Source of the DNA: Azolla caroliniana
Taxonomy: Eukaryota; Plantae; Polypodiophyta
Length of the DNA: 64,000 nucleotides
Direction of reading: 5' to 3'
Assembly (NCBI GenBank): GCA_043228905.1
Contig: JBHGNT010000017.1
Span: 8,866,001 to 8,930,000, forward strand
Shown: in pieces, positions 1 through 64,000 of the stretch
How positions within the stretch are numbered: the first letter of the stretch is position 1
Layout of the letters: each line of letters opens with the position of its first letter
Notes under the pieces: model-generated
The model's input: the letters and a program-made list of their open reading frames with translations, nothing else
What the model was told of the DNA's origin: nothing
Databases searched by the model: none
Position numbers and translations under genes: made by a program

Positions 1-2002
1 TCCTCCGGTTGTAGTTGCTATTGTTGTTGTTGGTCTTCGGCCTGCTCTTCCTCTCCAGCTCTATCCGTATCCGGCTCTATTGGTCTCGGCGATTCTGGCT
101 TCGGCTCCTCTGTCCTTGGCTCCTCTTGGTGTTGCACTGGGGCTTTGTCTGGCTCCTCTGGTCTTACTTCTTCCGGTTGTTCTACTCGGGCTTCGTTTGG
201 CTGGCCTCCGGTCCCGGCTACATTCGGTGGCTACTCTGGAGATTGCTCTCTGTCATTGATGTTAATTGCCGCTGACATTTGCGATGCTATCTGTTGTCTT
301 CACTCCCATTCGTATCGCTCGAACTGGAGTAGAGTGCCAAGCTGGTCATCATCCAGTTGTTCTACCAGCCGCCAACTGTTCCCCTGCCAGGGACAAGAAA
401 TCGTCTGACAACTCCTCTCAGATGGTTACAATACTCTCCGCATCCATCTTGTAGAAGTTTTCACCGTCCTTTCTCTGGTTTTCCGCATCCGCTCGCAACG
501 TCTATAATTCCGTCGCTTGTTGTGCCCATTTTGAGCACAATTGCATTGAGCTTTCACCAATCATACTCTTTGTTCGTTCTTTCCATGCCAGCACAATGGT
601 GCGGATCCGGCCGAGCCCCATCTTGGATTTGTCCTCCACAACTTGCTTTTCCTCCTTTAACTTCTTTATCAAGCCCGTGGTTGTTTGTGCCTGCACCTCA
701 TATTCCATGAATTGAGTTTAATAAGTTGTCTGAACTCAGTTCAGCGCCATCTTTGCTCGTTCCGTCTCCTCATAATGCTGCCGGTTGAGCTCCCTCCAGT
801 CCCTTGCTACTTCTTCCAATGCCTTTGCCATGTCGACCGCCTTGGTCCGTTCTTCCACCAATGCCTCTGTCGCCCTGTTGACTTCCTTCCGAAGTTCCCC
901 TAGCTTCTCCTGCTATTGGTCCCCTTCTGCCATCAACTTCTTGTGCTCCGCATCCAAATGCTTGTGATCCGGGTGCAATTGTTCAAAATCCTCCATCTTC
1001 TGCTTTAGCTTTTGGTTTATTTGGCGTTAGGTGTGGTCTTCCCGGTCTTTCTGCTTCTAGAGTTCTTCTTTGAGCTGCTCGATTTCGGTTTCCGCAGATC
1101 GCCGGAGCTTATCCTTCTCTTGTAGCAGCTTCTCCTTTTCTTCCTTCAAACGGTCATTTAATTGGAAGCTTTTCCGGAGATTTTCTTCGAGTCTTCGTTT
1201 CTCATCCTCCGCTGCCTTCTTCTGCTCTCATTTTCTAGCCCTCAAGGCCTCCTGGGCTTCTAACTCTTCCCTGAGAGTGGAGAGTTCTTGCTGCCATGTG
1301 ATGCTTGTGTCTGGTGCTGTAGGAGCTACCGACGAGTTATCTGTCTGCTTAGTCACCGGCGCCACTGGTTCTGGTCCTATCTGGCCGTGTTTGCTTTGGC
1401 CTTCTCAATTTCTTTCTCCATGCTCTAGATCCTTGATCGGGCCTTCTCGAGTTCTTCGGTTGTGGCAAACAACCGATCCCATTGTGCTCTTTCTTCCGCT
1501 TCAATTTGGCTTACAACCCCGGTCACCTACTCTCTGATCCATCACAATCATTGACTGTCGGTGCCTTATTGCCTTGCCAATTCTGATTGCGGTGTTGGCT
1601 CTGCTCTCGCCACAACCCCTGGTTGTATTGTTGTTTCTAGCGGAAACTCCTTTTCTTGCTGTGCTTGTCGATCCGGGGAGATTGGTACTTCTCTTGTCGT
1701 TATTGACCGATTAGGCTCTGTTTCCTTCGTTGGCTCTAGTCCCTCGGAGCGGGGTGTCGGTGTGTTGTCTTTTACCGGTCCCGATTCGTCCCCCTTCTAC
1801 TCTGTGTTGCTTCTCTTCCGGAGACGTAGGGGAGTGTCGGTGGGTTCTTCGTCCGCCTGCTCCTCTTGGGTTCTCATGTTTATCCCTTGAGCCATGTTAG
1901 GCAGCTCTTGCTCTTGCCGATGCAATTTGATTTTAGGAGGCCTAACCGGTTGCTCCACCAATGCCTCTATCTCCGCCTGCCTCTTCCGACTAGGTTGCTC
2001 CT
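1..2002 (-). pseudogene. C-terminal part of the P1 extra ORF (coiled-coil protein), frameshifted
   Basis: ORF 502..708 (KMGLGRIRTIVLAWKERTKSMIGESSMQLCSKWAQQATEL) aligns by eye with P2 eORF (KAGVDRIKFIMSSWSTRAQASINESTEKLWKEWAQQAAEL). Confidence 0.8.
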
Positions 2003-3389
2003 TGTTAGGAAACAGGTCCCTCCGGATGGGAAGTGAGAAGACCCGGTGAGAACCGGACGTGGAGTACCCGGCAAGGAAGACCTGGTGAGAACCGGATGAC
2101 GAGTGCCCGGCAAGAGCCGGATGATGCAGGCCCGGTAAGGAGTGCTCACCGGATGAAGGGACATATTCGTAAATATGTTTTTGAGAGTCCATTGGGGCTA
2201 TATTTGTAAATAGCCGAAAAGTCATATTAGTATAAATATGACTTAAGGCAAATTTAATGTAAAAAGAAAAGTTGACATTCTTGTTGGTGCAAGATTTGAG
2301 TGCGTTGTCGTGAAAAATTTCGTCCAGAGGCGGAAACCGGGAAATACTGGCTACATCGGCGGGGTGCACCATGTGCACTCACCCTCGTGTAATTGTGTGA
2401 AAAATAGGAGTTAAGTCGGGACGAAGAATCCCATGTACATCGGGATTTATCCCACATTGTAACGCATCCCTCTCCTTGTTTTATAAAAGGAAGGGATGGA
2501 CCCTTGTAGAAGGGTTGCCCATTTTGTATTAGTAGGGTATACTGTTAGACGGAGAGACGTTCTCTCTTTCTCTCTCTCTCTCTCTTGTTTTAGGGATTCT
2601 TCCTCTTGCTCCCCTCTTCTTCTTCTTCTTCTTCGTCCTCCTGTGCGTTGAGCCTTGATATCTAGCATTCCAGTTTTCTGTCCTGTACTCTGTGCAAGAC
2701 CCCGCTCGGCGTGACAAGCCCGAGAGCTCCCTGACCGGCGGCTTGGCAGTAGACGACGGTTGTACCTCGTGCGACCTAGGTCCGGCTTGAAGTCGGTGTT
2801 GAATCTCGTTGTCTTGTAAATACATATACATTTGGTTGTGCATATTCGGGCCTCTGTTGGTGTGCGTGTGTGTGTCTTAGTGTTTCTTTCTGGCTTATGT
2901 ACATGTTCATGTGAGAGTCAATGTTGCGTGCCTGCTCTCTCTCTCTCTCTCCCTCCAGTTTCTTCCAGTGTGGTCCTGGGGTGCCCTGGAAAGGGTGAAG
3001 CACGACTTCCTACGCTCCGTCACTCCCTAGTCCGAGACCCCCGTGGTCCCACCTTTCTCCACGCACGCGCGTAACAACGCGACAACGTAACTGTGTACAG
3101 AGAGAGAGAGAGAGAGGAAGAGGTCGTTGCCTCTGTTGTAACGGCCGCCTGTGGCGAAGATAGCAAGCTCGAGGTCATTGCCTTGGTGCTTTACTATTGT
3201 ACATTGTGATATAGTTATAGTTTGCAGTCTGTGGGCTGTCGTGGTTTTTCCCTAGTTTGGGTTTTCCACGTTAACATCCTGTGTACTCTTCTCTTTACTG
3301 TGTCATGCGTACATTACCCGTTTTTATGTGTTGGATCCTAGACTCGGTTGTGGCCGAGCGTTGTTCATCGAGAGCATGTACTCTTGTCA
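2003..3389 (+). repeat. Copia 5' LTR, interrupted by solo LTR 2306-3084
   Basis: Matches 8076-8679 once the insert and its 4-bp duplication are removed. Confidence 0.95.
2306..3084 (+). mobile_element. Solo LTR of the TGTCG...CGACA Gypsy family (779 bp)
   Basis: Termini TGTCGTG / CGCGACA. 4-bp TSD GCGT/ACGT (one mismatch). Absent from the sister Copia LTR. TATA-like TATAAAAG near 2482. Confidence 0.85.
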
Positions 3390-3392
3390 AAG

Positions 3393-3404
3393 TGGTATCA
3401 GAGC
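3393..3404 (+). promoter_or_regulatory. Primer-binding site, tRNA-iMet
   Basis: TGGTATCAGAGC, 3 nt after the LTR end. Confidence 0.95.
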
Positions 3405-6199
3405 GAAATGACACAGAAAATGGACGAATCGTTGGGAGGCATGTTCAAGATCACCGGCTCCAACTATTCCGTGTGGAAGTCGAAGATGATGGACATGCTC
3501 GTGGTTAAAGATCTTTGGTTGCCGGTTTAGTTCGGGGACAAGAGACCGGACAAAATCGATGCCACGATATGGGAGGTGATGCACATGAAGACAACGACGT
3601 ACATACGGTGCTTCATTGACATGAGTCTATACAACAACTTCAATGAAGAGAGCAAGGCTCATGAGCTCTGGGAGAAGATCAACATTATGTTTCAGAACAA
3701 AAATGCCATTAATCAGGTTTCGGTATTTCGGAAGCTAGTAAGACTCCGGTACCAAGATGGCTCCAGCATGGCGGAGCACATGAATGCCTTCCAGGGGCTG
3801 ATCCTCCAGGCAACATCATTGGAAGTACCTCTCACCGATGAGGTACTAGCACTACTCCTGCTCGGTTCCCTCCCAGATAGCTGGGAGACGTTGGTTGTCA
3901 CTTTGGGCAACGCCGGGCCAGAAGGAAATCGGTTATCCCTAGCAAGAGTGAAATCGAGCTTGCTAGATGAGGAAGTGCGTTGGAAAGATAAGGATACGAG
4001 CTCCGACTCCAAAGCACTCCTTACCGAATCGAAACGCGGAAGACAAAGGAACCGTAGTCCCCAGAACCGGGAAAAGTCGGGGACACGGTCAAAGTCAAGG
4101 GGAAGGCCTACTTGCTTCTATTGCGGGAAGCCGGGACACTTCCAGAAGAACTGTTGGCACTTCTGAAAAGACAAGGAAACCGACGGTACCGATTCGAAGC
4201 GGACACCAGACCAGAACGGTAAAGACCGGAGGGGGCTGGACCAGAAGGGAACGACTGCAATTGCGGCAAGTGAAGAAGAGTTGATGCTCATCACTGAGGA
4301 GAGTGAGTTGAACCTTGCCGACGACGAGATGACCTGGGTGGTCGACTCCGGAGCGTCATTCCACCTTACCCTAGACCAGAAATGCTTGTCATCCTACTCA
4401 GCCGGTAATCACGGTTGTGTTCGGATGGGGAATGAAGGTACATACCGAATTGTCGGCATAGGAGACGTGTGGTTGACAACACCAACCGGATGCAAGCTGC
4501 TGCTAAAGGATGTCTGACACATTCCGGAGGTTCGTCTGAACCTGATATCAGCCGGTCGGCTAGATGATGAAGGCTGCACAGGTAGCATCCGGAACAGTGT
4601 TATGAAGTTCAGCAAAGGGAGCCTGATTGTGGCTCGGTCCCGGAAGGTCAACACGTTGTACCTGATGAATGCCTGGTTATGTCCGGAGGAAGTGAACGTG
4701 GCAGCCGACACTGCCGGTGAGCTGTGGCACAAGAGGTTGTGTCACATGAGCGAGAAGGGGATGAAGAGGCTTGCAAACGACAACCTCATTCCAGTGAAGA
4801 ACGTGCACTTGGAGAAATGCACTGATTGTCTGGCCGATAAGCAAAACCAGACCTCCTTCCGACCAAGGCCACCGATGAGACATAATGCACCACTGGAGTT
4901 GGTGCATACTGATGTGTGTCAAGTGGACACGAATTCACATGCTGGATCGCAGTACTTCGTGACGTTCATAGATGACCACAGCCGGAAGCTGTGGGCCACA
5001 CCGTTGAAGACGAAGGATCAGGTGCTATCCGTCTTCGAAGAGCTCCACGTGAGAGTGGAAAGAGAAACTGGCCGGAAGCTGAAGGCCGTTCGAGCAGATA
5101 ACGGAGGAGAATACCGGGGGCAATTCGAGGAGTATTGCCGCTCGAAGGGAATCCGGCTCGAATTTACCATGCCGAAGACGCTGGAACTAAACGGGTTGGC
5201 CAAGAGGATGAACCGGACCATAATGGAGAGGGTTTGGAGTATGCTGGCGCATGCAAAATTACCCAAGAAGTTTTGGGGCTGAGGCGCTGTCGATGGTGAC
5301 ATATGTGATAAACAAATCACCCTCAGTACCCTTGGACGGAGACACGCCACAGAGAGTCTGGACCGGTAAGGAAGTGTCTTACCGGCATCTGAAGGTATTT
5401 GGGTGTCTCGCGTACGTGCATGTTGCGAAGGACCGGAGAGGAAAGTTGGATCCAAAGACCCGGCCATGCATATTCCTCGGTTACGGCGGCGATGAGTTCG
5501 GCTACCGAGTGTGGGACCCAGTTGACAAGAAGGTATTCCCGAGTCGAGATATTATCTTCATGAAGGACAAGACGCTCACCGACTGGGAGTCGGAGAAGAA
5601 GATAATGAACTCCAAGTCGACCGGTAAGGATCGATTCTACGATGAGCAGACCCAACCGACAAGAGACCGGTTAGCACTCGATGAACCAGTCGGTGACAGT
5701 AAGGAGACAAGACAGGCTGAAGAAGAAGGAATAGGTGAAACCGGAACCGGCCAAGACCCCGAATCGGATTCGGATGAAGAACAAATAGTGGAGCCAGTTG
5801 CCGAAGGTCAAAGACGGAGATATCCTCTCAGAGAGAGAAGGGCCCCCCGAAGATTTCCGGATGCAGAGCATGTGCTACTAACCGATGAGGGGGAGCCAGA
5901 AAGCTTTGAGGAAGCTAAAAGTGACGCCCATAGCCGCAAATGGTTAAGTACCATGCAGGATGAGATGGACTCCCTGCATGAGAACCATACGTACAAATTG
6001 GTGGAGTTGCCGAAAGGAAAGCGGGCACTCCGAAACAAGTGGGTGTACAAGTTGAAACCGGGAAATGCAGGCAACTCCCCGAGATACAAAGCCAGGATTG
6101 TGGTGAAGGGGTTCCAGCAGAAGAAGGGCGTGGACTTCGACGAGATATTTGCCCCGGTAGTAAAGATGACCTTCATCCGGACGGTGCTGAGTATAGCGG

Positions 6200-6890
6200 T
6201 GTCGTGCCTTTCGGCTCTGGATCGTTACGTGAGTCGGGTGGGAACCGCCGAGGTTTTGACTAGGAGGAAGAGGAATACAAATTAAGGCTAGTTATGAATA
6301 GTGGAAAGAGAAGTAAGATAGCAATCTCGTGAATCCCACGAGTTTAGTGTATCTTAAACAATATTTAGATTATAAGAGTAATTTAGATGGAAAAATTCGT
6401 GAATCCCACGAATATATTAGATTGATCAATCCTTGTATATTAATCAACAACCTTATACATATTTCTCTCCTCCTTATATAAAGATGGAAGAGGCTAAGCA
6501 TGGCTTCATGCTTTTTCACCAAAAGTGTCCATGCACACTAAATGTGCATGTGATGCTTTGTCATTTCCTAAGTATAGGGCTCATGCACGCTAGATGTGCA
6601 TGAGTCACTTTTTAATGTCACGTGTAAATAAAATATTCACCCCCTAAAGAATACATGATTTTTACCTTTTAATAAAGGTATGTGTAAATAAAGGTCTTAT
6701 ACGTATTAAATATATATATATAACACTAAAGATAAGTTATTACAATGGTAAAGTTGGGGTTTATCTACGTGGAGGTGCAGGGTTCGAATCCTGCCCTATA
6801 CACGTGATAAATGTTTTGATATATTATTTATTTATTTATATGTATCTAAAATCGGATATATTATTTTATGGTGTGGAATACACTACGACA
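6200..6890 (-). mobile_element. Solo LTR of the TGTCG family inserted in Copia RT (691 bp)
   Basis: Termini TGTCGT / ACGACA. Exact 4-bp TSD GCGG at 6196-6199 and 6891-6894. Removal restores RT SIAASMDLEV. Reverse-complement similarity to the LTR at 56828-57446. Confidence 0.92.
6738..6791 (+). promoter_or_regulatory. tRNA-like Pol III A-box/B-box module in LTR
   Basis: TATTACAATGG (6738) and GGTTCGAATCC (6781), starts 43 nt apart. Confidence 0.7.
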
Positions 6891-8060
6891 GCGGCAAGCA
6901 TGGACCTCGAGGTAGAGCAGCTGGACGTGAAGACGACATTCCTTCACGGTGACCTCGAAGAGGAGATCTACATGCAGCAACCGGAAGGATTCGTGGAGAA
7001 AGGGAAGGAGCACTTGGTTTGCTGGTTGAAGAAGAGCCTGTACGGACTGAAGCAGGCTCCCCGACAATGGTACCGGAAGTTCGACTCCTTCATGACCGAT
7101 CAAGGGTACCACAAGACGCAGGCCGATCACTGCGTGTTTGTGAAGAAGTTCGAAGGAAGCGACTTTCTAATACTCCTTGTGTACGTGGCAAGACAAATGT
7201 TGGGGATGCACATCATCCGGGACCGGTCAAAGAAGCAATTGTGGCTGTCACAGGAGAAATACGTGACAAAGGTGATTCAGCGGTTCAACATGTTAGAAGC
7301 TAAACCGGTCGGATCGACACTCCCAGAAAACTGTAGATTATTCGGTAAGAAAAGCCCGAAGTCGAAAGCAAAGAAGGTGGATATGATGAAGTTCCATATG
7401 TCTCTGCCGTTGGGAGCTTAATGTACGCAATGGTGTGTACCTGACCGGATATAGGATACGCAGTCGGAGTGGTGAGCTGGTTTATGAGCAATCTCGGCAA
7501 GGAGCACTGGAACGCGGTCAAATGGATACTCCGGTACTTGAAGGGCACTTCGAATATGTATCTCCGATTCGGCTCCGGTAAACCTGAACTTGATGGTTTT
7601 ACCGATTCAGACATGTCGACTGATGTGGATACCAGGCGGTCTACATTTGGGTATGTAATGACATATGCAAGGGGAGCTGTTTCGTGGCAGTCGAGGCTGC
7701 AGAAGACGGTTGCGTTGTCAACCACGGAGGCGGAGAACATGGCGGTTGTGGAAGCCAACAAGGAAATATTATGGATGAAGGACTTCATCGGTGAGCTCGG
7801 TATCCGGCAAGATGAATACCGGCTCTAATGCGACAGTCAAAGTGCCATCCACCTTACTAAGAACGCAACGTACCATTCCAGGACGAAGCACATCCAACGT
7901 AGGTATCACTAGATCTGGGAGGGAGTAGAAGATCGAGAGTTCGCGCTGATGAAGATCCACACAACCGAGAACGGGTCAGATATGCTGATGAAAGTGTTGA
8001 TACCCAACAAGCTAGATGCATTTCAGAAGCGGATCGGACTAGTATGACATCCCATGCCGG

Positions 8061-8073
8061 AGTGAAGGGGGAG
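8061..8073 (+). promoter_or_regulatory. Copia polypurine tract
   Basis: AGTGAAGGGGGAG immediately before the 3' LTR. Confidence 0.9.
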
Positions 8074-8075
8074 TT

Positions 8076-8679
8076 TGTTAGGAAACAGGTCCCTCCGGAT
8101 GGGAAGTGAGAAGACCCGGTGAGAACCAGACGTGGAGTACCCGGCAAGGAAGACCCGGTGAGAACCGGATGACGAGTGCCTGGCAAGAGCCGAATGATGC
8201 AGGCCCGATGAGGAGTGCTCACTGGATGAAGGGACATATTCGTAAATATGTTTTTGAGAGTCCATTGCGGCTATATTTGTAAATAGCCGAAAAGTCATAT
8301 TAGTATAAATATGACTTAGGGCAAACTTAGTGTAAAAAGAAAAGTTGTCAATCTTGTTGGTGCAAGATTTGAGTGCGTAACTATGTACAGAGAGAGAGAG
8401 AGAGAGGAAGAGGTCGTTGCCTCTGTTGTAACCGCTGCCTGTGGCGAAGATAGCAAGCTCGAGGTCGTTGCCTCAATGCTTTACTATTGTACATTGTGAT
8501 ATAGTGATAGTTTGCAGTCTGTGGGCTGCCGTGGTTTTTCTCTAGTTAGGGTTTTCCACGTTAACATCCTGTGTACTCTTCTCTTTACTATGTCGTGCGT
8601 ACATTACCCGTTTTTCTGTGTTTGATCCTAGACTTGGTTGTGGCCGAGCATTGTTCATCGAGAGCGTGTCCTCCTATCA
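8076..8679 (+). repeat. Copia 3' LTR (604 bp)
   Basis: TG...CA direct repeat of the 5' LTR, followed by TSD CTCCT. Confidence 0.95.
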
Positions 8680-8684
8680 CTCCT

Positions 8685-9319
8685 TCCTTTTTCTGTGATG
8701 AACCTCCCTCTGTCCAAACGGGCGTGTGCTTGGCAAGGAGTTGTTGCCGCTTCGATGGCTTGTTTGGTGTCGTATTGGCCGTTCGGCCCCGCGTATTTGC
8801 CTTAATTGTCAGCACCGACGGTAGTAGGAGAGTGAGGCATTGAGCCACTTCTGCCCACACCTTGTTGCCATGTACCACTGATTGTATGGCCGCTCGCAAA
8901 CAATCAGTGATGATTACATGCCAATCCACCTTTACCCCTTCGTATGTGGCGATGATGAATGCGGCTTTGTTCATTGGCATTGCCAGGGGTCGGGGGTGCA
9001 CAAACCCATACTCATGGAGCACACGAGCTACTTCTGGCAACAAGGCGTTGTCGCTGCCCTATGTCTAGTACGCTTTACTAGCCAGGGAGTACTCCCCGAA
9101 GAACTTCATTAGCATCTCTGGGAAAGGATTCTCAATGGAGTAGATCCCTCCCTCTGGCAATCCGATTAAGGCGCGGATGGCCTCCTCCGTGATTACTTCT
9201 AGGTCGATCTTCTTCGTGACCTTTTCTACTTCTTCGTGCGGAGGTGCCTCTCTTATCCGTAGGAAGCCCTTCAAGACATGTTGCGTGAACCATTTCTTGG
9301 TCGTCTCGTAAAGCGCCAT
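8685..9319 (-). pseudogene. N-terminal part of the P1 extra ORF
   Basis: MALYETTKKWF...FFGEYSLASKAY and EVARVLHEYGFVHPRP...ATYEGVKVDW match the P2 eORF N-terminus. Confidence 0.85.
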
Positions 9320-9769
9320 GGGCTCCAGTATGTCCTCTGTTTCGGTGGTGGAGGAGAGTTTGATGTGCCCGTGGTAGCTTCTGATGTTTGCCTAAGCACC
9401 TGTATCCGGCTCTGTGCGCTAACTACTTTGTGTTCATGAAATGAGAGAGACTATGTTATGCGAAGGTTTTGTGTTCCCATCTAGGCCGCCTTTTCTCGAT
9501 TCCCGTGCATGCACGTCATGTGCTTTTAATAGTGGCTGTGTGACGCATGGTGTGCTTTAAATGACTTACGTCACACCGTTTCGAGGTGTCCGTTCACTTT
9601 TTAATGGCCTGCATTTTTTTGCTTGCATGGTGGCTTTACTCCACGTCTTTATTCCTCACCCCTGCATGATGGGTTTTTTTTTCTTTTTTCTTTAACGTCC
9701 TTGTATCCGGCAATACCGGATCCGTTGTATGTCCCTCCTCTTGGTTGTCGGCTATCCGCTTGCCATTCC

Positions 9770-12700
9770 TGGTTTCTACTTCGGCATCCGGTTGTTTAAA
9801 CGGGTTCTGCGACATTGGTCCGTAATACGGTTTTAGTCGGAAACAATTTACAAATTTTTCCACGACCTTGTCGGCCAACGTTTGTAGCTGATACGAGCCT
9901 TTAAACTCTCATGTTATCCAGTACCGTCCGGTCCACTGGAACTGTAGCTTTCCCGGCATTTTGCCCATCCGGGTCTGAAATACTAACACCGGCTTGCCGA
10001 TTCCGAACATTTTCTTGTTCCCTTTCCTATGCTAATCGACGAATGCTTTCCTTCGTCGTTGCTCGAGTTCCAACTACAGAATGCTAGCTATCCGGTGTTC
10101 TTCTAATTCGCACAATGTCGCTAGTCGAATTTTCTCTGATTCCTTCTCACTTAACCTTTCTCGTACATGAATCCGCAAACTCGGAATTTCAAACTCTATC
10201 GGCATGACCGCTTCTAATCCGAAACCTAAACAGAATGTCCGGATACTTGTTTTGTATGCGGTTAGGTAAGGCCACAACGCACTCTGCAGCTTCGTGTCCC
10301 AATCAGTGTGGTTTTCATTGACTATTTTCTAGAGGATGTTCTACAAGGTTTTTTTGGTGCATTCAGCCAATCCGTTGACTTGTGGATAATAAGGTGTACT
10401 TTGCTTGTGTACAACCACATAAAACGTCGTCAAGCTCTCAACTACTTGACCGAGGAAATGTCCTCCTTGATCACTGATTAGTTCTATCGGGCATCCATAC
10501 CGGCACCAAATGTACTCGTATAGGAACTTGGTTGTTGAGGCCACAGTATTATCCTAAAGTGCCTTTGCTTCCACCCATTTGGTGCAGTAGTCTGTTGCTA
10601 CAATGATATACCGGTTCCCGGTCCGCATTGCCAGAGGTTTGAAAGGTCCAACGAAGTCCAATCCCCATTTTTGAAACGGCTCCAATGGTAACACTGGCTG
10701 GTATGGCATCCTTGCTTGTTCTGTTGGTTGGCCCATCCGTTGACATAAGGCACATTCCTTTGCATACCAAATCGTGTTCTTCATTATTGTAGGCCACCAC
10801 AATCCGGTTCACCATATCTTCTTTGCCATTGCTTCTCCGGCATAATGTCCTCTGGCAACTCCACAGTGAGCTTCCCATAAAATTGTCTCCTTTTCATTGC
10901 TCCGAACCGTGCTTCGCCATATACCGTCCACTCCCTTGTGATACAGCGTATCCTGCAGTAAACAAAATTGTAAGCTTTGTACTGCCAACCACTTCCGTTC
11001 ATCCCGGTTTAGTTCTACTGGGGGCAATCCAGTGCTTAAAAATTGATGCATATTCATCAACCATTTCTCCTCCTCGGCAACCGTCCCATCCACCGTATTC
11101 TCTGTTGTTACCCTAAACAACCGCGCATCCGGAAGGTCTTCTTTGATGTCATCGCCTGCCCCTCCGGATTCTGACCGGCTCAAGTAATCCACGATCGCAT
11201 GTTGTATTCCCGGTCTGTGGTAAATCTCAAATTCGAACTCCTGTAGAAGCATCGTCCATCGTGTTAGTTTGCCGGTTAGCGATGCCTTGGAGACCAAGTA
11301 CAGTAATGCCGAATGATCCACATGAAATGAGAATTTCCATCCCAGCAAGTAGTGATGGAACTTCGTTACGTTGTATATCATTCCCAAGGATTCCCTTTCT
11401 GTTTTTGAATAATTCTGTTCCGCTTGGGAGAGCTTTCAACTGGAGTAGTAAATCGGCCGGTACCACTTTGGTTTGGTGAGCTGTATAAGAACGCTGCCGA
11501 TCGCGATATCAAATGCGTCTACGAACACATGAAATTCCTTCGACCAATCCAGGGGTTGTACGACTGGTGCTTGGGACAACATTATTTTGAGCGCATGGTA
11601 TACCTTATCCTCCGGTTCTCTCCATTGGAAAGGTGTCCGGTGTACAACTATGTGTAGTGATGTTGCAAGATTGGCCAAGTATTGGAGCATTTGGCTATGC
11701 CATCGGATTTGCCCTAAAAACTGGCTCAGAGCTTTGGCGGTTGTTGGTGTCGATGCTTCCAAAATGGCTTTAACTTTATCCGGGTCCACCGCAATCCCAT
11801 CCTTACTCACAATATGGCCTAGTAGTGTGCCGCTTGTTACCCCGAATACGCATTTCGCCGGGTTCAGACTTAGCCGGTAACCTTTGCATTTCTCCAGGCA
11901 TCCAGATCTTTCCGTTTTTCTTCAGTACCACCACGATCGGGCTTAGCCAAGTGCCTTTCTCCACCAGCCGGATGAAACCAACCCGCAACAACTTGTAGAT
12001 CTCCTCTTTTACTTTAGCCGCGTAATTCAGATTCATCTGGTAACGTCTCTGCGCTACCGGTTTTGCATCCTTGCTTAAATGAATCTGGTGCTGATATAAT
12101 TGCGGGTTCAGTCCCCCGATGTCTTCATAGGACCACGCAAATACATCCTGGAATTCTTTCAATAATGTGACCATTGCCGATTTCTCCTCCGGTGGCATTT
12201 CTTTGGCCACCTGCATTGGTCTTGCTTCTTCGTTGGTTCCCAAATTTACATCTTCCAATTGTGATGCTTTCACCAGTTCTGATACTGCCATCTCCCTCTC
12301 TAGGGCCTTTTGTGCTTGTCGCGGTTCCCGCATCGCGTCCCTATCCGGCTCCTCCCCGGCATCCTCTGGTTGCTGAATATATGGGGACACTACCTCTGTT
12401 ACGTCCACTTCGAACAGAGGGACTATCCTTAGGTTTTCATCAAGGTAGAGATCTACCTCCTCATCGGCAAGCGCTTCCAGCATATTCACACTTTCGGCAT
12501 ATAACAGTATTACTGCCTTGCCCTGGGCCCGCTTGAGGGTGCGTGGGTACTCTTACCTTAGTTTTCCCCCTTCAAAACGTAATGTTGTTCTTCTGCCAGT
12601 TCTGTTTGATGTGGGCGGTCCATAACCATAGTCGTCCCAGCAACAATGGGTATGATCCTTGCGCATTCAACTAGAGGCCGATGACAGAAATCCGGAAGGT

Positions 12701-13881
12701 ATGGACTCCGATTGTTACCTCCAAATCCCAGATCAACCCGTCCATTCGTACTGAGCTGGTGTCCGTCATCCGGAGCCAGAACCGGCATGGTTCCCATTCT
12801 TGGATTCCAAGAGTGTTGCATGTTTGGATGCTAATTACGTTTACTCCCGATCCACCATCGATGATCTTCCCCGGTATTTCCCGTCCTTTGATAATGGTGG
12901 TGATTGCAGGACTGCTGCTATCGACCACTGTCGGCCCTTCCTCCGGATTTGAAAAGAACGTCGGAGTCGGTGTGGGGTTAGGTTGGGCCCATGCTGATTT
13001 TAAACCATCGGTGAATCGGGGCACCAATTGCAGTAACCGACCCAGTGGTAGCATGATCTGGCATTCCTGTAATGCCTGCCAGGTGGGGTTATCCTGCTGC
13101 TTCGTCTCTGTAGGTTCTTCCAATGCGTTCCGCTGCTCCTTCAGTTTGGTGACATTCTGTTCATTTTCCTTTTCGATCCATTCCGTTGCTTGTTTGCGGA
13201 TAGTTTCATGGGCCTCTCATTCGGCCATCTTTCCATTTGATCTAGTGGTGACTTGCTGGATGTCCGCCACTTTTGCGACCGCCATGTTGACTGCTGGTTG
13301 TTTTTTGTTACTCTTGACCGGACATTGGTTGTTGTAGTGTTCCTCATGGCGGCAATAGTAGCAATACGCCTTTCGTGTATTGCTAGACTTTGCTTTTTGC
13401 ATGTTACCTGGTTGAAATCCGGATACTACCCGGTTAGGCTCCTCTGCTCTTCTTTGTTCCGTTTGAGCACTAGTTATGCTTTTGTCTAGCTCTCGTTGGT
13501 AATCCTTTGCCAGTTCCCAACAATCCTCTTTCTGAGCATTCCGTTTTTTATTATAGCGTCGATTGTTCTGGTATCCTTGCCGGCGCCGGTCTTCATAGTC
13601 TTCCCGTTGATCCTCTCTTCTCTGATCATAGTCGGGGGACCAATCTCGATAATAACAATCGTCGTTATAGTCGCGGCTTCTCTCGCTCCGGTCCTGGTCA
13701 TAATCATCTTGTACTGGTCGGTAGCGATCTTCTTGCCAAAATTGTTCTTCTTTGTCCTCTCAGTCGTTCTGGGTCTCAATGTGCCGGACTGGTGCAGCTT
13801 GCCGATTCAGCGGGTTGTACTCGCAGTGGTCCATTGTGTGAGACTGGGAATAGTATAGCATGCACTGCGATCTCATCGTGC
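9770..13881 (-). pseudogene. P1 gag-pol (gag C-terminus, PR, RT, RH, IN), fragmented
   Basis: [47 protein letters not shown] core is deleted near 11900. Collinear with P2 23325..27880. Confidence 0.92.
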
Positions 13882-13964
13882 ACTTTGAATCCTTCCGGTC
13901 CAGAACCCCGGTGGTTCCACCTCACGATCCGCGCGTAGTGACGGATCTTCACGACATAATTAAG

Positions 13965-13982
13965 TGGTGAACCCGACGTGAA
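13965..13982 (+). promoter_or_regulatory. Primer-binding site complementary to tRNA-Trp
   Basis: TGGTGAACCCGACGTGAA is the reverse complement of the plant cytosolic tRNA-Trp 3' end (...UUCACGUCGGGUUCACCA, recalled). It lies 8 nt after the LTR. Confidence 0.8.
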
Positions 13983-14017
13983 AGAGGCGGTAGGAAGGAT
14001 CAAGTCGAGATTAATAC

Positions 14018-16222
14018 TTGGAGATGGCGTCATCAAGCAACCAAGCAGGAGAGCTCGAAAGGATGATGCTAATCGTCGAGCAAATGATGAGATCTCAGGA
14101 CAACGACGCGAGCGTGGAGAAGGCTGTCGATCGTGTCGTGGAGCTCGAGGACCAATTCGATGGAAGGAACGTTACGAAGTTCCTTGATGCATATAGACGG
14201 GAGATGAATCAGAGGGACGTGTCCGAGGCACGTCAAATCGTAAGCTTCAAGAGAGTTGTCACCAACAACATCCAAAGACGCGTCATCGAGCTTCAAGAAG
14301 GTAAGACAACATGGTCTAAGTTCGAGAAAACGATACTAGCAGAGTTCGTGACTAAAGACTCAACGAGGATAACTCGACATGCCCTGATGAAGTGGATAGA
14401 GAAGAAGAATAAGAAGATGAGCGTCTCGAGGGTGTACGACGAATTCAACCAGATGTTTAGTCATCTCCCCAATATGGACCAAGTGTTGCTGGAAGAAGAC
14501 AAGACTTTGTACTTCTTGAAGGCCGTGGACATAAAGGATAGACGGGAGTTGGGGACTCTTCTCGAAGATGATACCCAAGCAAATGGGCTTGTAGCGGACT
14601 GGATCGCGGTGAAGCGGGCATGCAATAGGCTCGACAAGCGTCGCCAATGGGTTGATGACACCGACATGACGGGATCTACTACCACGGAGAAAGCAAGACC
14701 GCCGAAAGTAGCTGAGCCGCCAAGACAAAGTAACGTGGAAGAAAAGAAGATCGATGACGACATCATTGAAGAGCTAGCGAAGAAGTTCGAGGAGGTCACG
14801 CTAGCCAACATGAATCGTCGGGGCCCTAAAGGAAAAGAACCCTTTAGATGCGTGTGGTGCGATAGCATGGACCACATGAGAAGGGATTGTGCGAGCCTTC
14901 GAGAGGCGATTCGACAAAATATCGTATACATAGAGGACAACATGATCTGCTCAAGCGAGACTAGAAGACCCCTACGGGTGAATTTCGGAAGAGGAGGAAT
15001 GAAGAGATCTATGGAGGATGCCGATGCGACTCATGTGGATGCGATGCACTATGCTGCGTCGGCCGGAATAAGAGTCGGGAAAGACAAGACTGAAGCTGCT
15101 AGAGCGGGAGCAAAGTTTTGGACTTCCGTTCTCGAATATGAGAAGAATGGAAAAATCACATCGAACGAGGTAGAACTTGTGGACCGAAGCATGCAAAGCA
15201 TAACCGGGTGGTCGGATCCGGTGGACGACAACACCATACTCGCAGAGGTGATGTGCGACAACCACGAGGTGTTCGTCGAAGAAAAGAGAAAGAGAATAGA
15301 AGAGCAAGGCCCATCTAAAAGACATGAAACAAGGAACGCGAAAAAGAAGGATGATGCGGAGACGAGTCGACCTTTACAAACGGAGGAACGAGAATCAAGC
15401 CAAAAAGGGGAGCCGAGCATACGAGTTGAAGAAACGGTTCGGCCCGTGAAGGTTGGTGTCGAAGACCCCGCTCGGAGGACAAGGACTACACCTACCTATA
15501 AGCTAAGGTCGGACATAGAGCAGACGACGGACCTAAAGAAGATTCTCGAAGAACGAGTTCTTGATAGCCACGTAACTTTGTCCTTAAGGGAATTGCTTGG
15601 CATTACGAAGAAGGAGTTCCATGACACGATCGTGGACCTTGTAAAGAGAAAGAGACAACAATCGGACGAGGAAGAAGAGAAGCCGCAAAAAGCAAAAACG
15701 AATGCCATAACGATGGCAAGAGACGAAATCGATGAAGATATGGTGGACAGCCACTACACTCGACCTCATTGGGCACGAGCGACAACAGAGACGCCGGTGA
15801 AGATCGGGGAGAAGAAAGAGACCATGGTAGCCTTGATCGACCACGGCTCGGAGATCAACCTCATGTCAACCGACTTCTACAAAAAAGGAAGATGGCCAAT
15901 CAATACAAACCACGGATGGAAGATTCGCGCGGCAACAAAGTCTACGGAGGATTTGTACGGAGCTTGTCCCAATGTCAGAGTCACGATCGGGGATGTGGAG
16001 ATGGAACAACACTTCTTCGTACAAGAATCGGCGTCGCATCCTTTCATCCTAGGGCAACCTTATATCACATCATCTCGGATGGAGACCAAAGTGTTCGATA
16101 ATGGAGCAGCCTTCGCACGAATAAAGAGTCTTGACAACCAAAGATCGGTCCAATTCCTAACGGTGCGAGCCCATCATTAAAGGAATCAAGATAGTCTCGG
16201 AGGCGAATCCTCGGATTTTTAG
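14018..16222 (+). pseudogene. Element A ORF1: Gag plus aspartic protease
   Basis: 720-aa ORF with CVWCDSMDHMRRDC knuckle and ALIDHGSEIN protease. One premature TAA at 16178. The natural stop TAG at 16220-16222 is shared with copies B and C. Confidence 0.88.
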
Positions 16223-19200
16223 AGTGGACTATTGAAGCATGGGGCACAAATAGTCCGAGCAATCACAAGACCCCACAAGAAAGAAGAGTGCGTGGATTGC
16301 AAGGAGAAGCAACATGTGTCACACCTAGTGGCGCATGTAAACTAGTACTACCCGACAAGAAGCACAAGCGCCGGATACAAGAATTCGAGAAGATGCTGAA
16401 AGAAGAGAATATAATAGAAGAAGGAGAGTTCGTGACTCATATTATGGAAGAAGCCTCATTTAACAACACCATCGGCGAAATTGAGGACGTCGTGGACTTG
16501 AGCTATCTTCACAACCAACGCGTGATTTCGGTTAACTCCGTCAACATGTACGCTATCATCGATGAATACCGTCGTGGCATCTCGATGAAGGAAGCTAACA
16601 TCAACACGAAATATAAAATGGTGGATAAGAAGATCAAGCCAGTTGCGGTTCCGCTACCGGAAGATAGCTGGCAAAATATGAAGGAAGTCGCTAACGATCC
16701 AAGCTTAAGAGATCCGAAGAAGATAGGTCATGACTTCACCAAAGAGACGAAGGGGAAGCTACAAGTTGGAAAGGAGGATTTCCTTCTCCCTAAAGAGGAG
16801 CGAATGTTTCACGATATGCTTGAGAGACATGGGAAGGCTTTCGCATTCTTCCCACGAGAAATCGGATGCGCCGACCCAAAGGTTATAGAGCCGATGGTGA
16901 TCTTTACGGTGCCTCATGTGCCTTGGAATTTGAAACCGATACCCGTTCCGAGAGCACACCTTCCGAAGCTGATCGAGCTCTTAAAGGAGAAGGTGAGTAT
17001 GGGAATTCTAGAACCGTCGAATGCTCCTTATTCCAATAGGTGGTTCACGGTGCCAAAGAAGAATGGATCATTGCGATTCATCCAGGATCTTCAACCCGTC
17101 AACAAGGTGACAATTCGAAATGCCGGAATCGGTCCGAGTGTGGACGAATTTGCCGAAGCGTTTGCGGGCTGGTCCATCTACTCCATTGGCGATCTCTACT
17201 CCGGATATGACCAATTCCAATTGGCGATTGACAGTCGGGACATTACAACCATGAGGACTCCGATCGGGCTTGTGCGGATGTGTACCTTACCCCAAGGCGC
17301 AACGAACTCGGTGGCTCATATGGTGAATGCCATGAATAAAGTCTTGAAGGATTGCATTCCGGACATCACGATGCCATTCTTGGATGATATTCCGATAAAA
17401 GGATGTTCGGATGAGGAGAAAGATGAATCGAAAGATAAGGAAGGTTGTAGAAAGTTCGTTGCTGATCATATGAAAGATTGCGAGAAGGTGCTTCAAAGGC
17501 TCGAAGATGCGAATTTGACATTTTCGGGAGAAAAATCCGCATTCGGGCAACCGGAGATCTTGGTGGTAGGTCACTTGTGTGGAGCATACGGCCGGAAGCC
17601 CTCGCCATCCAAAGTGAACGCAATCCAAGACATGAAAGAAGAATGCGAAAACCAAACGGAGGTTCGAAGGTTCCTTGGAGCGTGCGCATTTGATCATATA
17701 TGGATTCCTCACTACGCTCATGTCGCCGAACCGTTATATGGACTACTAAAGAAAAGAATAAAGTTCGAATGGCGAGACGAGCACACAAAGGCGATGTGAA
17801 GATTAAAGAAACTGCTTCTTGAAGCTCCGGCACTAAGGAAGGCTGACTATGCCGAAGGGAAACCAATTTACATGACCGTAGATATGAGTCCAACCGGAAT
17901 CGGGTGGGTCATTAACCAAGAAGGTGAAGATAATGCGCGATATGCCGTCCGGTTCAGAGCAAAGGTTCTTAGCAAACGGCAACAAAGATATGCCCAAGTC
18001 AAGCGGGAACTTTGGGGTATTGTGTCAGCAGTGAAGACGGACAAAGATTACCTGATCAGGTCAGAAGTGATAATAGAGACAGATTGTCTCCCAATTCTCG
18101 GAATGGTCTCGGGATGTGCGACCCTAGATCTTGCTATGCTAAGGTGGATCACCTACATCAAGTCTTTAAACCTAGAGATCCGTCACATTGCAGGGAAGAA
18201 GAACGCCATGGCTGACATGCTGTCGAGGGCAAGATTTTCAAATGGAAGTAACATGGTTTCGGAAGATGAAGATATCGCCCTTGACTTCTTCAAGATGGCT
18301 CGATTGTCGGTAGAAGTCCAGGACACGCAAACCCTCCACGCCTTCAACGAGAACGAGTACGAAGGAGAGTGGTTACTCATTGGTAGATTCCTAAGAACAT
18401 TGACGGCAGATGCTTCGTTGACAAAGGAGGAGGCCCTACGAATCTAAAAGAAAGCTTACCGATACTTCTTGAAGGGAGGATTCCTTTGGCGACATCCAAA
18501 AAGAGGGACAGGAATACCACGTCGAGTGGTGGTAAAGAAAGAAGAGCAAGAGACGCTGATGACCGAATTCCACGAGACTGCTTGGGCAGGTCATAGAGGA
18601 ACATGGGCGACGTTCGAAAAGTTGAAGGAGAAGTACTGGTGGCCAAGCATGTACAAAGATGTACTCCATTTCGTGTCCACATGTGAAACTTGCCAAGTAT
18701 ATTCAAATATACGTCATCGTGATGAGTTAAAGCCGACATACCCACTCACCATACACTTCAAATGGATGGTGGATCTGGTCTCGATGCCAATGGGAGTGGG
18801 ACAAATGAAGTACTTAGCGCTGGCAAGGGAAGACTTGACAAATCAAGTGGAAGGACGAGCCTTGACAAATAAGATGACTTCAGCCGTTTGCAAATTTCTA
18901 CTTGAAGATGTTGTTTGCCAATATGGATGTGTGGGGAAGATAGTGGCCGACCGAGGGGAGTTGGATGCGCACGAAGTGATGGAGCTCTTCGAAAGACTAG
19001 GCGTGAAGCTCTCCCTAACGACTGCCTACAATCCGGAAGCAAATGGGAAGATCGAGCGAGGGCATGGACCTATCGTTAAAGCCATCGTACGGGCATGCAA
19101 CGGTCGAGTCGGGAATTGGCCACGACTATTACCCTATGCCTTGTGGGCCGATAGAACGACACATAGCTCGGTGACAGGGTATATGCCGACAGAGCTTATG

Positions 19201-19407
19201 TATGGACAAAAGCCGATTATGCCCATCGAAAGGACGATCGCCTCATGGGTAGCGATACCGTGGGAGAACGAGATGAGCCGAGAAGAGTTATTAGCCGCGC
19301 GAATAAGGCAACTTGAAAGAAGACCTGAAGATTTAGAAAAAGCGCGAAATATGATGAAGGCAGCCCGAGTAAAGAACAAAGTTCGGTTCGACAACACGAA
19401 TCGACTT
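16219..19407 (+). pseudogene. Element A ORF2: RT-RNaseH-integrase in the -1 frame, with in-frame stops
   Basis: YSNRWFTVPKKNG, LPQGATNS, PFLDD, TVDMSPTGIG, HRG...CETC, DRGE, ERGHGP. Confidence 0.92.
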
Positions 19408-19777
19408 TGTTGTATGTATGGCTGGACTAGCCGCAACACAGGTGTCTATCCGACACTTCTCCAAAGGGTGGTAGGGATAGGATGTTAATACACGCGTATG
19501 ATAATTACACTTAAGCACAGACGAAGACAAGATTAATCAGCATAAGCAAAACTATATTAATTCTTCGCGCTTTCATTACAAAACATCGGATCCTTTTATA
19601 GGCATCCGGCCAGATTACAATCGGTGCTCGGTAGGCAACCGTTAACCGAAACCGAATCGGTTCGGATCCGGATCGGTTACAACTACCGGATCCGTCCCTC
19701 CTAATAATTCTATTCCTATTTCTATATTTATCCGATCCGACCTTGCTTTCCCATTTGCCTTCTCTGACCGGTCAACA
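19408..19777 (-). repeat. P2 3' LTR
   Basis: TGTTG...CAACA, identical to 29134-29503. Confidence 0.97.
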
Positions 19778-19827
19778 CATGGCACGCCCGTGGGAAAGTG
19801 CATTGCACTTCGAACCCACAGCCGGCT

Positions 19828-22692
19828 TCAGTCTTCCTCCAACTTGTCAGGCAAACTCCGCTCCGAGGTTTCAAGTGTTGTTTTGCCTGTGCCGTCTCCG
19901 ACGTCCGATTGGATTGGCTGCCTTTTCGCATCTTGCTGCTCCGACTCTGCTTGTACCGGTGGTACCGGTGTTTCTTCTGTATCCTGTCCGGGTCTGTCCT
20001 GCTCCACCTCCGTTCCGTTCCCGGTATCGCTCTCTCCGGTTTCCACTGGTTGTGTCCTTTCCTCCCCGGATTCGGTACTTCTCTGTCTCCACTCTGCATC
20101 ATCCCCGGCATCAACCTGCTCTTGCTCCGGAAGTTCTTCCTCGGGTAATTCTTGTCGGGGTGCGTCGTTGTCGGTTGGGTTCTCTTCAGCCGATCGCTCG
20201 CCCTCACTGATGGAGATCGGCGTTGTGCGTCCCTCGGCTTCCTGTCGCACTCGGTCCTTCTCGTACCCTTCCAATTCCAGTTGGGTTTCGAGCTGCCCGT
20301 CATCCAACCTCTCTACTAACCCTCGGATTTCCTTGAGATGCTCTTCTGCTAGGGCATAGAAATCCTCCGACAATTCTTCCCGGATGTTGACGATACTTTC
20401 TTCGTCCATTTTATAGAACCCATCTCCGTTTTTCTTCCGATTTTCTGCATCAGCTCGGAGTATCTGCAGTTCAGCTGCCTGTTGTGCCCATTCCTTCCAG
20501 AGTTTCTCCGTGCTTTCATTTATGCTGGCCTGAGCTCGGGTACTCCAGCTTGACATGATGAACTTAATTCGGTCAACCCCTGCTTTAGCCTGTTCCGAAG
20601 CTGCTTGTTTTTCCTTCCTTATCCGTTTGATGATGTCGGCCATTAACTGAGCTTGAGTTTCAGAGTCGACTTTTTGCTTGTCACAGGTACTCCGCCATTT
20701 GTTGATTTCGAAAGTCGACTTCACTTTTTCCTCGTTCCAACTCTTTGTCAGCTCCCCTACTTTCTGCCGAAGTACTTCCATCTCTTTTCTTTGTTCCGAC
20801 GTCAAGGTCTTCTCCACCGATACTTCCTCCCTTGCTTTGGACAATTCCAAGCGGTTTTCCTTGAGCTGCTCTTTCAGCTTCTCTATCTGTCGGTCGTACG
20901 TTGCTGCCTGATTCTTGATGTCCGACGTGGCCTGTTTATAATCCTTACATAGTCGGTCGAATTCCTCCGTCTTCTGTTTTAGGCGTCGGTTCGCCTGATC
21001 TCGCAACCGATCATCCCGGTCCTTCTGTTGTCGGAGTTCCTCTCGCAACCGCTCGATTTCTTGCTCCATTCGTCGGCGCAGCCTATTTTTTTCCTTTTGC
21101 AGTGTCCCGTTTTCTTCTTGTAGTCGGTCATTGGTGGCTTTGCTTCGGCGAAGGCCTTCCTCCATTCGCCGTCTGTCGTCTTCTACCAACTTCCGCTGTT
21201 CTCTTTCGTTATCTCTCAATGCCTCCTGAGCCTGTAATTCTTCTTTCAAAGTTGCTATTAACTTCTCGGTCTCAGGGCCGGTTTGCAAGGCCTTCTCCGT
21301 TTCTGGTTCGGCTTGCTTTTCTGATGTCCCGACCGGCTCGGTGCCATCTTGCGCTTGTCGGCTGCCTTCTTTTGCCTGTGCTAGCTCTTCTTGCAGCCCA
21401 TGTAATTGTGCCCGGAGCATGACCATATCTTTAGTCGTCGTCCTAGTTACTTGTTCCCTTTGCTCCTCCTCTTTCTCCATCTGGTCTGCCACTCCCGACA
21501 ACTGCCCTGACACCCACCTTAGCCATTGTGCCTTTGTTCTGCCTTCGTTGGTGTCAGCAGGCGTACCTAGCTCCGACTGTTTTTCCGGCTGTTTCTCCGG
21601 CCTCTTCTCTTGTTCCGGCGCTTGTTCCTTTCTTTGTTCCTCGAACTCCGCTGCCGTCGGTTCCGGTACTGCCGTCTCTGGTGCAGACGGACCTTCATCC
21701 TGTGTCGCTTCTGTTCCGGTTACTGGAGGCGGTTCTTTTGCCCTTTGCTGAGTTCCGTCCGCTGTTGGGGTCGGTCTTGTCGCTCGTTTCTCCTTTCCTT
21801 GCCTGGGTGGTAGTATTAACCTTGGTTCGGATGAGTCTTCCTCTGTTTCAGCGTCCTCCGTCGGTGCCACTATTGGTTCCTTTACTGGTACCGGTTCCGA
21901 TTCGAGCGTTACTGGTTCCGTGTCGGTTTGCCTCTTGCTAGTCTTCTTTGCCAGCTTCTCTTTGCCTTTTTCCGCCTTTTTCTTCTTCATTGTCGGTTGC
22001 TGTTGCTGTTTCTGTGGCTGCCGTGATGGGCCTTCGTCCCGTTGCTGTCGGGATGAGTCTTCTTCCCGCGGCGCTTCTTCTTTCTGTGTCCATCCTGGGG
22101 TGTGTTTCTCTAGTATTCGTCGGCGCTTCATGGTTTGCTTCGGGGTAGTCTCCTGCCGACTTCTTTGCTTGTGCTTGATGGGGGACACCGGTGGGACCAA
22201 CACTGTTAACCATTGGGATATTCCGGCCCATGGCTTCTTCCCTTCCACCAAGTGCTTTATCGCCTCTTTCAGTCCTTCGGTGATGAAGTGGAGCCAGTCC
22301 ACCTGCAGGCCTTCGAATGTCGCGATGACGATCGCTGCTCGGTATTTGGCTATGGCTGCCGGACGAGGGTTCACGAACCCGTACTCCATCAGGGCGCGGG
22401 CCACCTCTCCGAACAGCAGGTTTTCTCCGCCCTGTGTGCGATACGCCTTGCTGCTAAGGGAATATTCGCCGAAATACTCGAAGAATATTTGGCTCGAGGG
22501 TAGCTCTATTGTTTGAAGTCCTCCCTCCGAAATCCCTGTGAGCGCTTGTACCGCTCCTTCAGTGACCTCTGCTAAGTCCACCGCTGTTGCCGCCTGCTCT
22601 GGTTCCTTGTGTGGTGGAGCGTCAGCGACCCGCAGCAGCCCTCCTAATCCGTTCTCTGTCAGCCATTGTCGCGCTCCGTCCGACAGTGCCAT
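19828..22692 (-). CDS. P2 extra ORF (about 954 aa from MALSDG; open to 22896): globular N-terminal domain, acidic linker, long coiled coil, acidic tail
   Basis: Open 1022-codon frame. Start chosen by homology to P1 MALYET. TATATAAA lies about 140 bp upstream (22828-22836). Confidence 0.85.
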   Translation of the reverse strand: MALSDGARQWLTENGLGGLLRVADAPPHKEPEQAATAVDLAEVTEGAVQALTGISEGGLQTIELPSSQIFFEYFGEYSLSSKAYRTQGGENLLFGEVARALMEYGFVNPRPAAIAKYRAAIVIATFEGLQVDWLHFITEGLKEAIKHLVEGKKPWAGISQWLTVLVPPVSPIKHKQRSRQETTPKQTMKRRRILEKHTPGWTQKEEAPREEDSSRQQRDEGPSRQPQKQQQQPTMKKKKAEKGKEKLAKKTSKRQTDTEPVTLESEPVPVKEPIVAPTEDAETEEDSSEPRLILPPRQGKEKRATRPTPTADGTQQRAKEPPPVTGTEATQDEGPSAPETAVPEPTAAEFEEQRKEQAPEQEKRPEKQPEKQSELGTPADTNEGRTKAQWLRWVSGQLSGVADQMEKEEEQREQVTRTTTKDMVMLRAQLHGLQEELAQAKEGSRQAQDGTEPVGTSEKQAEPETEKALQTGPETEKLIATLKEELQAQEALRDNEREQRKLVEDDRRRMEEGLRRSKATNDRLQEENGTLQKEKNRLRRRMEQEIERLREELRQQKDRDDRLRDQANRRLKQKTEEFDRLCKDYKQATSDIKNQAATYDRQIEKLKEQLKENRLELSKAREEVSVEKTLTSEQRKEMEVLRQKVGELTKSWNEEKVKSTFEINKWRSTCDKQKVDSETQAQLMADIIKRIRKEKQAASEQAKAGVDRIKFIMSSWSTRAQASINESTEKLWKEWAQQAAELQILRADAENRKKNGDGFYKMDEESIVNIREELSEDFYALAEEHLKEIRGLVERLDDGQLETQLELEGYEKDRVRQEAEGRTTPISISEGERSAEENPTDNDAPRQELPEEELPEQEQVDAGDDAEWRQRSTESGEERTQPVETGESDTGNGTEVEQDRPGQDTEETPVPPVQAESEQQDAKRQPIQSDVGDGTGKTTLETSERSLPDKLEED

Positions 22693-23324
22693 CGCTTCTT
22701 CTTCGTCTGCTGCTGCCTGTGGTCTGAGGTCGGGGTGTAGGTGTTCTGCGCGTCGGATCTTGCTGTCTTGAGCCTGCGTTTGCTTGTGGGAAAATTCGTA
22801 AAAAGTGAACCCTTCCCCGGTTCTTCCTTTATATAGTGGCGTTTCCCTCGAGCCGCCTTTTCCTGTTTTTCGCGCGTCCCCTGCCATAATTAGCATGTCA
22901 CTCTTTAATTTTCGACGGCTACACGTGTTCTGCCATAATTAGCATGTAACTATTTAATTCTGACGGCTGCACGTGTTCTGCCTATTTTTGGCGCCTGCGC
23001 ATGCTGTGTCATGAATAGTATGTCTGTCCTTTGCTGCCGCGTGTCATGCTTGCGTTTCTTTGCCGCGTGTGTCGAATCTCCTACGTGTCTGTCATTATGA
23101 CTCCTTAATTGACGCGCATTTTAAATCCTGTACCTCGGCCCCCCACGTTCTGTGCTTTAAATAGCTCGTGCACCCGTCTGACGGTTGTAACTACCTCCTT
23201 CATCATTACCATGATTTTTCTTGATCTTCTTGACCGTAGCACCACGTCATCATTTCTTTTTTTCTTTTTTTATTTTATTTTTTTTTTATTTTTTTTTATT
23301 TTTTATTTTTTTACATATGCCGCA

Positions 23325-26300
23325 TCATTGTTCGGTTCCCCCCGATGTGTTCGGGTCGGTGCGCACTGTTGTCGGTTCCTCGTCGTTGTTACGCGTCGGT
23401 GTCGGTTCCTCGCCATTCGGGTTTTCCGGGTCTTGCTTGAAGGGGTTAGCTGGCATGTGCCCCTTATACGGTTTTAGGCGAAAACCATTTGCCCATTTGC
23501 CCACAACTTCTCCTGACAACGTCCCGAGCTGGTAAGACCCATTGTACTCCTTTGTGATCCAGAATGGTCCGGTCCACCGAAATCGCAATTTCCCTGGCAT
23601 GCTCCCCATCCTTGTCTGGAACAGTAATACCGGTTTCCCGATCTCGAATTCCTTTTCGTTACCGCGCCGGTGTCGGTCTACAAAGGCTTTCCTCCTCCTT
23701 TGCTCTAGTTCTAGCTGTAGCAGGCTGGCTATTCGATTTTCTTCCAGTTCTAACAGCATCTTCAGCCGGATTCGTTCGGATTCCTTCTCGCTTAACCGCT
23801 CCTTAACCTGTATTCTTAAGCTAGGAATTTGGAATTCTACTGGCATGACTGCTTCCAAGCCGAATGCCAGTCGGAACGGGGTCGTCCGGATGCTAGTCTT
23901 GTACGCCGTTCGGTACGCCCACAGCACGCTCTGCAACTTCGTGTCCCAGTCGGTCCGGTTCTCATTGACAATTTTTCTAAGGATGTTCTGTAGCGTCTTA
24001 TTCGTTGATTCCGCTAATCCGTTGGCTTGAGGGTAGTAGGGAGTGCTTCGTTTGTGTACTACCGCATAGAATGATGTCAAACTTTCCACCACCTGCCCGA
24101 GAAAATGTCCTCCCTGGTCACTGATCAGCTCAATCGGGCATCCGTACCGACACCATATGCATTCATATAAAAATTTGGCCGTGGACGCCGCCGTGTTGTC
24201 CCGTAGTGCCTTTGCTTCTACCCATTTGGTGCAGTAGTCGGTAGCCACTATTATATACCGATTTCCGGTTCGCATTGCCGGTGGCTTGAAGGGGCCGACA
24301 AAGTCCAAGCCCCACTTTTGGAATGGTTCTAATGGCAAGACCGGGTGATGTGGCATCCGGGCCTGCTCCGTGGGTTGGCCCAGTCGTTGACACAGGTCGC
24401 ATTCCCTGCTATACTTAACGGCATCTCTCATGGTAGTCGGCCACCATAGTCCGCTCTGCCATATCTTCCGGGCTGTTGTTTCGCCGGCATAATGCCCGCC
24501 TGCAATTCCACAGTGGGCTTCCCTCAGGATCAGATCCTTTTCATCGCTCCGCACTGCTCGCCTCCATACGCCATCTGCCCCCTTGTGATAGAGGGTGTCT
24601 CCTACCAAGCAGAAATGTCTGCTCCGTACTGCCATCCTCTTCCGTTCGTCTCGGTCCAAGTTTTCCGGGGGAACTCCGGTGCTCAGGAACTGATGCATTT
24701 CGGTTAACCATTTGTCTTCGTCCGCTACTGTGGTCTCCGTTACCGGTGCCGTCGTGACCTTAAACAGCTCGGCGTCGGGAAATTCATCCTGTACGCCGTC
24801 CCCTGATTCTCCGGATTCTAGTCTGCTCAGGTAGTCTGCTACCGCATGCTGCACCCCGGGTCGGTGGAAAATGTCGAATTCGAATTCCTGTAATAGCAGC
24901 GTCCACCGTGCGAGTTTTCCTGTCAGGGCTGCCTTTGAGACTAGGTAGAGTAGTGCCGAGTGGTCAACGTGGAAGGAGAACTTTCGTCCGAGCAGATAGT
25001 GCCTGTACTTTGTGACGCTGTACACCATTCCTAATGCCTCTCGTTCCGTTGTAGAGTAGTTCTGTTCGGCTTTCGAGAGTTTCCTGCTTGCGTAGTACAC
25101 CGGCCGATACCATTTCGGTTCCGTGAGTTGCATCAAAACACTGCCGATTGCTACGTCCGACGCGTCGACGAAGACGTGAAAGCTTTTACTCCAGTCCGGC
25201 GGCTGCACCACCGGAGCTTGTGACAGCATGACCTTCAACGCTTGGTAGGCTGCCTCCTCCGTTTCTGTCCATTGGAAAGGTACTCTATGTACAGCAGCGT
25301 GCAATGGTGTCGCAAAGTCGGCAAGGTGCCGTATCATCCGACTATGCCACCTTATTTGACCAAGGAATCGGCTTAAAGCTTTTGCGCTATTCGGTGCCGG
25401 TGCGTCGAGAATTGCTTTTACCTTATCCGGATCTACCGCGATTCCTTCTCGACTCACCACGTGGCCTAACAAATTGCCGCTTGCGACTCCAAAGACGCAC
25501 TTAGCCGGGTTCAGACTTAATCGGTACTCGCGGCACTTTTCTAAGCATAGTCGTAGGTGATCGAAATGCTCTCCGTGTCGGCTGTAGACGGCGAAATCGT
25601 CTAGGAAGACCTGCATAAAACCGGGAATAAAATCACCGAAGATTTCCATAATTATCCTTTGAAATGTTGCAGGGGCTGTCTTTAATCCGAACATCATCAC
25701 GACCGCGACGAACACTCCCCATTCCGTCACGAACGCTGTTTTTTCTTGGTCGGCCGGGTTCATTCGGATTTGGTTGTAGCCGCTGAATCCGTCCAGGAAG
25801 CTGTAAACTTCGTGGCCGGCCACCGCATCTAGCACTCCGTCCGTGAATGGTAGTGGAAAAGTGTCGGTCACTGTCGCGGCATTTAGTTTCCTGTAGTCCA
25901 CACATACCCGGATTTTGCCGTTCTTTTTCGGGACCACCACTATCGGGCTTAGCCAGGTTGCCTGCTTGACTGGTCGGATAAATCCGACCCGGAGAAGCTT
26001 GTCTATTTCCTCCTTCACCTTTGCCGCATAGTTTGGATTCATCCGGTACCGACGTTGAGCGATGGGTTTCGCGTCAGTACTTAGATGAATTTGGTGCTGG
26101 TAGGGTTGGGGGTCCAACCCTCGCATGTCTTCGTATGACCATGCGAACACGTCCTTGAATTCCGTTAACAGTGCTACCATTGCCTGTTTTTCCTCCTTTG
26201 GCAATTCCTTCGCGACTTTTACCGGTCGGGGTTGTTCTGTTGTGCCGAGGTCCACCTCTTCCAGCTGAGATGCTTTCACCCTTTGGGATATCGTCATTTC

Positions 26301-29081
26301 TCTTTCTAGGGCTTCCTGTGCTTGGCGTAGTTCCCGGATCGCCACTTTGTCCGGCTCGTCCGGCATTGTGATGTACGGCTCTACCGCTGCCGTGATATCC
26401 ACCTCAAAAAGTGGGACGATCTGTGGGTGTTCCTCGAGGTACCGATCAACTTCCTCATCCGGTAAGCCCTCCAACATGTTGATGCTTTCGGCATATAAAG
26501 GGGTTGCCTCCTTGCTAGTGAGCACCCGTGGTTGCGTGGCTACCCGTACCTTTGTTTTCCCTCGTCGGAACGTGATCATATTCTTTTGCCAGTTTTGCTT
26601 AATATGCGCCGTTCGCAGCCATGGTCGTCCTAACAGTAGGGGATATGCGCCTTGTACATTCAGCTCTAGTACCACGGCCGATATTCGGAATACGTGGCCT
26701 CCTATTGTCACTTCCAAGTCCCGGATAAGACCAGTTGGTCGGACTGAGCTTGTATCCGCCATGCGTAACCAGAAGGGGCATGGTTCCCACTCTTGGATGC
26801 CTAGGTCGTCGCATGTCTGTCGACTAATGACGTTCACCCCGGAGCCTCCGTCAATAATTGTTCCTGGAATCTCCTTTCCTTTGACGATTGTCGTGATTGC
26901 TGGGCTACTTGTATCAACCACCGCTGGGCCTTCCTCCGGGTTGGAGAAAAATGCCGGTGCCGGCGTCGGCGTCGGTTTGCTCACGGCGGCTTGTAAGTCT
27001 GCTGTGAACCGCGGCACCAACTGCAGTAACCGTGCCAACGGCAGCACGATCTGACAATCTTGTAGTGCTTGCCATGTCGGGTTTTCTCCTGGCTGTACGA
27101 TTTCCTCCTCCCTTGGCATATTTTGGTTTCTTACTTCCGCCGCACCTTGTTCGTTGGCTTCTTTGATCCATTGTGCCGCTTGTTTTCTGATTGCTTCCTG
27201 GGCTTCCCATTCGGCGGCTTTCCCCTTCGACCGCGTGGTAACCTGCTGTACTTCGGCTGTCACCATGTTGACTGCTGGCTGCTTGTCGGCTGTTTTGCTT
27301 GGGCATTGATTACTGTAATGCCCTTCTTTTCGGCAGTAATAACAGTACACCCTGTGCGTGTTGCTGGATTCTCCTTTTTCCCATGTTTGGGGAAGGGGCA
27401 TTCCCCGGCGGTTGTCCTCGGTTTTTCGGTTCTCCGGTGCCGCGACTGGTTTGTCATTCCTTGTTGCCTCCCGACGCTCCTCTCTACGGAAGAATCCACG
27501 CCTTTGGTTCCGTCGGAAATTCCGGTTCCCTGGCCGCCTTTCTTCTCTGCGTCGCTCATATTCCGGGGATTCGTCTCGGTCATACCGGTCCCGGGGGTAG
27601 CTATCCCTTCGGTTCTCCTCTCGGTCGTACCGGTCCCGGGGGTAGCTATCCCTTCGGTTCTCCTCTCGGTCATAGCTGTCGCGTCTTCTATCGGGGTATC
27701 TGTCGCCGCGTTCTCGTCGGTAGCGGTCGTCCCTCCGGAATCGATCCTCTTCCGGGTCCCGATTGCGCGGTTCTATGTGTCGGACCGGTGCCGCTTGTCG
27801 AGTTAACAGGTTATACTCGCATTGGTTCGTTGTGTGGGCGCGAGAATTGCATATCATGCACTGTGCGCGCAGGGTGCAGTCAACGGTCGAGTGCCCCGAA
27901 TTTAGGCATGTTGTGCATTGTAGGGCTTGTCGGAACCGGAGGTCCTCCTCCTTCGGAAGCGCCTGGTGTAACGCCCCCATCGGCAAGAAGGGGCTCGTGT
28001 TGTCCATTTCCAGGACCCGATCAATGACTTGGTCCATTGTGCTGGTGCTGAAATCGATGATTCCACACATCGCTCGAAGTGGGTCTTTTAACGCAGCCAA
28101 AAAGACTGCCTTGGCCTCCTCTTCGGGTGGTGCTCTTGCTAATTGACTGTGCAAGGTCTGGAAACGAATGATAAATTGTGGGACCGTCTCGTTTTCTCCC
28201 TGCCGAGTGGTGTAGAATTGTCCGACCAATTCCCTTTGTTCCACTCGTCTATGAAACAAGCGTAAAAACTGGGTTTTCAATGCCTCGAACGTGGCGAAGC
28301 TGCCTGGTAAGTGCTTGTCGTGCCACCGGGCCGCCGGTCCTTCTAATGTCATCCCGAATTCGGCGACTTTGGATCGGTCGGCCTCGGGCTCCGTTAGTCT
28401 CTGGGACACGTGGTTGGCTTCCCATGTTCGCAGGAATGCATACACATGTGCCTCTCCGTCGGGCTCATCCCTATACTTTGGGTACGGATACGGCATCGTG
28501 TCGTCCCACTGATTCTCCTGCGCTGGTTCCTCCGATGTCGGTCTCCGCTCCTGCGGTTCCTCCGCAGGTGGTGTTGGTATCCGCTCCTGCGGTTCCTCCG
28601 CGGGTGGTGTTGATAACCGCTCCTGCGGTTCCTCCGCGGGTGGTGTTGGTATCCGCTCCTCCCTCCTCGGCGATTGCCAGTCACCGAACTCCAGAGTTAG
28701 TTCCTCCTCTGGCTCCGATGTTGCTGAGTGATCCGACTCAAAGGGGTTGTTCCCGTGGCTGCTTTTATAGCGGGATCCCACGCTTTCCCCGCTATCCGAA
28801 TCCGCCTCTAATGTTGCAAATGCCGCCGCGTCCCCGTCGCCGCCAGCGAGAGTCTGTAGTAGTGTCTCCGCTTCTTGGAGGCTGGTTATGCTACTGCCTT
28901 CGTCGGAAGCTTGTAGAACCTGGAACTGCAGTGCGTTTTCTGCGATTTGCCGAAGCGTTGTTGAGAATGACCGATCGCTCCGGATCTCGTCGACGGCTTG
29001 CTGCAGGGCTTCCCGTCGTCGCTGCCGTTCGGCGTGGCGTCTCCCTCTTTCGGTGATGTGGTCGTTATTTTGTCTAGACAT
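23325..29081 (-). CDS. P2 Gag-Pol polyprotein, single frame (gag, zinc knuckles, PR, RT, RH, IN; no chromodomain)
   Basis: 1946-codon frame, likely starting at MSRQNNDH after the PBS. Motifs CTTCLNSGHSTVDC, CYYCRKEGHYSNQC, IIDGGSGVN, VFLDD, VDASD, HCGIAGGH...CDLC, SDQGGHF. Confidence 0.96.
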   Translation of the reverse strand: MSRQNNDHITERGRRHAERQRRREALQQAVDEIRSDRSFSTTLRQIAENALQFQVLQASDEGSSITSLQEAETLLQTLAGGDGDAAAFATLEADSDSGESVGSRYKSSHGNNPFESDHSATSEPEEELTLEFGDWQSPRREERIPTPPAEEPQERLSTPPAEEPQERIPTPPAEEPQERRPTSEEPAQENQWDDTMPYPYPKYRDEPDGEAHVYAFLRTWEANHVSQRLTEPEADRSKVAEFGMTLEGPAARWHDKHLPGSFATFEALKTQFLRLFHRRVEQRELVGQFYTTRQGENETVPQFIIRFQTLHSQLARAPPEEEAKAVFLAALKDPLRAMCGIIDFSTSTMDQVIDRVLEMDNTSPFLPMGALHQALPKEEDLRFRQALQCTTCLNSGHSTVDCTLRAQCMICNSRAHTTNQCEYNLLTRQAAPVRHIEPRNRDPEEDRFRRDDRYRRERGDRYPDRRRDSYDREENRRDSYPRDRYDREENRRDSYPRDRYDRDESPEYERRREERRPGNRNFRRNQRRGFFRREERREATRNDKPVAAPENRKTEDNRRGMPLPQTWEKGESSNTHRVYCYYCRKEGHYSNQCPSKTADKQPAVNMVTAEVQQVTTRSKGKAAEWEAQEAIRKQAAQWIKEANEQGAAEVRNQNMPREEEIVQPGENPTWQALQDCQIVLPLARLLQLVPRFTADLQAAVSKPTPTPAPAFFSNPEEGPAVVDTSSPAITTIVKGKEIPGTIIDGGSGVNVISRQTCDDLGIQEWEPCPFWLRMADTSSVRPTGLIRDLEVTIGGHVFRISAVVLELNVQGAYPLLLGRPWLRTAHIKQNWQKNMITFRRGKTKVRVATQPRVLTSKEATPLYAESINMLEGLPDEEVDRYLEEHPQIVPLFEVDITAAVEPYITMPDEPDKVAIRELRQAQEALEREMTISQRVKASQLEEVDLGTTEQPRPVKVAKELPKEEKQAMVALLTEFKDVFAWSYEDMRGLDPQPYQHQIHLSTDAKPIAQRRYRMNPNYAAKVKEEIDKLLRVGFIRPVKQATWLSPIVVVPKKNGKIRVCVDYRKLNAATVTDTFPLPFTDGVLDAVAGHEVYSFLDGFSGYNQIRMNPADQEKTAFVTEWGVFVAVVMMFGLKTAPATFQRIIMEIFGDFIPGFMQVFLDDFAVYSRHGEHFDHLRLCLEKCREYRLSLNPAKCVFGVASGNLLGHVVSREGIAVDPDKVKAILDAPAPNSAKALSRFLGQIRWHSRMIRHLADFATPLHAAVHRVPFQWTETEEAAYQALKVMLSQAPVVQPPDWSKSFHVFVDASDVAIGSVLMQLTEPKWYRPVYYASRKLSKAEQNYSTTEREALGMVYSVTKYRHYLLGRKFSFHVDHSALLYLVSKAALTGKLARWTLLLQEFEFDIFHRPGVQHAVADYLSRLESGESGDGVQDEFPDAELFKVTTAPVTETTVADEDKWLTEMHQFLSTGVPPENLDRDERKRMAVRSRHFCLVGDTLYHKGADGVWRRAVRSDEKDLILREAHCGIAGGHYAGETTARKIWQSGLWWPTTMRDAVKYSRECDLCQRLGQPTEQARMPHHPVLPLEPFQKWGLDFVGPFKPPAMRTGNRYIIVATDYCTKWVEAKALRDNTAASTAKFLYECIWCRYGCPIELISDQGGHFLGQVVESLTSFYAVVHKRSTPYYPQANGLAESTNKTLQNILRKIVNENRTDWDTKLQSVLWAYRTAYKTSIRTTPFRLAFGLEAVMPVEFQIPSLRIQVKERLSEKESERIRLKMLLELEENRIASLLQLELEQRRRKAFVDRHRRGNEKEFEIGKPVLLFQTRMGSMPGKLRFRWTGPFWITKEYNGSYQLGTLSGEVVGKWANGFRLKPYKGHMPANPFKQDPENPNGEEPTPTRNNDEEPTTVRTDPNTSGGTEQ
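27580..27675 (-). repeat. 39-bp coding tandem repeat (YDREENRRDSYPRDR) in P2 gag
   Basis: About 2.5 copies seen directly. Confidence 0.8.
28545..28660 (-). repeat. 36-bp coding tandem repeat (TPPAEEPQERI x3) in P2 gag
   Basis: Seen in DNA and translation. Confidence 0.85.
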
Positions 29082-29117
29082 CCATCCCCCGGTTGTCCTC
29101 TGCACTCTGCAGGAATC

Positions 29118-29127
29118 GTGGTCGCCA
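29118..29127 (-). promoter_or_regulatory. P2 primer-binding site, probably tRNA-Arg
   Basis: TGGCGACCAC, 6 nt inside the 5' LTR. The homologous TGGTGACCAC in P1 is at 56665-56674. Confidence 0.75.
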
Positions 29128-29133
29128 AAATAG

Positions 29134-29503
29134 TGTTGTATGTATGGCTGGACTAGCCGCAACACAGGTGTCTATCCGACACTTCTCCAAAGGGTGGTAG
29201 GGATAGGATGTTAATACACGCGTATGATAATTACACTTAAGCACAGACGAAGACAAGATTAATCAGCATAAGCAAAACTATATTAATTCTTCGCGCTTTC
29301 ATTACAAAACATCGGATCCTTTTATAGGCATCCGGCCAGATTACAATCGGTGCTCGGTAGGCAACCGTTAACCGAAACCGAATCGGTTCGGATCCGGATC
29401 GGTTACAACTACCGGATCCGTCCCTCCTAATAATTCTATTCCTATTTCTATATTTATCCGATCCGACCTTGCTTTCCCATTTGCCTTCTCTGACCGGTCA
29501 ACA
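29134..29503 (-). repeat. P2 5' LTR
   Basis: Identical to 19408-19777. Confidence 0.97.
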
Positions 29504-29508
29504 GACTT

Positions 29509-29808
29509 CATTCCAAGAAGATTGAAGAAGGGGATTGGGTTTTGGTTTACGACAGCACCCTTGACAATCAACACAGTACAACAAGGAAGTTTGCAAGAAG
29601 ATGGTTCGGGCCATATGTGGTGACAAGTGCCAACGATAATGCCACATACCACCTTGCGGAACTAGACGGATCAAGGTTGGTCGTACCCATTGCGGGAAAA
29701 AGAGTAAAGATTTTCAAGAAAAGACAAGACAAGGATCCTGACCTCGATTACCTCGACGATAAACATAATAGGCCGTATGAAAATGAAGACATGGAGGAAT
29801 CTAATTGA
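29509..29808 (+). pseudogene. C-terminus of element A integrase (GPY motif)
   Basis: DWVLVYDSTLDNQHSTTRKFARRWFGPY matches the C-terminus of element C integrase. Confidence 0.9.
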
Positions 29809-29880
29809 TCATCATAGCCGAAATCTCACTTTCTCTCTTCTTGGCACGTACGGGAGGACGTGCGGTTTGGTGGGGGTGGA

Positions 29881-30955
29881 TGTCGTGAAGATTTTCGGCA
29901 ATAGTGTGAAAATCCCATAAAACGTATGAAATCGAGTATGAATCACATAATACAATAATTGTGAAGATAACATTTTTAATATCTAAATACAAAATGATGG
30001 AGGTTTCGAATGCACTTTATTACACGAGAAATGGACAACTAAATGTCAAGATATGAGGGTATAAAGTTTGTGAAAAGAAAAGAGAAAATTCTGAGATATC
30101 CCACATAGGCACGACAAATACGGCTCTCATCATATATAAGGTGGAGCAAAAGATATTATCTTTGTGTCTATGTGTGGAGCATAGAGAGTTCAAGGTAACT
30201 TGAACTAAGAGTGGAGGTGGGCTAGCTACTCGTAAAGGGTTTTGGCCAACCAAAACCGGACCGGCGATGGAGACGGTGAACCGACGGCACCGGCATCCAG
30301 CAACGGCATCCGGCGAGGCACCAGTAACCGACGGCATCCGGCGACGGTACCCGGCGAGGCACCGGTATCCGGCGACTATATAAATAAATATATAAATATA
30401 TATACAAATATACATATACAAGGAGGGGAAGTAAGGATTCGAACCTTGCACCTCCGAGTTATGAGTCAATTGGCTTACCATTAAGCCATGCTATTTAGCT
30501 AAAATTATATTTCTATCATTGTACTTTTACATGTAAAATCTCATACGTGAGAGCTAAAATGAGTGACATGGTTATCATGCACCACATGTAATACATAAGC
30601 GCCAAATGGCAAAAATGCAATTTATGCATGTCTTGTACCCTCACATGCATCATATGCATGAGAGCATCTATAAAAGAAGGAAGGGGGAGGAGAAAAAACA
30701 CGGCTTTTTTTATGAAAATTAAGAGGAAGAAATTCGTTATCAAATTGATCGTGTAACTTGTTTCTTAAATCTAAAGTTAAAACTTCAATCAATCTCTCTC
30801 AATCGTGTGATCTCAACTTCTCTCTTTCCCAATCTATCTTAAGTACTTTCTCGCTAAAGCTTACGCCAAAGCTTGTACCGACTTTGAATCCTTCCGGTCC
30901 AGAACCCCGGCGGTTCCGCCTCACGATCCGCGCGTAGTGACGGATCTTCACGACA
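29881..30955 (+). repeat. Element A 3' LTR (1075 bp)
   Basis: TGTCGTGAAG...CTTCACGACA perfect 10-bp terminal inverted repeat. Preceded by GGTGGGGGTGGA. TATAAAAG near 30669. Confidence 0.92.
30435..30488 (-). promoter_or_regulatory. tRNA(Met)-like Pol III A-box/B-box module in the A LTR
   Basis: Minus strand reads TGGCTTAATGGTAAGCC...CTCATAA...GGTTCGAATCC. D-arm GGCTT/AAGCC pairs. No acceptor stem. Confidence 0.8.
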
Positions 30956-31584
30956 ACGGTTCGGAGAGGTTCTAGGAGTGCTGCCAAAAAAACCGCTTTC
31001 GCTTCTGCTTCACCTGTTTGTGGAATAACCGTAGAAATCTAGTCTTTAAATCCTCAAATGTGGCAATATTGCCCGGGCGGTGCTTGGACTACCAACGTGC
31101 CGCGGGTTCCTCTAAAGTCATGCCGAATTCCCCAATTTTTTATCGTTCTACCTTGGCTTTGTTCAATCGTTGGGAGACATGATTCGCCTCCCAAGTTTGG
31201 AGAAACGTGTATACATGGGCTTCCGCGTCCAGGCCATCCCGATACTTCAGGATATTGGTACAACATTGTGTCGTCGTCTTCTTGTGCTGTCGAGGCCGGT
31301 GTCGGAACTCTCTCCTCCTGTTCCATTGGTGACTTGGGTTGTGGTGTCGAAACTCGTTCCTCCTCTTGGTGTTCCGTGCCAATTGTTTTGTTTGGAGCTT
31401 TCGTTTTTGTTGTTTCTAGCTCCAGTGTTGGTATGTGGTCCGACTCGTCGTCTTCCGGGTCGTTTGGGGTATCGTGGCTACTATGATAATTCGATTGGAT
31501 GTGGTGTTCGTCGTCCGAGTCCGATTTGATGGCGGAGAATGCTTCCAAACCGTTGTCTCTTACAGCAAGTGTCTGGAGAATGGA
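30956..31584 (-). pseudogene. P1 gag fragment
   Basis: KYRDGLDAEAHVYTFLQTWEANHVSQRL and KAVFLAALLEPLR match P2 gag. Confidence 0.88.
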
Positions 31585-32057
31585 TGTTAAGAGTCTATTA
31601 CTAATCAATAGACCAAACTAAAGTAAAAGAAGGAAAATAGAATGGATAGAAGAACCCGTTCCACCCTACCACCCACGAGCTATGATCTAGACATAGCCAA
31701 CCTACCATTGATGTCCCATACCGCCAGACATTAGGATGACTTATACCTTGGAAGAGATAAACACAATCATCGAGATGAAAGCCTAGCCTGCACCACCGGT
31801 GTCTAAGACAACAACCTTCCAACGTAATGTCATTATGAGGGTAGCTAAGCCTCATATTTATACCTTTTCCTAGGCCCCTTGAATAGATGTGCCTTTCTAA
31901 AAGGCTCTCCATTCATTGATTGTCCAAATCATGATAGTCCATGCATCTATCATTCCTTCTATCCAATCATTAGTCCCCTTTTTAACATTAGTGAACATAC
32001 CCTTCACTAATGTAAATATTAGTGACCTACCCTCACCAACGTTATGTGTACATAACA
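31585..32057 (-). repeat. C1 3' LTR
   Basis: TGTTA...TAACA, direct repeat of 54644-54783 plus 56074-56406. Confidence 0.95.
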
Positions 32058-32089
32058 TACTCCCCTACTTCAAAAGATTGCATTGTTAC

Positions 32090-35000
32090 AATATAAAGTG
32101 AGGAAATTGTGCCTTAAGAGTATGCTCGCGTTCCCATGTGGCATTATCAATAGGTTTATCCATCCATTTGATCTTGAATAGCCGAATCTCTTTAGAACGT
32201 AAACGTTTAGTACGAGAATCAAGAATTTGTTCAGGAACATGAGGTTTGTAAGAAAAATCCTCTAATGTTATAAGATCTTGGATTGTGATGGTGTTATCAC
32301 CAGAGCCTAAAAATGGTTTTAGATGACTAACGTGAAAACAAGATGAATACCAACGTTACGGGGTAAGGCAAGGTGATAAGCAGATGACCCAACCCGCTTA
32401 AGGATTTCAAATGGGCCACAATATCGTGGGGTTCGTAGCGCATTTACCTATAGAAAATGACGTAGAGTCGGTAGGGACACGCAAAAAAACATTTTGACCA
32501 ATAGTAAATGCACCAGGACGTTTATCTTGATTAGCATAAAATCGAGCACGATCTTGAGTCGTCTTGACATTCTCTTTGGCAATATGCAACATTTGGTTCA
32601 TGTCTTGCAAAAAATTGTGTGTACTATCTAATGTATCACGATGAATCATGACATCAACTGGGGCACGTGGCTAAAAACCATACATCAACATAAAAGGACT
32701 ATATCCAGTGGATGTATGTTTAGAGCTATTATACGCAAATTCTAAGATAGGAAGGTATTGCTCCCACTTAGAAGGGGTTTTTTCTACATAAGCTCGAACC
32801 ATGTCCTCAATAATTTGATTAACTCGTTCAGTTTATCCATCAGACTGAGGAGGATTTGCGGAACTCATGCTCAACGTAGTTTCTAGTTTCTTAAAGACTT
32901 GAGTCCAAAAGTCACTAGTAAACTTTGAATCTCGAACACTAACAATATCCATCGGTAATCCATAAAAACGAAATAACTCATCAACAAATTGATAAGCCAA
33001 TGGTTGAGCAGTTACTGTGGTTTTGGTAGGAATAAATCTAGCCAGTTTTGTTAGTCTGTCAATGACAACCCAAATGGCATCATGACCCCTCTGTGTACGA
33101 GGTAAACTAACAATAAAATCCATCGAGATACTTTCCCATTTGTTATTGGGAATATCTAAGGGATGTAAAAGACTAGCAGAGCAGCTTTACGTTCCCCACT
33201 GACATTGGAAGCATTGAGTTACGTCTTTATGCACGTCAGAGCACATCTTAGGCTAGAAAAAAGTACTCGAGATGAAAACGAGTGTGCGTTGTATTCCAGG
33301 ATGACCAGTAGATGCTGCATCATGACATTCATGAAGAATTTTCTGTTTTACGTTTGGTAAATCTGGAACACAGACCTTTTCCACTATGGTAGAGCAAACC
33401 ATTTGTAATGTGAAAGGTCGCCTTCAAGGGTAGGGTGCTAGTATCGGCATCTAAACTAGATTCGGCTTTCGTCTAGTATTTCGAAAAATAATTGTCATCA
33501 AGGTATTTCCCTCAAAGGTGATCTAAAAGATCAGATTTTATTTCCATGAAGCTAAGAATGTTAACTTCTTTAATGCGACTAAGAGCATCCGCAACAATGT
33601 TCATAGAACCCTTGCGATACTGTATGGAAAAATCAAAATCTTGCATAAGGTCAGCTCAACGGCCTTTATGACCTAAAAGATCTGGCCGATCACAAAAATA
33701 CTTGTAGAGATAGTGCCTCCCTATTTTAAGTGCATGTATTACCGCAAACAACTCTTTCTCTTGAATTGAATACCGAGATTGAGCAACATCAAGCTTCTTA
33801 CTTTCAAAAGCAATAGGGTGACCGCCTTGATAAAGAACGGCACCAAAAGCATAATCACTAGCATCGGTTTCGATTGAGAAAGGCTTAGAAGGGTCCGGTA
33901 ATAGTAGAGTGGGAGCCAGACACACATGCCTTTGAGTGTCTCAAATGATTTGTCAAGTTGTTCATTCCATGCAATTGGTTTGAGAGACTTACGTGGATGA
34001 CCTTTTAAAAGGTCAGTGAATGGCGTAGTCAATTTGGAATAGTTACAAATTGATTTTCGTAAAAATCCAACAAACCCTAAGAATGATCGCAGTTCACGAA
34101 TATTACGAGGAATGGGCCAAATTTTAACCTTTTCAATATGAGAAGGTTCAATTTCAACACCATTTTCCGTAATTAAATGACCTAGGTACACAATAGATTT
34201 TTGGAAAAAATCACATTTTGAATGTTTTGCATAGAAAGAGTTGTCACCCAACTTTTGCAAAACAAATCGAACATGTTGAACATGATCTTGCAAGGTACGG
34301 CTATATATCAAAATATCATCCAAGAAGACAACAACAAAATCACCGAGTTGATCTCGGAAAACGTCATTCATCGCTTGTTGGAATGTGGTTGGAGCATTAG
34401 TCAACCCGAAAGGCATGACTAAAAACTCATAATGGCCATAGCGTGTATGAAAAGTGGTTTTAGGAATATCATCCTTGGCAATGCGAATTTGATAATAACC
34501 TGTCTGTAAGTCAAATTTCGTAAAATATCGGGCCCCATGCAAACGATCAATCAAATCATCGGCATGAGGTAACGGATATGCATTTTTAATTGTCATTTTA
34601 TTCAAACGGCGATAATTGATACACATTCGCCATGAACCTTCCTTCTTCTTAACTAATAGAACTGGTGCACCCCAAGGTGATTTACTATACCTAATCTGGC
34701 CCATAATCAAGTATTCCGTAAGTGGTTCAACGATCTCATCCTCTTCTAATCGACTCAGTCGGTAAGGTGGAATGTTCACAAGAGCAGCACTAGGAATGAG
34801 TTCAATTTGATGGTCCACATTACGTTATGGTGGTAAAGTAAGTGGCAATTCGTTAGGAAACACGTCTTGAAAATCGTCTAAAATAGAGTTGAGTAATCGT
34901 TGTTCATAATGTGGTAATTGTGTGGCGTCAATATTAAAATAATAAAATTGAAGAGCAAGATCAATTACACACAAATAAATTAATGAACTTGAATATTCAT

Positions 35001-36418
35001 TTAAAGATTTAGAAGACACAAGTGAACAAGAAGGAAGTTTGGAACATTGAATAAAATGTTTACAATTATTAAGTTCAAATGTGATTGAGTGATTAACCCA
35101 ATAAATGGACAAAGAAGGGTTTTTATTAAAAAACCAAGGGTATCCTAAAATGACATCTGCGGATTGTAGTTTCATAACATGAAAGTCAAGCTTCTCCAAA
35201 TAGGTATCTATTTGAATTGGCAGTTGACAAACAATGCCATTGATGTATTGAACACTTCCATTTGCCATGTGAACTTGATAGATATGATCACTTGCGTTTA
35301 TGTGGAGTTCCATTTGTTGCACAAAGTGATCACTAAAAAAATTGTGAGAACTACCGGAATCAAACAAGAAATGTGCTTGTGTTCCAGTGATATACCTGAC
35401 TCCTTGGAGTAAATCATTAGGTCCAAGTAAATGTGAAGGAAAAGTGCATTCACATGAACTAAGTGCTTGGTATTAACTTCAACAATATCAAGAGAATCAC
35501 CTGTGTGACTCATAGATTTGTCTTGAGGAGGGGTGCTCATTGACTTCCTCTCAAGACGACGACAAGTATCCTTTGTGTGGCTCTGTTTCTTGCAATATGC
35601 ACAGAAGAGATTAGGTTTCTTGGAGTTGCGGTCAAGAGTTTCATTGGATTGCTTAGGTTTCCCAATGAACTTGACATTCAGAGTTTTGGCGAACTCAAGT
35701 TTATTGTGGTCTTTCTTGGAAGTCCTATGGTACCGAAGTACAATGTTGACGGCTTCCTGAAAAGTTGTGGGGTCCTTGTCATGGACAATCCAATGGTAAT
35801 CCCCATTAGGAATACCATTCAAAAAGCAAGCAACAAACCATTTCTCACCCGTAAGTCCCGATTTTTGGATCTGGGTCCGAGCATGATGCACGTAATCCTC
35901 AAGAGAGGTAAATGGCTTACTCAACAACGTGAGCAACTGTTGCGCTTGTTCACTTGAGAAGGTGGCTGCAAAAATTGTTTCTTAAAAACATCAACGAAAC
36001 CTTCCCAAGTTGTGGGTAAGTTCTTTGCAGTCCTTAGGCCGTGCCACCAAGTAGCAGCTCGGCCACCTAACTCACGACCGACGTAACCGATTTTTACAGC
36101 ATCAGGCTTGGGGTGGAGCTCAAAGTGAGACTCCCAACGACCAAGGCTAGTGCTAATGGCCTCCTCGGTTCTTTCTTTCTTATCTCCCTTGAATGACGTT
36201 ACTACGAAAGAAGGCTCACCCTCTTTCTTGGACTCAATAGTCAATTCTTGGAATTTCTTTTCCAATGCCATATTGGCCTGCCTCATTTCGGCCAATTGAT
36301 TCAAGGTAGTAGTGAGCAATTGCTCAATAGTGATCTCAACTTGTGTGTGAGATGCGGATTGGAGTTGAGAGGTCTTAGTCGGAGAGATTGCTCCAACAAC
36401 ATTCAAAACTTGTTCCAT
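32090..36418 (-). pseudogene. C1 gag-pol with a C-terminal chromodomain-like segment
   Basis: CAYCKKQSHTKDTC, FDSGSSHNF, GAPVLLVKKKEG, VFLDD, ETDASD, MDFIVSLP. Segment PEQILDSR...KIKW...ATWE at about 32120-32240. Confidence 0.9.
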
Positions 36419-37635
36419 GATACAAGCTGTGGGTATGCAATATAAATAAGGAGGTTCAGAAAATACACAAGCAAAATGAATGCTTGAAATTTTGATTGTA
36501 TGAACTTTACCAAGAAAGCATCTAACGTCTTTACCCCTCTAGAAATATGAGATGTGATTTGAGATCCGATAACTATGGTAACACTATGGTGTTTTAAAAA
36601 CCATGGGGGAAAACATAGGTAAGATGTCTTTCTCGGATCTCTATCTTGAATAATCATGGAGGCTCCCCGAGGCTCAACCATTGTTCTAACATCAATGTAG
36701 TTTCCTAGTTAGCCTTATATTAGAATGTCAACCCAACATGTATTGATATGGTCGAGAAAGTGTATTACGTGAAAAAACAAGTGCACTCTCAAGTAATATT
36801 CTAGTCTTGTGAGTAACAAGCAAATGTTATGACCAAAACGATAAAATAAGGCATTACCCATTAGAATCAAGCAGTGATGAAAACAAGGGTCAAAAAACCC
36901 ATGTGTTACCTACTTAAAAAAAATGTCACAAATAAATGGATGGTGTGAGAGATGCACATATACATCCAAATATGGTGGTTGTAATTTGCACAATTATGAC
37001 ATAAGCCACAAATTGATACAAATGGTGGTGGTATTGTGCGCAAAGATGTAGTACTCAAATTTATGAGTAAAACAACAATAGGGGAACTCATATGATTTCA
37101 CTTGTGTTCTAAAGCTCATAATATGAGTTAAACCTAGAGGAGCTATTGGAAAATATCGTTCAAAAAACGTACGTAAATAATGTAGATGAACTTAAAATAA
37201 GGGCAAGAAAGAGCGTTAATTGTGGGTGGGTAAATGACAATTGCTAGAAAATTATACAAAAGTGAAACGAAAATTTGTATAATTAGAAATTAATTAGAAT
37301 AATAGGGTCAAAGCACACTATGGTGTACCAACTTTTGGCCAAAATTTTAGTACTAATTCGATGAGGAAAGAAAAATAATCCAATATTTGGGTTAAAAAAG
37401 TTGAGGTTGTTGGGTCACAGTCCTGGGTAATGTTGTACGGAAATCTTAACTGTAGAAGATCTCGAGTAGTCACTCAATTATGAATATAGTAAGTATGTCT
37501 CTCTCTCGATCTCTCTCTTGGCACATATGTTCATCTTGAACTGTCATTTAGTCTCTCTCTCTCCCTCTCTCTCTCTCTCTCCCTCCCTCCCTCTCTCCCT
37601 CTCTCCTTCCCCCTTCTACTCGCTGATTCCGCAGG

Positions 37636-37937
37636 TTCATACCTCCTCTCCCCCTCTCTGTCTCTCTTCTACCTTCTGTACAGGTCTCTGTAGACTCCAA
37701 GCGCGTCACTACTCGTCATTCGTACCTCCTCTCCCCCTCTCTGTCTCTCTTCCACCTTTTGCACAGGTCTCTGCAGACTCCAAGCGCGTCACTGCTCGTT
37801 GTTCGTACCTCCTCTCCCCCTCTCTGTCTCTCTTCCACCTTCTACACAGGTCTCTGCAGACTCCAAGCGCGTCACTGCTCATCGTTCGTACCTCCTCTCC
37901 TCCTCTCTGTCTCTCTTCCACCTTCTGCATAGGTCTT
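37636..37937 (+). repeat. 83-bp tandem repeat, about 3.6 copies, upstream of the transposon's second gene
   Basis: ACCTCCTCTCC recurs at 37641, 37724, 37807 and 37890. Confidence 0.9.
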
Positions 37938-39667
37938 TCAACCTCTCTAGGGCTAGTTGCGTTCTCTCTCCCTCAACTGACCTTGTTCTCCCTCACTGTT
38001 AGGTGTTCTGTGCTCACCGTGTCCTAACGACATCAACCTCTGCTCTGCTGGCTGGTTGTGTCCCCTCTGCTGGTTGTGACCTCTACTTTGCTCTACCTCC
38101 AGGTGTTCTCAAGTCATTGTGTTCCCTCTACCTAGTGTGTCTGTTTGCTTGCAACCTGTGATTCAAATGTGTCCCCTCTGCAAGGACTTCAGAAATGTAA
38201 TCGTGCTATCTGCAACCCTAACGACATCTGAAAAGGTAATCTTGCTTTAGGATTACCTTCACGTTCTGCTATATGTTAGGGTTTTGTTGTTGTTGTATGT
38301 GTTGTTCTCCCTTGATCATTTCAGACACTTGTACATGCATATGCTTGAAATTGAGAGTGTTTTACATGCATATGTCATTTATTGCATGATTTAGAATTTG
38401 GTACATGTTAACATATTGGAAGATGGTTCTATGATGGTACATTGCAATGATTTTCCATGGTTTCGCATGTATATGTTGTGTATCGGGAGTTGTGATTGAT
38501 GAAAAAAGACAGTTGTGATTGATCTATTGTTATTTACTATTGTTGTGTGTGTGAGGTGAAGAAGAGAGATAGGACTGAAATGACAAGGAAGACACCCACG
38601 AAGACGAAAATGGTCAAAGAAAATGTCAACACACCATGCAAGGAAAGAAAAAGGACCCCCATCAAAGAAAGTAAGATGACCCCCACTAGAGGGAGGTTTA
38701 AGTTGTCAACATCTCAGGGCAAGAAGATGTTCACAAACATCCTTCGAGGTAGAAAGTTAGGATAGGGATATTTCTTTCGTGCATGACCTAACACTTATGA
38801 AGATGTAGACATGTGGATGATCAAAACATGGGGCTCATCACAATCGGAGACAAGGAGAGGTTTTCACCTCACTCAATTGAAGAAGGATTATATCATTGAA
38901 CTAAAGTCACGATATGAACAAGTTTACGATACAAAACATATCCTAAACAATGAGGTAGGAATTGTTTTTGCACATGCATTTGCATATGAACTCCATGGTG
39001 GCATTGAAGTTGATTGGGAAGATTTTGCTCATCATCGATCATCACATTATAGAGGGTCCTCAAGTACCAACACTACTATGAAGTTTGAGGGTACCTCTCA
39101 CATTGAAATCCTAGCTAGGACATCTGTGTTGACTAAACTGATTGCAAAAGAAAGAGCTACACTGACAGAAAAGTATGAACAATGATTGTTGTGTTGCATA
39201 GCTTCCATGCAAACAAGAATGCAAGCGCTGCTCACCGATTTGGAAGAAGTTTCATCTAGTGAGATGGGGGCAGAGAAACAAATCACATCTATATCGAATA
39301 CATACGAATGGATAACAACAACAATCCAACATTCTGAAAGCGATGTGTTGAAAGAGGAGTTGAAGAAGGATCTGACAAATATGGGCACTCAACTAGGAAA
39401 ACAGAAGAAAGATCTGGAGACATGGAGGTCTTCTCGTTCTGAAATTGATGATAAGTTATCAGCCTTAAAAAGTCACTCTGAGAACCTGACATCTTTGATG
39501 AAGGGTCTAAAAGATAAAGGTTTAGATCCTCTATGGCCAGAAGTAGTTGAGCATCCCACTTGCAATGAAAGTACCATTACCAGAATTACTGTATCAAGGT
39601 AATGGTTTATATTTTTACAAGTTGACCTTCTATTGTATAAAATATCATCGTTGTCATGATATGGCAA

Positions 39668-39720
39668 GACTCGAACCCATGACCTTATGCTACATGGGTC
39701 GAGCTCTTACCATTAGACTA
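39668..39720 (-). promoter_or_regulatory. tRNA-like Pol III A-box/B-box module in the C2 LTR (second copy at 45641-45693)
   Basis: Minus strand reads TAGTCTAATGG ... GGTTCGAGTC, starts 43 nt apart. Confidence 0.72.
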
Positions 39721-40090
39721 TGAATTGCAATACATAGAATATTATTTTCCTTTATGTTTTATCATAGAAAATTGATGTATATTCCAGATCTCTCTCGAAC
39801 ATTCTAGAAGCTTCAGGATTATTGCTGAGAACACTATAAAAGAGGGCACTAGGCATTATGTTGAACCAAATTGGTTCATCGTCAGTCTTAAGCCTTTTAG
39901 CCACCATTGTATATTCTCTTCACATAATACATATCTCTTTCTTATCATCCCTCTCTCCCTCTCTCGATCTCTCTCTTTCTCTCCGTCTCGCTCACTTCTT
40001 CCTTCTCTCAAAGAAGTTCTACACCTCTCATAGTACTAATCCTTCGTTTAGTACTAATTCCTTCTCTGTCTTAGTACTGTTCCTGACAGT

Positions 40091-40102
40091 TTGAACCAAT
40101 TT
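40091..40102 (+). promoter_or_regulatory. Self-priming PBS (Tf1-type)
   Basis: TTGAACCAATTT is complementary to AAATTGGTTCAA in the LTR (45841-45852; 11 of 12 at 39868), about 33 nt downstream of TATAAA. No tRNA-type TGG. Confidence 0.8.
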
Positions 40103-40160
40103 TCCTAGCTTCTATCTCTCTCAGTTCCTACTAATCTCTTATTCCTCTTTTCTTTCATCC

Positions 40161-43100
40161 CATGGCCATTGTTAGCGCTGAAGAATATCAATCTATTTTC
40201 TCGGAATTTCAATGCTTGAAAGAGAAGTTCCATGCTTTGGAACAAGAAAACCAACGGTTGCTGGGGGATCTTCAGCAAATCTGCTTAGAAAAGTAGCAAA
40301 CGCAACAACAGCATGGGGAACTTGCGTTACGCGTGCAACAACTCGAAGCAACCATCATAGAGATGCAACAACAAGGGCCCGGAACACACAGGATTCATAA
40401 AGAACCAAAGATTGGCCTTCCCACGAAGTTCGATGGAACGCGATCGCAGTTTAGAGTTCCTTAACCAGGTATGATTAGTTATTCAAATGCATCCTTCCCG
40501 ATATCCCACCGATGCATCACGAGTGGGCTTAGTAGGCACTTTGTTAAGTGGCTCAGCATTGGCATGGTTCGCTCCACTATTAGAGAAGGAATCTCCGTTA
40601 CTCAACAATTTTGAAGAGTTTCTAGGTGAGTTTAAAGCATGTTTCGGAGATACTTACAGCATCAGGATCGCAATCAACAAAATTCGGCGATTACGCCAAG
40701 GTGACCGTCCAGCCTCTGCATACACTGCAGATTTTCGCCTACTCGCCGTCGATATCCCTTGGGATGATCAAGCGTTGATGGAGCAATTCCGTTATGGTTT
40801 ACGCAACGACGTCAAGGATTTACTCTTGACCTTCCCCGAAGAGCCAAAGTCCTTAATATAAGCAATCAGTCGCGCGGTGAGATGTGACAACCACCTCTTT
40901 GAGCGACATTCGGAACGACAGCTACAGATGCCGAGGGCAAGATCAGAGCCCACCTACGCCTCAGTGGTAGCAAGACCTTTTCCAAGGGAGTCATATAATG
41001 CGCCTCCAGCGAATACTCCGACTTCGATGGAGATTGACACTACACGTCGTCGAGGGCCATTATCCGAAGAAGAAAAGCAGCGACGCCGTACAAATCGACT
41101 ATGTCTTTACTGCGGTGGACCAGGACATATTGCAATAAATTGCCCCCATAGGCCAAGAAGACAGGTAAACCAAATAGTCGCTAGTTCTAATTGTACTAAA
41201 CCCGAGCCTATTTCAGTAGGGATATCTAATAGTCCTAATAGTACTAATAGCCTAGATCTAGCGAACAAATTTGATGTCCTTAGTCAGTTAGAAGAAGAGT
41301 TAAATGTCTAAGTCCCACCAAAATAGGAGCCGTTTGGTTGGACAACCCTAGATCTGTGCAGCCCATTAGTGGTTCCATTCCCTCTAAGCAAGTTAGTGAT
41401 GTGTTCATAGCCCAAGTAATAGGTAGTACTAAAAGTACCCCTCCAGTACATGTCCTAGCACTCCTAGATTCTGGAGCTAACTCTTGCTTTATGGATAAGA
41501 AATTTGCTCAAGCTCATAAGATATCCCTAAGAAAACTCTAGTGTCCAGCCTCTGTAGTAGTCATTGTTGGGAGACAGGTCCCTCCGGATGGGAAGGGAGA
41601 AGAACAGTGCCGACAAGCAAACTTGGCCGAGGCCGAAACGGTACGAGGAGCACCCGGCTACGGAGAGCCGGATGATACAGGCCCGGTATGAACCGGATGA
41701 GGAGTACCCGGCTACGGAGAGCCGAATGATACAGGCCCGGTATGAACAGGATGAGGAGTACCCGGCTACGGAGAGCCGGATGGTGCAGACCTGGTATGAA
41801 CCGGATGAGGAGTACCCGGCTACGGAGAGCCGGATGGTGCAGACCCGGTATGAACCGGAGGAAGAGACATATTCGTAAATATGTTTCTGAGAGCCAATTG
41901 TGGCTATATTTGTAAATAGCCGAAAAGTCATATTAGTATAAATATGACTTAGGGCAAAACTAATTATGTGTTTTTTGTTGTTACTTTTCTTGTTGGTGCA
42001 AGAAGAAGAGAGAGCGCAAAACTGTACAGAGAGAGAGAGAGAACGAGGCTGTTGCCTTTGTTGTAACCGTCGCCTGTGGCGAAGAGCGTGAGTCCGAGAT
42101 CGTTGCCTCCGAGAACTCACTGTTTTGTACATTCATACATAGTGACAGTTTGCAGCCTGTGGGCTGCCGTGGTTTTTCCTCCAGTTTGGGGTTTTCCACG
42201 TTAACCTCCTGTGTAGAGTGTGTGTATCTTCCTCTCCTTTGTATCGTGTTGTATTTCCCGTTTTTCTGTGTATGAAAAGAATCTCGGTTGTGGCCGAGCA
42301 TTGCACATAAGGAACCTTGAGTTCTCGTCAGTCATTGATGGACGTCCCATTGCTTCCGGAAATATCATAGAAGAGTTAGAGCCCATTAATATTGTCCTAG
42401 ATAACTTAGCATGTGTAGTATCATTTAATATTATTAGTATCCCAGAACATTCCATAGTTTTAGGATTACCGTGGTTCGAGTTACATAACCCAGACATAGA
42501 TTGGAGAACAAGAGAAATCCGGTGTCGACAAACCCAAGGGTCAACTCAGAAGATGGCAACCATTTCACTACGTCAGTTGCGTAAAGAAGGGCGCAAGGAG
42601 GAAATGTTCCTCTTTGCAATATCAGTAAACCCCTCCAGCACCACTAAAGAAGAATCCACCGTTCAACTTCCCGAGAAGTATCGTCATTACGCCGATGTGT
42701 TCGATAAAGTACAAGCCAACACACTTCCTCATCATTGACCGTACGATTGCCCCATCGATTTACAACTAGGAAAAGAGCCGCCATGGGGGCCGATCTACAA
42801 TTTGTCACCAACCGAGCTGGAAGTCCTTCGGGCCTATATAGAGGAGAATTTGGAAAATGGTTTCATTCGACATTCGAAATCTCCAGCCGGCGCGCCCATT
42901 TTCTTCGTCAAGAAAAAGGATGGATTGCTTCGTCTCGTTGTAGATTACCGTGGCTTTTCCCCTTATCTCAAGTCTTTTAGAACGGATCAATGGTGCCAAG
43001 TTCTTCACGAAGATCGACTTACGGGGAGCATATAACCTCATTCGGATCCGACCAGGAGACGAATGGAAGACCGCGTATCGCACCAGATATGGGCACTTCG

Positions 43101-45620
43101 AGTATACGGTCATGCCGTTCGGCCTCACTAATGCGCCGGCAGTCCTCCAGCACATGGCTAATGATATATTTCGAGATCTATTGGATGATTGTTTGATCAT
43201 CTATTTGGATGCTCTACTGGTTTATTCAAAGACCCAAGAAGAACATGATTCTCATGTACTATTAGTACTAAAATGACTTCGAGAACATAGTCTGTATGCA
43301 AAGCTGGAAAAATGTAGTTTCGAGTGCAACCAAGTGGAATTTCTCGGCTACATCATTTCATCAGAAGGCATCTCCATGGACTTAGCTAAGGTCAAAACGG
43401 TGGTAGAATGGCAGACTCCGCGTTCGGTGCGGGATGTGCAATGCTTCCTAGGCTTTGCCAATTTTTACCGGAAGTTCATACAAGATTACTCAAAGATCGT
43501 TCTACCTCTCACACAACTTACCAGGAAGGGAAAACCATTCATCTGGTCTGATGAAACGGACATGGCTTTCGAGAGTCTTAAAAAGGCATTTACATCGGCT
43601 CCAATTCTAGCTCATGTCGATCCGAAAAAACCATTCATTATCGAAGTTGACGCATCGGATTTTGCATTGGGGAGCATTCTGTCACAACAGGGGAATGATG
43701 AGAAGCTACATCCTATGGCTTTTCACTCACGCAAGTTTAACACCACTGAAATCAACTATGAAATTCATGATAATGAGCTATTGGCAATAGTGGATTCTTT
43801 TATGCAATGGAGGCATTTTCTGGAGGGATCCTCTCATCCAGTCACCGTGTTTAGTGACCACAAGAACCTTGCCTACTTTCAGGATGCTCGTGTGTTGAAT
43901 CGACGTCAAGCTCGGTGGGCCCACTTCCTCACGTGTTTCGACTTCAAAATTACATATCATCCGGGGAAGCACCAACGGAAGGCAAATGCATTATCACGAC
44001 GTTCGTATCTAGCACCCCGTCCCGACGAGCCAACTTTCAATAACCAAAAACAAGTCATCTTGGGACCGGCATGACTACAAGCAACACAAATCTTTGACAT
44101 GCCCATGGATTCCCGCGTTATCGATACCATACGTGAAGACTTGAAGACAGATGCGTTCGCCCAAGCTGTACTAGCACAAATTGATCCCTCTCAAGCGTCG
44201 TGTTCACAGTCGCAACCACCAGGTACAAACTATCGGCAATTCAAATACCATAATGGATTACTGTTCTTTAAAGAACTTTTGTATGTTCCTAATGGTTCTT
44301 GCCGCCTCCGAATAGTACAAAACTGTCATGACACATATACAACTGGGCATTTTGGTAGTACTAAAACATTAGATTTAGTACAACGATCATTCTGGTGGCC
44401 CTGTATGCGACAATTTGTCGAGGATTTTGTTCGGACTTATGATACATGCTGTAGAGCGAAAATGCCAAGGCATCATCCATATGGTTTATTAGAACCATTA
44501 CCAATTCCAAGCAAGCCATGGCAATCCATTGCTCTAGACTGCATCACAGATCTTCCAGTCTCTAAGGGGTTCAATGCGATTCTAATGGTGGTCAATCGAT
44601 ATACGAAGATGGCTCATTTCTTGCCATGTACTAAGGAGATCTCCAGTGAAGACACTGCCGAAATTGTCATGCGTGAAGTATGTCGGCATCATGAACTTCC
44701 CGATAGTATCATCAGCGACCGTGGACCCCAGTTCGTGTCAAAATTCTGGAAGCACCTTTTTAACATGCTCAAGCTCACTTGTAACCTCTCCTCCGGCTAC
44801 CACCCACAAACCGACGGCCAAGCCGAACGAACAAATAAAACGCTGGAGCAGTATCTGCAGTGCTTTCTCAGCTATCATCAGGATGATTGGGCAGATATTC
44901 TCCACTTCGCCGAATTTGCCTATAACAACTCTATCCACGCATCCATTAAAGTTACGCCATTTTATGCTTATACGGGATGTCACCCCCGGTGTGTACTTGA
45001 AACCCCATACGTGTCCACAAATCCGTGCGTGGAGGATCGTTTGGAGCGGTTATGCAAGATACAAGCGGATTTATCTACTCATCTCCAGCAAACTCAACAA
45101 ACACACAAGGTCTACGCGAATCGTCATCGACTTCCATCCAGTTTTAATATTGGAGATCGGGTGTGGCTGCTACGACGACACATCAAGACTACTCGCCCAT
45201 GTGAGAAGTTGGATTATCGGCGATTAGGTCCTTTCCGTATTATCGGAAAGATTAATGATGTTGCTTTTTTTCTCGATCTGCCTCCTCAACTTCGAATACA
45301 TCCGGTGTTTCATAGTTCTCTCCTCGAACCCTATCACAAGAGCACCATCCCAAGACGTCTTATACAACCTCCACCCCCGATCGAGCTTGAAGATGGGCCA
45401 GAGTATGAGGTTTCCGCCATCCTTGATTCCAAGATTGTTCGCAACAAGCTCTACTATCTAGTCGATTGGCTAGGCTATAGTCCCAGCGATCGTACTTGGG
45501 AACCGATCGAGAATGTGACCAATGCTCGTGCTCTTCTTGAAGACTTCCATCGTCAATATCCACACAAACCGGGTTCTCAATCCAAGACGACTTGTGCCAC
45601 TCGTCGTTTTAAAGGGGGAG
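40161..45620 (+). pseudogene. C2 gag and pol (PR, RT, RH, IN, group I chromodomain), disrupted
   Basis: [49 protein letters not shown], and YEVSAILDSK...YLVDWLGY...TWEP. Pol is in the -1 frame relative to the gag end at 41311. Confidence 0.93.
41565..42330 (+). mobile_element. Copia solo LTR (relative of the 2003-8679 LTR) inserted in C2 protease
   Basis: TGTTGGGAGACAGGTCCCTCCGGATGGG...TCA. TSD GTCAT at 41560-41564 and 42331-42335. Removal restores VVVIDGRP. Four 54-bp tandem units at about 41645-41860. Confidence 0.93.
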
Positions 45621-48600
45621 ATAGTGTCATGATATGGCAAGACTCGAACCCATGACCTTATGCTACATGGGTCGAGCTCTTACCATTAGACAATGAATTG
45701 CAATACATAGGATATTATTTTCATTTATGTTTTATCATAGAAAATTGATGCATATTCCATATCTCTCTTGAACATTCTAGAAGCTTCAGGATTATTGCTG
45801 AGAACATTATAAAAGAGGGCACTAGGCATTATGTTGAACCAAATTGGTTCAACGCCAGTCTTAAGCCTTTTAGCCACCATTGTATATTCTCTTCACATAA
45901 TACATATTTTTCTTATCATCACTCTCTCCCTCTCTCGATCTCTCTCTTTCTCTCCGTCTCGCTCACTTCTTCCTTCTCTCAAAGAAGTTCTACACCTCTC
46001 ATAGTACTAATCCTTCGTTTAGTACTAATTCCTTCTCTGTCTTAGTATTGTTCCTGACAATCGTTGCTAATATAGTGTATGTTGTTTCTCGTATTTGAAG
46101 GTGTGTATTTTGTGGCCTTGGATTCAAGTTTGAGGCCATGGATGCTATCATTACACCATGCTTGCACACATATCATTGTTTATGCGCCAAGTACCATTTT
46201 GAGAAAGAAAATATATGTTTACACTGTAAAAGTACAATTGGCGTTGAATGGTACTTAACTTGGGGTTTGAAAGCACATTCCTATGGTATGTAATTAAGAA
46301 CATATGTAGTTTTTATACTATGCTTTTATAATTTTAACATTTGGTTCTGGTCTTATACCCATGAGTATTGTTCCTTGGTGATCATTTTTACATGATTCAA
46401 TACTAACATTACTGATTACATTGTATTCCTTGGTGATCAATTGACAATGTGAATCTTATTTAGTATTGAGGATCTAAAATGTTTAGTTGTATAACTTGCA
46501 TGTGCACTAACATTATTCATTACATTGTATTTTCTGTGTCCACTTGGCTTAGGCTCTACATGATCGAAAAAATAGGCATGAAGGTCTAGGTTTTTTAGTA
46601 CTAACATTGTTCATTGCATGTCCAGGTGGTTGTGTAATGTGCCCTCAAGTTCCTTGTTGGAGGATTCAGTACTAACATTACTAATTACATTGTATTCCTT
46701 GGTGATCAGTTGATCCAGTACTGATTATTTAGTACTGAATGTCTTAATTGATTTGTTGTATAACTTGTATAAGTACTAACATTGTCCATTACATTGTACG
46801 TTTTGTGTCCAAGTGGTTCAATACTGTTCTCTCAAGTTCCTTGATTGATGTTTTAGTACTAACTTACTGATTACATTGTATCCTTTGGTGCTGAGTTGAT
46901 TCAGTACTGAACGTCTTAAATGTTTAGTTGTATCACTTGTATGTGTACTAACAAATAGGAGAACCGAACAAACCAAACAAATAGGCATGCAAGTCTTTTG
47001 TTTAGTACCGAACAAATATCGACAACATGTCCAGATGGTTCTATATTGTGTCCTCAAGTTCCTCTTTGTTGTTTTAGTACTAATATTACTATTACATGCA
47101 TATTCCTTGGTGATCAGTTGGAACAAGACTGATTTTGTAGTGCTGAAGGTCTTAAATGTGCACTTGATTTAGTACTGATAATATTTGTAACATTGTTGTC
47201 ATGTTAGAACTAATGTACAATTATAATATGAATGTTGTAGTATCAAGCAACACCACACCAGGGAAGGTAACTGACCAACCAGCCCCCGCGCTACTCTTGC
47301 AAATTACAAAGTCCATGGTTATTCCTTAGTGGTAACTAAGGAAATTTATGATGAAGATGAGTGTATGAGAAAGGCCATTGGAATAGTTGAAGACGTGTTG
47401 CTTCAAATAAATTCTCCTAGCTCGGCTCCCCTTGACTGTGTGAACGGTAATGCTAATTTTGTGTGAACTTTTAATAATGCATTGTTGCTATACTTCTAAT
47501 TTCTTATGTTTCTTTCAAAGAGCCTACGAAGAAGCGTAATGCTACAAGGAAATTGTATGGAAAGGGGAAGAAATGCAAAGTTCATTGTAGTGGTGGGTCA
47601 TACAAATTCTCACAAACTTTGAAAGCTGTAAAGTTAATGAGTTAGACTAAGACCACGTGCTTTTGTTGTTAGACAAAGAAGAAACAATTAAAGAAAATGG
47701 AGATACCGATTCAGAGCCACAACATGAAGAAGAATTTATCATCCTCGCAGGTACATGTTGTGAACCCTCTTATATAATAGTTATTTTGACCATATCACCC
47801 AAGTGACAATAATGGTTTTGGTCTATTAATATATAGAAAGTGATGTAAAATCTTGGCATGATTCAGAGCCCCAACTTGAGACTGGTACCATCCCAAGCAA
47901 TAATGACAAGGGTGATACCAATGCAAACCAGGTATTGTAGCACATGACAAACACAATCATCTGCAAAGACTCATCTTCAAAAGTCTTGGATGGAGATGTA
48001 ACAGTAGGTAAACGATTGTCCCTTAATCTAGTATGTTAATTGATATGGCTAGGTTCCTTAACTTTGTAAGAATGTGAATTGATATTGTTCTTGTTATTTA
48101 GGAATAGAAGAACATGGAGATTCCCAAATAGCATCAGATGATTCGGTAGTCTACGGAGCAATCTTGATTTTTCAGACTCAGATAGCACCACACATGAGGA
48201 ATGTGAAATCACCCAAGAAGAGGAGCTGAAGAACTTTGACAGTACCGTAAACATGGGGCAAGACTATATCATTAAGGAGATTGTAGCTACCACCCAAGAA
48301 GAGGAACAAGGTGGTACTACGAATTACATGTCTTACCAAAACACCGCAAGTAGCCTGCACTTGGAACAAGACTGTACAAAGAACTAGGCATCTAGCTTCA
48401 ACCACAAGGAGTTTGCAATGAAGATGGCAACCACCCAAGAAGAGGAACATGTTTGTACTACGAATACCGTGTTACTGCAGAACACCGATTCTACCCATGA
48501 AGAGCAGATTAATGCTAATACTATCGACAAGATCTTCTTGGAAGTGTGTGCGTCTCAGGCAGTTGTAGTAGAGCACAAGGTTCCCTCAAGCTTGCCCCCC

Positions 48601-49416
48601 CCCCTCCGATGATGAACTGCCACTCAGTAGTCTACTACCTCGTGGCTTTACGATGAAGAAGAAGAAGGGTGTGAAATCTGAGAAGAGTGTAACAAAAAAT
48701 AGGCGCATTACAAGATCTAGAAAAAACTAAAAACAAAGTTGTTTGTATTTAGATCGTTGTTTGTAATTGATTACCATATGAGCAAGTTTTTGATTAACTG
48801 CTTCTTGACACTGTTTTGGTTTACTTATCCTGAATTTGAACTTGATACTATTTGAGTACTCATCTTAGTGACTAATTTAGTACCAACTTGATATGAAATG
48901 TACTAACTTTGATACATCTATTTGTAAGAATGTGAATTTATTTGAGGTTTCATCTTAGGAAGAATGTCACTTGTTATGCACACATATGACATTGACGCTT
49001 GTTATGGACACATATGACACTCCTGTCTTGGATATGTCTAGGTTAGTAAACACTTAGCACAATATTAGTACTATATTTTAATGCATATGAACATGGTATG
49101 TATACTTGAACGAACCATTGTATTAGTACTAGCAATTAACATGTTCAATCTGTTCCCTCATCTAGTCAACCACACCCTCATGAGTGTACCACACACTAGA
49201 AACATGTGTGGAATGAACACAGTTTTAGTACTAACCAAAGATATTATTCACCATAAATTGTATGTAAAAGATACATACATATCTAAACAAAACACCAAGA
49301 TTAAGAGATGTGTCATTGCAAACTCATAAGAAAACCAAAGATGATATATTTCCATTCATTTGTAGGCCAGAGTTTAGAAGACATGCGAATGTTACATATG
49401 AACAGTGCTTGCCATC

Positions 49417-52400
49417 CTAAGAATTAAAGAGGGAGACCTCCCCCAATATTTGTTCGTGAACCTCTTTGGGGACCTTGTAGACAGTGTTATATCCCTTAAC
49501 CTTGTGCTTTGCTTGACTCATAGTGAACTTGATTGCGATGACAACGTCAGGATAGATTATTGCAGTGGGTGCATCTTTTAATAATGCATACGTGTTCTTG
49601 CATTGTGGTAACTTTGCATAGTAGTTTCCATACACGACACACTCACCCACGTTGAACATGTTGCCCCAACCGTCCCTCACGACTTCTTCCAATATTGTAT
49701 TTCCTTGCTTGCACACCACAATGTAGTAGTCTTCAAAATCTTCATTTTGAGGAGATTTGAGCATTGCAAAATGATCCCCAACATCCAATAATACTGCCAA
49801 GTCCTCACATTGGTTGTAGTATACAATATTTTCTACATGTTCGTCTTCTTGGATATCCACACATTGTTCAATCTCAAGCTTCTGTAGCTTCCATGGCTCC
49901 ACAATTGATAGATTGGTGCATTCATCCCAAGCTTCATTTAAACACATGGAACAAAAGCACGATAAACTACAGAATAACAATTGTGTTATGTCCCTGTGAC
50001 TAAACCCTAAAACACAATGGGTCTTGCGCGTCCCTTTCACAATTTTACAACCATACGATTAACTCCTATCCACCTCATTAGCACCAACCTCAATAAACAA
50101 TCTATTCTTACCATCATCTGACATCTTCCATGTCAGCCACTCCACAACATCATGTGCATTTTGTAACTTCGCACCTTTATTATCCAAATGTTCACTTGTA
50201 AGAGCATGATTGATCATAGCCCCCGCACCATCGTGCTCTCCTTTTCCATGTCCAGACCCGAAGTAGTTCCATTGCATCTGAATGTTTGTCAATGAGAAGT
50301 ATCTGGGTGTTTTGCATGACAGTTAGCCAACAAACAGAGTTAGTGCATTACTGGAGCGTACATCTCTTAACATGCTTAAACCAAAATTTCCACTAATGCA
50401 TGAGAGAGGACAGTACTAAGTTATAAATTAAAAGAAATGAATGAGCGAGGATAGTACTAAGCTATTGATTAGTACTAATGCATGAGAGAGGACAATCCTA
50501 AGTTATAACTTGGTCTTAATGAACAAAGTTGGATAGTACTAAGTTAATAATTAGTAGTATTGAACATAGTTGGATAGTTCTCATGCTATTAATTAGTACT
50601 AATGTTTGTACTAATGGGCCATGACAATCATAAGTTATAAACTTGTAAACCATATTCGTACTGGTAGGAAACTCAAGCAATAGATGATTTACTATGAAGT
50701 ATTACCGAAATAGACTTCCAGTTATAAGTACCAATCATATGGATTATTTCTTTACCTTGCAATGAAGTAGAAGGACGGAGCCGCCTTAAATTGCGAGGCA
50801 GCACCATCAAACCAGACCCAATGGCGATAAAAGTTAACACCCAAGGACAATAAATCTGTGTGGTGAAGCTTAAAACAATGTTGAACAAATAGCGTATCAT
50901 GCTTTTTATCATCTGAAATATAGAATATTGATTTCTTATGTAACTCACCATCTTTTCTCTAGTAGCGAATATGTACAAGTATTGTACATTGGTCATTGTA
51001 CCAATGCATTGACTGAACCTCATTTTGAACTTTAAAGGTATAGTTCACTGCAAAGTCAATAACAGATACCATAACATCCAGTGGTAAGTTATTTATACAT
51101 TCCTTGAACTGTGAATTTTGCCAATAATTCCTAAAGTTATGTGGAATGAACTCCCCGAGTTGCTTCTTAAACCCTTGAGACAAGGGTAGCAGCACATGTC
51201 TCCTTATATACTTCCTCGATACGCTTACTAACGAGACCCTTACCTATATTTTCTGTCATATACTCTAAATATTTCCATTTCACAATATGACAATTATCCA
51301 CGTCAACCTTCTATCTACAAAATAACGGTTGTGGGCAAACCTTACATGTTCTGACAAGACATGTACGATTATGCCACTCAGATGATGGTTGTTTTTCACA
51401 AACAAAAGACCTCCATAACTCACAAAATGTTGCATAAGTCATATTCCGCGCATTACATCTATTACCACTCCCATTTGGTCTACATACCTCACAAGTGCAA
51501 ACACACCCATTTCCGTGTATACCCTTAGAATCAATACGCATACTATTCACGCCAAGCCTTAACATGTCCATTTTAATGTGGTACACACAACAACATGTGT
51601 TCCTCTCCTTTACCTTTCTAACAAAAAATGGTTTCAAACCTCGGAACTTGCGAAATCCAAGATTGATGCTAGGATGTTGGTCTTTGAAGTTCATGAACAA
51701 TTCAGCCGACATCACTCAATAAATAGGTAACATTAATAGAAGCATTTAGTAAACAACAAAATATTTAAAACCAAACCCTTAAGGGCAGCTCCGAGGGAGT
51801 TGAAAGACAACGATAGCCTTCATCCAACAATGGTCGTCCTCTCCCTTTCTTGAGTTCGTGGGCATCCACATAAGATGGAACTATCGCGTCCCTTCAGGGA
51901 TTTGTACATAATTGTCTCATTTGTAAAATTTTATAACTAATGGAAGGAGTTTCTTTTTTGGGAAATATGTATATATATATATATAACCAAATAGATAAAA
52001 AATTGAATTACCTTAGTCATCTCCAAGAAGTGTCTTGGGTGAATCTGGTACCTACCCCGACTTATACTTTGTCTATATACATCTTTTTTATTCGGTGAGA
52101 CACGTGTGTTTTTTGCCCAAAAGGAACCCACTTCCTCAATAATCTCATGAGACAATGCATCACATCGTCGCCGTCTACGGCCTAAACCCGAACCACTTAA
52201 ATTGATTTGATTGTATGTTTGTCCGATGCTTCCTCAAGTTCCTTCTTTGGATACCAAGTGTTAAGGCAACTTTAGTATCCCTATATTTTTTTTTTGTTGT
52301 GCCATTTACAACCATGTGAAGGGCCGCTCTCTTTTCACCAAGCTTATCTATGCTCTCTACCCCTTTCACTAAGTGTAGGGATAACTTCATACACTACAAT

Positions 52401-52643
52401 TTCCTCTGAAACACATTGGTCCCTAAACTTAATATTCTGCATGTCTTCATTCAAAAGTTGATGGTGCAACACTCTAGAGATAATATCCCTACGATCCTCC
52501 AAGCCAAATATCTCAATTACTTCTAGTAAATAACGGACTATGTGAAGAACCACCCGTCTCTTGCTCCTCTCAAACATTGATTTGCTAAGGGACACCTCGT
52601 TCTCCTCATCAATGACCATTGTCACTCTCATATATTCCAACAC
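49417..52643 (-). pseudogene. Sola2-like DDD/E transposase, spliced and decayed
   Basis: FWAKNTRVSP, FRGLKPFFV...RNTCCCVYH, VIDFAVNY, WFDGAASQFK (about 50790-50820), YFGSGHGKGEHDGAG, LSCFCSMC. Confidence 0.82.
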
Positions 52644-53596
52644 CTAATTTCTTGTTATTTCAGCACCTAATTAGTCAGAATAAGTGCTTAATACATCGTA
52701 AAATAAACATAGGTAATACCCCATAGCATAAACATCAACCGGAAATCAGATAAACATTTGAGAGTTTGTCACAGTCATATATTCCTTTTCCAAACCAATT
52801 AACTTTTAAGAATAATTGCATCAATTAACTTGTTGTTTGAAATACATAAGTTTTATGACTCACATGATGATGAGATGCATGCATACTATTTACATCATGA
52901 AGTCTTCTTAACTAGATTTTAAGACTACGATAAGTATAACCTAACTCATGTTATGCATGAGTTCATAACACAAACACTATTCATTTACTTTTTCCATCAA
53001 AAACGCCCCCATCAATGAAATTCAAATCCACTGATTCTTCAAACCATTTATCAAGCCTTATTAATATATTGGTATTCATGTTAAACGTTTCAACCCATAT
53101 AAAACCTTAACATGGATCAATTTAAGACTCCCATGAAGATTGCCGGAACATACAAACACAATTTATGTTTAACATTTTCCATGATGAATAACTTATGTCA
53201 ATTCAAACTGTATATTTTGCTGCTCCTGGTTGGTCATTTTACAAGCCTAGCCTGGATGTTGCTAATCCATTATATCATTAAAACATCCACAACGATCAGT
53301 AAAATATGCAGGTTCTAACCACTTGGCTAACAAGGCTGGTGTAAATATTTCAGATTCATGTTATCATGCCATGTTTACATTATTTTACGATTCCTATTCA
53401 ACATTAATCTTCATACGTGCCAATTTAAGATTGCTAGAGTATACATTCAATTAACAGTACTGTATAGAAATAACCACTTTTTACAGAAATAGGTCCAGAC
53501 ATACAGAGTGAAAGAGAAGATGGAGAAGACATTCCCATGGAAGGAGAAGATGGGGAAGACGAGTGACGCAAAGAACAACAAAACGACATTTCGAGT

Positions 53597-53690
53597 GCGC
53601 TGTGAAGACCTGAGTTGGAAGGCGGAAGACCAGAGCGCGCTGTGAAGACCTGAGTTGGAAGGCGGAAGACCAGAGCGCGCTGTGAAGACC
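53597..53690. repeat. 40-bp tandem repeat upstream of the transposase
   Basis: GCGCTGTGAAGACC recurs at 53597, 53637 and 53677. Confidence 0.85.
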
Positions 53691-54630
53691 TACGTTGTCT
53701 CAATTGGAAGGCGGAAGAGGAGACGCCTGGGAGAAGCGCCAAAAGGATTTAATGTGGCGTCCTAAATTAAACGTGAGGGAGAAATAGCCCCCAAAACAGT
53801 CCTGAATACGCAGCAACTGTCCCCCCACCCATTCCCTAACTTTAATGCAACGTACAACACTCCCTAAAAAGATTTTAATTATTTTCGAGTTTTTTTAAAT
53901 CACTCAGTACTAACAGTACTCGTGTTTCTTTTGGCCAAAAACAGTACTTTTTTGGTACACCGTAGCGTGCTTCAACCCAATAATCAGTTAGGTGTATAAA
54001 TCATTAAGCATGCCTTAACGTATGAAACCCTAAGGTAGTCAACATGCACCTCCTCAAGACCACCACATCTCCCAAGAATCGGCCAATTGACGACTCAATA
54101 AAGAGTAACGTGGCATAGGTAAGCGACATATACCTTGTCATGGCCACAACATCCCATAGACTCGGCCAAGTGATGGCACAACAGAGGGAAGAGTGGCCTA
54201 CTCAACATCGTATACAAAAGGGCCATGAGGTGAGCGTGTGCGATTAGGGTAAACACGCTCGACCCAATGCACAACAATAATTAATATCGTAATAGAAGGC
54301 TCAAAAGAAGGGAGAGTGGGATATACATCGCAATATGCAAAAGGGCCATGAGTTGAGCGTGTGTGATTAGTGCAAACACGCTCGACCTGATGCATAAGTA
54401 GATTAACATCGTATGATGGTAGAAAGAAGAAAGAAAAGAAAAGAAAACGTAATACCACTTCCATATGACCAAGAAGAAAGCATCGTAGAAAAGAAAAGAG
54501 AGATCGAGAAAGAAGAATACCGGGTTAAGAATGTTGGTTTGATCCTGTGAAGAGCACGACGAGCCTTGTTAGATCCCCATCACTCATAGGCAAAAAACAT
54601 CAAAAAAAAAATAAAAATTTATTAGTAAAT

Positions 54631-54642
54631 GCTCTGATACCA
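54631..54642 (-). promoter_or_regulatory. C1 primer-binding site, tRNA-iMet
   Basis: GCTCTGATACCA on the + strand, 1 nt from the LTR. Confidence 0.95.
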
Positions 54643-54783
54643 CTGTTAAGAGTCTATTACTAATCAATAAACCAAACTAAAGTAAAAGAAGGAAAATAGA
54701 ATGGATAGAAGAACCCGTTCCACCAGACCACCGTTGAGCTATGATCTAGACATAGCCAACCAACCACCGACGTCCCATACCGC

Positions 54784-56069
54784 TGTCGTGTGAATCTTCT
54801 CACACTATGTAAAAAATAATAAAATAAGTACTTTATATTAGCTTAATGGCATATTATAGAAAGATAGATGTTTGAGAAAATAGGGAAAATAGAACTATTA
54901 TTTATCCCACATAGATAGGAAACTTAAGGCCTAGGCTATATAAGCACCTTGAGCTCCCTCATTTTTCATTTGTGCTAAGAGCACTTTGGCCACTTTGTCT
55001 TGATGGATGATGGTGGCCAAGTTCCCAAAATTCGGAAACCGGCTGGTAAGCAAAATCGGAACCGGAACCGGCAAGCAAACTGGAATTGGAACCGGCAAGC
55101 AAACCGGAATCGGAATCTGCCGGCAAGCAAAACTAGAACCGACCGACAAGCAAAATCGGAAACCAGCTAGCAAGCAAATCCGGAAATCGGCCGGTAAGCA
55201 AATCCGGAACCGGCTGGCAAGCAAAACCGGAACTTGGCCGGTAAGCAAAACCGGAACCAGCCGATAAGCAAAACTCGAACCGGCAAGCAAACCGAAACTG
55301 ACCGGCAAGCAAAACCGGAACTGGCAAGCAAACCGGAACCGGCCGGCGAGGGATTCGGTGATCGGGCAGAACTGGCTACCGGACGAGGTTGGACGCGGAC
55401 GAACGGAAGATTGGATCATGCAACAAACTAAAGTAAAGGCCATGTGGACGCAAGCAACTAAAGTTGGAGTGCATGAAAAAAGTAAAGGTCATGTGGACGG
55501 TCGCATGCAACTAAAAGAAAAAGCCATGCAACTAAAAGAAAAAGCTAAGCAACTAAAAGTAGAGGCCATGCAACAAAAAGTGGAAAGGCTATGATCAAGG
55601 GAGAACTCCATATATATTCCATTTTTCTTCCTACACTCATGCTCTCTCCATATTATATTTTTTTTCTTTTCCTTCTTAAATCCCCTATCTTATCGAAGCC
55701 ATATCTCTCAAGTAAACCCTAATTTCCTTACGGAAGCCATATCTTACTCATAACCCTAAATTTCCATACGGAAGCTATTCAACTCATAAAACCATAATCT
55801 CTTATCAAAGCCAAAAACCCTAAATTTCTATTGAATTCATATCTTAATTGCCTCTAATCTATTATTCTAGGAATCTCCATAAGCTAAACTTTTTGAATCC
55901 CAATCTTGGGATTAATTGTAATCTTTCTTTCTACTTGTTAATGAAATTTGTTAATCTTTCTCATTTCGGTTAATTCTTAGTACATAAATACACGAATTTG
56001 ATATCCTCTAGTCAAAGGCCCCGGGGTCTTGCCTCAACGTTCACGTATCCTCGTCGTATTTTCGCGACA
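54784..56069. mobile_element. Solo LTR of the TGTCG family (1286 bp) inside the C1 5' LTR
   Basis: Termini TGTCGTG / CGCGACA. Exact 4-bp TSD CCGC at 54780-54783 and 56070-56073. Absent from the sister LTR. AACCGG/CAAGCAAA array at about 55030-55345. Confidence 0.92.
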
Positions 56070-56680
56070 CCGCCGGACATTAGGATGACTAATACCTTGG
56101 AAGAGATAAACACAATCGTCGAGACGAAAGCCTAGCCCGCACCACGGGTGTCTAAGACAACAGCCTTCCGACGTAATGTCATTATGAGGGTAGCTAAGCC
56201 TCATATTTATATCTTTTCCTAGGCCCCTTGAATAGATGTGCCTTTCTAAAAGGCTCTCCATTCATTGGTTATCCAAATCATAATAGTGCATGCATCTATC
56301 ATTCCTTCTATCCAATCATTAGTCCCCTTTTGAACATTAGTGAACATACCCTTCACTAATGTAAATATTGATGACATACCCTCACCAACGTTATGTGTAC
56401 ATAACAATGGACTCCGCTTCCTGCAGACTGCTCAGACTACTTCCTTCGTCCGGGTGGTGGTTCTGTTGCAATCGGAGTAACTCCCTATGATCCATTGAAT
56501 CACTCTAGAAAAATACTGATCCGACCGAATCTCCTCCGCCGCCTGCTGGTAAGCCTCCCGCTTCCGCAGTCTCTCGGCGAGTCTTCGTGCTCGCTCGGCC
56601 ACTGGGTCCTTCGTTGGTCTATGCATCCATTCCTCTGTTGTTCACTGGACTTTTTGCACGAATCGTGGTCACCAAAACTG

Positions 56681-56827
56681 TGTTGTCACCAAGCTGGACA
56701 AGCCGCTAACACAGGGTGTCCCTTTGGAACACTTCACCATATGGGTGCTACAGTACGGAATGTGCAAACCGTGATACAGGACCAATCCTTGCCTGTTACT
56801 ATCTGGAATGGTTAACTTGATACACGC
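56681..56827 (-). repeat. Inner part of the P1 5' LTR, cut by element B
   Basis: TGTTGTCACCAAGCTGGACAAGCCGC...TACACGC resembles the P2 LTR and sits next to a PBS. Confidence 0.8.
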
Positions 56828-59625
56828 TATCGTAGTGTAATTCGCACACTACGTGAAAATTGCATTTTTCGTCCCTCCGGATGGGACAAGGAGGAACCGG
56901 ATGAAGGAGCAACCGGTAAAGAGGAATCGGTAACGAGAAGCGGTGAGAATCGGATGAAGGAGGGACCGGCAAGGAGGACCCGGTAAGAACCAGATCAAGA
57001 AAAACCGGGAAGACCCAGATAAAGAAGGCCGGTGAGAGTCTCTCACCGGATGCAGAGGCTAATTTGTAAATAGAAGAAAAGATTGTTACATGCATAAGGT
57101 AGGATTCGAACCCTGTATCTCCACGTAGACAAACCCCAACCTTACCATTGTACTAACTTATCCTGAATTGTTTAAATATAGATTTAATACATATAAGACC
57201 TTTATTTACGCCTACCTTTATTAAAAGGTAAGTCATGCATTTTTAGAATGCGTGAATACTTTATTTATAAGAAAAATGTACACCAATAAAAAATTACTCG
57301 TGCACATCTAGCGAGCATGAGCATTATATTTAGGAAATAAAAGCATAGTGTAAAAGCCAACTCATGCACATTTACTGTGCATGAACACTTTAGAAAAAAC
57401 ATGAAGCTATGCATAGCCTCCTCCATCCTTATACAAGGAGGAGAGACAAGGAGGCGTTACGACGGGATCTTATCTACTACGAGGGAAATCGGATCCATTC
57501 GATGGACTCTCGGAAGCCACTCTGACCGAACTTTCGGAAGGGCGGCATGAAGAAGGTCCTCGAGGAGGAAATAGCGGCGAAAAGTGATTATGCGACAACT
57601 GCGGGAATACGTGTCGGGGAGTCATCGGGAGTAAAGGCGTCTTTTTGGCCGGAAGTGCTAGAAAACCCTGAGAAAACCGATTCCAATAATATCTAAAGCA
57701 CCGCAAAAGGCATCCGAGAAGCTACGGGATGGGAGTGTCCCATTTATAAGAATAGTGTACACGTGCACGAATGTATGTAGACGAGAAATGACGGTGCACG
57801 GATGATGTAGCTGAACCATCAAAGACACCAGAAAGCTGGAACTCTGGAGGGAAGGGGAAAGAAAAGACGATTTCGGCATTCAAACTCGCCTCGAGCATTG
57901 AACAACAAATGGACTTGAAAAAAGTGTTCTAGGAGAGAATCCTCGAGAGTCGGGTGGAATTTTCGCTTCGGGAATTACTCGGAATAGCGAAGGAGTTCCA
58001 TGATCTTCTTGTGGATCTTGTGAAGAGAAAAAGACAAAGTACAGAGGAGAACGCTCCAAGGGTAAATGCAAACACGGTTTTAATGAATGATACCGAAATG
58101 GAGGACGAAATTCCGAACTCCCACTACACAAGGCCACACTTAGCATGTGCAACTACGGAGACTCCGGTCCGTATCGGCAACATCAAAGAGCCTGTGCTAG
58201 CATTGATTGATCACGGATCGGAGATCAGTTTGATGTCCAAGGAATTCTAACGGAAGGGGAAGTGCAGATCTATTTGTGGCTTGTCCGGATCTGACAGTGC
58301 AGATCGGGGATGTCGAGATCAACCAAAATTTCTTCGTACAAGATGAGGTTTCACATTCCATGATCCTTGGGCAACCCTTTATCACGGCTTCACGAATGGA
58401 GACAAAGGTGCTTGATAGTGGTGCGGCTTTCGCACAAATTCGGAGCCAAAGCGAAGGGAAATCCGTCCAATTCCTAACTATGTCGGCAGATCATGAAAGG
58501 AACAAGAGAGAACTCTTGTCCCAAACAAGGATGGATTTTTAGAGCGGATTGTTGCGAAGTGGGGAAGTGATAGCGAGCAAAAGAGGAAAGAAGTCTCGCG
58601 AGATCCGACACTTCGGAAGTCCGTGGATATCGGACATGCCTTCACGGATGAGACCCGGAAGAAACTTCGGATCAGTGGAGGTGGTTTCCTTTTACAAAAT
58701 GAAGAAGAATGATTCTGTGGGATGTTGGAACAACATGGGAAAGCATTTGCATTCACATCGAAGGAGATAGGGTGCGTTGATTCGAAGATAGTGTAGCCGA
58801 TGGTGATCTTCACGATTGACCATGTGTCATGGAACCTGAAGCTGATTCCGGTGCCGCGGACGCATATTCCCAAAATCATCGACTTGCTCAAGAAGAAGGT
58901 GGCAATGGAGATTCTAGAGCCATCAAACGCTCCGTACTCAAATCGATGGTTTACGGTTCCGAAGAAGAATTGGTCACTCCGATTTATCCAAGACTTGCAA
59001 CCGGTGAACAAGGTCATGATCTGGAACTCCAAAGTCGGTCCGATAGTGGACGAACTTGCGGAAGCATTTGCCGATCGTGCGATATACTCCATCCGAGACC
59101 TATACTCAGGGTATGACCAATTCCAACTAGCCGTGGAGACCCGAGACATCACTACCATGCGGACACCGATAGGATTAGTCCGAATGTGCACACTACCACA
59201 AGGAGCGACAAACTCGGTTGCACATATGATGAACGCGATGAACAAGGTACTTCGAGATTGCATTCCGGAGATAACGATGTTGTTCCTAGATGACATTCCG
59301 ATGAAAGGATGCACGGTAGAAGAAAAAGATGAAACTATGGATGATCGGGGATGCCGAAAGTTCGTAGTCGACCATATTCGTGATTGCGAGAAAGTGCTTC
59401 GAAAGTTAGAAGATGTGCACCTAATACTTTCCGGGGAGAAATCGGCATTCGGGCAAGAAGAGATATTGGTAGTCGGACATCTATGTGGGCCCTATGGCCA
59501 AAGACCGTCACCAATCAAGATCGATGTGATTCAAGCTATGAAAGAAGTATGTGAGTCACAATCCGAAGTCCGAAGGTTTCTTGGAGCTTGTGCATTTGAT
59601 CACATATGGATTCCACACTATTCGT
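56828..59625 (+). mobile_element. Element B: internally deleted copy of the TGTCG family, interrupted by element C
   Basis: LTR starts TATCGTAGTG (decayed TGTCGTAGTG) and joins mid-gag near 57446. Then ALIDHGSEI, GGATTTTTAG at 58533, and RT YSNRWFTVPKKN / FLDD up to WIPHYS. Confidence 0.85.
57102..57155 (-). promoter_or_regulatory. tRNA-like Pol III A-box/B-box module in the B LTR
   Basis: Minus strand reads TAGTACAATGG ... GGTTCGAATCC, starts 43 nt apart. Confidence 0.75.
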
Positions 59626-62600
59626 TGTCGAGGTACTCCTCGCGGATGCGTGGAATGAGGCGGGACCTCGGGGGTCTTGTACCGAAGAGCAATAGGGAAA
59701 GGAGAAGGGAAGGGACCCACTACGTGCGGGCGTAGATCCACAGGGACACGGCCCTTCGACACGAAGACGCGAGCGTGGAAACCAACACAGAGAGGCACAA
59801 CGGTATGTAAGTATATATTAACAGAGACAAACAACAAAAACACGAAGTCGGTTACAACCGAACAGGCCGGCGAACAGATGCCGATGCCTGTTCGTAAACG
59901 CACAAAAAGGAAAGAGTAGGTTGGAGGTGCTGCCGGAAGCACTCGGGCATTCCTCAGAGCAGCGCGAGCCTCCCGAAACCTGCACAGCAAGAAGCTACGG
60001 AGTTTGCGAGCCAGAGAGAGAGAGAAGCCTTCGCCCACAAACTGACAGCACTTCGTCCTCGACTCTCCGCGATCCCCTCCTCCTCCTCGTCTCCCTCCTT
60101 TTATAGGCAAGAAGGGAGCCGTTTCCTATTAACTTCCTACCTACCGAATCTACCTACCTAGGATCTTCTATGTACAACATAAGGTATACGTATATGAAGA
60201 GCCGGTTCCTACGCTCCGGTGCACCGATTCCGCTTGTGGACGGTTTTCTTCACGACATCCGCCCCCACCTAACCGCGCATCCACCAGCATGCGCCAAATT
60301 GAGTTGGGACTGAGAAAACCGGTCCAGCCTTCATTCCCCGCCCGTCGGTTCTTCCTCGGTTTCGGATCGTCCGTCGTCGTGGTCCAGGTTAACCGGATCC
60401 GGCTCGTCGTTGTGACGCTTCTTGAACGCTTTGATCCGCTTCCCAGCTATCGGTGTCGCCATTCTCGTGTCGTCGAGCTCCGCCAGATGGTACGTCCCGT
60501 TGTCGTTGGCGCTTTGTACCACGTAAGGCCCGAACCACCTTCTTGCGAACTTCCGTGTCGCTCGGTGCTGGTTGTCGAGGCTGCTGTCGTAGACTAGCAC
60601 CCAGTCGCCTTCCTCGACCTTCTTTGGTCGAAGCCGGTGCGTTCGGTCGAACCGGGCTTTGTTCCTCGTCCTTGCCACCCGAAGCCTTTCCGTAGTTTGC
60701 TCTACGTCCTCCGGTCTTCGCTCGAGCTGCCGTATGCGCGCCGCCAACAGTTCCTCCCGGCTCATCTCGTCTCTCCAGTCCACGGTTGCCCATGAGGAGA
60801 TCGTACGTTCCATCGGCATGATCGGCTTCTGCCCAAACATGAGCTCTGTCGGCATGAATCCGGTTACCGAACTGTGCGTAGTTCGGTCAGCCCATAACGC
60901 GTAAGGCAACAGCCGCGGCCAGTTCCCGACTTGACCTCCGCATGCCCGAACTAACACCTTGACGATCGGTCCGTGTCCGCGCTCCACCTTCCCATTCGCC
61001 TCCGGATTGTACGCAGTGGTACGCGAGAGCTTGACTCCTAGCCGGTCGAACAGCTCCTCGGCCTCTTCGGCGTCCAACTCCCCGCGATCAGCCACGATCT
61101 TCCCGACGCACCCGTACCGGCATATCATGTCCTCAATCAGGAACCGACATACAGCCGCGGTCGTTTTGTTCTGAAGGGCTCGGCCTTCCACCTGGTTCGT
61201 CAGATCTTCCCCAGCCAGGACCAGATACCGCATCTGTCCTACTCCCATCGGCATCATCACCAGGTCTACCATCCATTTGAAGTGGATGGTCGGAGGGTAC
61301 GTAGGGTGAAGCTCATCCCGGTGTCGGACTATGGAGTGCATCTAACAACTCTCGCAAGTTCTCACGAACCGTTGCACGTCCCGGTACAGTCCCGGCCACC
61401 AGTTCTTCCCCTTTATCTTCTCGAACGTGGCCCACGTTCCACGGTGTCCGGCCCAAGGGCTGTCGTGGTAGGCCGTCAGCAGCTCCTCCTGTTCTTCCTT
61501 CATCGCCACCACCCGGAGCGGGACGCCGTTCCTCTTCTTCGGGTGCTTCCATAAGTATCCGTCCCGGAAAAAGAATTGGTAAGCTTTCTTCCGGATCCGG
61601 TTGGCCTCGTCCTTCGTCCATGACGCATCCGGCGTCATCGTCCTCAAAAATCCACCGATCTGGAGCCACTCGCCATCGTACTTGCTCTCGTCGAAGTCGT
61701 TAAGTGCCGGAGTGCTCGTCCCATCGGTCGTCACATACGCTGCCTCGAAGAAGTCCATGCCGACTTCTTCGTCCTCCGAAACCATGCCGCCCTCGTTATC
61801 AAACCTCGCCCTCGAAAGCATGTCGGCCATGGCGTTGTCCTTTCCGGAAATGTGTCGTATTTCCGGATCCAGGGACTTGATGTACGCTGTCCACCTGAGC
61901 ATCGCCAGGTCCGGTGTCGCGCATCCGGAAACCATGCCGAGAATTGGCAGGCAATCCGTCTCGATAATCACTTCTGGCCCGATCAGGTAGTCTTTGTCGG
62001 CCTTTACTGCCGAAACGATACCCCAGAGTTCGCGTTTAACCTGGGCGTACCCTCGTTGTCGCTCACTAAGGACCTTTGCGCCGAATCGGATCGGGAACCG
62101 GGTGCCGTCCTCATCTTCTTGGTTGACGACCCATCCGACCCCGGTCGGGCTCATATCCACCGTTATGTATACCGGGGTACCCTTCTCGTAGACAGCCTTC
62201 CGGAGCGTCGGTGCTGCCGCAAGAGCTTCCTTTAGCTTCCGGACCGACTCCGTGTGCTCGTCCCGCCACTCGAATTTTCGCCCCTTTTTCAGCAATCCGT
62301 ACAGCGGCTCCGCAACGTGGGCGTAATGCGGGATCCATATGTGGTAGAACGCGCATGCCCCCAGGAACCTCCGAACTTCCGTAACCGAGCTATAGTCGAT
62401 CTTCATCGCGGAGATGGCTTCTACTTTTGCCAGAGACGGCTTCCGGCCATACGGTCCACACAGGTGTCCGACCACCAGGATTTCTGATTGCCCGAAGGCC
62501 GATTTCTCCCCGGAGAAGGTGAGCCTCGCATCCTCTAGCCTTTGTAGCACCTTCTCGCAGTCGTCGATGTGTGTTGCCACGAATCGCCGGCATCCGTCCG

Positions 62601-64000
62601 GCCCGACTGTCTCGTCCTTCTCTTCCACCGGGCACCCCTTTATCGGGATGTCGTCCAGAAATGGCATGGTGATGTCCGAGATGCAATCCCTCAGTACTTT
62701 GTTCATTGCATTCACCATGTGGGCCACCGAGTTGGTCCCTCCTTGTGGCAGGGTACACATTCGCACTAGGCCGAGGGGAGTTCGCAGCGTCGTAATGTCT
62801 TTGCTCTCCACGGCTAGCTGGAACTGGTCGTACCCCAAGTACAGATCACCGACCGAGTAAATTGACCTTCCGGCGAAGGCCTCCGCGAACTCGTCTATGG
62901 TCGGTCCGATTCCTGCGTTCCGAATGGTCACTCTGTTGACCGGCTGCAGGTCCTGAATGAAGCGCAATGTTCCGTTTTTCTTTGGTACGGTAAACCATCA
63001 GTTCGAGTATGGCGCGCTCGACGGTTCGAGAATACCCATATCGACTTTCTGCCTCAGTAGCTCCATCAACTCCGGGATGTGAGCTCTTGGTACCGGAATC
63101 AGCTTGAGACTCCACGGCACATGCGGTACCGTCAATATCACCATCGGCTCCACGATTGTCGGGTCTACGCACCCGATCTCTTCCGGCGAGAATGCGAAGG
63201 CTTTCCCGTGCCTTCCGAGCATTCTCCGAAACTGGTCTTCCTCCGCCGGCAGTAGGAACCCGCCCCCACCGATCTTGAGCTCCCGGAGCGTCCCGTCGGT
63301 GAAGGTGTGTCCTATGCAGGCCGGATCTCGTAAACCGGGGTCCGACGCAACCCCTCTGATTCGGGACTCGCTGCCCTCCGGTAAGGGTGCCGCGACTGGC
63401 CTTACCTTCCGGTCCACAGTCTTGTACTTCGTGCTAACTCGGGCCGTCCGATCCGACCAGAGCCCCTGGCTGAAGTTCGCGATGACTTCGTACATCTCTT
63501 CGGAACATACCAGTATCGTTCAGTCTTCGTTAAGGTCTTCTCCGGCTACCTTCCTCAGCATCCCCAAGGTGTCGTCGAAGGAGACCGCCTCCACGGCCCC
63601 GCTGATTTCCTCGTCCGGGCCGAGAACTCCGCACGCTCGAAGTCGGTCCTCCGCCCTTGCCCTTTCTCGGCCAACGATGCCGACCATCATACACCCTCCG
63701 TTGTTGGAGAAGCAGAATTTTCTACCTATCGTACAAGGTTTCTTCGGTTTCGGTTCTATCGTAGAGCTGTGGGGTCTTTCCCGAGTGTCCGGACTGTCTC
63801 GGCCCCACGCCTTGGCAGCGCTCTCTAAAAATCCTCCCGGTTCTCGCCACCGAGGGATTCGCGGTTTCGCTCGTGGTTCGGTCGCACCGTCAGAAATTGG
63901 ACCGAATGGCGCCCGTCCTGGCTTTTGACCCTTGCGTAGGCCGAACCGTTGTCTAGCACCTTGGTCTCCATCCGCGCCGCCGTGATGTATGGTTCCCCTA
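59626..64000 (-). mobile_element. Element C: TGTCG-family Gypsy element, runs off the right edge
   Basis: 3' LTR 59626-60257 (minus strand TGTCGTGAAG...CTCGACA), preceded by GGTGGGGGCGGA. Pol is strongly similar to A. Confidence 0.92.
60331..63828 (-). pseudogene. Element C RT-RNaseH-integrase ORF with in-frame stops
   Basis: ORFs 60331..61341, 61342..62967 and 62998..63495 share one frame and are separated by single TAG/TGA codons. Confidence 0.92.

What the first reader, a model, noticed from the sequence alone, without database searches (positions are those of the whole stretch)
6196..6894. Gypsy family with 4-bp target duplications always centred on CpG
Seen: all six insertion sites of the TGTCG...CGACA family read N-C-G-N. 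Both flanks are visible for GCGT/ACGT (2302/3085), GCGG (6196/6891) and CCGC (54780/56070). One flank is visible for ACGG (30956), ACGC (56824) and TCGT (59622). The 4-bp length is confirmed by restoring the Copia RT frame and by comparing sister LTRs. The other LTR families here make 5-bp TSDs with no shared core (CTCCT, GACTT, ATGGA, ATCGT, GTCAT). Inference: an integrase without a chromodomain that reads CpG, possibly methyl-CpG, directly would steer insertions into methylated TE DNA. All six sites are inside other TEs.
Basis: partly seen in the sequence, partly recalled or inferred. Interest (0 to 1): 0.8.

Follow-up and report, generated by a model that had tools for sequence, protein, structure and literature searches.

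The report
CpG-centred insertions of Phygy-type retrotransposons
These plant retrotransposons do insert at 4-base sites centred on CG, a preference already published for the moss Phygy lineage that they likely belong to; the integrase likely picks the CG sequence itself, and a role for DNA methylation is untested.

Summary
Three solo LTRs carry 4-bp duplications with a central CG (GCGT/ACGT, GCGG, CCGC). Three other insertions show one NCGN flank each. Outside the window, 78 of 93 flanks found without looking at the flank have CG at positions 2-3, against 5% background.

The six insertions are several families of one Ty3/gypsy lineage, not one family. The lineage has no chromodomain, no archaeal RNase H, one element of about 8.0 kb and a tRNA-Trp-type primer site. 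This matches Phygy, for which Neumann et al. 2019 (PMC6317226) already report 4-bp NCGN duplications in 186 elements. No Phygy reference sequence was available, so membership rests on features, not on a tree.

The methyl-CpG inference is neither shown nor excluded. The window is LTR-retrotransposon DNA wherever I mapped it, so 'all six inside TEs' is uninformative. No methyl-binding domain was found, and the target pattern fits the known rule for 4-bp integrases.

Small additions: a palindromic target V-CG-B with ACGT favoured and G next, and a conserved Glu at the position of PFV Ala188. Verdict: real, already described, mechanism open.

The parts
6200..6890 (-). Solo LTR S2 (691 bp) inserted in the Copia RT gene
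   Evidence: TGTCG...CGACA termini; 78% identical over 385 bp to LTR 57069-57446; orientation from end alignments
6196..6199 (.). TSD GCGG, left copy (right copy 6891-6894)
2306..3084 (+). Solo LTR S1 (779 bp) in the Copia 5' LTR; TSD GCGT 2302-2305 / ACGT 3085-3088
   Evidence: sister LTR empty site; U5 motif matches pattern; the same LTR end precedes the lineage's primer site in L078, L086, L138
54784..56069 (+). Solo LTR S3 (1286 bp); TSD CCGC 54780-54783 / 56070-56073
   Evidence: sister LTR empty site; 1290-base skip in 4 of 4 runs; tied to the lineage only by termini and an aligned U5 motif
13882..30955 (+). Element E4: 75-bp remnant of the 5' LTR, primer site, gag-pro-pol, polypurine tract, 3' LTR 29881-30955; interrupted by another element at 19408-29503; 3' flank ACGG 30956-30959
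   Evidence: about 8.0 kb without the nested element and with a full 5' LTR
13965..13982 (+). Primer-binding site; tRNA-Trp type (tRNA identity recalled)
   Evidence: same site behind 25 of 121 LTR ends in metagenome loci; its complement is an abundant CCA-ending plant small RNA, 'miR894'
56828..59625 (+). Element E5: LTR start (TATCG), internal deletion, protease-RT; 5' flank ACGC 56824-56827
59626..64000 (-). Element E6 inserted in the RT of E5: 3' LTR 59626-60257, RT-RNase H 61342-62997; flank TCGT 59622-59625; runs off the window
60331..61341 (-). E6 integrase core and SH3-like C-terminal domain, no chromodomain; Glu88 aligns with PFV Ala188
2003..8679 (+). Host Ty1/copia element (TSD CTCCT) that received S1 and S2

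Best explanation
These are several families of a chromodomain-less Ty3/gypsy lineage, likely Phygy, that insert with a 4-bp duplication centred on CG, likely because the integrase itself selects the target sequence and likely without needing the CG to be methylated. Shown: 4-bp duplications; central CG in about 85% of flanks; a palindromic V-CG-B pattern; an integrase made of zinc finger, catalytic core and SH3-like domain only. Inferred from retroviral integrases: a 4-bp stagger needs a sharp bend at the central pyrimidine-purine step, and T at the first position is disfavoured. Inferred and untested: base contacts narrow that step to CG, with the conserved basic loop of the SH3-like domain (His259, Arg263, Lys264 in the E6 numbering) as candidates, while Glu88 may set the G that follows the duplication. 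The TG and CA exceptions are likely methylated CG sites that decayed after insertion.
For: 78 of 93 distinct non-primer flanks have CG at positions 2-3, background 5.0%, p=2e-85; CG at other offsets 0-14 of 93. Loose-end consensus at an LTR start begins ACGT in 3 of 4 runs (18, 26, 23 contigs; the fourth run's row was not shown). First position A51/C18/G17/T7 mirrors fourth position T46/G21/C20/A6, matching the T/A avoidance and central YR rule for 4-bp retroviral integrases (PMC4422553), whose local preferences are largely independent of chromatin. Phygy features match: 4 bp, NCGN, 7.7-10 kb, tRNA-Trp, no extra domain. 0 of 21 proteins scanned show a chromo or methyl-binding Pfam family at E<=0.1, while a neighbouring chromovirus scores Chromo 2.6e-14. 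The fold is closest to PFV and Ty3 integrases. Drosophila ZAM integrase binds and targets CGCGCg directly (PMC2527525 abstract) in a host with next to no CpG methylation (recalled).
Against: No Phygy reference sequence was available, so there is no tree test. Flexibility alone predicts TA, CA and TG as well; these are as common as or more common than CG in the flanks (6.5-7.0% each vs 3.9%) yet make up 9 of 90 sites, so an additional CG-specific readout is needed and I did not demonstrate one. TE DNA here looks CG- and CHG-methylated (transitions at 23 of 128 CG, 11 of 88 CHG, 17 of 480 CHH positions), so many targets may have been methylated. A review reports that cytosine methylation created strong target preferences for an avian retroviral integrase in vitro. 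In short-read contigs only 2 of 15 solo-like LTRs had identical 4-mers on both sides, no more than chance (mean 1.9).
Confidence: 0.68

Rival explanations
1. The integrase prefers or requires 5-methyl-CpG at the centre of the target, by direct contact or through methylation-altered DNA shape, and so steers insertions into silenced TE DNA without a chromodomain.
For: CG is chosen over the other flexible steps. TE DNA here shows methylation-type decay. At least 34 of 84 flanks match TE sequence of this one window (no control). 8 of 13 non-CG flanks are TG or CA. Methylation changed retroviral target choice in vitro (review passage). Phygy nested in Tcn1 is reported in P. patens.
Against: No methyl-binding domain. 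Methylation after insertion explains the TG/CA decay equally well. TE-in-TE insertion is expected in a TE-rich genome. ZAM targets CG-rich sites in Drosophila. A C5 methyl group is modelled to clash at the joining position in PFV, though that is not the central step.
Confidence: 0.17
2. A host CG-binding or G-box-binding protein tethers the integration complex, and the integrase is not itself sequence-selective.
For: The favoured extended site resembles CACGTG: ACGT in 28 of 78 CG flanks, G at the next position in 46 of 93. Ty3 shows that a host factor can position an integrase precisely (entry 7q5b).
Against: A protein bound on the motif would block the cut sites (inference). The pattern is centred on the duplication and symmetric, as expected of the integrase dimer. 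The 5' side shows no clear C before the site (C 7, T 8 of 23).
Confidence: 0.07
3. The elements are a separate lineage (for example TatI-related or unnamed) that shares the 4-bp NCGN target with Phygy.
For: TatI also has 4-bp TSDs, a tRNA-Trp primer site and about 9 kb length. No Physcomitrium protein appeared among the listed hits.
Against: TatI carries an archaeal RNase H in 100% of elements and no separate one was found here. NCGN is reported only for Phygy. RT is only 25-30% identical to the other two Gypsy RTs compared in the window.
Confidence: 0.07
4. The pattern is a selection or boundary artefact of six hand-picked junctions.
For: Small in-window sample; three sites are one-sided; LTR ends themselves contain CG; an A precedes two of the TSDs.
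Against: Flank-blind search gives 78 of 93; empty sites in sister LTRs and in reads.
Confidence: 0.01

Closest known systems
Phygy lineage, non-chromovirus Ty3/gypsy of Physcomitrium patens (Neumann et al. 2019, PMC6317226; passages and supplementary table read)
   Same: 4-bp TSD, NCGN motif, length within 7.7-10 kb, tRNA-Trp-type primer site, no extra domain, coding region filling most of the interior.
   Different: Host here is unnamed; nearest named relatives are Riccia and Adiantum proteins. The finer V-CG-B pattern, the G after the site and Glu88 were not in the passages I read. No direct sequence comparison with Phygy was possible.
ZAM of Drosophila (PMC2527525, abstract only)
   Same: Ty3/gypsy integrase that selects a CG-centred target; 4-bp TSD.
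   Different: Animal element with a longer consensus, CGCGCg; DNA binding and nicking were shown in vitro for ZAM, not for these elements.
4-bp retroviral integrases PFV and MLV (PMC4422553, abstract and sections 6 and 14)
   Same: Central YR step, T and A avoided at the first and last TSD positions, same integrase fold.
   Different: Their YR enrichment is modest (63% above random on average); here the step is almost always CG. They have small neutral residues where this lineage has Glu.
TatI and Selgy
   Same: Non-chromovirus lineages with 4-bp TSDs; TatI also uses tRNA-Trp.
   Different: TatI has an archaeal RNase H; Selgy is about 5 kb and uses tRNA-Ala; neither is listed with NCGN.

Membership tests
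Phygy | 4-bp TSD | tested here: met
   3 of 3 two-sided sites in the window; 1290-base skip; CG register on both flanks. Short-read solo-like LTRs did not confirm it (2 of 15).
Phygy | NCGN target motif | tested here: met
   6 of 6 in the window; 78 of 93 outside
Phygy | Ty3/gypsy domain order GAG-PROT-RT-RH-INT with no chromodomain | tested here: met
Phygy | No archaeal RNase H or other extra domain; no extra ORF | tested here: met
   RVT_3 only weak and overlapping the RNase H; about 75 bp between integrase stop and 3' LTR in E4 and E6
Phygy | Length 7.7-10 kb | tested here: met
   E4 about 7,970 bp, computed assuming a full 5' LTR; one element only
Phygy | Primer site complementary to tRNA-Trp | tested here: inconclusive
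   One conserved site whose complement is a CCA-ending plant small RNA. That this is the tRNA-Trp 3' end is recalled; searches did not confirm it.
Phygy | Monophyly with REXdb Phygy RT/RH/INT domains | not testable with these tools
   Reference files too large to read; the tree has no Phygy reference
TatI | Archaeal RNase H domain | tested here: not met
Chromovirus | Chromodomain at the integrase C-terminus | tested here: not met
   0 of 21 proteins; positive control at 44075-45655
Selgy | About 5 kb length (4.4-6.7 kb) | tested here: not met
   E4 about 8.0 kb
Methyl-CpG-reading integrase (hypothesis) | Preference for methylated over unmethylated CG | not testable with these tools
   No methylome, genome or assay available

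The most novel reading that the evidence does not exclude
The Phygy-type integrase reads 5-methyl-CpG directly at the centre of its target, using its own catalytic-core and SH3-loop residues, and so sends new copies into silenced DNA without a chromodomain: an LTR integrase that targets by a DNA methylation mark.
Probability: 0.14. Interest if true: 0.78.

Novelty: new member of a known kind. Interest (0 to 1): 0.27.

Why it matters
As it stands, the finding extends a one-line 2019 observation (Phygy inserts at NCGN) to further families in another, probably non-seed, plant and sharpens the motif. Among plant LTR lineages this is the only one reported with a sequence-specific target. I found no test of its mechanism in searches. 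The conserved Glu at a known target-contact position gives a concrete residue to test. If methyl-CpG were required, it would be a new route to heterochromatin targeting, and context-specific methylation mutants exist in P. patens (abstract).

Tried and rejected
No host genome is held, so no genome-wide count of paired TSDs was possible. The protein atlas gave no result.

The primer-site motif in viral contigs gave 31 loci and no tRNA gene, and relatives were absent from viral contigs. The P. patens RLG2 transcript was cut at 400 letters and could not be linked to Phygy or to these elements. Literature did not confirm miR894 as a tRNA-Trp fragment. Kitamura 1992 is not held. No earlier scan findings matched.

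Pairing 5' and 3' flanks in short-read contigs gave 2 of 15 identical, equal to chance. I read this as chimeric assembly across near-identical LTRs or ectopic recombination, which is an inference.

Rejected: DNA transposons with terminal inverted repeats, because the ends share a U5 motif, primer site and polypurine tract with RT-coding elements. Rejected: 5-bp TSDs (see observation check). Rejected: a single family, because LTRs S1 and S3 have no blastn match to the others and RT identity is 74-82%. The TE content of flanks (34 of 84) has no control and was not used as a test of targeting.

Full report
Setting. No host genome is held. The window is a nest of LTR retrotransposons wherever I could assign it. 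The nearest named relatives of the lineage in question are liverwort (Riccia, up to 60% identity over the full query) and fern (Adiantum) proteins; closer relatives, up to 79% over the full query, are unnamed metagenome proteins. The host is therefore probably a non-seed land plant, which is an inference.

The observation. Three solo LTRs have both flanks: S1 (2306-3084, GCGT/ACGT), S2 (6200-6890, GCGG/GCGG) and S3 (54784-56069, CCGC/CCGC). For S1 and S3 the sister LTR of the host element shows the empty site with one copy of the 4-mer. Contigs from 4 of 4 public runs laid on the S3 region skip 1290 bases, the insert plus 4. The frame test at S2 is open for duplications of 1, 4 or 7 bases and closed for 0, 2, 3, 5 and 6. 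A 5-bp reading that takes the LTR's last A as host DNA fits S2 and S3 but not S1, and both LTRs of element E4 end in that A. Three more junctions (30956, 56824, 59622) are one-sided. With local CG frequencies of 3-6%, chance gives 7e-5 for three sites and 1e-8 for six. The five 5-bp TSDs of other elements are confirmed.

Family or lineage. S1 and S3 have no blastn match to the other LTRs, and the RT domains of E4, E5 and E6 are 74-82% identical. All ends share TGTCG...CGACA and an aligned U5 motif. S1-type ends are followed by the lineage's primer site in metagenome loci. S3 has the weakest link. The insertions are thus several families of one lineage, whose RT is only 25-30% identical to the two other Gypsy RTs compared.

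Test outside the window. Of 121 ends, 25 were followed by the primer site, 1 had no flank and 95 had other DNA; 93 of these were distinct. 78 of 93 have CG at positions 2-3 against 5.0% background (p=2e-85). Dropping one cut primer site and two probable bacterial matches gives 77 of 90, and 8 of the 13 exceptions are TG or CA. On the 5' side 14 of 23 candidate flanks, false starts included, have CG at -3/-2. That register fixes the duplication at 4 bp. Nearly all of the 80 loci listed with names come from one series of assemblies and from close relatives of the window's elements, so this is many insertion events but few hosts. Separately, contigs ending at the E6 LTR start give a flank consensus beginning ACGT in 3 of 4 runs (18, 26 and 23 contigs). 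Against my reading, only 2 of 15 solo-like LTRs in the short-read contigs had matching 4-mers on both sides, equal to chance.

Finer motif. First position A51/C18/G17/T7 mirrors fourth position T46/G21/C20/A6, and G follows the site in 46 of 93 (p=1e-7). The target is a palindromic V-CG-B with ACGT the commonest.

What is known. Neumann et al. 2019 (PMC6317226; passages and Additional file 5 read) state that Phygy elements prefer NCGN and list 186 elements with 4-bp TSDs (100%), 7.7-10 kb length, tRNA-Trp primer sites (81%) and no extra domain. Jedlicka et al. 2019 (PMC6911290; passages) report 4-bp TSDs as typical of Phygy, GC-rich centres in 4-bp TSDs, and Phygy nested in Tcn1. E4 comes to about 8.0 kb, has no chromodomain or separate archaeal RNase H, and has a conserved primer site that I recall as tRNA-Trp; its complement is the CCA-ending small RNA miR894 (PMC5846777; passages). 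Additional files 1 and 3 of Neumann et al., which hold the element list and sequences, could not be read, so a tree test was not possible and those files may already show the finer motif.

Mechanism. The predicted E6 integrase (mean pLDDT 80.7) has a catalytic core, an SH3-like domain and a short low-confidence tail, and is closest to PFV and Ty3 integrases. For 4-bp retroviral integrases the central step is a flexible YR, T and A are avoided at the first and last positions, and local preference is largely independent of chromatin (PMC4422553; abstract, sections 6 and 14). The data here fit that rule but are much stricter: TA, CA and TG are each more common than CG in the flanks and are rarely used. 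Some CG-specific readout is therefore likely. Glu88, kept in 69 of 72 aligned sequences, aligns with PFV Ala188 (allowing for the 3-residue offset of the chain numbering), a position where retroviruses have small neutral residues that shape flanking-base choice. His259, Arg263 and Lys264 lie in a conserved loop of the SH3-like domain. Their roles are untested. ZAM shows that a gypsy-type integrase can bind a CG-rich target directly (PMC2527525; abstract).

Methylation. Sister LTRs differ by transitions at 23 of 128 CG, 11 of 88 CHG and 17 of 480 CHH positions (rough, because C or G was assumed ancestral), so TE DNA here is probably methylated. That explains the TG/CA exceptions as later decay, and it does not show that targets were methylated at insertion. 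At least 34 of 84 flanks match TE sequence, without a control. A review notes that cytosine methylation created strong targets for an avian retroviral integrase in vitro (PMC11054761; passage; the original was not available). The idea stays open at modest odds. Searches showed no test of it for Phygy.

Verdict. The feature is real and well supported. It is most likely a further set of Phygy-type families showing a published target preference. Novelty: new member of a known kind. Interest 0.27. The methyl-CpG reading has probability about 0.14 and would deserve about 0.78.

Noticed in passing
window 19408-29503: Young Gypsy element on the minus strand: 370-bp LTRs 100% identical, a 1948-aa gag-pol frame and a 1036-aa extra frame between pol and the 3' LTR, rich in predicted coiled coil, with only a weak Pfam hit (DUF4200, E=0.003). 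TSD GACTT.
   Followed up: partly
window 1-2002, 8680-13881, 30956-31584, 56407-56827: These pieces all match the 19408-29503 element in order and look like one older relative that received the Copia element, E4, the 31585-56406 element and E5.
   Followed up: partly
window 13965-13982; L034-L143: The primer site is the exact complement of the plant small RNA called miR894, first reported in moss and mapped to gypsy repeats in Cryptomeria. It may be a tRNA 3' fragment able to target this lineage (inference).
   Followed up: partly
window 6398-6825, 30400-30700, 57069-57446: LTRs of S2, E4 and E5 contain an AT-rich segment with a tRNA-like GGTTCGAA/GATTCGAA box, possibly a captured SINE or MITE fragment inside the LTR.
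   Followed up: no
window 39652-46059: Chromovirus with a clear chromodomain, TSD ATCGT, containing a Copia-related solo LTR at 41565-42330 with TSD GTCAT.
   Followed up: partly
window 14015-16180: The gag region of the lineage hits DUF4100 (E=4e-5), as do several Riccia relatives; the function of this domain is unknown.
   Followed up: no
window 37552-37936, 41583-41866, 46392-47158, 55033-55330: Short tandem arrays (83-bp, 54-bp and others) inside LTRs or internal regions.
   Followed up: no

Follow-up and report, generated by a model that had tools for sequence, protein, structure and literature searches.

LTRs from two distant lineages of Gypsy retrotransposons in the Azolla caroliniana DNA analysed here carry, in U3 and antisense to the element, a pair of A- and B-box promoter motifs with the geometry of a tRNA gene, and this module is a feature of the LTR families, not a stray SINE. 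The pairs had been noticed in an earlier sequence-only reading, and the observation itself is confirmed as real. The module probably recruits the tRNA transcription machinery. The explanation that we favour, tentatively and with a probability of roughly 0.4, is an outward-facing Pol III promoter that would bind TFIIIC and TFIIIB and keep the LTR promoter open, acting mainly at the level of the DNA.

Both strands of the 64-kb window (the whole stretch of DNA that was analysed) were scanned for exact B boxes, GGTTCGANTC, which gave five sites, at 6781+, 30445-, 39677-, 45650- and 57112-. An A box (TRGYNNARTGG, 0-1 mismatch) starts exactly 43 nt upstream of the B box in 5/5, and the five pairs with this spacing that had been reported are thereby all recovered. 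Block-wise dinucleotide shuffles (n=300) yielded a mean of 0.03 such pairs per window and a maximum of 1. A profile search with filters off returned only the same five modules, at 44.8-57.5 bits, and the next best match scored 3.8 bits. All modules sit in the 5' part of a Gypsy LTR and are antisense to their own element (5/5), at A-box-to-TATA distances of 181, 115, 258 and 275 nt, where the TATA boxes are putative. Because the two LTRs of C2 belong to one element, and the B and solo LTRs are 78% identical, the five sites represent three module types (Phygy-A, Phygy-B and Tcn1), not five, in two lineages. The modules and their hosts are as follows.

30436-30488, minus strand: module Phygy-A, with the A box at 30478-30488 and the B box at 30436-30445, starts 43 nt apart
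29881-30955, plus strand: 3' LTR of the Phygy-like element A, with TG..CA and 12-bp inverted ends, the PPT just upstream and an NCGN 4-mer after it; inner blocks are CCGG-rich (about 30255-30375) and CATGCA-rich (about 30575-30660), with TATA at 30669
13882-29805, plus strand: element A, with a 5' LTR remnant at 13882-13956 and the PBS at 13965-13982; its gag-pol contains stop codons and is interrupted by a Tat element at 19408-29503
6738-6790, plus strand: module Phygy-B of the solo LTR, with a T4 run 23 nt past the B box and a hairpin z of -3.5
6200-6890, minus strand: Phygy-type solo LTR within a Copia RT gene, with a 4-bp TSD
57103-57155, minus strand: module Phygy-B of the B LTR, with a T4 run 22 nt past the B box
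56828-57447, plus strand: B LTR, Phygy type, truncated, with a CCGG block 72% like that of the Copia LTR, joined to a Phygy gag-pol via a deletion
39668-39720, minus strand: module Tcn1 of the C2 5' LTR, with the B box 16 nt from the LTR end and a hairpin z of -5.4
45641-45693, minus strand: module Tcn1 of the C2 3' LTR, immediately 3' of the PPT
39652-46059, plus strand: element C2, a Tcn1-like chromovirus with gag/pol on the plus strand, a 5-bp TSD and a chromodomain integrase
39652-40088 and 45625-46059: the C2 LTRs, identical in 423/437 columns
39868-39878: self-priming-like 11-nt match of C2, 33 nt after the TATA box, to the PBS region at 40092-40102

The window consists of LTR retrotransposons nested in one another, and gag, RT, RNase H and integrase are present between the LTRs. 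The A LTR (29881-30955) is preceded by pol and a PPT, and the named relatives of the RT of element A are from Adiantum, Riccia and Calypogeia (46-72% identity), with other matches up to 91%, which agrees with a seed-free plant as host. The PBS of the Phygy-like elements presumably matches tRNA-Trp. The hosts A, B and solo have LTRs that start with TGTCG, 4-bp NCGN target sites and no chromodomain (Pfam). Phygy is characterised by 4-bp NCGN targets, absence of a chromodomain and a non-Met tRNA PBS (PMC6317226); A, B and solo agree with it in target site, chromodomain and PBS and were assigned to it by that description. C2 has the chromodomain integrase and the self-priming PBS by which the same account describes Tcn1; it places plant Tcn1 close to fungal chromoviruses and finds Phygy and Tcn1 together in Physcomitrella (PMC6317226). 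Phygy and Tcn1 RTs in the window are 23-29% identical (about 27% as a single figure), and the claim of unrelated lineages holds for these two distant groups, not for the four lineages originally counted. The RT of A is 78% identical to that of B and 82% to that of element D, whose LTR has no module. In the profile search the module was also absent from at least 3/6 Phygy-type LTRs of the window (2306-3084, 54784-56069 and 59626-60257), and from its C1, Copia and Tat LTRs, and it is therefore dispensable; the share of Phygy LTRs with a module (3/6) applies to the window LTRs alone. A box-independent, protein-first search for relatives of the Phygy LTRs gave 0 in viral contigs and 0 in GTDB.

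Several other features of the nest were recorded. The A LTR has two TATA-like sites (30133, 5' of the module, and 30669) and may be a compound LTR; it shares a layout of early TATA-like site, CCGG repeats and CATGCA-rich block with the 1.28-kb solo LTR at 54784-56069, and the module is in A only. Clusters of CATGCA/TGCATG palindromes with ACGTG cores lie between module and TATA in the Phygy LTRs (30575-30660, 6535-6600 and 57230-57380); we take the clusters to be RY-type elements, and ABA/ABI3-type control of these LTRs through them is possible. Phygy-type LTRs are inserted at NCGN 4-mers, often within LTRs or genes of other elements (2306-3084, 6200-6890 and 54784-56069), and the same was seen in the metagenome loci L131, L147, L150, L153 and L154. 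The Tat element at 19408-29503 is very young, with 370-bp LTRs that are 100% identical and an intact gag-pol of 1948 codons; a second ORF at 19828-22938 (1036 codons) has no Pfam match, and decayed relatives lie at 8700-9700 and 1-1999. A decayed DNA-transposon-like element with subterminal repeats (37300-54000) lies inside C1 and hosts C2, and has intron-split transposase-like pieces at 49400-52600. Locus L151 holds tandem Tcn1-like elements with one common LTR (pol, PPT, LTR, PBS, gag), and a Phygy-like RT (P0113) filed under a Kitasatospora genome is probably plant contamination.

The modules are not tRNA genes. ARAGORN found no tRNA gene in the window or in the metagenome module loci, and Rfam gave no match across the window at E<=5, so that the tRNA search proposed with the sequence-only reading came back empty. 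Looser patterns gave at least 120 and 10 viral loci, which served as tRNA controls only (62 with 43-nt spacing, 56 distinct). In the modules 7-43% of acceptor-stem cells and 28-50% of anticodon-stem cells were paired, against 91% and 89% in the 56 phage tRNAs, and neither stem paired better than slid controls; the reported loss of the acceptor stem is thus borne out, and the cloverleaf with acceptor, D, anticodon and T stems is lacking. Since ARAGORN and Rfam were empty and acceptor and anticodon pairing stayed at the level of slid controls, what remains is promoter boxes in tRNA geometry without a tRNA. The boxes fit the A/B consensus of a type 2 Pol III promoter at a permitted spacing, for which the range in yeast is 32-93 bp (PMC12409998). 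The 43-nt spacing is fixed at all window sites but not throughout the families, as a large C2 subfamily has 44, with one extra base in the D-loop region; contigs showed loose ends at 39708 (81, 107, 29 and 9 contigs in four runs).

The strict module pattern matched nothing in viral contigs and nothing in GTDB genomes, and gave 29 matches in metagenome contigs. Eighteen of these resemble the window (1 Phygy-A, 11 Phygy-B and 6 Tcn1 type) and 11 are unlike it. The latter (L133, L135, L137, L139, L141, L142, L143, L149, L152, L156 and L159) show the same geometry in unrelated context, and we provisionally label them animal-type tRNA-SINE heads for their look and their lack of similarity to the window. 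In 16 of the 18 plant-like loci the B box is followed on its 3' side by an LTR start, in the same orientation and at the distance of the family (11-32 nt in Tcn1, 108-267 nt in Phygy-B, 650 nt in Phygy-A); the two exceptions are L148, with a break at the B box, and L157, where no LTR start is seen. Direction was anchored independently by pol and PPT in L136 and L151, and by PBS and gag in L145 and L150. L136 (pol, PPT, LTR), with an open pol frame of 914 codons, and L150 (LTR, PBS, gag) are intact relatives of the B LTR, and L132 is a homologue of the A LTR with the module. The antisense U3 placement described before consequently holds in all window copies and in 16/18 metagenome loci, and orientation is not random.

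Assembled contigs from five coded organisms span the module. In the first three of the contig runs for the A LTR (organisms A, B, A and C), coverage of the module bins resembled that of the remaining U3; in run X1 the summed depth, which is not copy number, was about 300,000 in the module bins and 257,000-565,000 in the rest of U3. For the C2 LTR (organisms A, B, C and F), depth across the 28 bins peaked at the B box in three runs, and in the remaining run the B-box bin ranked among the highest. Of every 100 contigs at the A and C2 LTRs, no more than 2 run on into unlike sequence. Ordinary SINE insertions might be suspected, as the geometry is SINE-like and the same pattern also finds the 11 loci resembling animal-type SINE heads. 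Sporadic SINEs are, however, contradicted by the fixed LTR position, which is the same in both C2 LTRs and in the 16 loci, by the even contig coverage and by the few run-ons into unlike sequence; the modules lack a TSD, body and tail of their own and are not sporadic in occurrence. We consider this explanation exceedingly improbable.

The 18 scan loci were chosen by the box pattern, and therefore only unselected evidence counts for conservation. At A-box positions outside the search pattern, T8, R9 and Y11 were each kept in 17/18 loci and G10 in 12/18, and all four bases occur at N12. Among the variants listed for C2 contigs of four organisms (all rows but 12), there were 0 in the 10-nt B box, and the A box varied at N12, Y11 (T>C) and R9 (A>G) only, all within the consensus. 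Among the same variants, 0/15 strict box places varied as compared to 29/130 places of the U3 flank, 9 of them within the first 20 (Fisher p=0.03), the boxes being more conserved than the nearby flank; against a constraint on the boxes alone, the whole first 60 nt are conserved, with 3/32 places varying in the spacer and 0/16 at the LTR end. Among the variants listed for the A LTR (40 of 96 rows) there was none in the B box and one in the A box, A>G at R15, in 4 runs. Together these patterns suggest that box positions are kept while their neighbours vary. None of the sequence-level signs that the sequence-only reading had named as refuting it was seen.

The sequence-only reading overlooked that the modules fold as long, non-cloverleaf hairpins with compensatory changes and with a geometry particular to each family. 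Mean hairpin z was -3.6 in Tcn1 (n=8), -1.9 in Phygy-B (n=13) and -2.2 in Phygy-A, as compared to -0.8 in the animal-type heads used as control (n=11). The C2 hairpins (z -5.4 and -5.8) are the only such window within the C2 LTR, whereas further palindromic windows occur in the solo LTR (z -2.5 to -3.5). The Tcn1 hairpin holds the B box in its 3' arm, and 1/11 pairs is changed on both sides. The Phygy-B hairpin is an extended T-arm with the B-box core in the loop and the A box outside the stem. With L148 (broken at the B box) excluded, 94% of 156 Phygy-B stem cells are paired, against 23-55% in slid controls, and 3/13 pairs show two-sided changes, counts that related copies inflate. A T4 run lies 22-30 nt past the B box in 12/13 Phygy-B copies and within 30 nt of it in 0/2 Phygy-A copies; among Tcn1 copies it lies inside the LTR in 2/8 (L145 and L146, at the hairpin base) and in none of the other 6/8. 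A stable hairpin with covariation, as in the cassettes of foamy viruses, is thus present.

These hairpins could mean that the outward Pol III unit makes a hairpin RNA of 65-90 nt, antisense to U3, that serves as a small-RNA precursor or as a silencing decoy. Arguing for this are the z-scores, strong in C2/Tcn1 and weaker in Phygy-B relative to the animal-type heads, the pairs changed on both sides, the T4 runs of Phygy-B and of L145/L146, and the precedent of the U3 Pol III hairpin cassettes of foamy viruses (PMC3993851). On the other hand, the families differ in hairpin geometry, T4 is lacking within 30 nt in both Phygy-A copies and inside the LTR in most Tcn1 copies, and no strand preference is seen (10 G-U vs 7 A-C cells in the Phygy-B stem, and similar z-scores in the element-sense direction); the compensatory changes may moreover reflect few events on the tree. 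We regard such an RNA function, the main rival of the promoter explanation, as possible, though on balance improbable. Alternatively, a captured tRNA or SINE head may have been remodelled to a palindrome that acts as DNA or in genomic RNA, at the LTR end, in the PPT neighbourhood or as a dimeric factor site, without Pol III. Template-switch repair is able to produce compensatory changes without selection, which would suit this explanation, as would the Tcn1 B box being part of a stem so near the LTR end, the conserved spacer and the other palindromes in these LTRs. Against it, Phygy-B keeps the B-box core in a loop and the A box outside the stem, and the A-box changes obey the R/Y/N pattern of the Pol III consensus. 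We find it unlikely.

Under the outward-facing Pol III promoter that we prefer, the tRNA-derived A and B boxes, fixed near the outer LTR end and pointing away from the LTR TATA box, would act through TFIIIC binding to the B box, and the retained A box would position TFIIIB towards the Pol II promoter. Once bound, TFIIIC and TFIIIB would hold the Pol II promoter open against silent chromatin spreading from the flank. Pol III would run outward from the LTR, and would therefore neither collide with Pol II nor leave a sense tRNA-like cleavage target in genomic RNA. As the module is antisense it cannot make genomic RNA, and the element RNA would itself still be made by Pol II, in keeping with the position of the C2 self-primer match after the TATA box; any short antisense hairpin RNA would arise incidentally. 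Common to all three module types are the boxes, rather than one RNA, and the boxes persist though the 20 free spacer positions are only 17-39% identical across types, which agrees with the earlier statement that the sequence between the boxes is family-specific. No terminator is common to all families, and a DNA-level role is therefore favoured. The module lies between the flank, or the CCGG-rich block, and the promoter region, and barriers that depend on TFIIIC are well established for yeast and mammals (PMC12409998). As a caveat, a barrier does not require the conserved hairpins, which could account for some of the conservation.

A Pol III complex might instead dampen the adjoining LTR promoter and so curb transposition. 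In yeast, repression is known beside tRNA genes. Pol III complexes affect nearby Pol II transcription there (PMC4228148), but the families with the module are extremely abundant in the contig runs (thousands of contigs), unlike elements under a brake, and we judge this very unlikely. We give still less credence to the module as a landing pad for Pol III-targeting retroelements: such elements are well known (PMC5911963), yet the roughly 250 nt upstream of the A box are free of insertions in all 5 window copies, the largest insertion in 12 aligned loci (L136, L138, L147, L154 and L158 partly covered) was 13 nt, and Phygy targets NCGN sites, which were found at 5/8 solo-type Phygy starts. It is also conceivable, if doubtful, that shield and RNA go together, in that two unrelated autonomous lineages independently made tRNA heads into transcribed, outward Pol III units in U3 that shield against heterochromatin and whose hairpin RNAs tune host silencing.

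How the module types arose is approached through the 20 free spacer positions, at which they are no more alike among themselves (17-39% identical) than they are to phage tRNAs or animal-type heads (28-38%). A permutation test on spacer and flanks for common ancestry of the types was not significant (p 0.07-0.30). The convergent capture proposed earlier is thus not established, as these identities fit separate captures and equally one old origin since saturated. The primer tRNA is rejected as the captured source, since neither a CCA end nor an acceptor stem lies at the distance required. The geometry would fit an element that inserted immediately 5' of a tRNA gene and whose LTR end then shifted outward. 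The Phygy-B LTRs (B, L136 and L150) and the Copia LTR have a CCGG-rich U3 block in common, at 72-81% identity (56870-57072 as compared to 8108-8248 and 2035-2175), and Phygy-B LTRs occur in forms with and without it. The presence of this block in both Gypsy and Copia LTRs suggests that U3 modules are exchanged between superfamilies; U3 pieces would thus move between them, which makes lateral spread plausible.

The closest known likeness is Helenus, a tRNA-type TRIMp3, in which LTR sequence is likewise derived from a tRNA, retaining its A and B boxes but not its function (PMC10886601). One Helenus family is known from a seed-free plant, the lycophyte Selaginella (Kojima 2024, PMC10886601), and the same account notes that "not a few" Repbase LTRs hold tRNA-like pieces, its analysis being confined to TRIMs. 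Helenus elements are non-coding and 311-1263 bp long, whereas the elements here code for gag-pol; Helenus-1_SMo and the wasp entries have the boxes in sense direction, as proposed driver of their own RNA, whereas ours are antisense; and the autonomous partners of Helenus are expected to use ordinary Pol II LTRs (PMC10886601). The modules therefore share tRNA-derived LTR boxes with Helenus/TRIMp3, but neither the short non-coding body nor the element-transcribing orientation, and look like a reversed Helenus head. The TRIMs Cassandra, present in land plants, and Ajax also have a Pol III promoter within their LTRs, but it is a 5S-derived type-1 promoter that drives the transcript of a non-autonomous element (PMC10886601, PMC12786077); among plant LTRs, otherwise transcribed by Pol II, Cassandra is singled out as the exception in a 2025 review (PMC12786077).

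For autonomous retroelements, the miRNA cassettes in foamy-virus U3 and the BLV miRNA cluster are A/B-box Pol III hairpin units to which the modules can be compared (PMC3993851, PMC10236774), and the foamy-virus cassettes lie in U3 beside the Pol II promoter and are dispensable for replication in culture (PMC3993851). These are animal retroviruses, however, with demonstrated and terminator-bounded RNAs, and the accessible text of these accounts does not describe the viral units as tRNA-gene geometry pointing off the promoter (PMC3993851, PMC10236774). The tRNA-gene and ETC-site barriers of yeasts and mammals have A and B boxes at a chromatin border, of which the modules would be capable in principle, but these are host loci and not borne by retrotransposons (PMC12409998). 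For plants, a 2026 review states that no Pol III/TFIIIC barrier function is yet described (PMC13578239). The available portions of the Phygy and Tcn1 accounts do not mention tRNA-like or Pol III sequence in the LTRs (PMC6317226, PMC2864245), and that of an account of moss elements has no occurrence of "tRNA" or "SINE" (PMC7466625). In the literature outside most subscription journals and the Repbase reports, we found no description of antisense A/B boxes in LTRs of autonomous plant Gypsy elements; within that literature the novelty suggested earlier seems to hold for the antisense, coding case, and the Helenus and foamy-virus precedents had been overlooked.

Tcn1-type chromoviruses are thought to enter heterochromatin and, in mosses, to be expressed nonetheless (PMC7466625). 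If the LTR edge carries a portable Pol III promoter, this would be a concrete answer to how expression within heterochromatin is achieved, and one that is testable by single-base changes. It would add coding elements, with the promoter in reverse orientation, to the tiny non-coding TRIMs as bearers of Pol III LTRs, and would imply very many extra TFIIIC-type sites in genomes that bear the module. The module would also offer a first means of studying how Pol III acts as a barrier in plants; and if shield and hairpin RNAs were indeed combined, it would be the first Pol III barrier in plants, spread by transposons at very high copy number.

Follow-up and report, generated by a model that had tools for sequence, protein, structure and literature searches.

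A two-gene Sola2-like transposon family in Azolla with a conserved accessory gene, predicted to encode a coiled coil and a RING, and with non-coding YAGTACTAA arrays

The window analysed here (the whole 64,000-nt stretch of Azolla caroliniana DNA) contains a dead member of a Sola2-like transposon family that has many copies and carries two genes. The transposase gene, on the minus strand, converges with an accessory gene that is under purifying selection, as judged from codon comparisons between subfamilies. The accessory protein is predicted to consist of a basic tail, a compact helical domain, a coiled coil, a RING and an acidic tail, and the non-coding parts of the element are rich in a short near-palindromic motif, YAGTACTAA.

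Ends and transposase of the element

The element (37305-53978) is bounded by terminal inverted repeats (TIRs) that match at 22/26 positions, the left one at 37305..37330 on the plus strand, starting GGGT, and the right one at 53953..53978 on the minus strand, with a gapped similarity extending to about 45 nt from the element end. The target site duplication (TSD) AATA precedes the left TIR (37301..37304), and an identical copy follows the right TIR (53979..53982). The right TIR was the sole inverted match of at least 18/26 to the left end in the 64-kb window. A previous sequence-only reading had given the element the range 38580..48730, which spans the accessory gene but is smaller than the element; its multi-exon gene within TIRs, convergent with the transposase, is borne out by the TIRs, the AATA duplication and the minus-strand transposase. 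The left end is identical in L003, L005 and L006, which have three other flanks (four including the window), indicating repeated insertion. No TIR was found in about 1.3 kb upstream of the diverged-subfamily locus L010, and the TIR pattern was not found in viral contigs. Without its nested retroelement the element is about 10.3 kb long, with introns in its genes; an 83-bp tandem repeat (3.6 copies, 37635..37936, plus strand) lies upstream of the accessory gene and a 40-bp tandem repeat (2.5 copies, 53593..53691) upstream of the transposase.

The nested retroelement is a Ty3/gypsy chromovirus (39652..46059, plus strand; gag-RT-RNaseH-integrase-chromodomain) inside intron 1 of the accessory gene, with 437-bp LTRs that are 2.8% apart and a 5-bp TSD, ATCGT. 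The insertion was absent from all 11 of the 11 fetched loci spanning intron 1. Two retroelement ORFs of the window looked similar to the IEVDW motif, but the likeness was rejected as not significant (probability 0.8% and 0.5%).

The transposase occupies about 52631-49417 on the minus strand. Its core exon (50755..51712) carries CCCxxH, DFAxN (51057), SDD..HD and DGAASQFK (50808), and is damaged by a frameshift near 51180 and stops at 51313 and 50961; the last exon (49417..50302), checked by eye against the Sola2 alignment, carries GHGKGEHDG with the third Asp at 50232 and a stop at 50061; and probable 5' exons at 51753..52631 come from three-frame reading only, with uncertain boundaries. The search returned 41 transposase relatives, and DFAVN of the window reads DFAEN in the intact ones. 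Sola2 TIR termini follow the rule 5'-GRG...CYC-3', which the GGG...CCC termini of this element fit. DFAVN, SDDKKHD, DGAASQFK and GHGKGEHDG stand in the same order as in the published Sola2 alignment, matched by eye, and the 4-bp AATA has the length stated for Sola2 TSDs in PMC10741241 and in PMC3627910. According to the latter source and its Additional file 10 alignment, Sola2 elements share with the window element a DDD transposase with CxCxxH, DF[AS]EN, [IV]SD.L.HD, SDG...Q[FY]K and HGK..[CH]DG, short TIRs and an AT-rich 4-bp TSD, whereas the window reads NTCCC for NVCVC and FGSGHGK for FATSHGK. Unlike Sola2 as described there, the window element has introns in its roughly 10.3 kb and a second, convergent gene of seven exons.

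The accessory gene, its product and its other copies

Splicing of the accessory gene (plus strand throughout) is predicted from the conservation of its splice sites and from a single annotated gene model of a fern. Exon 1 (38580..39598) comprises a basic tail (aa 1-52, with four [ST]P-x-[KR] words in the window copy), a helical domain (aa ~58-157) and a coiled coil (aa 184-312); it has three stops in the window and an intact 337-340-aa frame in 8 of the 15 fetched loci (L002-L009). Intron 1 (39599..46100) is split by the chromovirus into 39599-39651 and 46065-46100, 89 nt together, and once the nested element is removed exon 1 joins the RING exon in frame (...ITVSR-CVFC). Exon 2 (46101..46285) encodes a RING-H2 (C3H2C3), identified by ligand spacing and alignments. 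Exons 3 to 7 are predicted at 47241..47446 (13-nt deletion in the window copy; splice sites common to L002, L006 and L009), 47521..47592 (basic; its donor the best of three in-frame candidates), 47673..47750 (acidic), 47837..48007 (its acceptor reads AC in L006 and could not be located in L009) and 48102..48730 (frameshift and stop in the window copy), the last comprising an acidic low-complexity tail and then a short basic end, weakly similar to Adiantum homologues. In total the window copy has five stops (38763, 38784, 39183, 47938 and 48385) and two deletions (13 nt near 47294 and 1 nt near 48144). The coordinates and C3H2C3 spacing of the RING exon, the in-frame join across an intron of about 89 bp and the presence of stops had all been claimed by the sequence-only reading, and each agrees with what we found, the intron length applying once the nested LTR element is removed.

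The RING has the spacing C-x2-C-x15-C-x-H-x2-H-x2-C-x10-C-x2-C, and all eight zinc ligands are present in the window and four aligned loci. The window RING matched Pfam zf-RING_2 at E 4.6e-4, below the family cut-off; the L013 RING passed the zf-C3HC4 cut-off and the other three RING-bearing queries were below cut-offs. RINGs that bind an E2 usually contact it through a helix Trp, the Pro of CPxC and a linchpin residue, although exceptions exist. The Trp and Pro were absent in 8/8 aligned RINGs; the Trp position is His-Phe as in PCGF5/6, and a Lys follows the last Cys. The nearest solved RING was RNF4 (E 1.2e-4), with weaker matches to PCGF5, PCGF6, ARK2C and BRE1. Any E3 ligase role of the accessory RING is putative.

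The helical domain has a net charge near zero and is not basic. The best of its five models reached a pLDDT of 85.5 and the other four 55-66, and the best fold-search score among 48,161 chains was Z 2.9. Foldseek gave no match for it in PDB or BFVD; these results fall short of establishing a new fold. Sequence and fold searches gave no likeness to DUF1985, PMD or DNA-binding folds. Fold searches with the exon-1 model returned coiled-coil noise only, PDB sequence-profile searches returned coil-type or non-significant matches only, and an Atlas search gave no usable match for the Adiantum domain and, for P0026, only RING leads under 0.9.

The 15 fetched loci were drawn from 9 assemblies whose accession numbers lie close together, and loci of high coverage may be collapsed copies. 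In all 11 of the 11 loci that reach that far, the RING exon lies 86-91 nt after exon 1. L002 has a seven-exon frame of 751 codons together with the convergent transposase end, and is the only one of the 15 loci in which the transposase was reached. Contigs from five runs of four coded organisms covered 30/30 bins of each stretch compared, with many contigs per variant site. Run X15 is probably DNA and contained no splice joints. The longest contig was 12,129 bp for both P0094 (transposase) and P0220 (exon 1), a hint only.

Between subfamilies the dN/dS of the accessory gene was 0.25-0.47, so neutral evolution is not supported: pairs with dS of at least 0.1 gave 0.25-0.41, and with kappa 4 the range over four pairs was 0.36-0.47 (p at most 1.1e-4). 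The RING exon was the best-conserved part of the protein (dN/dS 0.13-0.31). Private changes numbered 8 synonymous, 17 non-synonymous and 2 stops in the dead window copy, and 3, 0 and 0 in L002. Mutations of the dead copy fell mainly at CHG (36/234) and CG (15/146) rather than CHH (18/1457) sites, which is the mark of host methylation. Further away, the coil-RING join is at the identical place in Adiantum nelumboides MCO5594379.1, whose RING is 49% identical; intact frames persist down to 32-39% identity (P0217, P0218); and a basic tail with three to four [ST]P-x-[KR] words was present in 7/7 homologues checked. Five named homologues resemble scattered broken copies within one genome, no host-gene parent was found among 32 phmmer hits, and no protein longer than 595 aa containing exon 1 was found among 4596 candidates. 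The many copies, three of them loci starting at the same TIR, together with the linkage to TIR and transposase and the selection, uphold the two-gene Sola system that had been proposed from the sequence.

YAGTACTAA arrays and candidate roles of the protein

The 10.3-kb element contains 23 AGTACT sites against 3.3 expected, none of them in the roughly 5.0 kb of putative exons, so all are non-coding; 17 are AA-flanked (shuffle maximum 3), and the other 47.3 kb of the window holds no AA-flanked site. A subterminal AGTACT(AA) site at 37349..37354 recurs in L003, L005 and L006, intron 2 has an array of nine sites in degenerate repeat units (46597..47176), four sites lie between the 3' ends of both genes (48855..49232), five are in a 41-bp tandem repeat of a transposase intron (50392..50604), and three are subterminal at the other end (53906..53948). 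The region corresponding to the intron-2 array has 6-14 AGTACT sites in L002, L006, L007, L009, L013 and L015; L013 and L015, which are diverged, retain 6 and 8 respectively, counts reached in 0/200 shuffles, even though no aligned piece of their flanks exceeds 62 nt. Many sites lie within duplicated repeat units and are therefore not independent. The nested chromovirus has nine YAGTACTAA sites of its own. The tie between protein and motif is one of co-occurrence only.

Tentatively, and with rather less than even confidence, we favour the reading that the accessory protein is an anti-silencing factor which binds the motif and employs its RING on chromatin. The basic tail and helical domain would read the YAGTACTAA motif, the coiled coil would oligomerise the protein on near-palindromic, repeated sites, and the RING would ubiquitinate a chromatin factor or form a pair with a RING protein of the host, for example a subunit of PRC1, so that family members would be expressed and mobile and host silencing would be countered. 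To our knowledge, sequence-specific anti-silencing is proven only for few plant elements, and the intact L002 gene model, the candidate site and the second motif-sharing element make the idea directly testable. If it is true, the anti-silencing strategy would have arisen more than once, here in a second superfamily and a distant plant lineage, and would be linked to ubiquitin-based chromatin control.

Alternatively, and in our estimate rather unlikely, the protein acts as a cofactor of transposition, as MURB, CACTA TnpA and the Myb-like protein of Harbinger do. It would bind subterminal and internal motifs, or the transposase itself, to assemble the transpososome, with the RING as a dimerisation or scaffold module. 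The motif lies 45-75 bp from both element ends, which also suits the transposase or such a cofactor. Two convergent genes that are strictly inherited together agree with this reading, as does a RING that deviates from the consensus for E2 binding, and MURA-MURB binding is documented (PMC12973397). But 19/23 sites occupy introns, the space between the genes or the stretch upstream of the transposase, well away from the ends, transpososome sites would be useless to a nested retroelement, and PMC3627910 describes Sola2 elements that encode just a transposase or that also carry 3' cargo of varying kind. Even a mere cofactor would represent a kind of Sola accessory gene that our literature searches did not turn up, and its domain, modelled with confidence, matched nothing in the libraries searched.

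We think it similarly unlikely that the protein acts as a freely diffusing E3 ligase, tuning the transposase level or degrading a host silencing factor, with the motif read by a host transcription factor or the transposase. The GTAC core is also the SBP-box core, and the enrichment of the motif in the unrelated nested retroelement suits a host factor; the conservation of the RING above all other parts and its nearest solved relatives, which are E3 RINGs, point the same way. Against this, the E2-contact Trp and Pro are lacking from every aligned RING, selection or conservation extends also to the helical domain and the basic tail, and AA-flanked sites are absent from the remaining retroelements, within 47 kb of the window. 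The idea that the element captured a piece of a host gene and carries it along as a one-off or neutral passenger is very improbable and largely refuted. In its favour, annotation lists the named homologues as hypothetical proteins of an ordinary kind. Against it, many copies are tied to one TIR and transposase, selection is purifying across subfamilies with intact frames at low identity, the intron position is conserved, the five named homologues resemble broken copies and no host parent appeared.

The motif-reading anti-silencing factor also has a broader form, which we consider quite improbable: fern Sola2 would have acquired such a factor independently of VANDAL, its new helical domain reading a 9-mer near that of VANC21 and its PCGF-like RING attacking silencing, while an unrelated chromovirus gathered the motif and hitch-hikes.

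Comparison with known systems

We know of no RING in VANC. According to PMC5735166, VANC21 binds YAGTATTAY, close to YAGTACTAA, in non-coding sequence (introns, intergenic and terminal regions) in a tandem-repeat arrangement. VANDAL/VANC of Arabidopsis MULEs resembles the window element in a TE-encoded accessory gene and a 9-mer enriched via non-coding tandem repeats; the VANC6 motif also occurs in the unrelated TE AT9TSD1, as YAGTACTAA does in the nested chromovirus. In contrast, VANDAL belongs to another superfamily, and VANC binding and demethylation have been shown, whereas for the window protein both are putative. DUF1985 and PMD were not matched among the 25 families listed of 72 (30 members) or in domain searches, and VANC was not among the fold matches of the helical domain, in a library that may lack a VANC structure. 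The earlier comparison with VANC gains support from the non-coding motif array, which it had not mentioned, but no homology to VANC was detected in these searches.

Sola2-Fanzor1 of Dictyostelium and Polysphondylium (PMC3627910) likewise combines a Sola2 transposase, a second gene, short TIRs and a 4-bp AT-rich TSD, but its cargo is the TnpB-like Fanzor1 and varies between families, in contrast to the conserved coil-RING protein and motif arrays of the window element. Sola1-1_Ec32 of Ectocarpus (PMC12477816) is also a large Sola with an opposite-strand accessory gene proposed to act on its own element, but is a Sola1 of 21.5 kb with ParB-like and DNA methyltransferase cargo and no RING. The pattern CLHT[FY]..C..HF..N.C is common to PCGF5/6 and the window RING. 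BRE1 has a coil before its RING, like the accessory protein. Compared with PCGF5, PCGF6, RNF4 and BRE1, the window RING is C3H2C3 and not C3HC4, and these weak matches (E 1e-4 to 0.05) imply no orthology. A RING-bearing Sola accessory gene was not found in the literature searched, Repbase entries, subscription journals and bioRxiv supplements lying outside its scope. The motif arrays are a new observation; accessory genes of other kinds have been published for Sola elements.

Architecture of the element and its nested retroelement

The Sola2-like element occupies 37305-53978, bounded by TIRs identical at 22 of 26 letters with AATA on either side; Sola2 elements are described as having a 4-bp, AT-rich TSD (PMC3627910). 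Within the window, no inverted match of at least 18 letters to the left end was found besides the right TIR. The transposase gene (about 52631-49417, minus strand) is interrupted by stops and a frameshift; the catalytic Asp residues are found at all three positions. Its motif series agrees, in a by-eye comparison, with the published Sola2 alignment (PMC3627910 Additional file 10, in part). Among 84 candidates, 41 transposase relatives at 47-89% identity were found, and a Pfam scan of five relatives passed no family cut-off. Judged on the features testable here, the element is a Sola2 member.

A Ty3/gypsy element with matches to gag, RT-RNase H, integrase and chromodomain is nested at 39652-46059 (TSD ATCGT; LTRs of 437 bp, 2.8% apart), and without it the Sola element measures 10,261 bp. 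The sequence-only reading had placed a RING exon of the second, plus-strand gene at 46101-46285, with C3H2C3 spacing of the zinc ligands and an in-frame join across an intron of about 89 nt. This was accurate: with the retroelement removed, intron 1 is 89 nt, and the in-frame junction reads ...ITVSR-CVFC. The Pfam zf-RING_2 match of the window RING (E 4.6e-4) is under the family cut-off.

A piece 75-79% identical to the LTRs of another window retroelement (2002-3389, 8075-8679) sits in the chromovirus protease region (41561-42300), and summed contig depth is extremely high at the LTR start (39652-39750), where there is a tRNA B-box-like word that other window LTRs have too. Long extra ORFs of other retroelements, at 19831-22938 and 8591-9391 (minus strand), matched no Pfam family except for a coil hit. 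The 370-bp LTRs at 19408-19777 and 29134-29503 are identical, the sign of a very recent retroelement insertion.

The second gene in other copies

Scanning metagenome contigs for the second gene gave 53 pattern matches, which resolved into 15 loci. These belong to 9 assemblies whose accession numbers lie close together, and the loci may not be independent. Exon 1 was full and stop-free in 8 of the 15 loci, and 11 loci reached the RING exon, none with the retroelement (0/11). In contigs of five sequencing runs from four organisms (X1, X5, X11, X13, X15), all bins of the compared stretches were covered, the first two stops of the window copy were missing from nearly all contig depth, and one of these contigs spans the empty retroelement site uninterrupted. 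The two-gene system proposed from the sequence is supported by other copies: three loci start with the same TIR in different flanks, and one locus, L002 (95.5% identity over 4.9 kb), runs on into the convergent transposase 3' end, the other 14 stopping short of the transposase. Upstream of L010, of a diverged subfamily, no TIR was found in the about 1.3 kb inspected. Against 1.84 billion representatives, phmmer returned 32 hits, 10 of which were looked up; the five named were all Adiantum nelumboides hypothetical proteins, and one of these is a gene model with the coil-RING junction at the identical place. Judging by these named hits, the element's host is probably a fern or some other seed-free plant. 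A profile search added further intact exon-1 frames, with identity as low as 32-37%.

Seven predicted exons of L002 splice to a 751-codon open frame. Most of the splice sites recur in the loci L006 and L009. For exon 4 there are three candidate donors, one of which is used in the model; for exon 6, L006 has an altered acceptor and in L009 none was found. A ten-C run in exon 7 (48595-48604 region of the window; L002:4590-4600) cuts off the last ~42 basic residues, and L009 has a frame-keeping spacer at this place with the basic stretch in frame, its basic end being weakly similar to an Adiantum C-terminus. The poly-C spot is also the terminus of two contigs. Two homologous contig sequences (P0027, P0038) are internally deleted, the basic N-terminus being joined almost straight to the RING intron, and therefore deletion derivatives of the family exist. 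At L005:750-2090 (minus strand), an apparent host gene for a secreted, putatively root-cap-like protein stands head-to-head with the element, which lies ~450 bp upstream.

For exon 1 plus RING, dN/dS was 0.25-0.41 (Nei-Gojobori; pairs with dS of at least 0.1), indicating purifying selection, and the neutral evolution that would have refuted the sequence-only reading was not borne out; with transitions weighted fourfold, the ratio was 0.36-0.47 and significant in 4/4 pairs. By region, the RING had a ratio of 0.13-0.31, the helical domain 0.12-0.35, the coil 0.23-0.33, the basic tail 0.37-0.73 and the linker that precedes the RING 0.3-1.6. Between the window copy and L002 it was 0.53-0.75 (not significant), and of 4818 sites compared between these two, 121 differ, chiefly through C-to-T changes in CHG and CG contexts. 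On this pattern, the window copy is a methylated, decaying member of a family in which the gene was under selection, and we are highly confident that the second gene belongs stably to the Sola family and has been selected there.

Protein anatomy and motif arrays

Residues 1-52 of the protein are basic, with three to four [ST]P-x-[KR] words in 7/7 homologues examined; such words occur as CDK sites and as DNA-binding words of the histone H1 type. A five-helix domain is predicted for residues 58-157 (best model pLDDT 85.5, pTM 0.81) and matched nothing in the libraries searched; two long helices are predicted for residues 184-312, and the last 277 residues are acidic. The closest solved relatives of the RING are RNF4, PCGF5 and PCGF6, each match being weak. 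The consensus Pro of CPxC is absent in 8/8 aligned members, and His-Phe stands at the position where most RING-H2 ligases have Trp.

AGTACT occurs 23 times in the Sola element against 3.3 expected, counts that overstate independence because many sites lie in duplicated units. None is in putative exons; the sites lie in both subterminal regions, intron 2, the intergenic gap, one intron of the transposase gene and the stretch upstream of that gene. The consensus is YAGTACTAA, with Y before the core in 21/23 sites and the AA inflated, since sites were oriented towards A. The element has 17 AA-flanked sites, where none of 100 shuffles gave more than 3, versus 0 in the other 47.3 kb of the window. 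The diverged loci L013 and L015 retain 6 and 8 sites, often spaced 50-51 bp apart in flanks that hardly align. The nested chromovirus has nine sites, all YAGTACTAA: three in the 5' LTR, four internal (shuffle mean 0.2) and two in the 3' LTR, and two lie inside RT and integrase coding sequence. The other window retroelements have none, and one trans-acting factor may serve both the chromovirus and the Sola element. The 6-mer with the strongest enrichment in the Sola element, AGCGCG (5 copies against 0.1 expected), lies in tandem repeats upstream of both genes (37635-37936 and 53593-53691), possibly as shared promoter elements.

Possible function and comparison with known systems

VANC21 of VANDAL binds YAGTATTAY in tandem repeats within the non-coding sequence of its element and strips methylation (PMC5735166, in part). 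Because the same components are laid out here, we tentatively read the second-gene protein as a motif-binding anti-silencing factor: it would oligomerise and bind YAGTACTAA in the element, its RING would act on chromatin, and the outcome would be anti-silencing. A transposition cofactor would account for the subterminal sites and seems unlikely; a free E3, with the motif read by the host, would account for the sites in the nested retroelement and is likewise doubtful. That the gene is a passive passenger is contradicted by the selection on it and is extremely improbable.

A second gene is already known in Sola2 elements, with Fanzor1 (PMC3627910, in part), and that of Sola1-1_Ec32 is a ParB-methyltransferase (PMC12477816, in part); a RING-bearing Sola accessory gene was not found in the literature searched. 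Sola is scarce among active plant TIR elements (PMC12973397, PMC10741241), and classification context came from PMC4455052, PMC5751038, bioRxiv 10.1101/2021.09.26.461848 and PMC8756742. PMD-C and DUF1985, reported as structurally alike (bioRxiv 10.1101/2024.09.27.615353, in part), gave no match to the second-gene protein in the family and fold searches made, and present evidence does not place this protein in the VANC family. VANC6 acts, in addition, on a TE that bears its motif but is unrelated (PMC5735166, in part), and by analogy we infer that the Azolla element would work like VANDAL/VANC.
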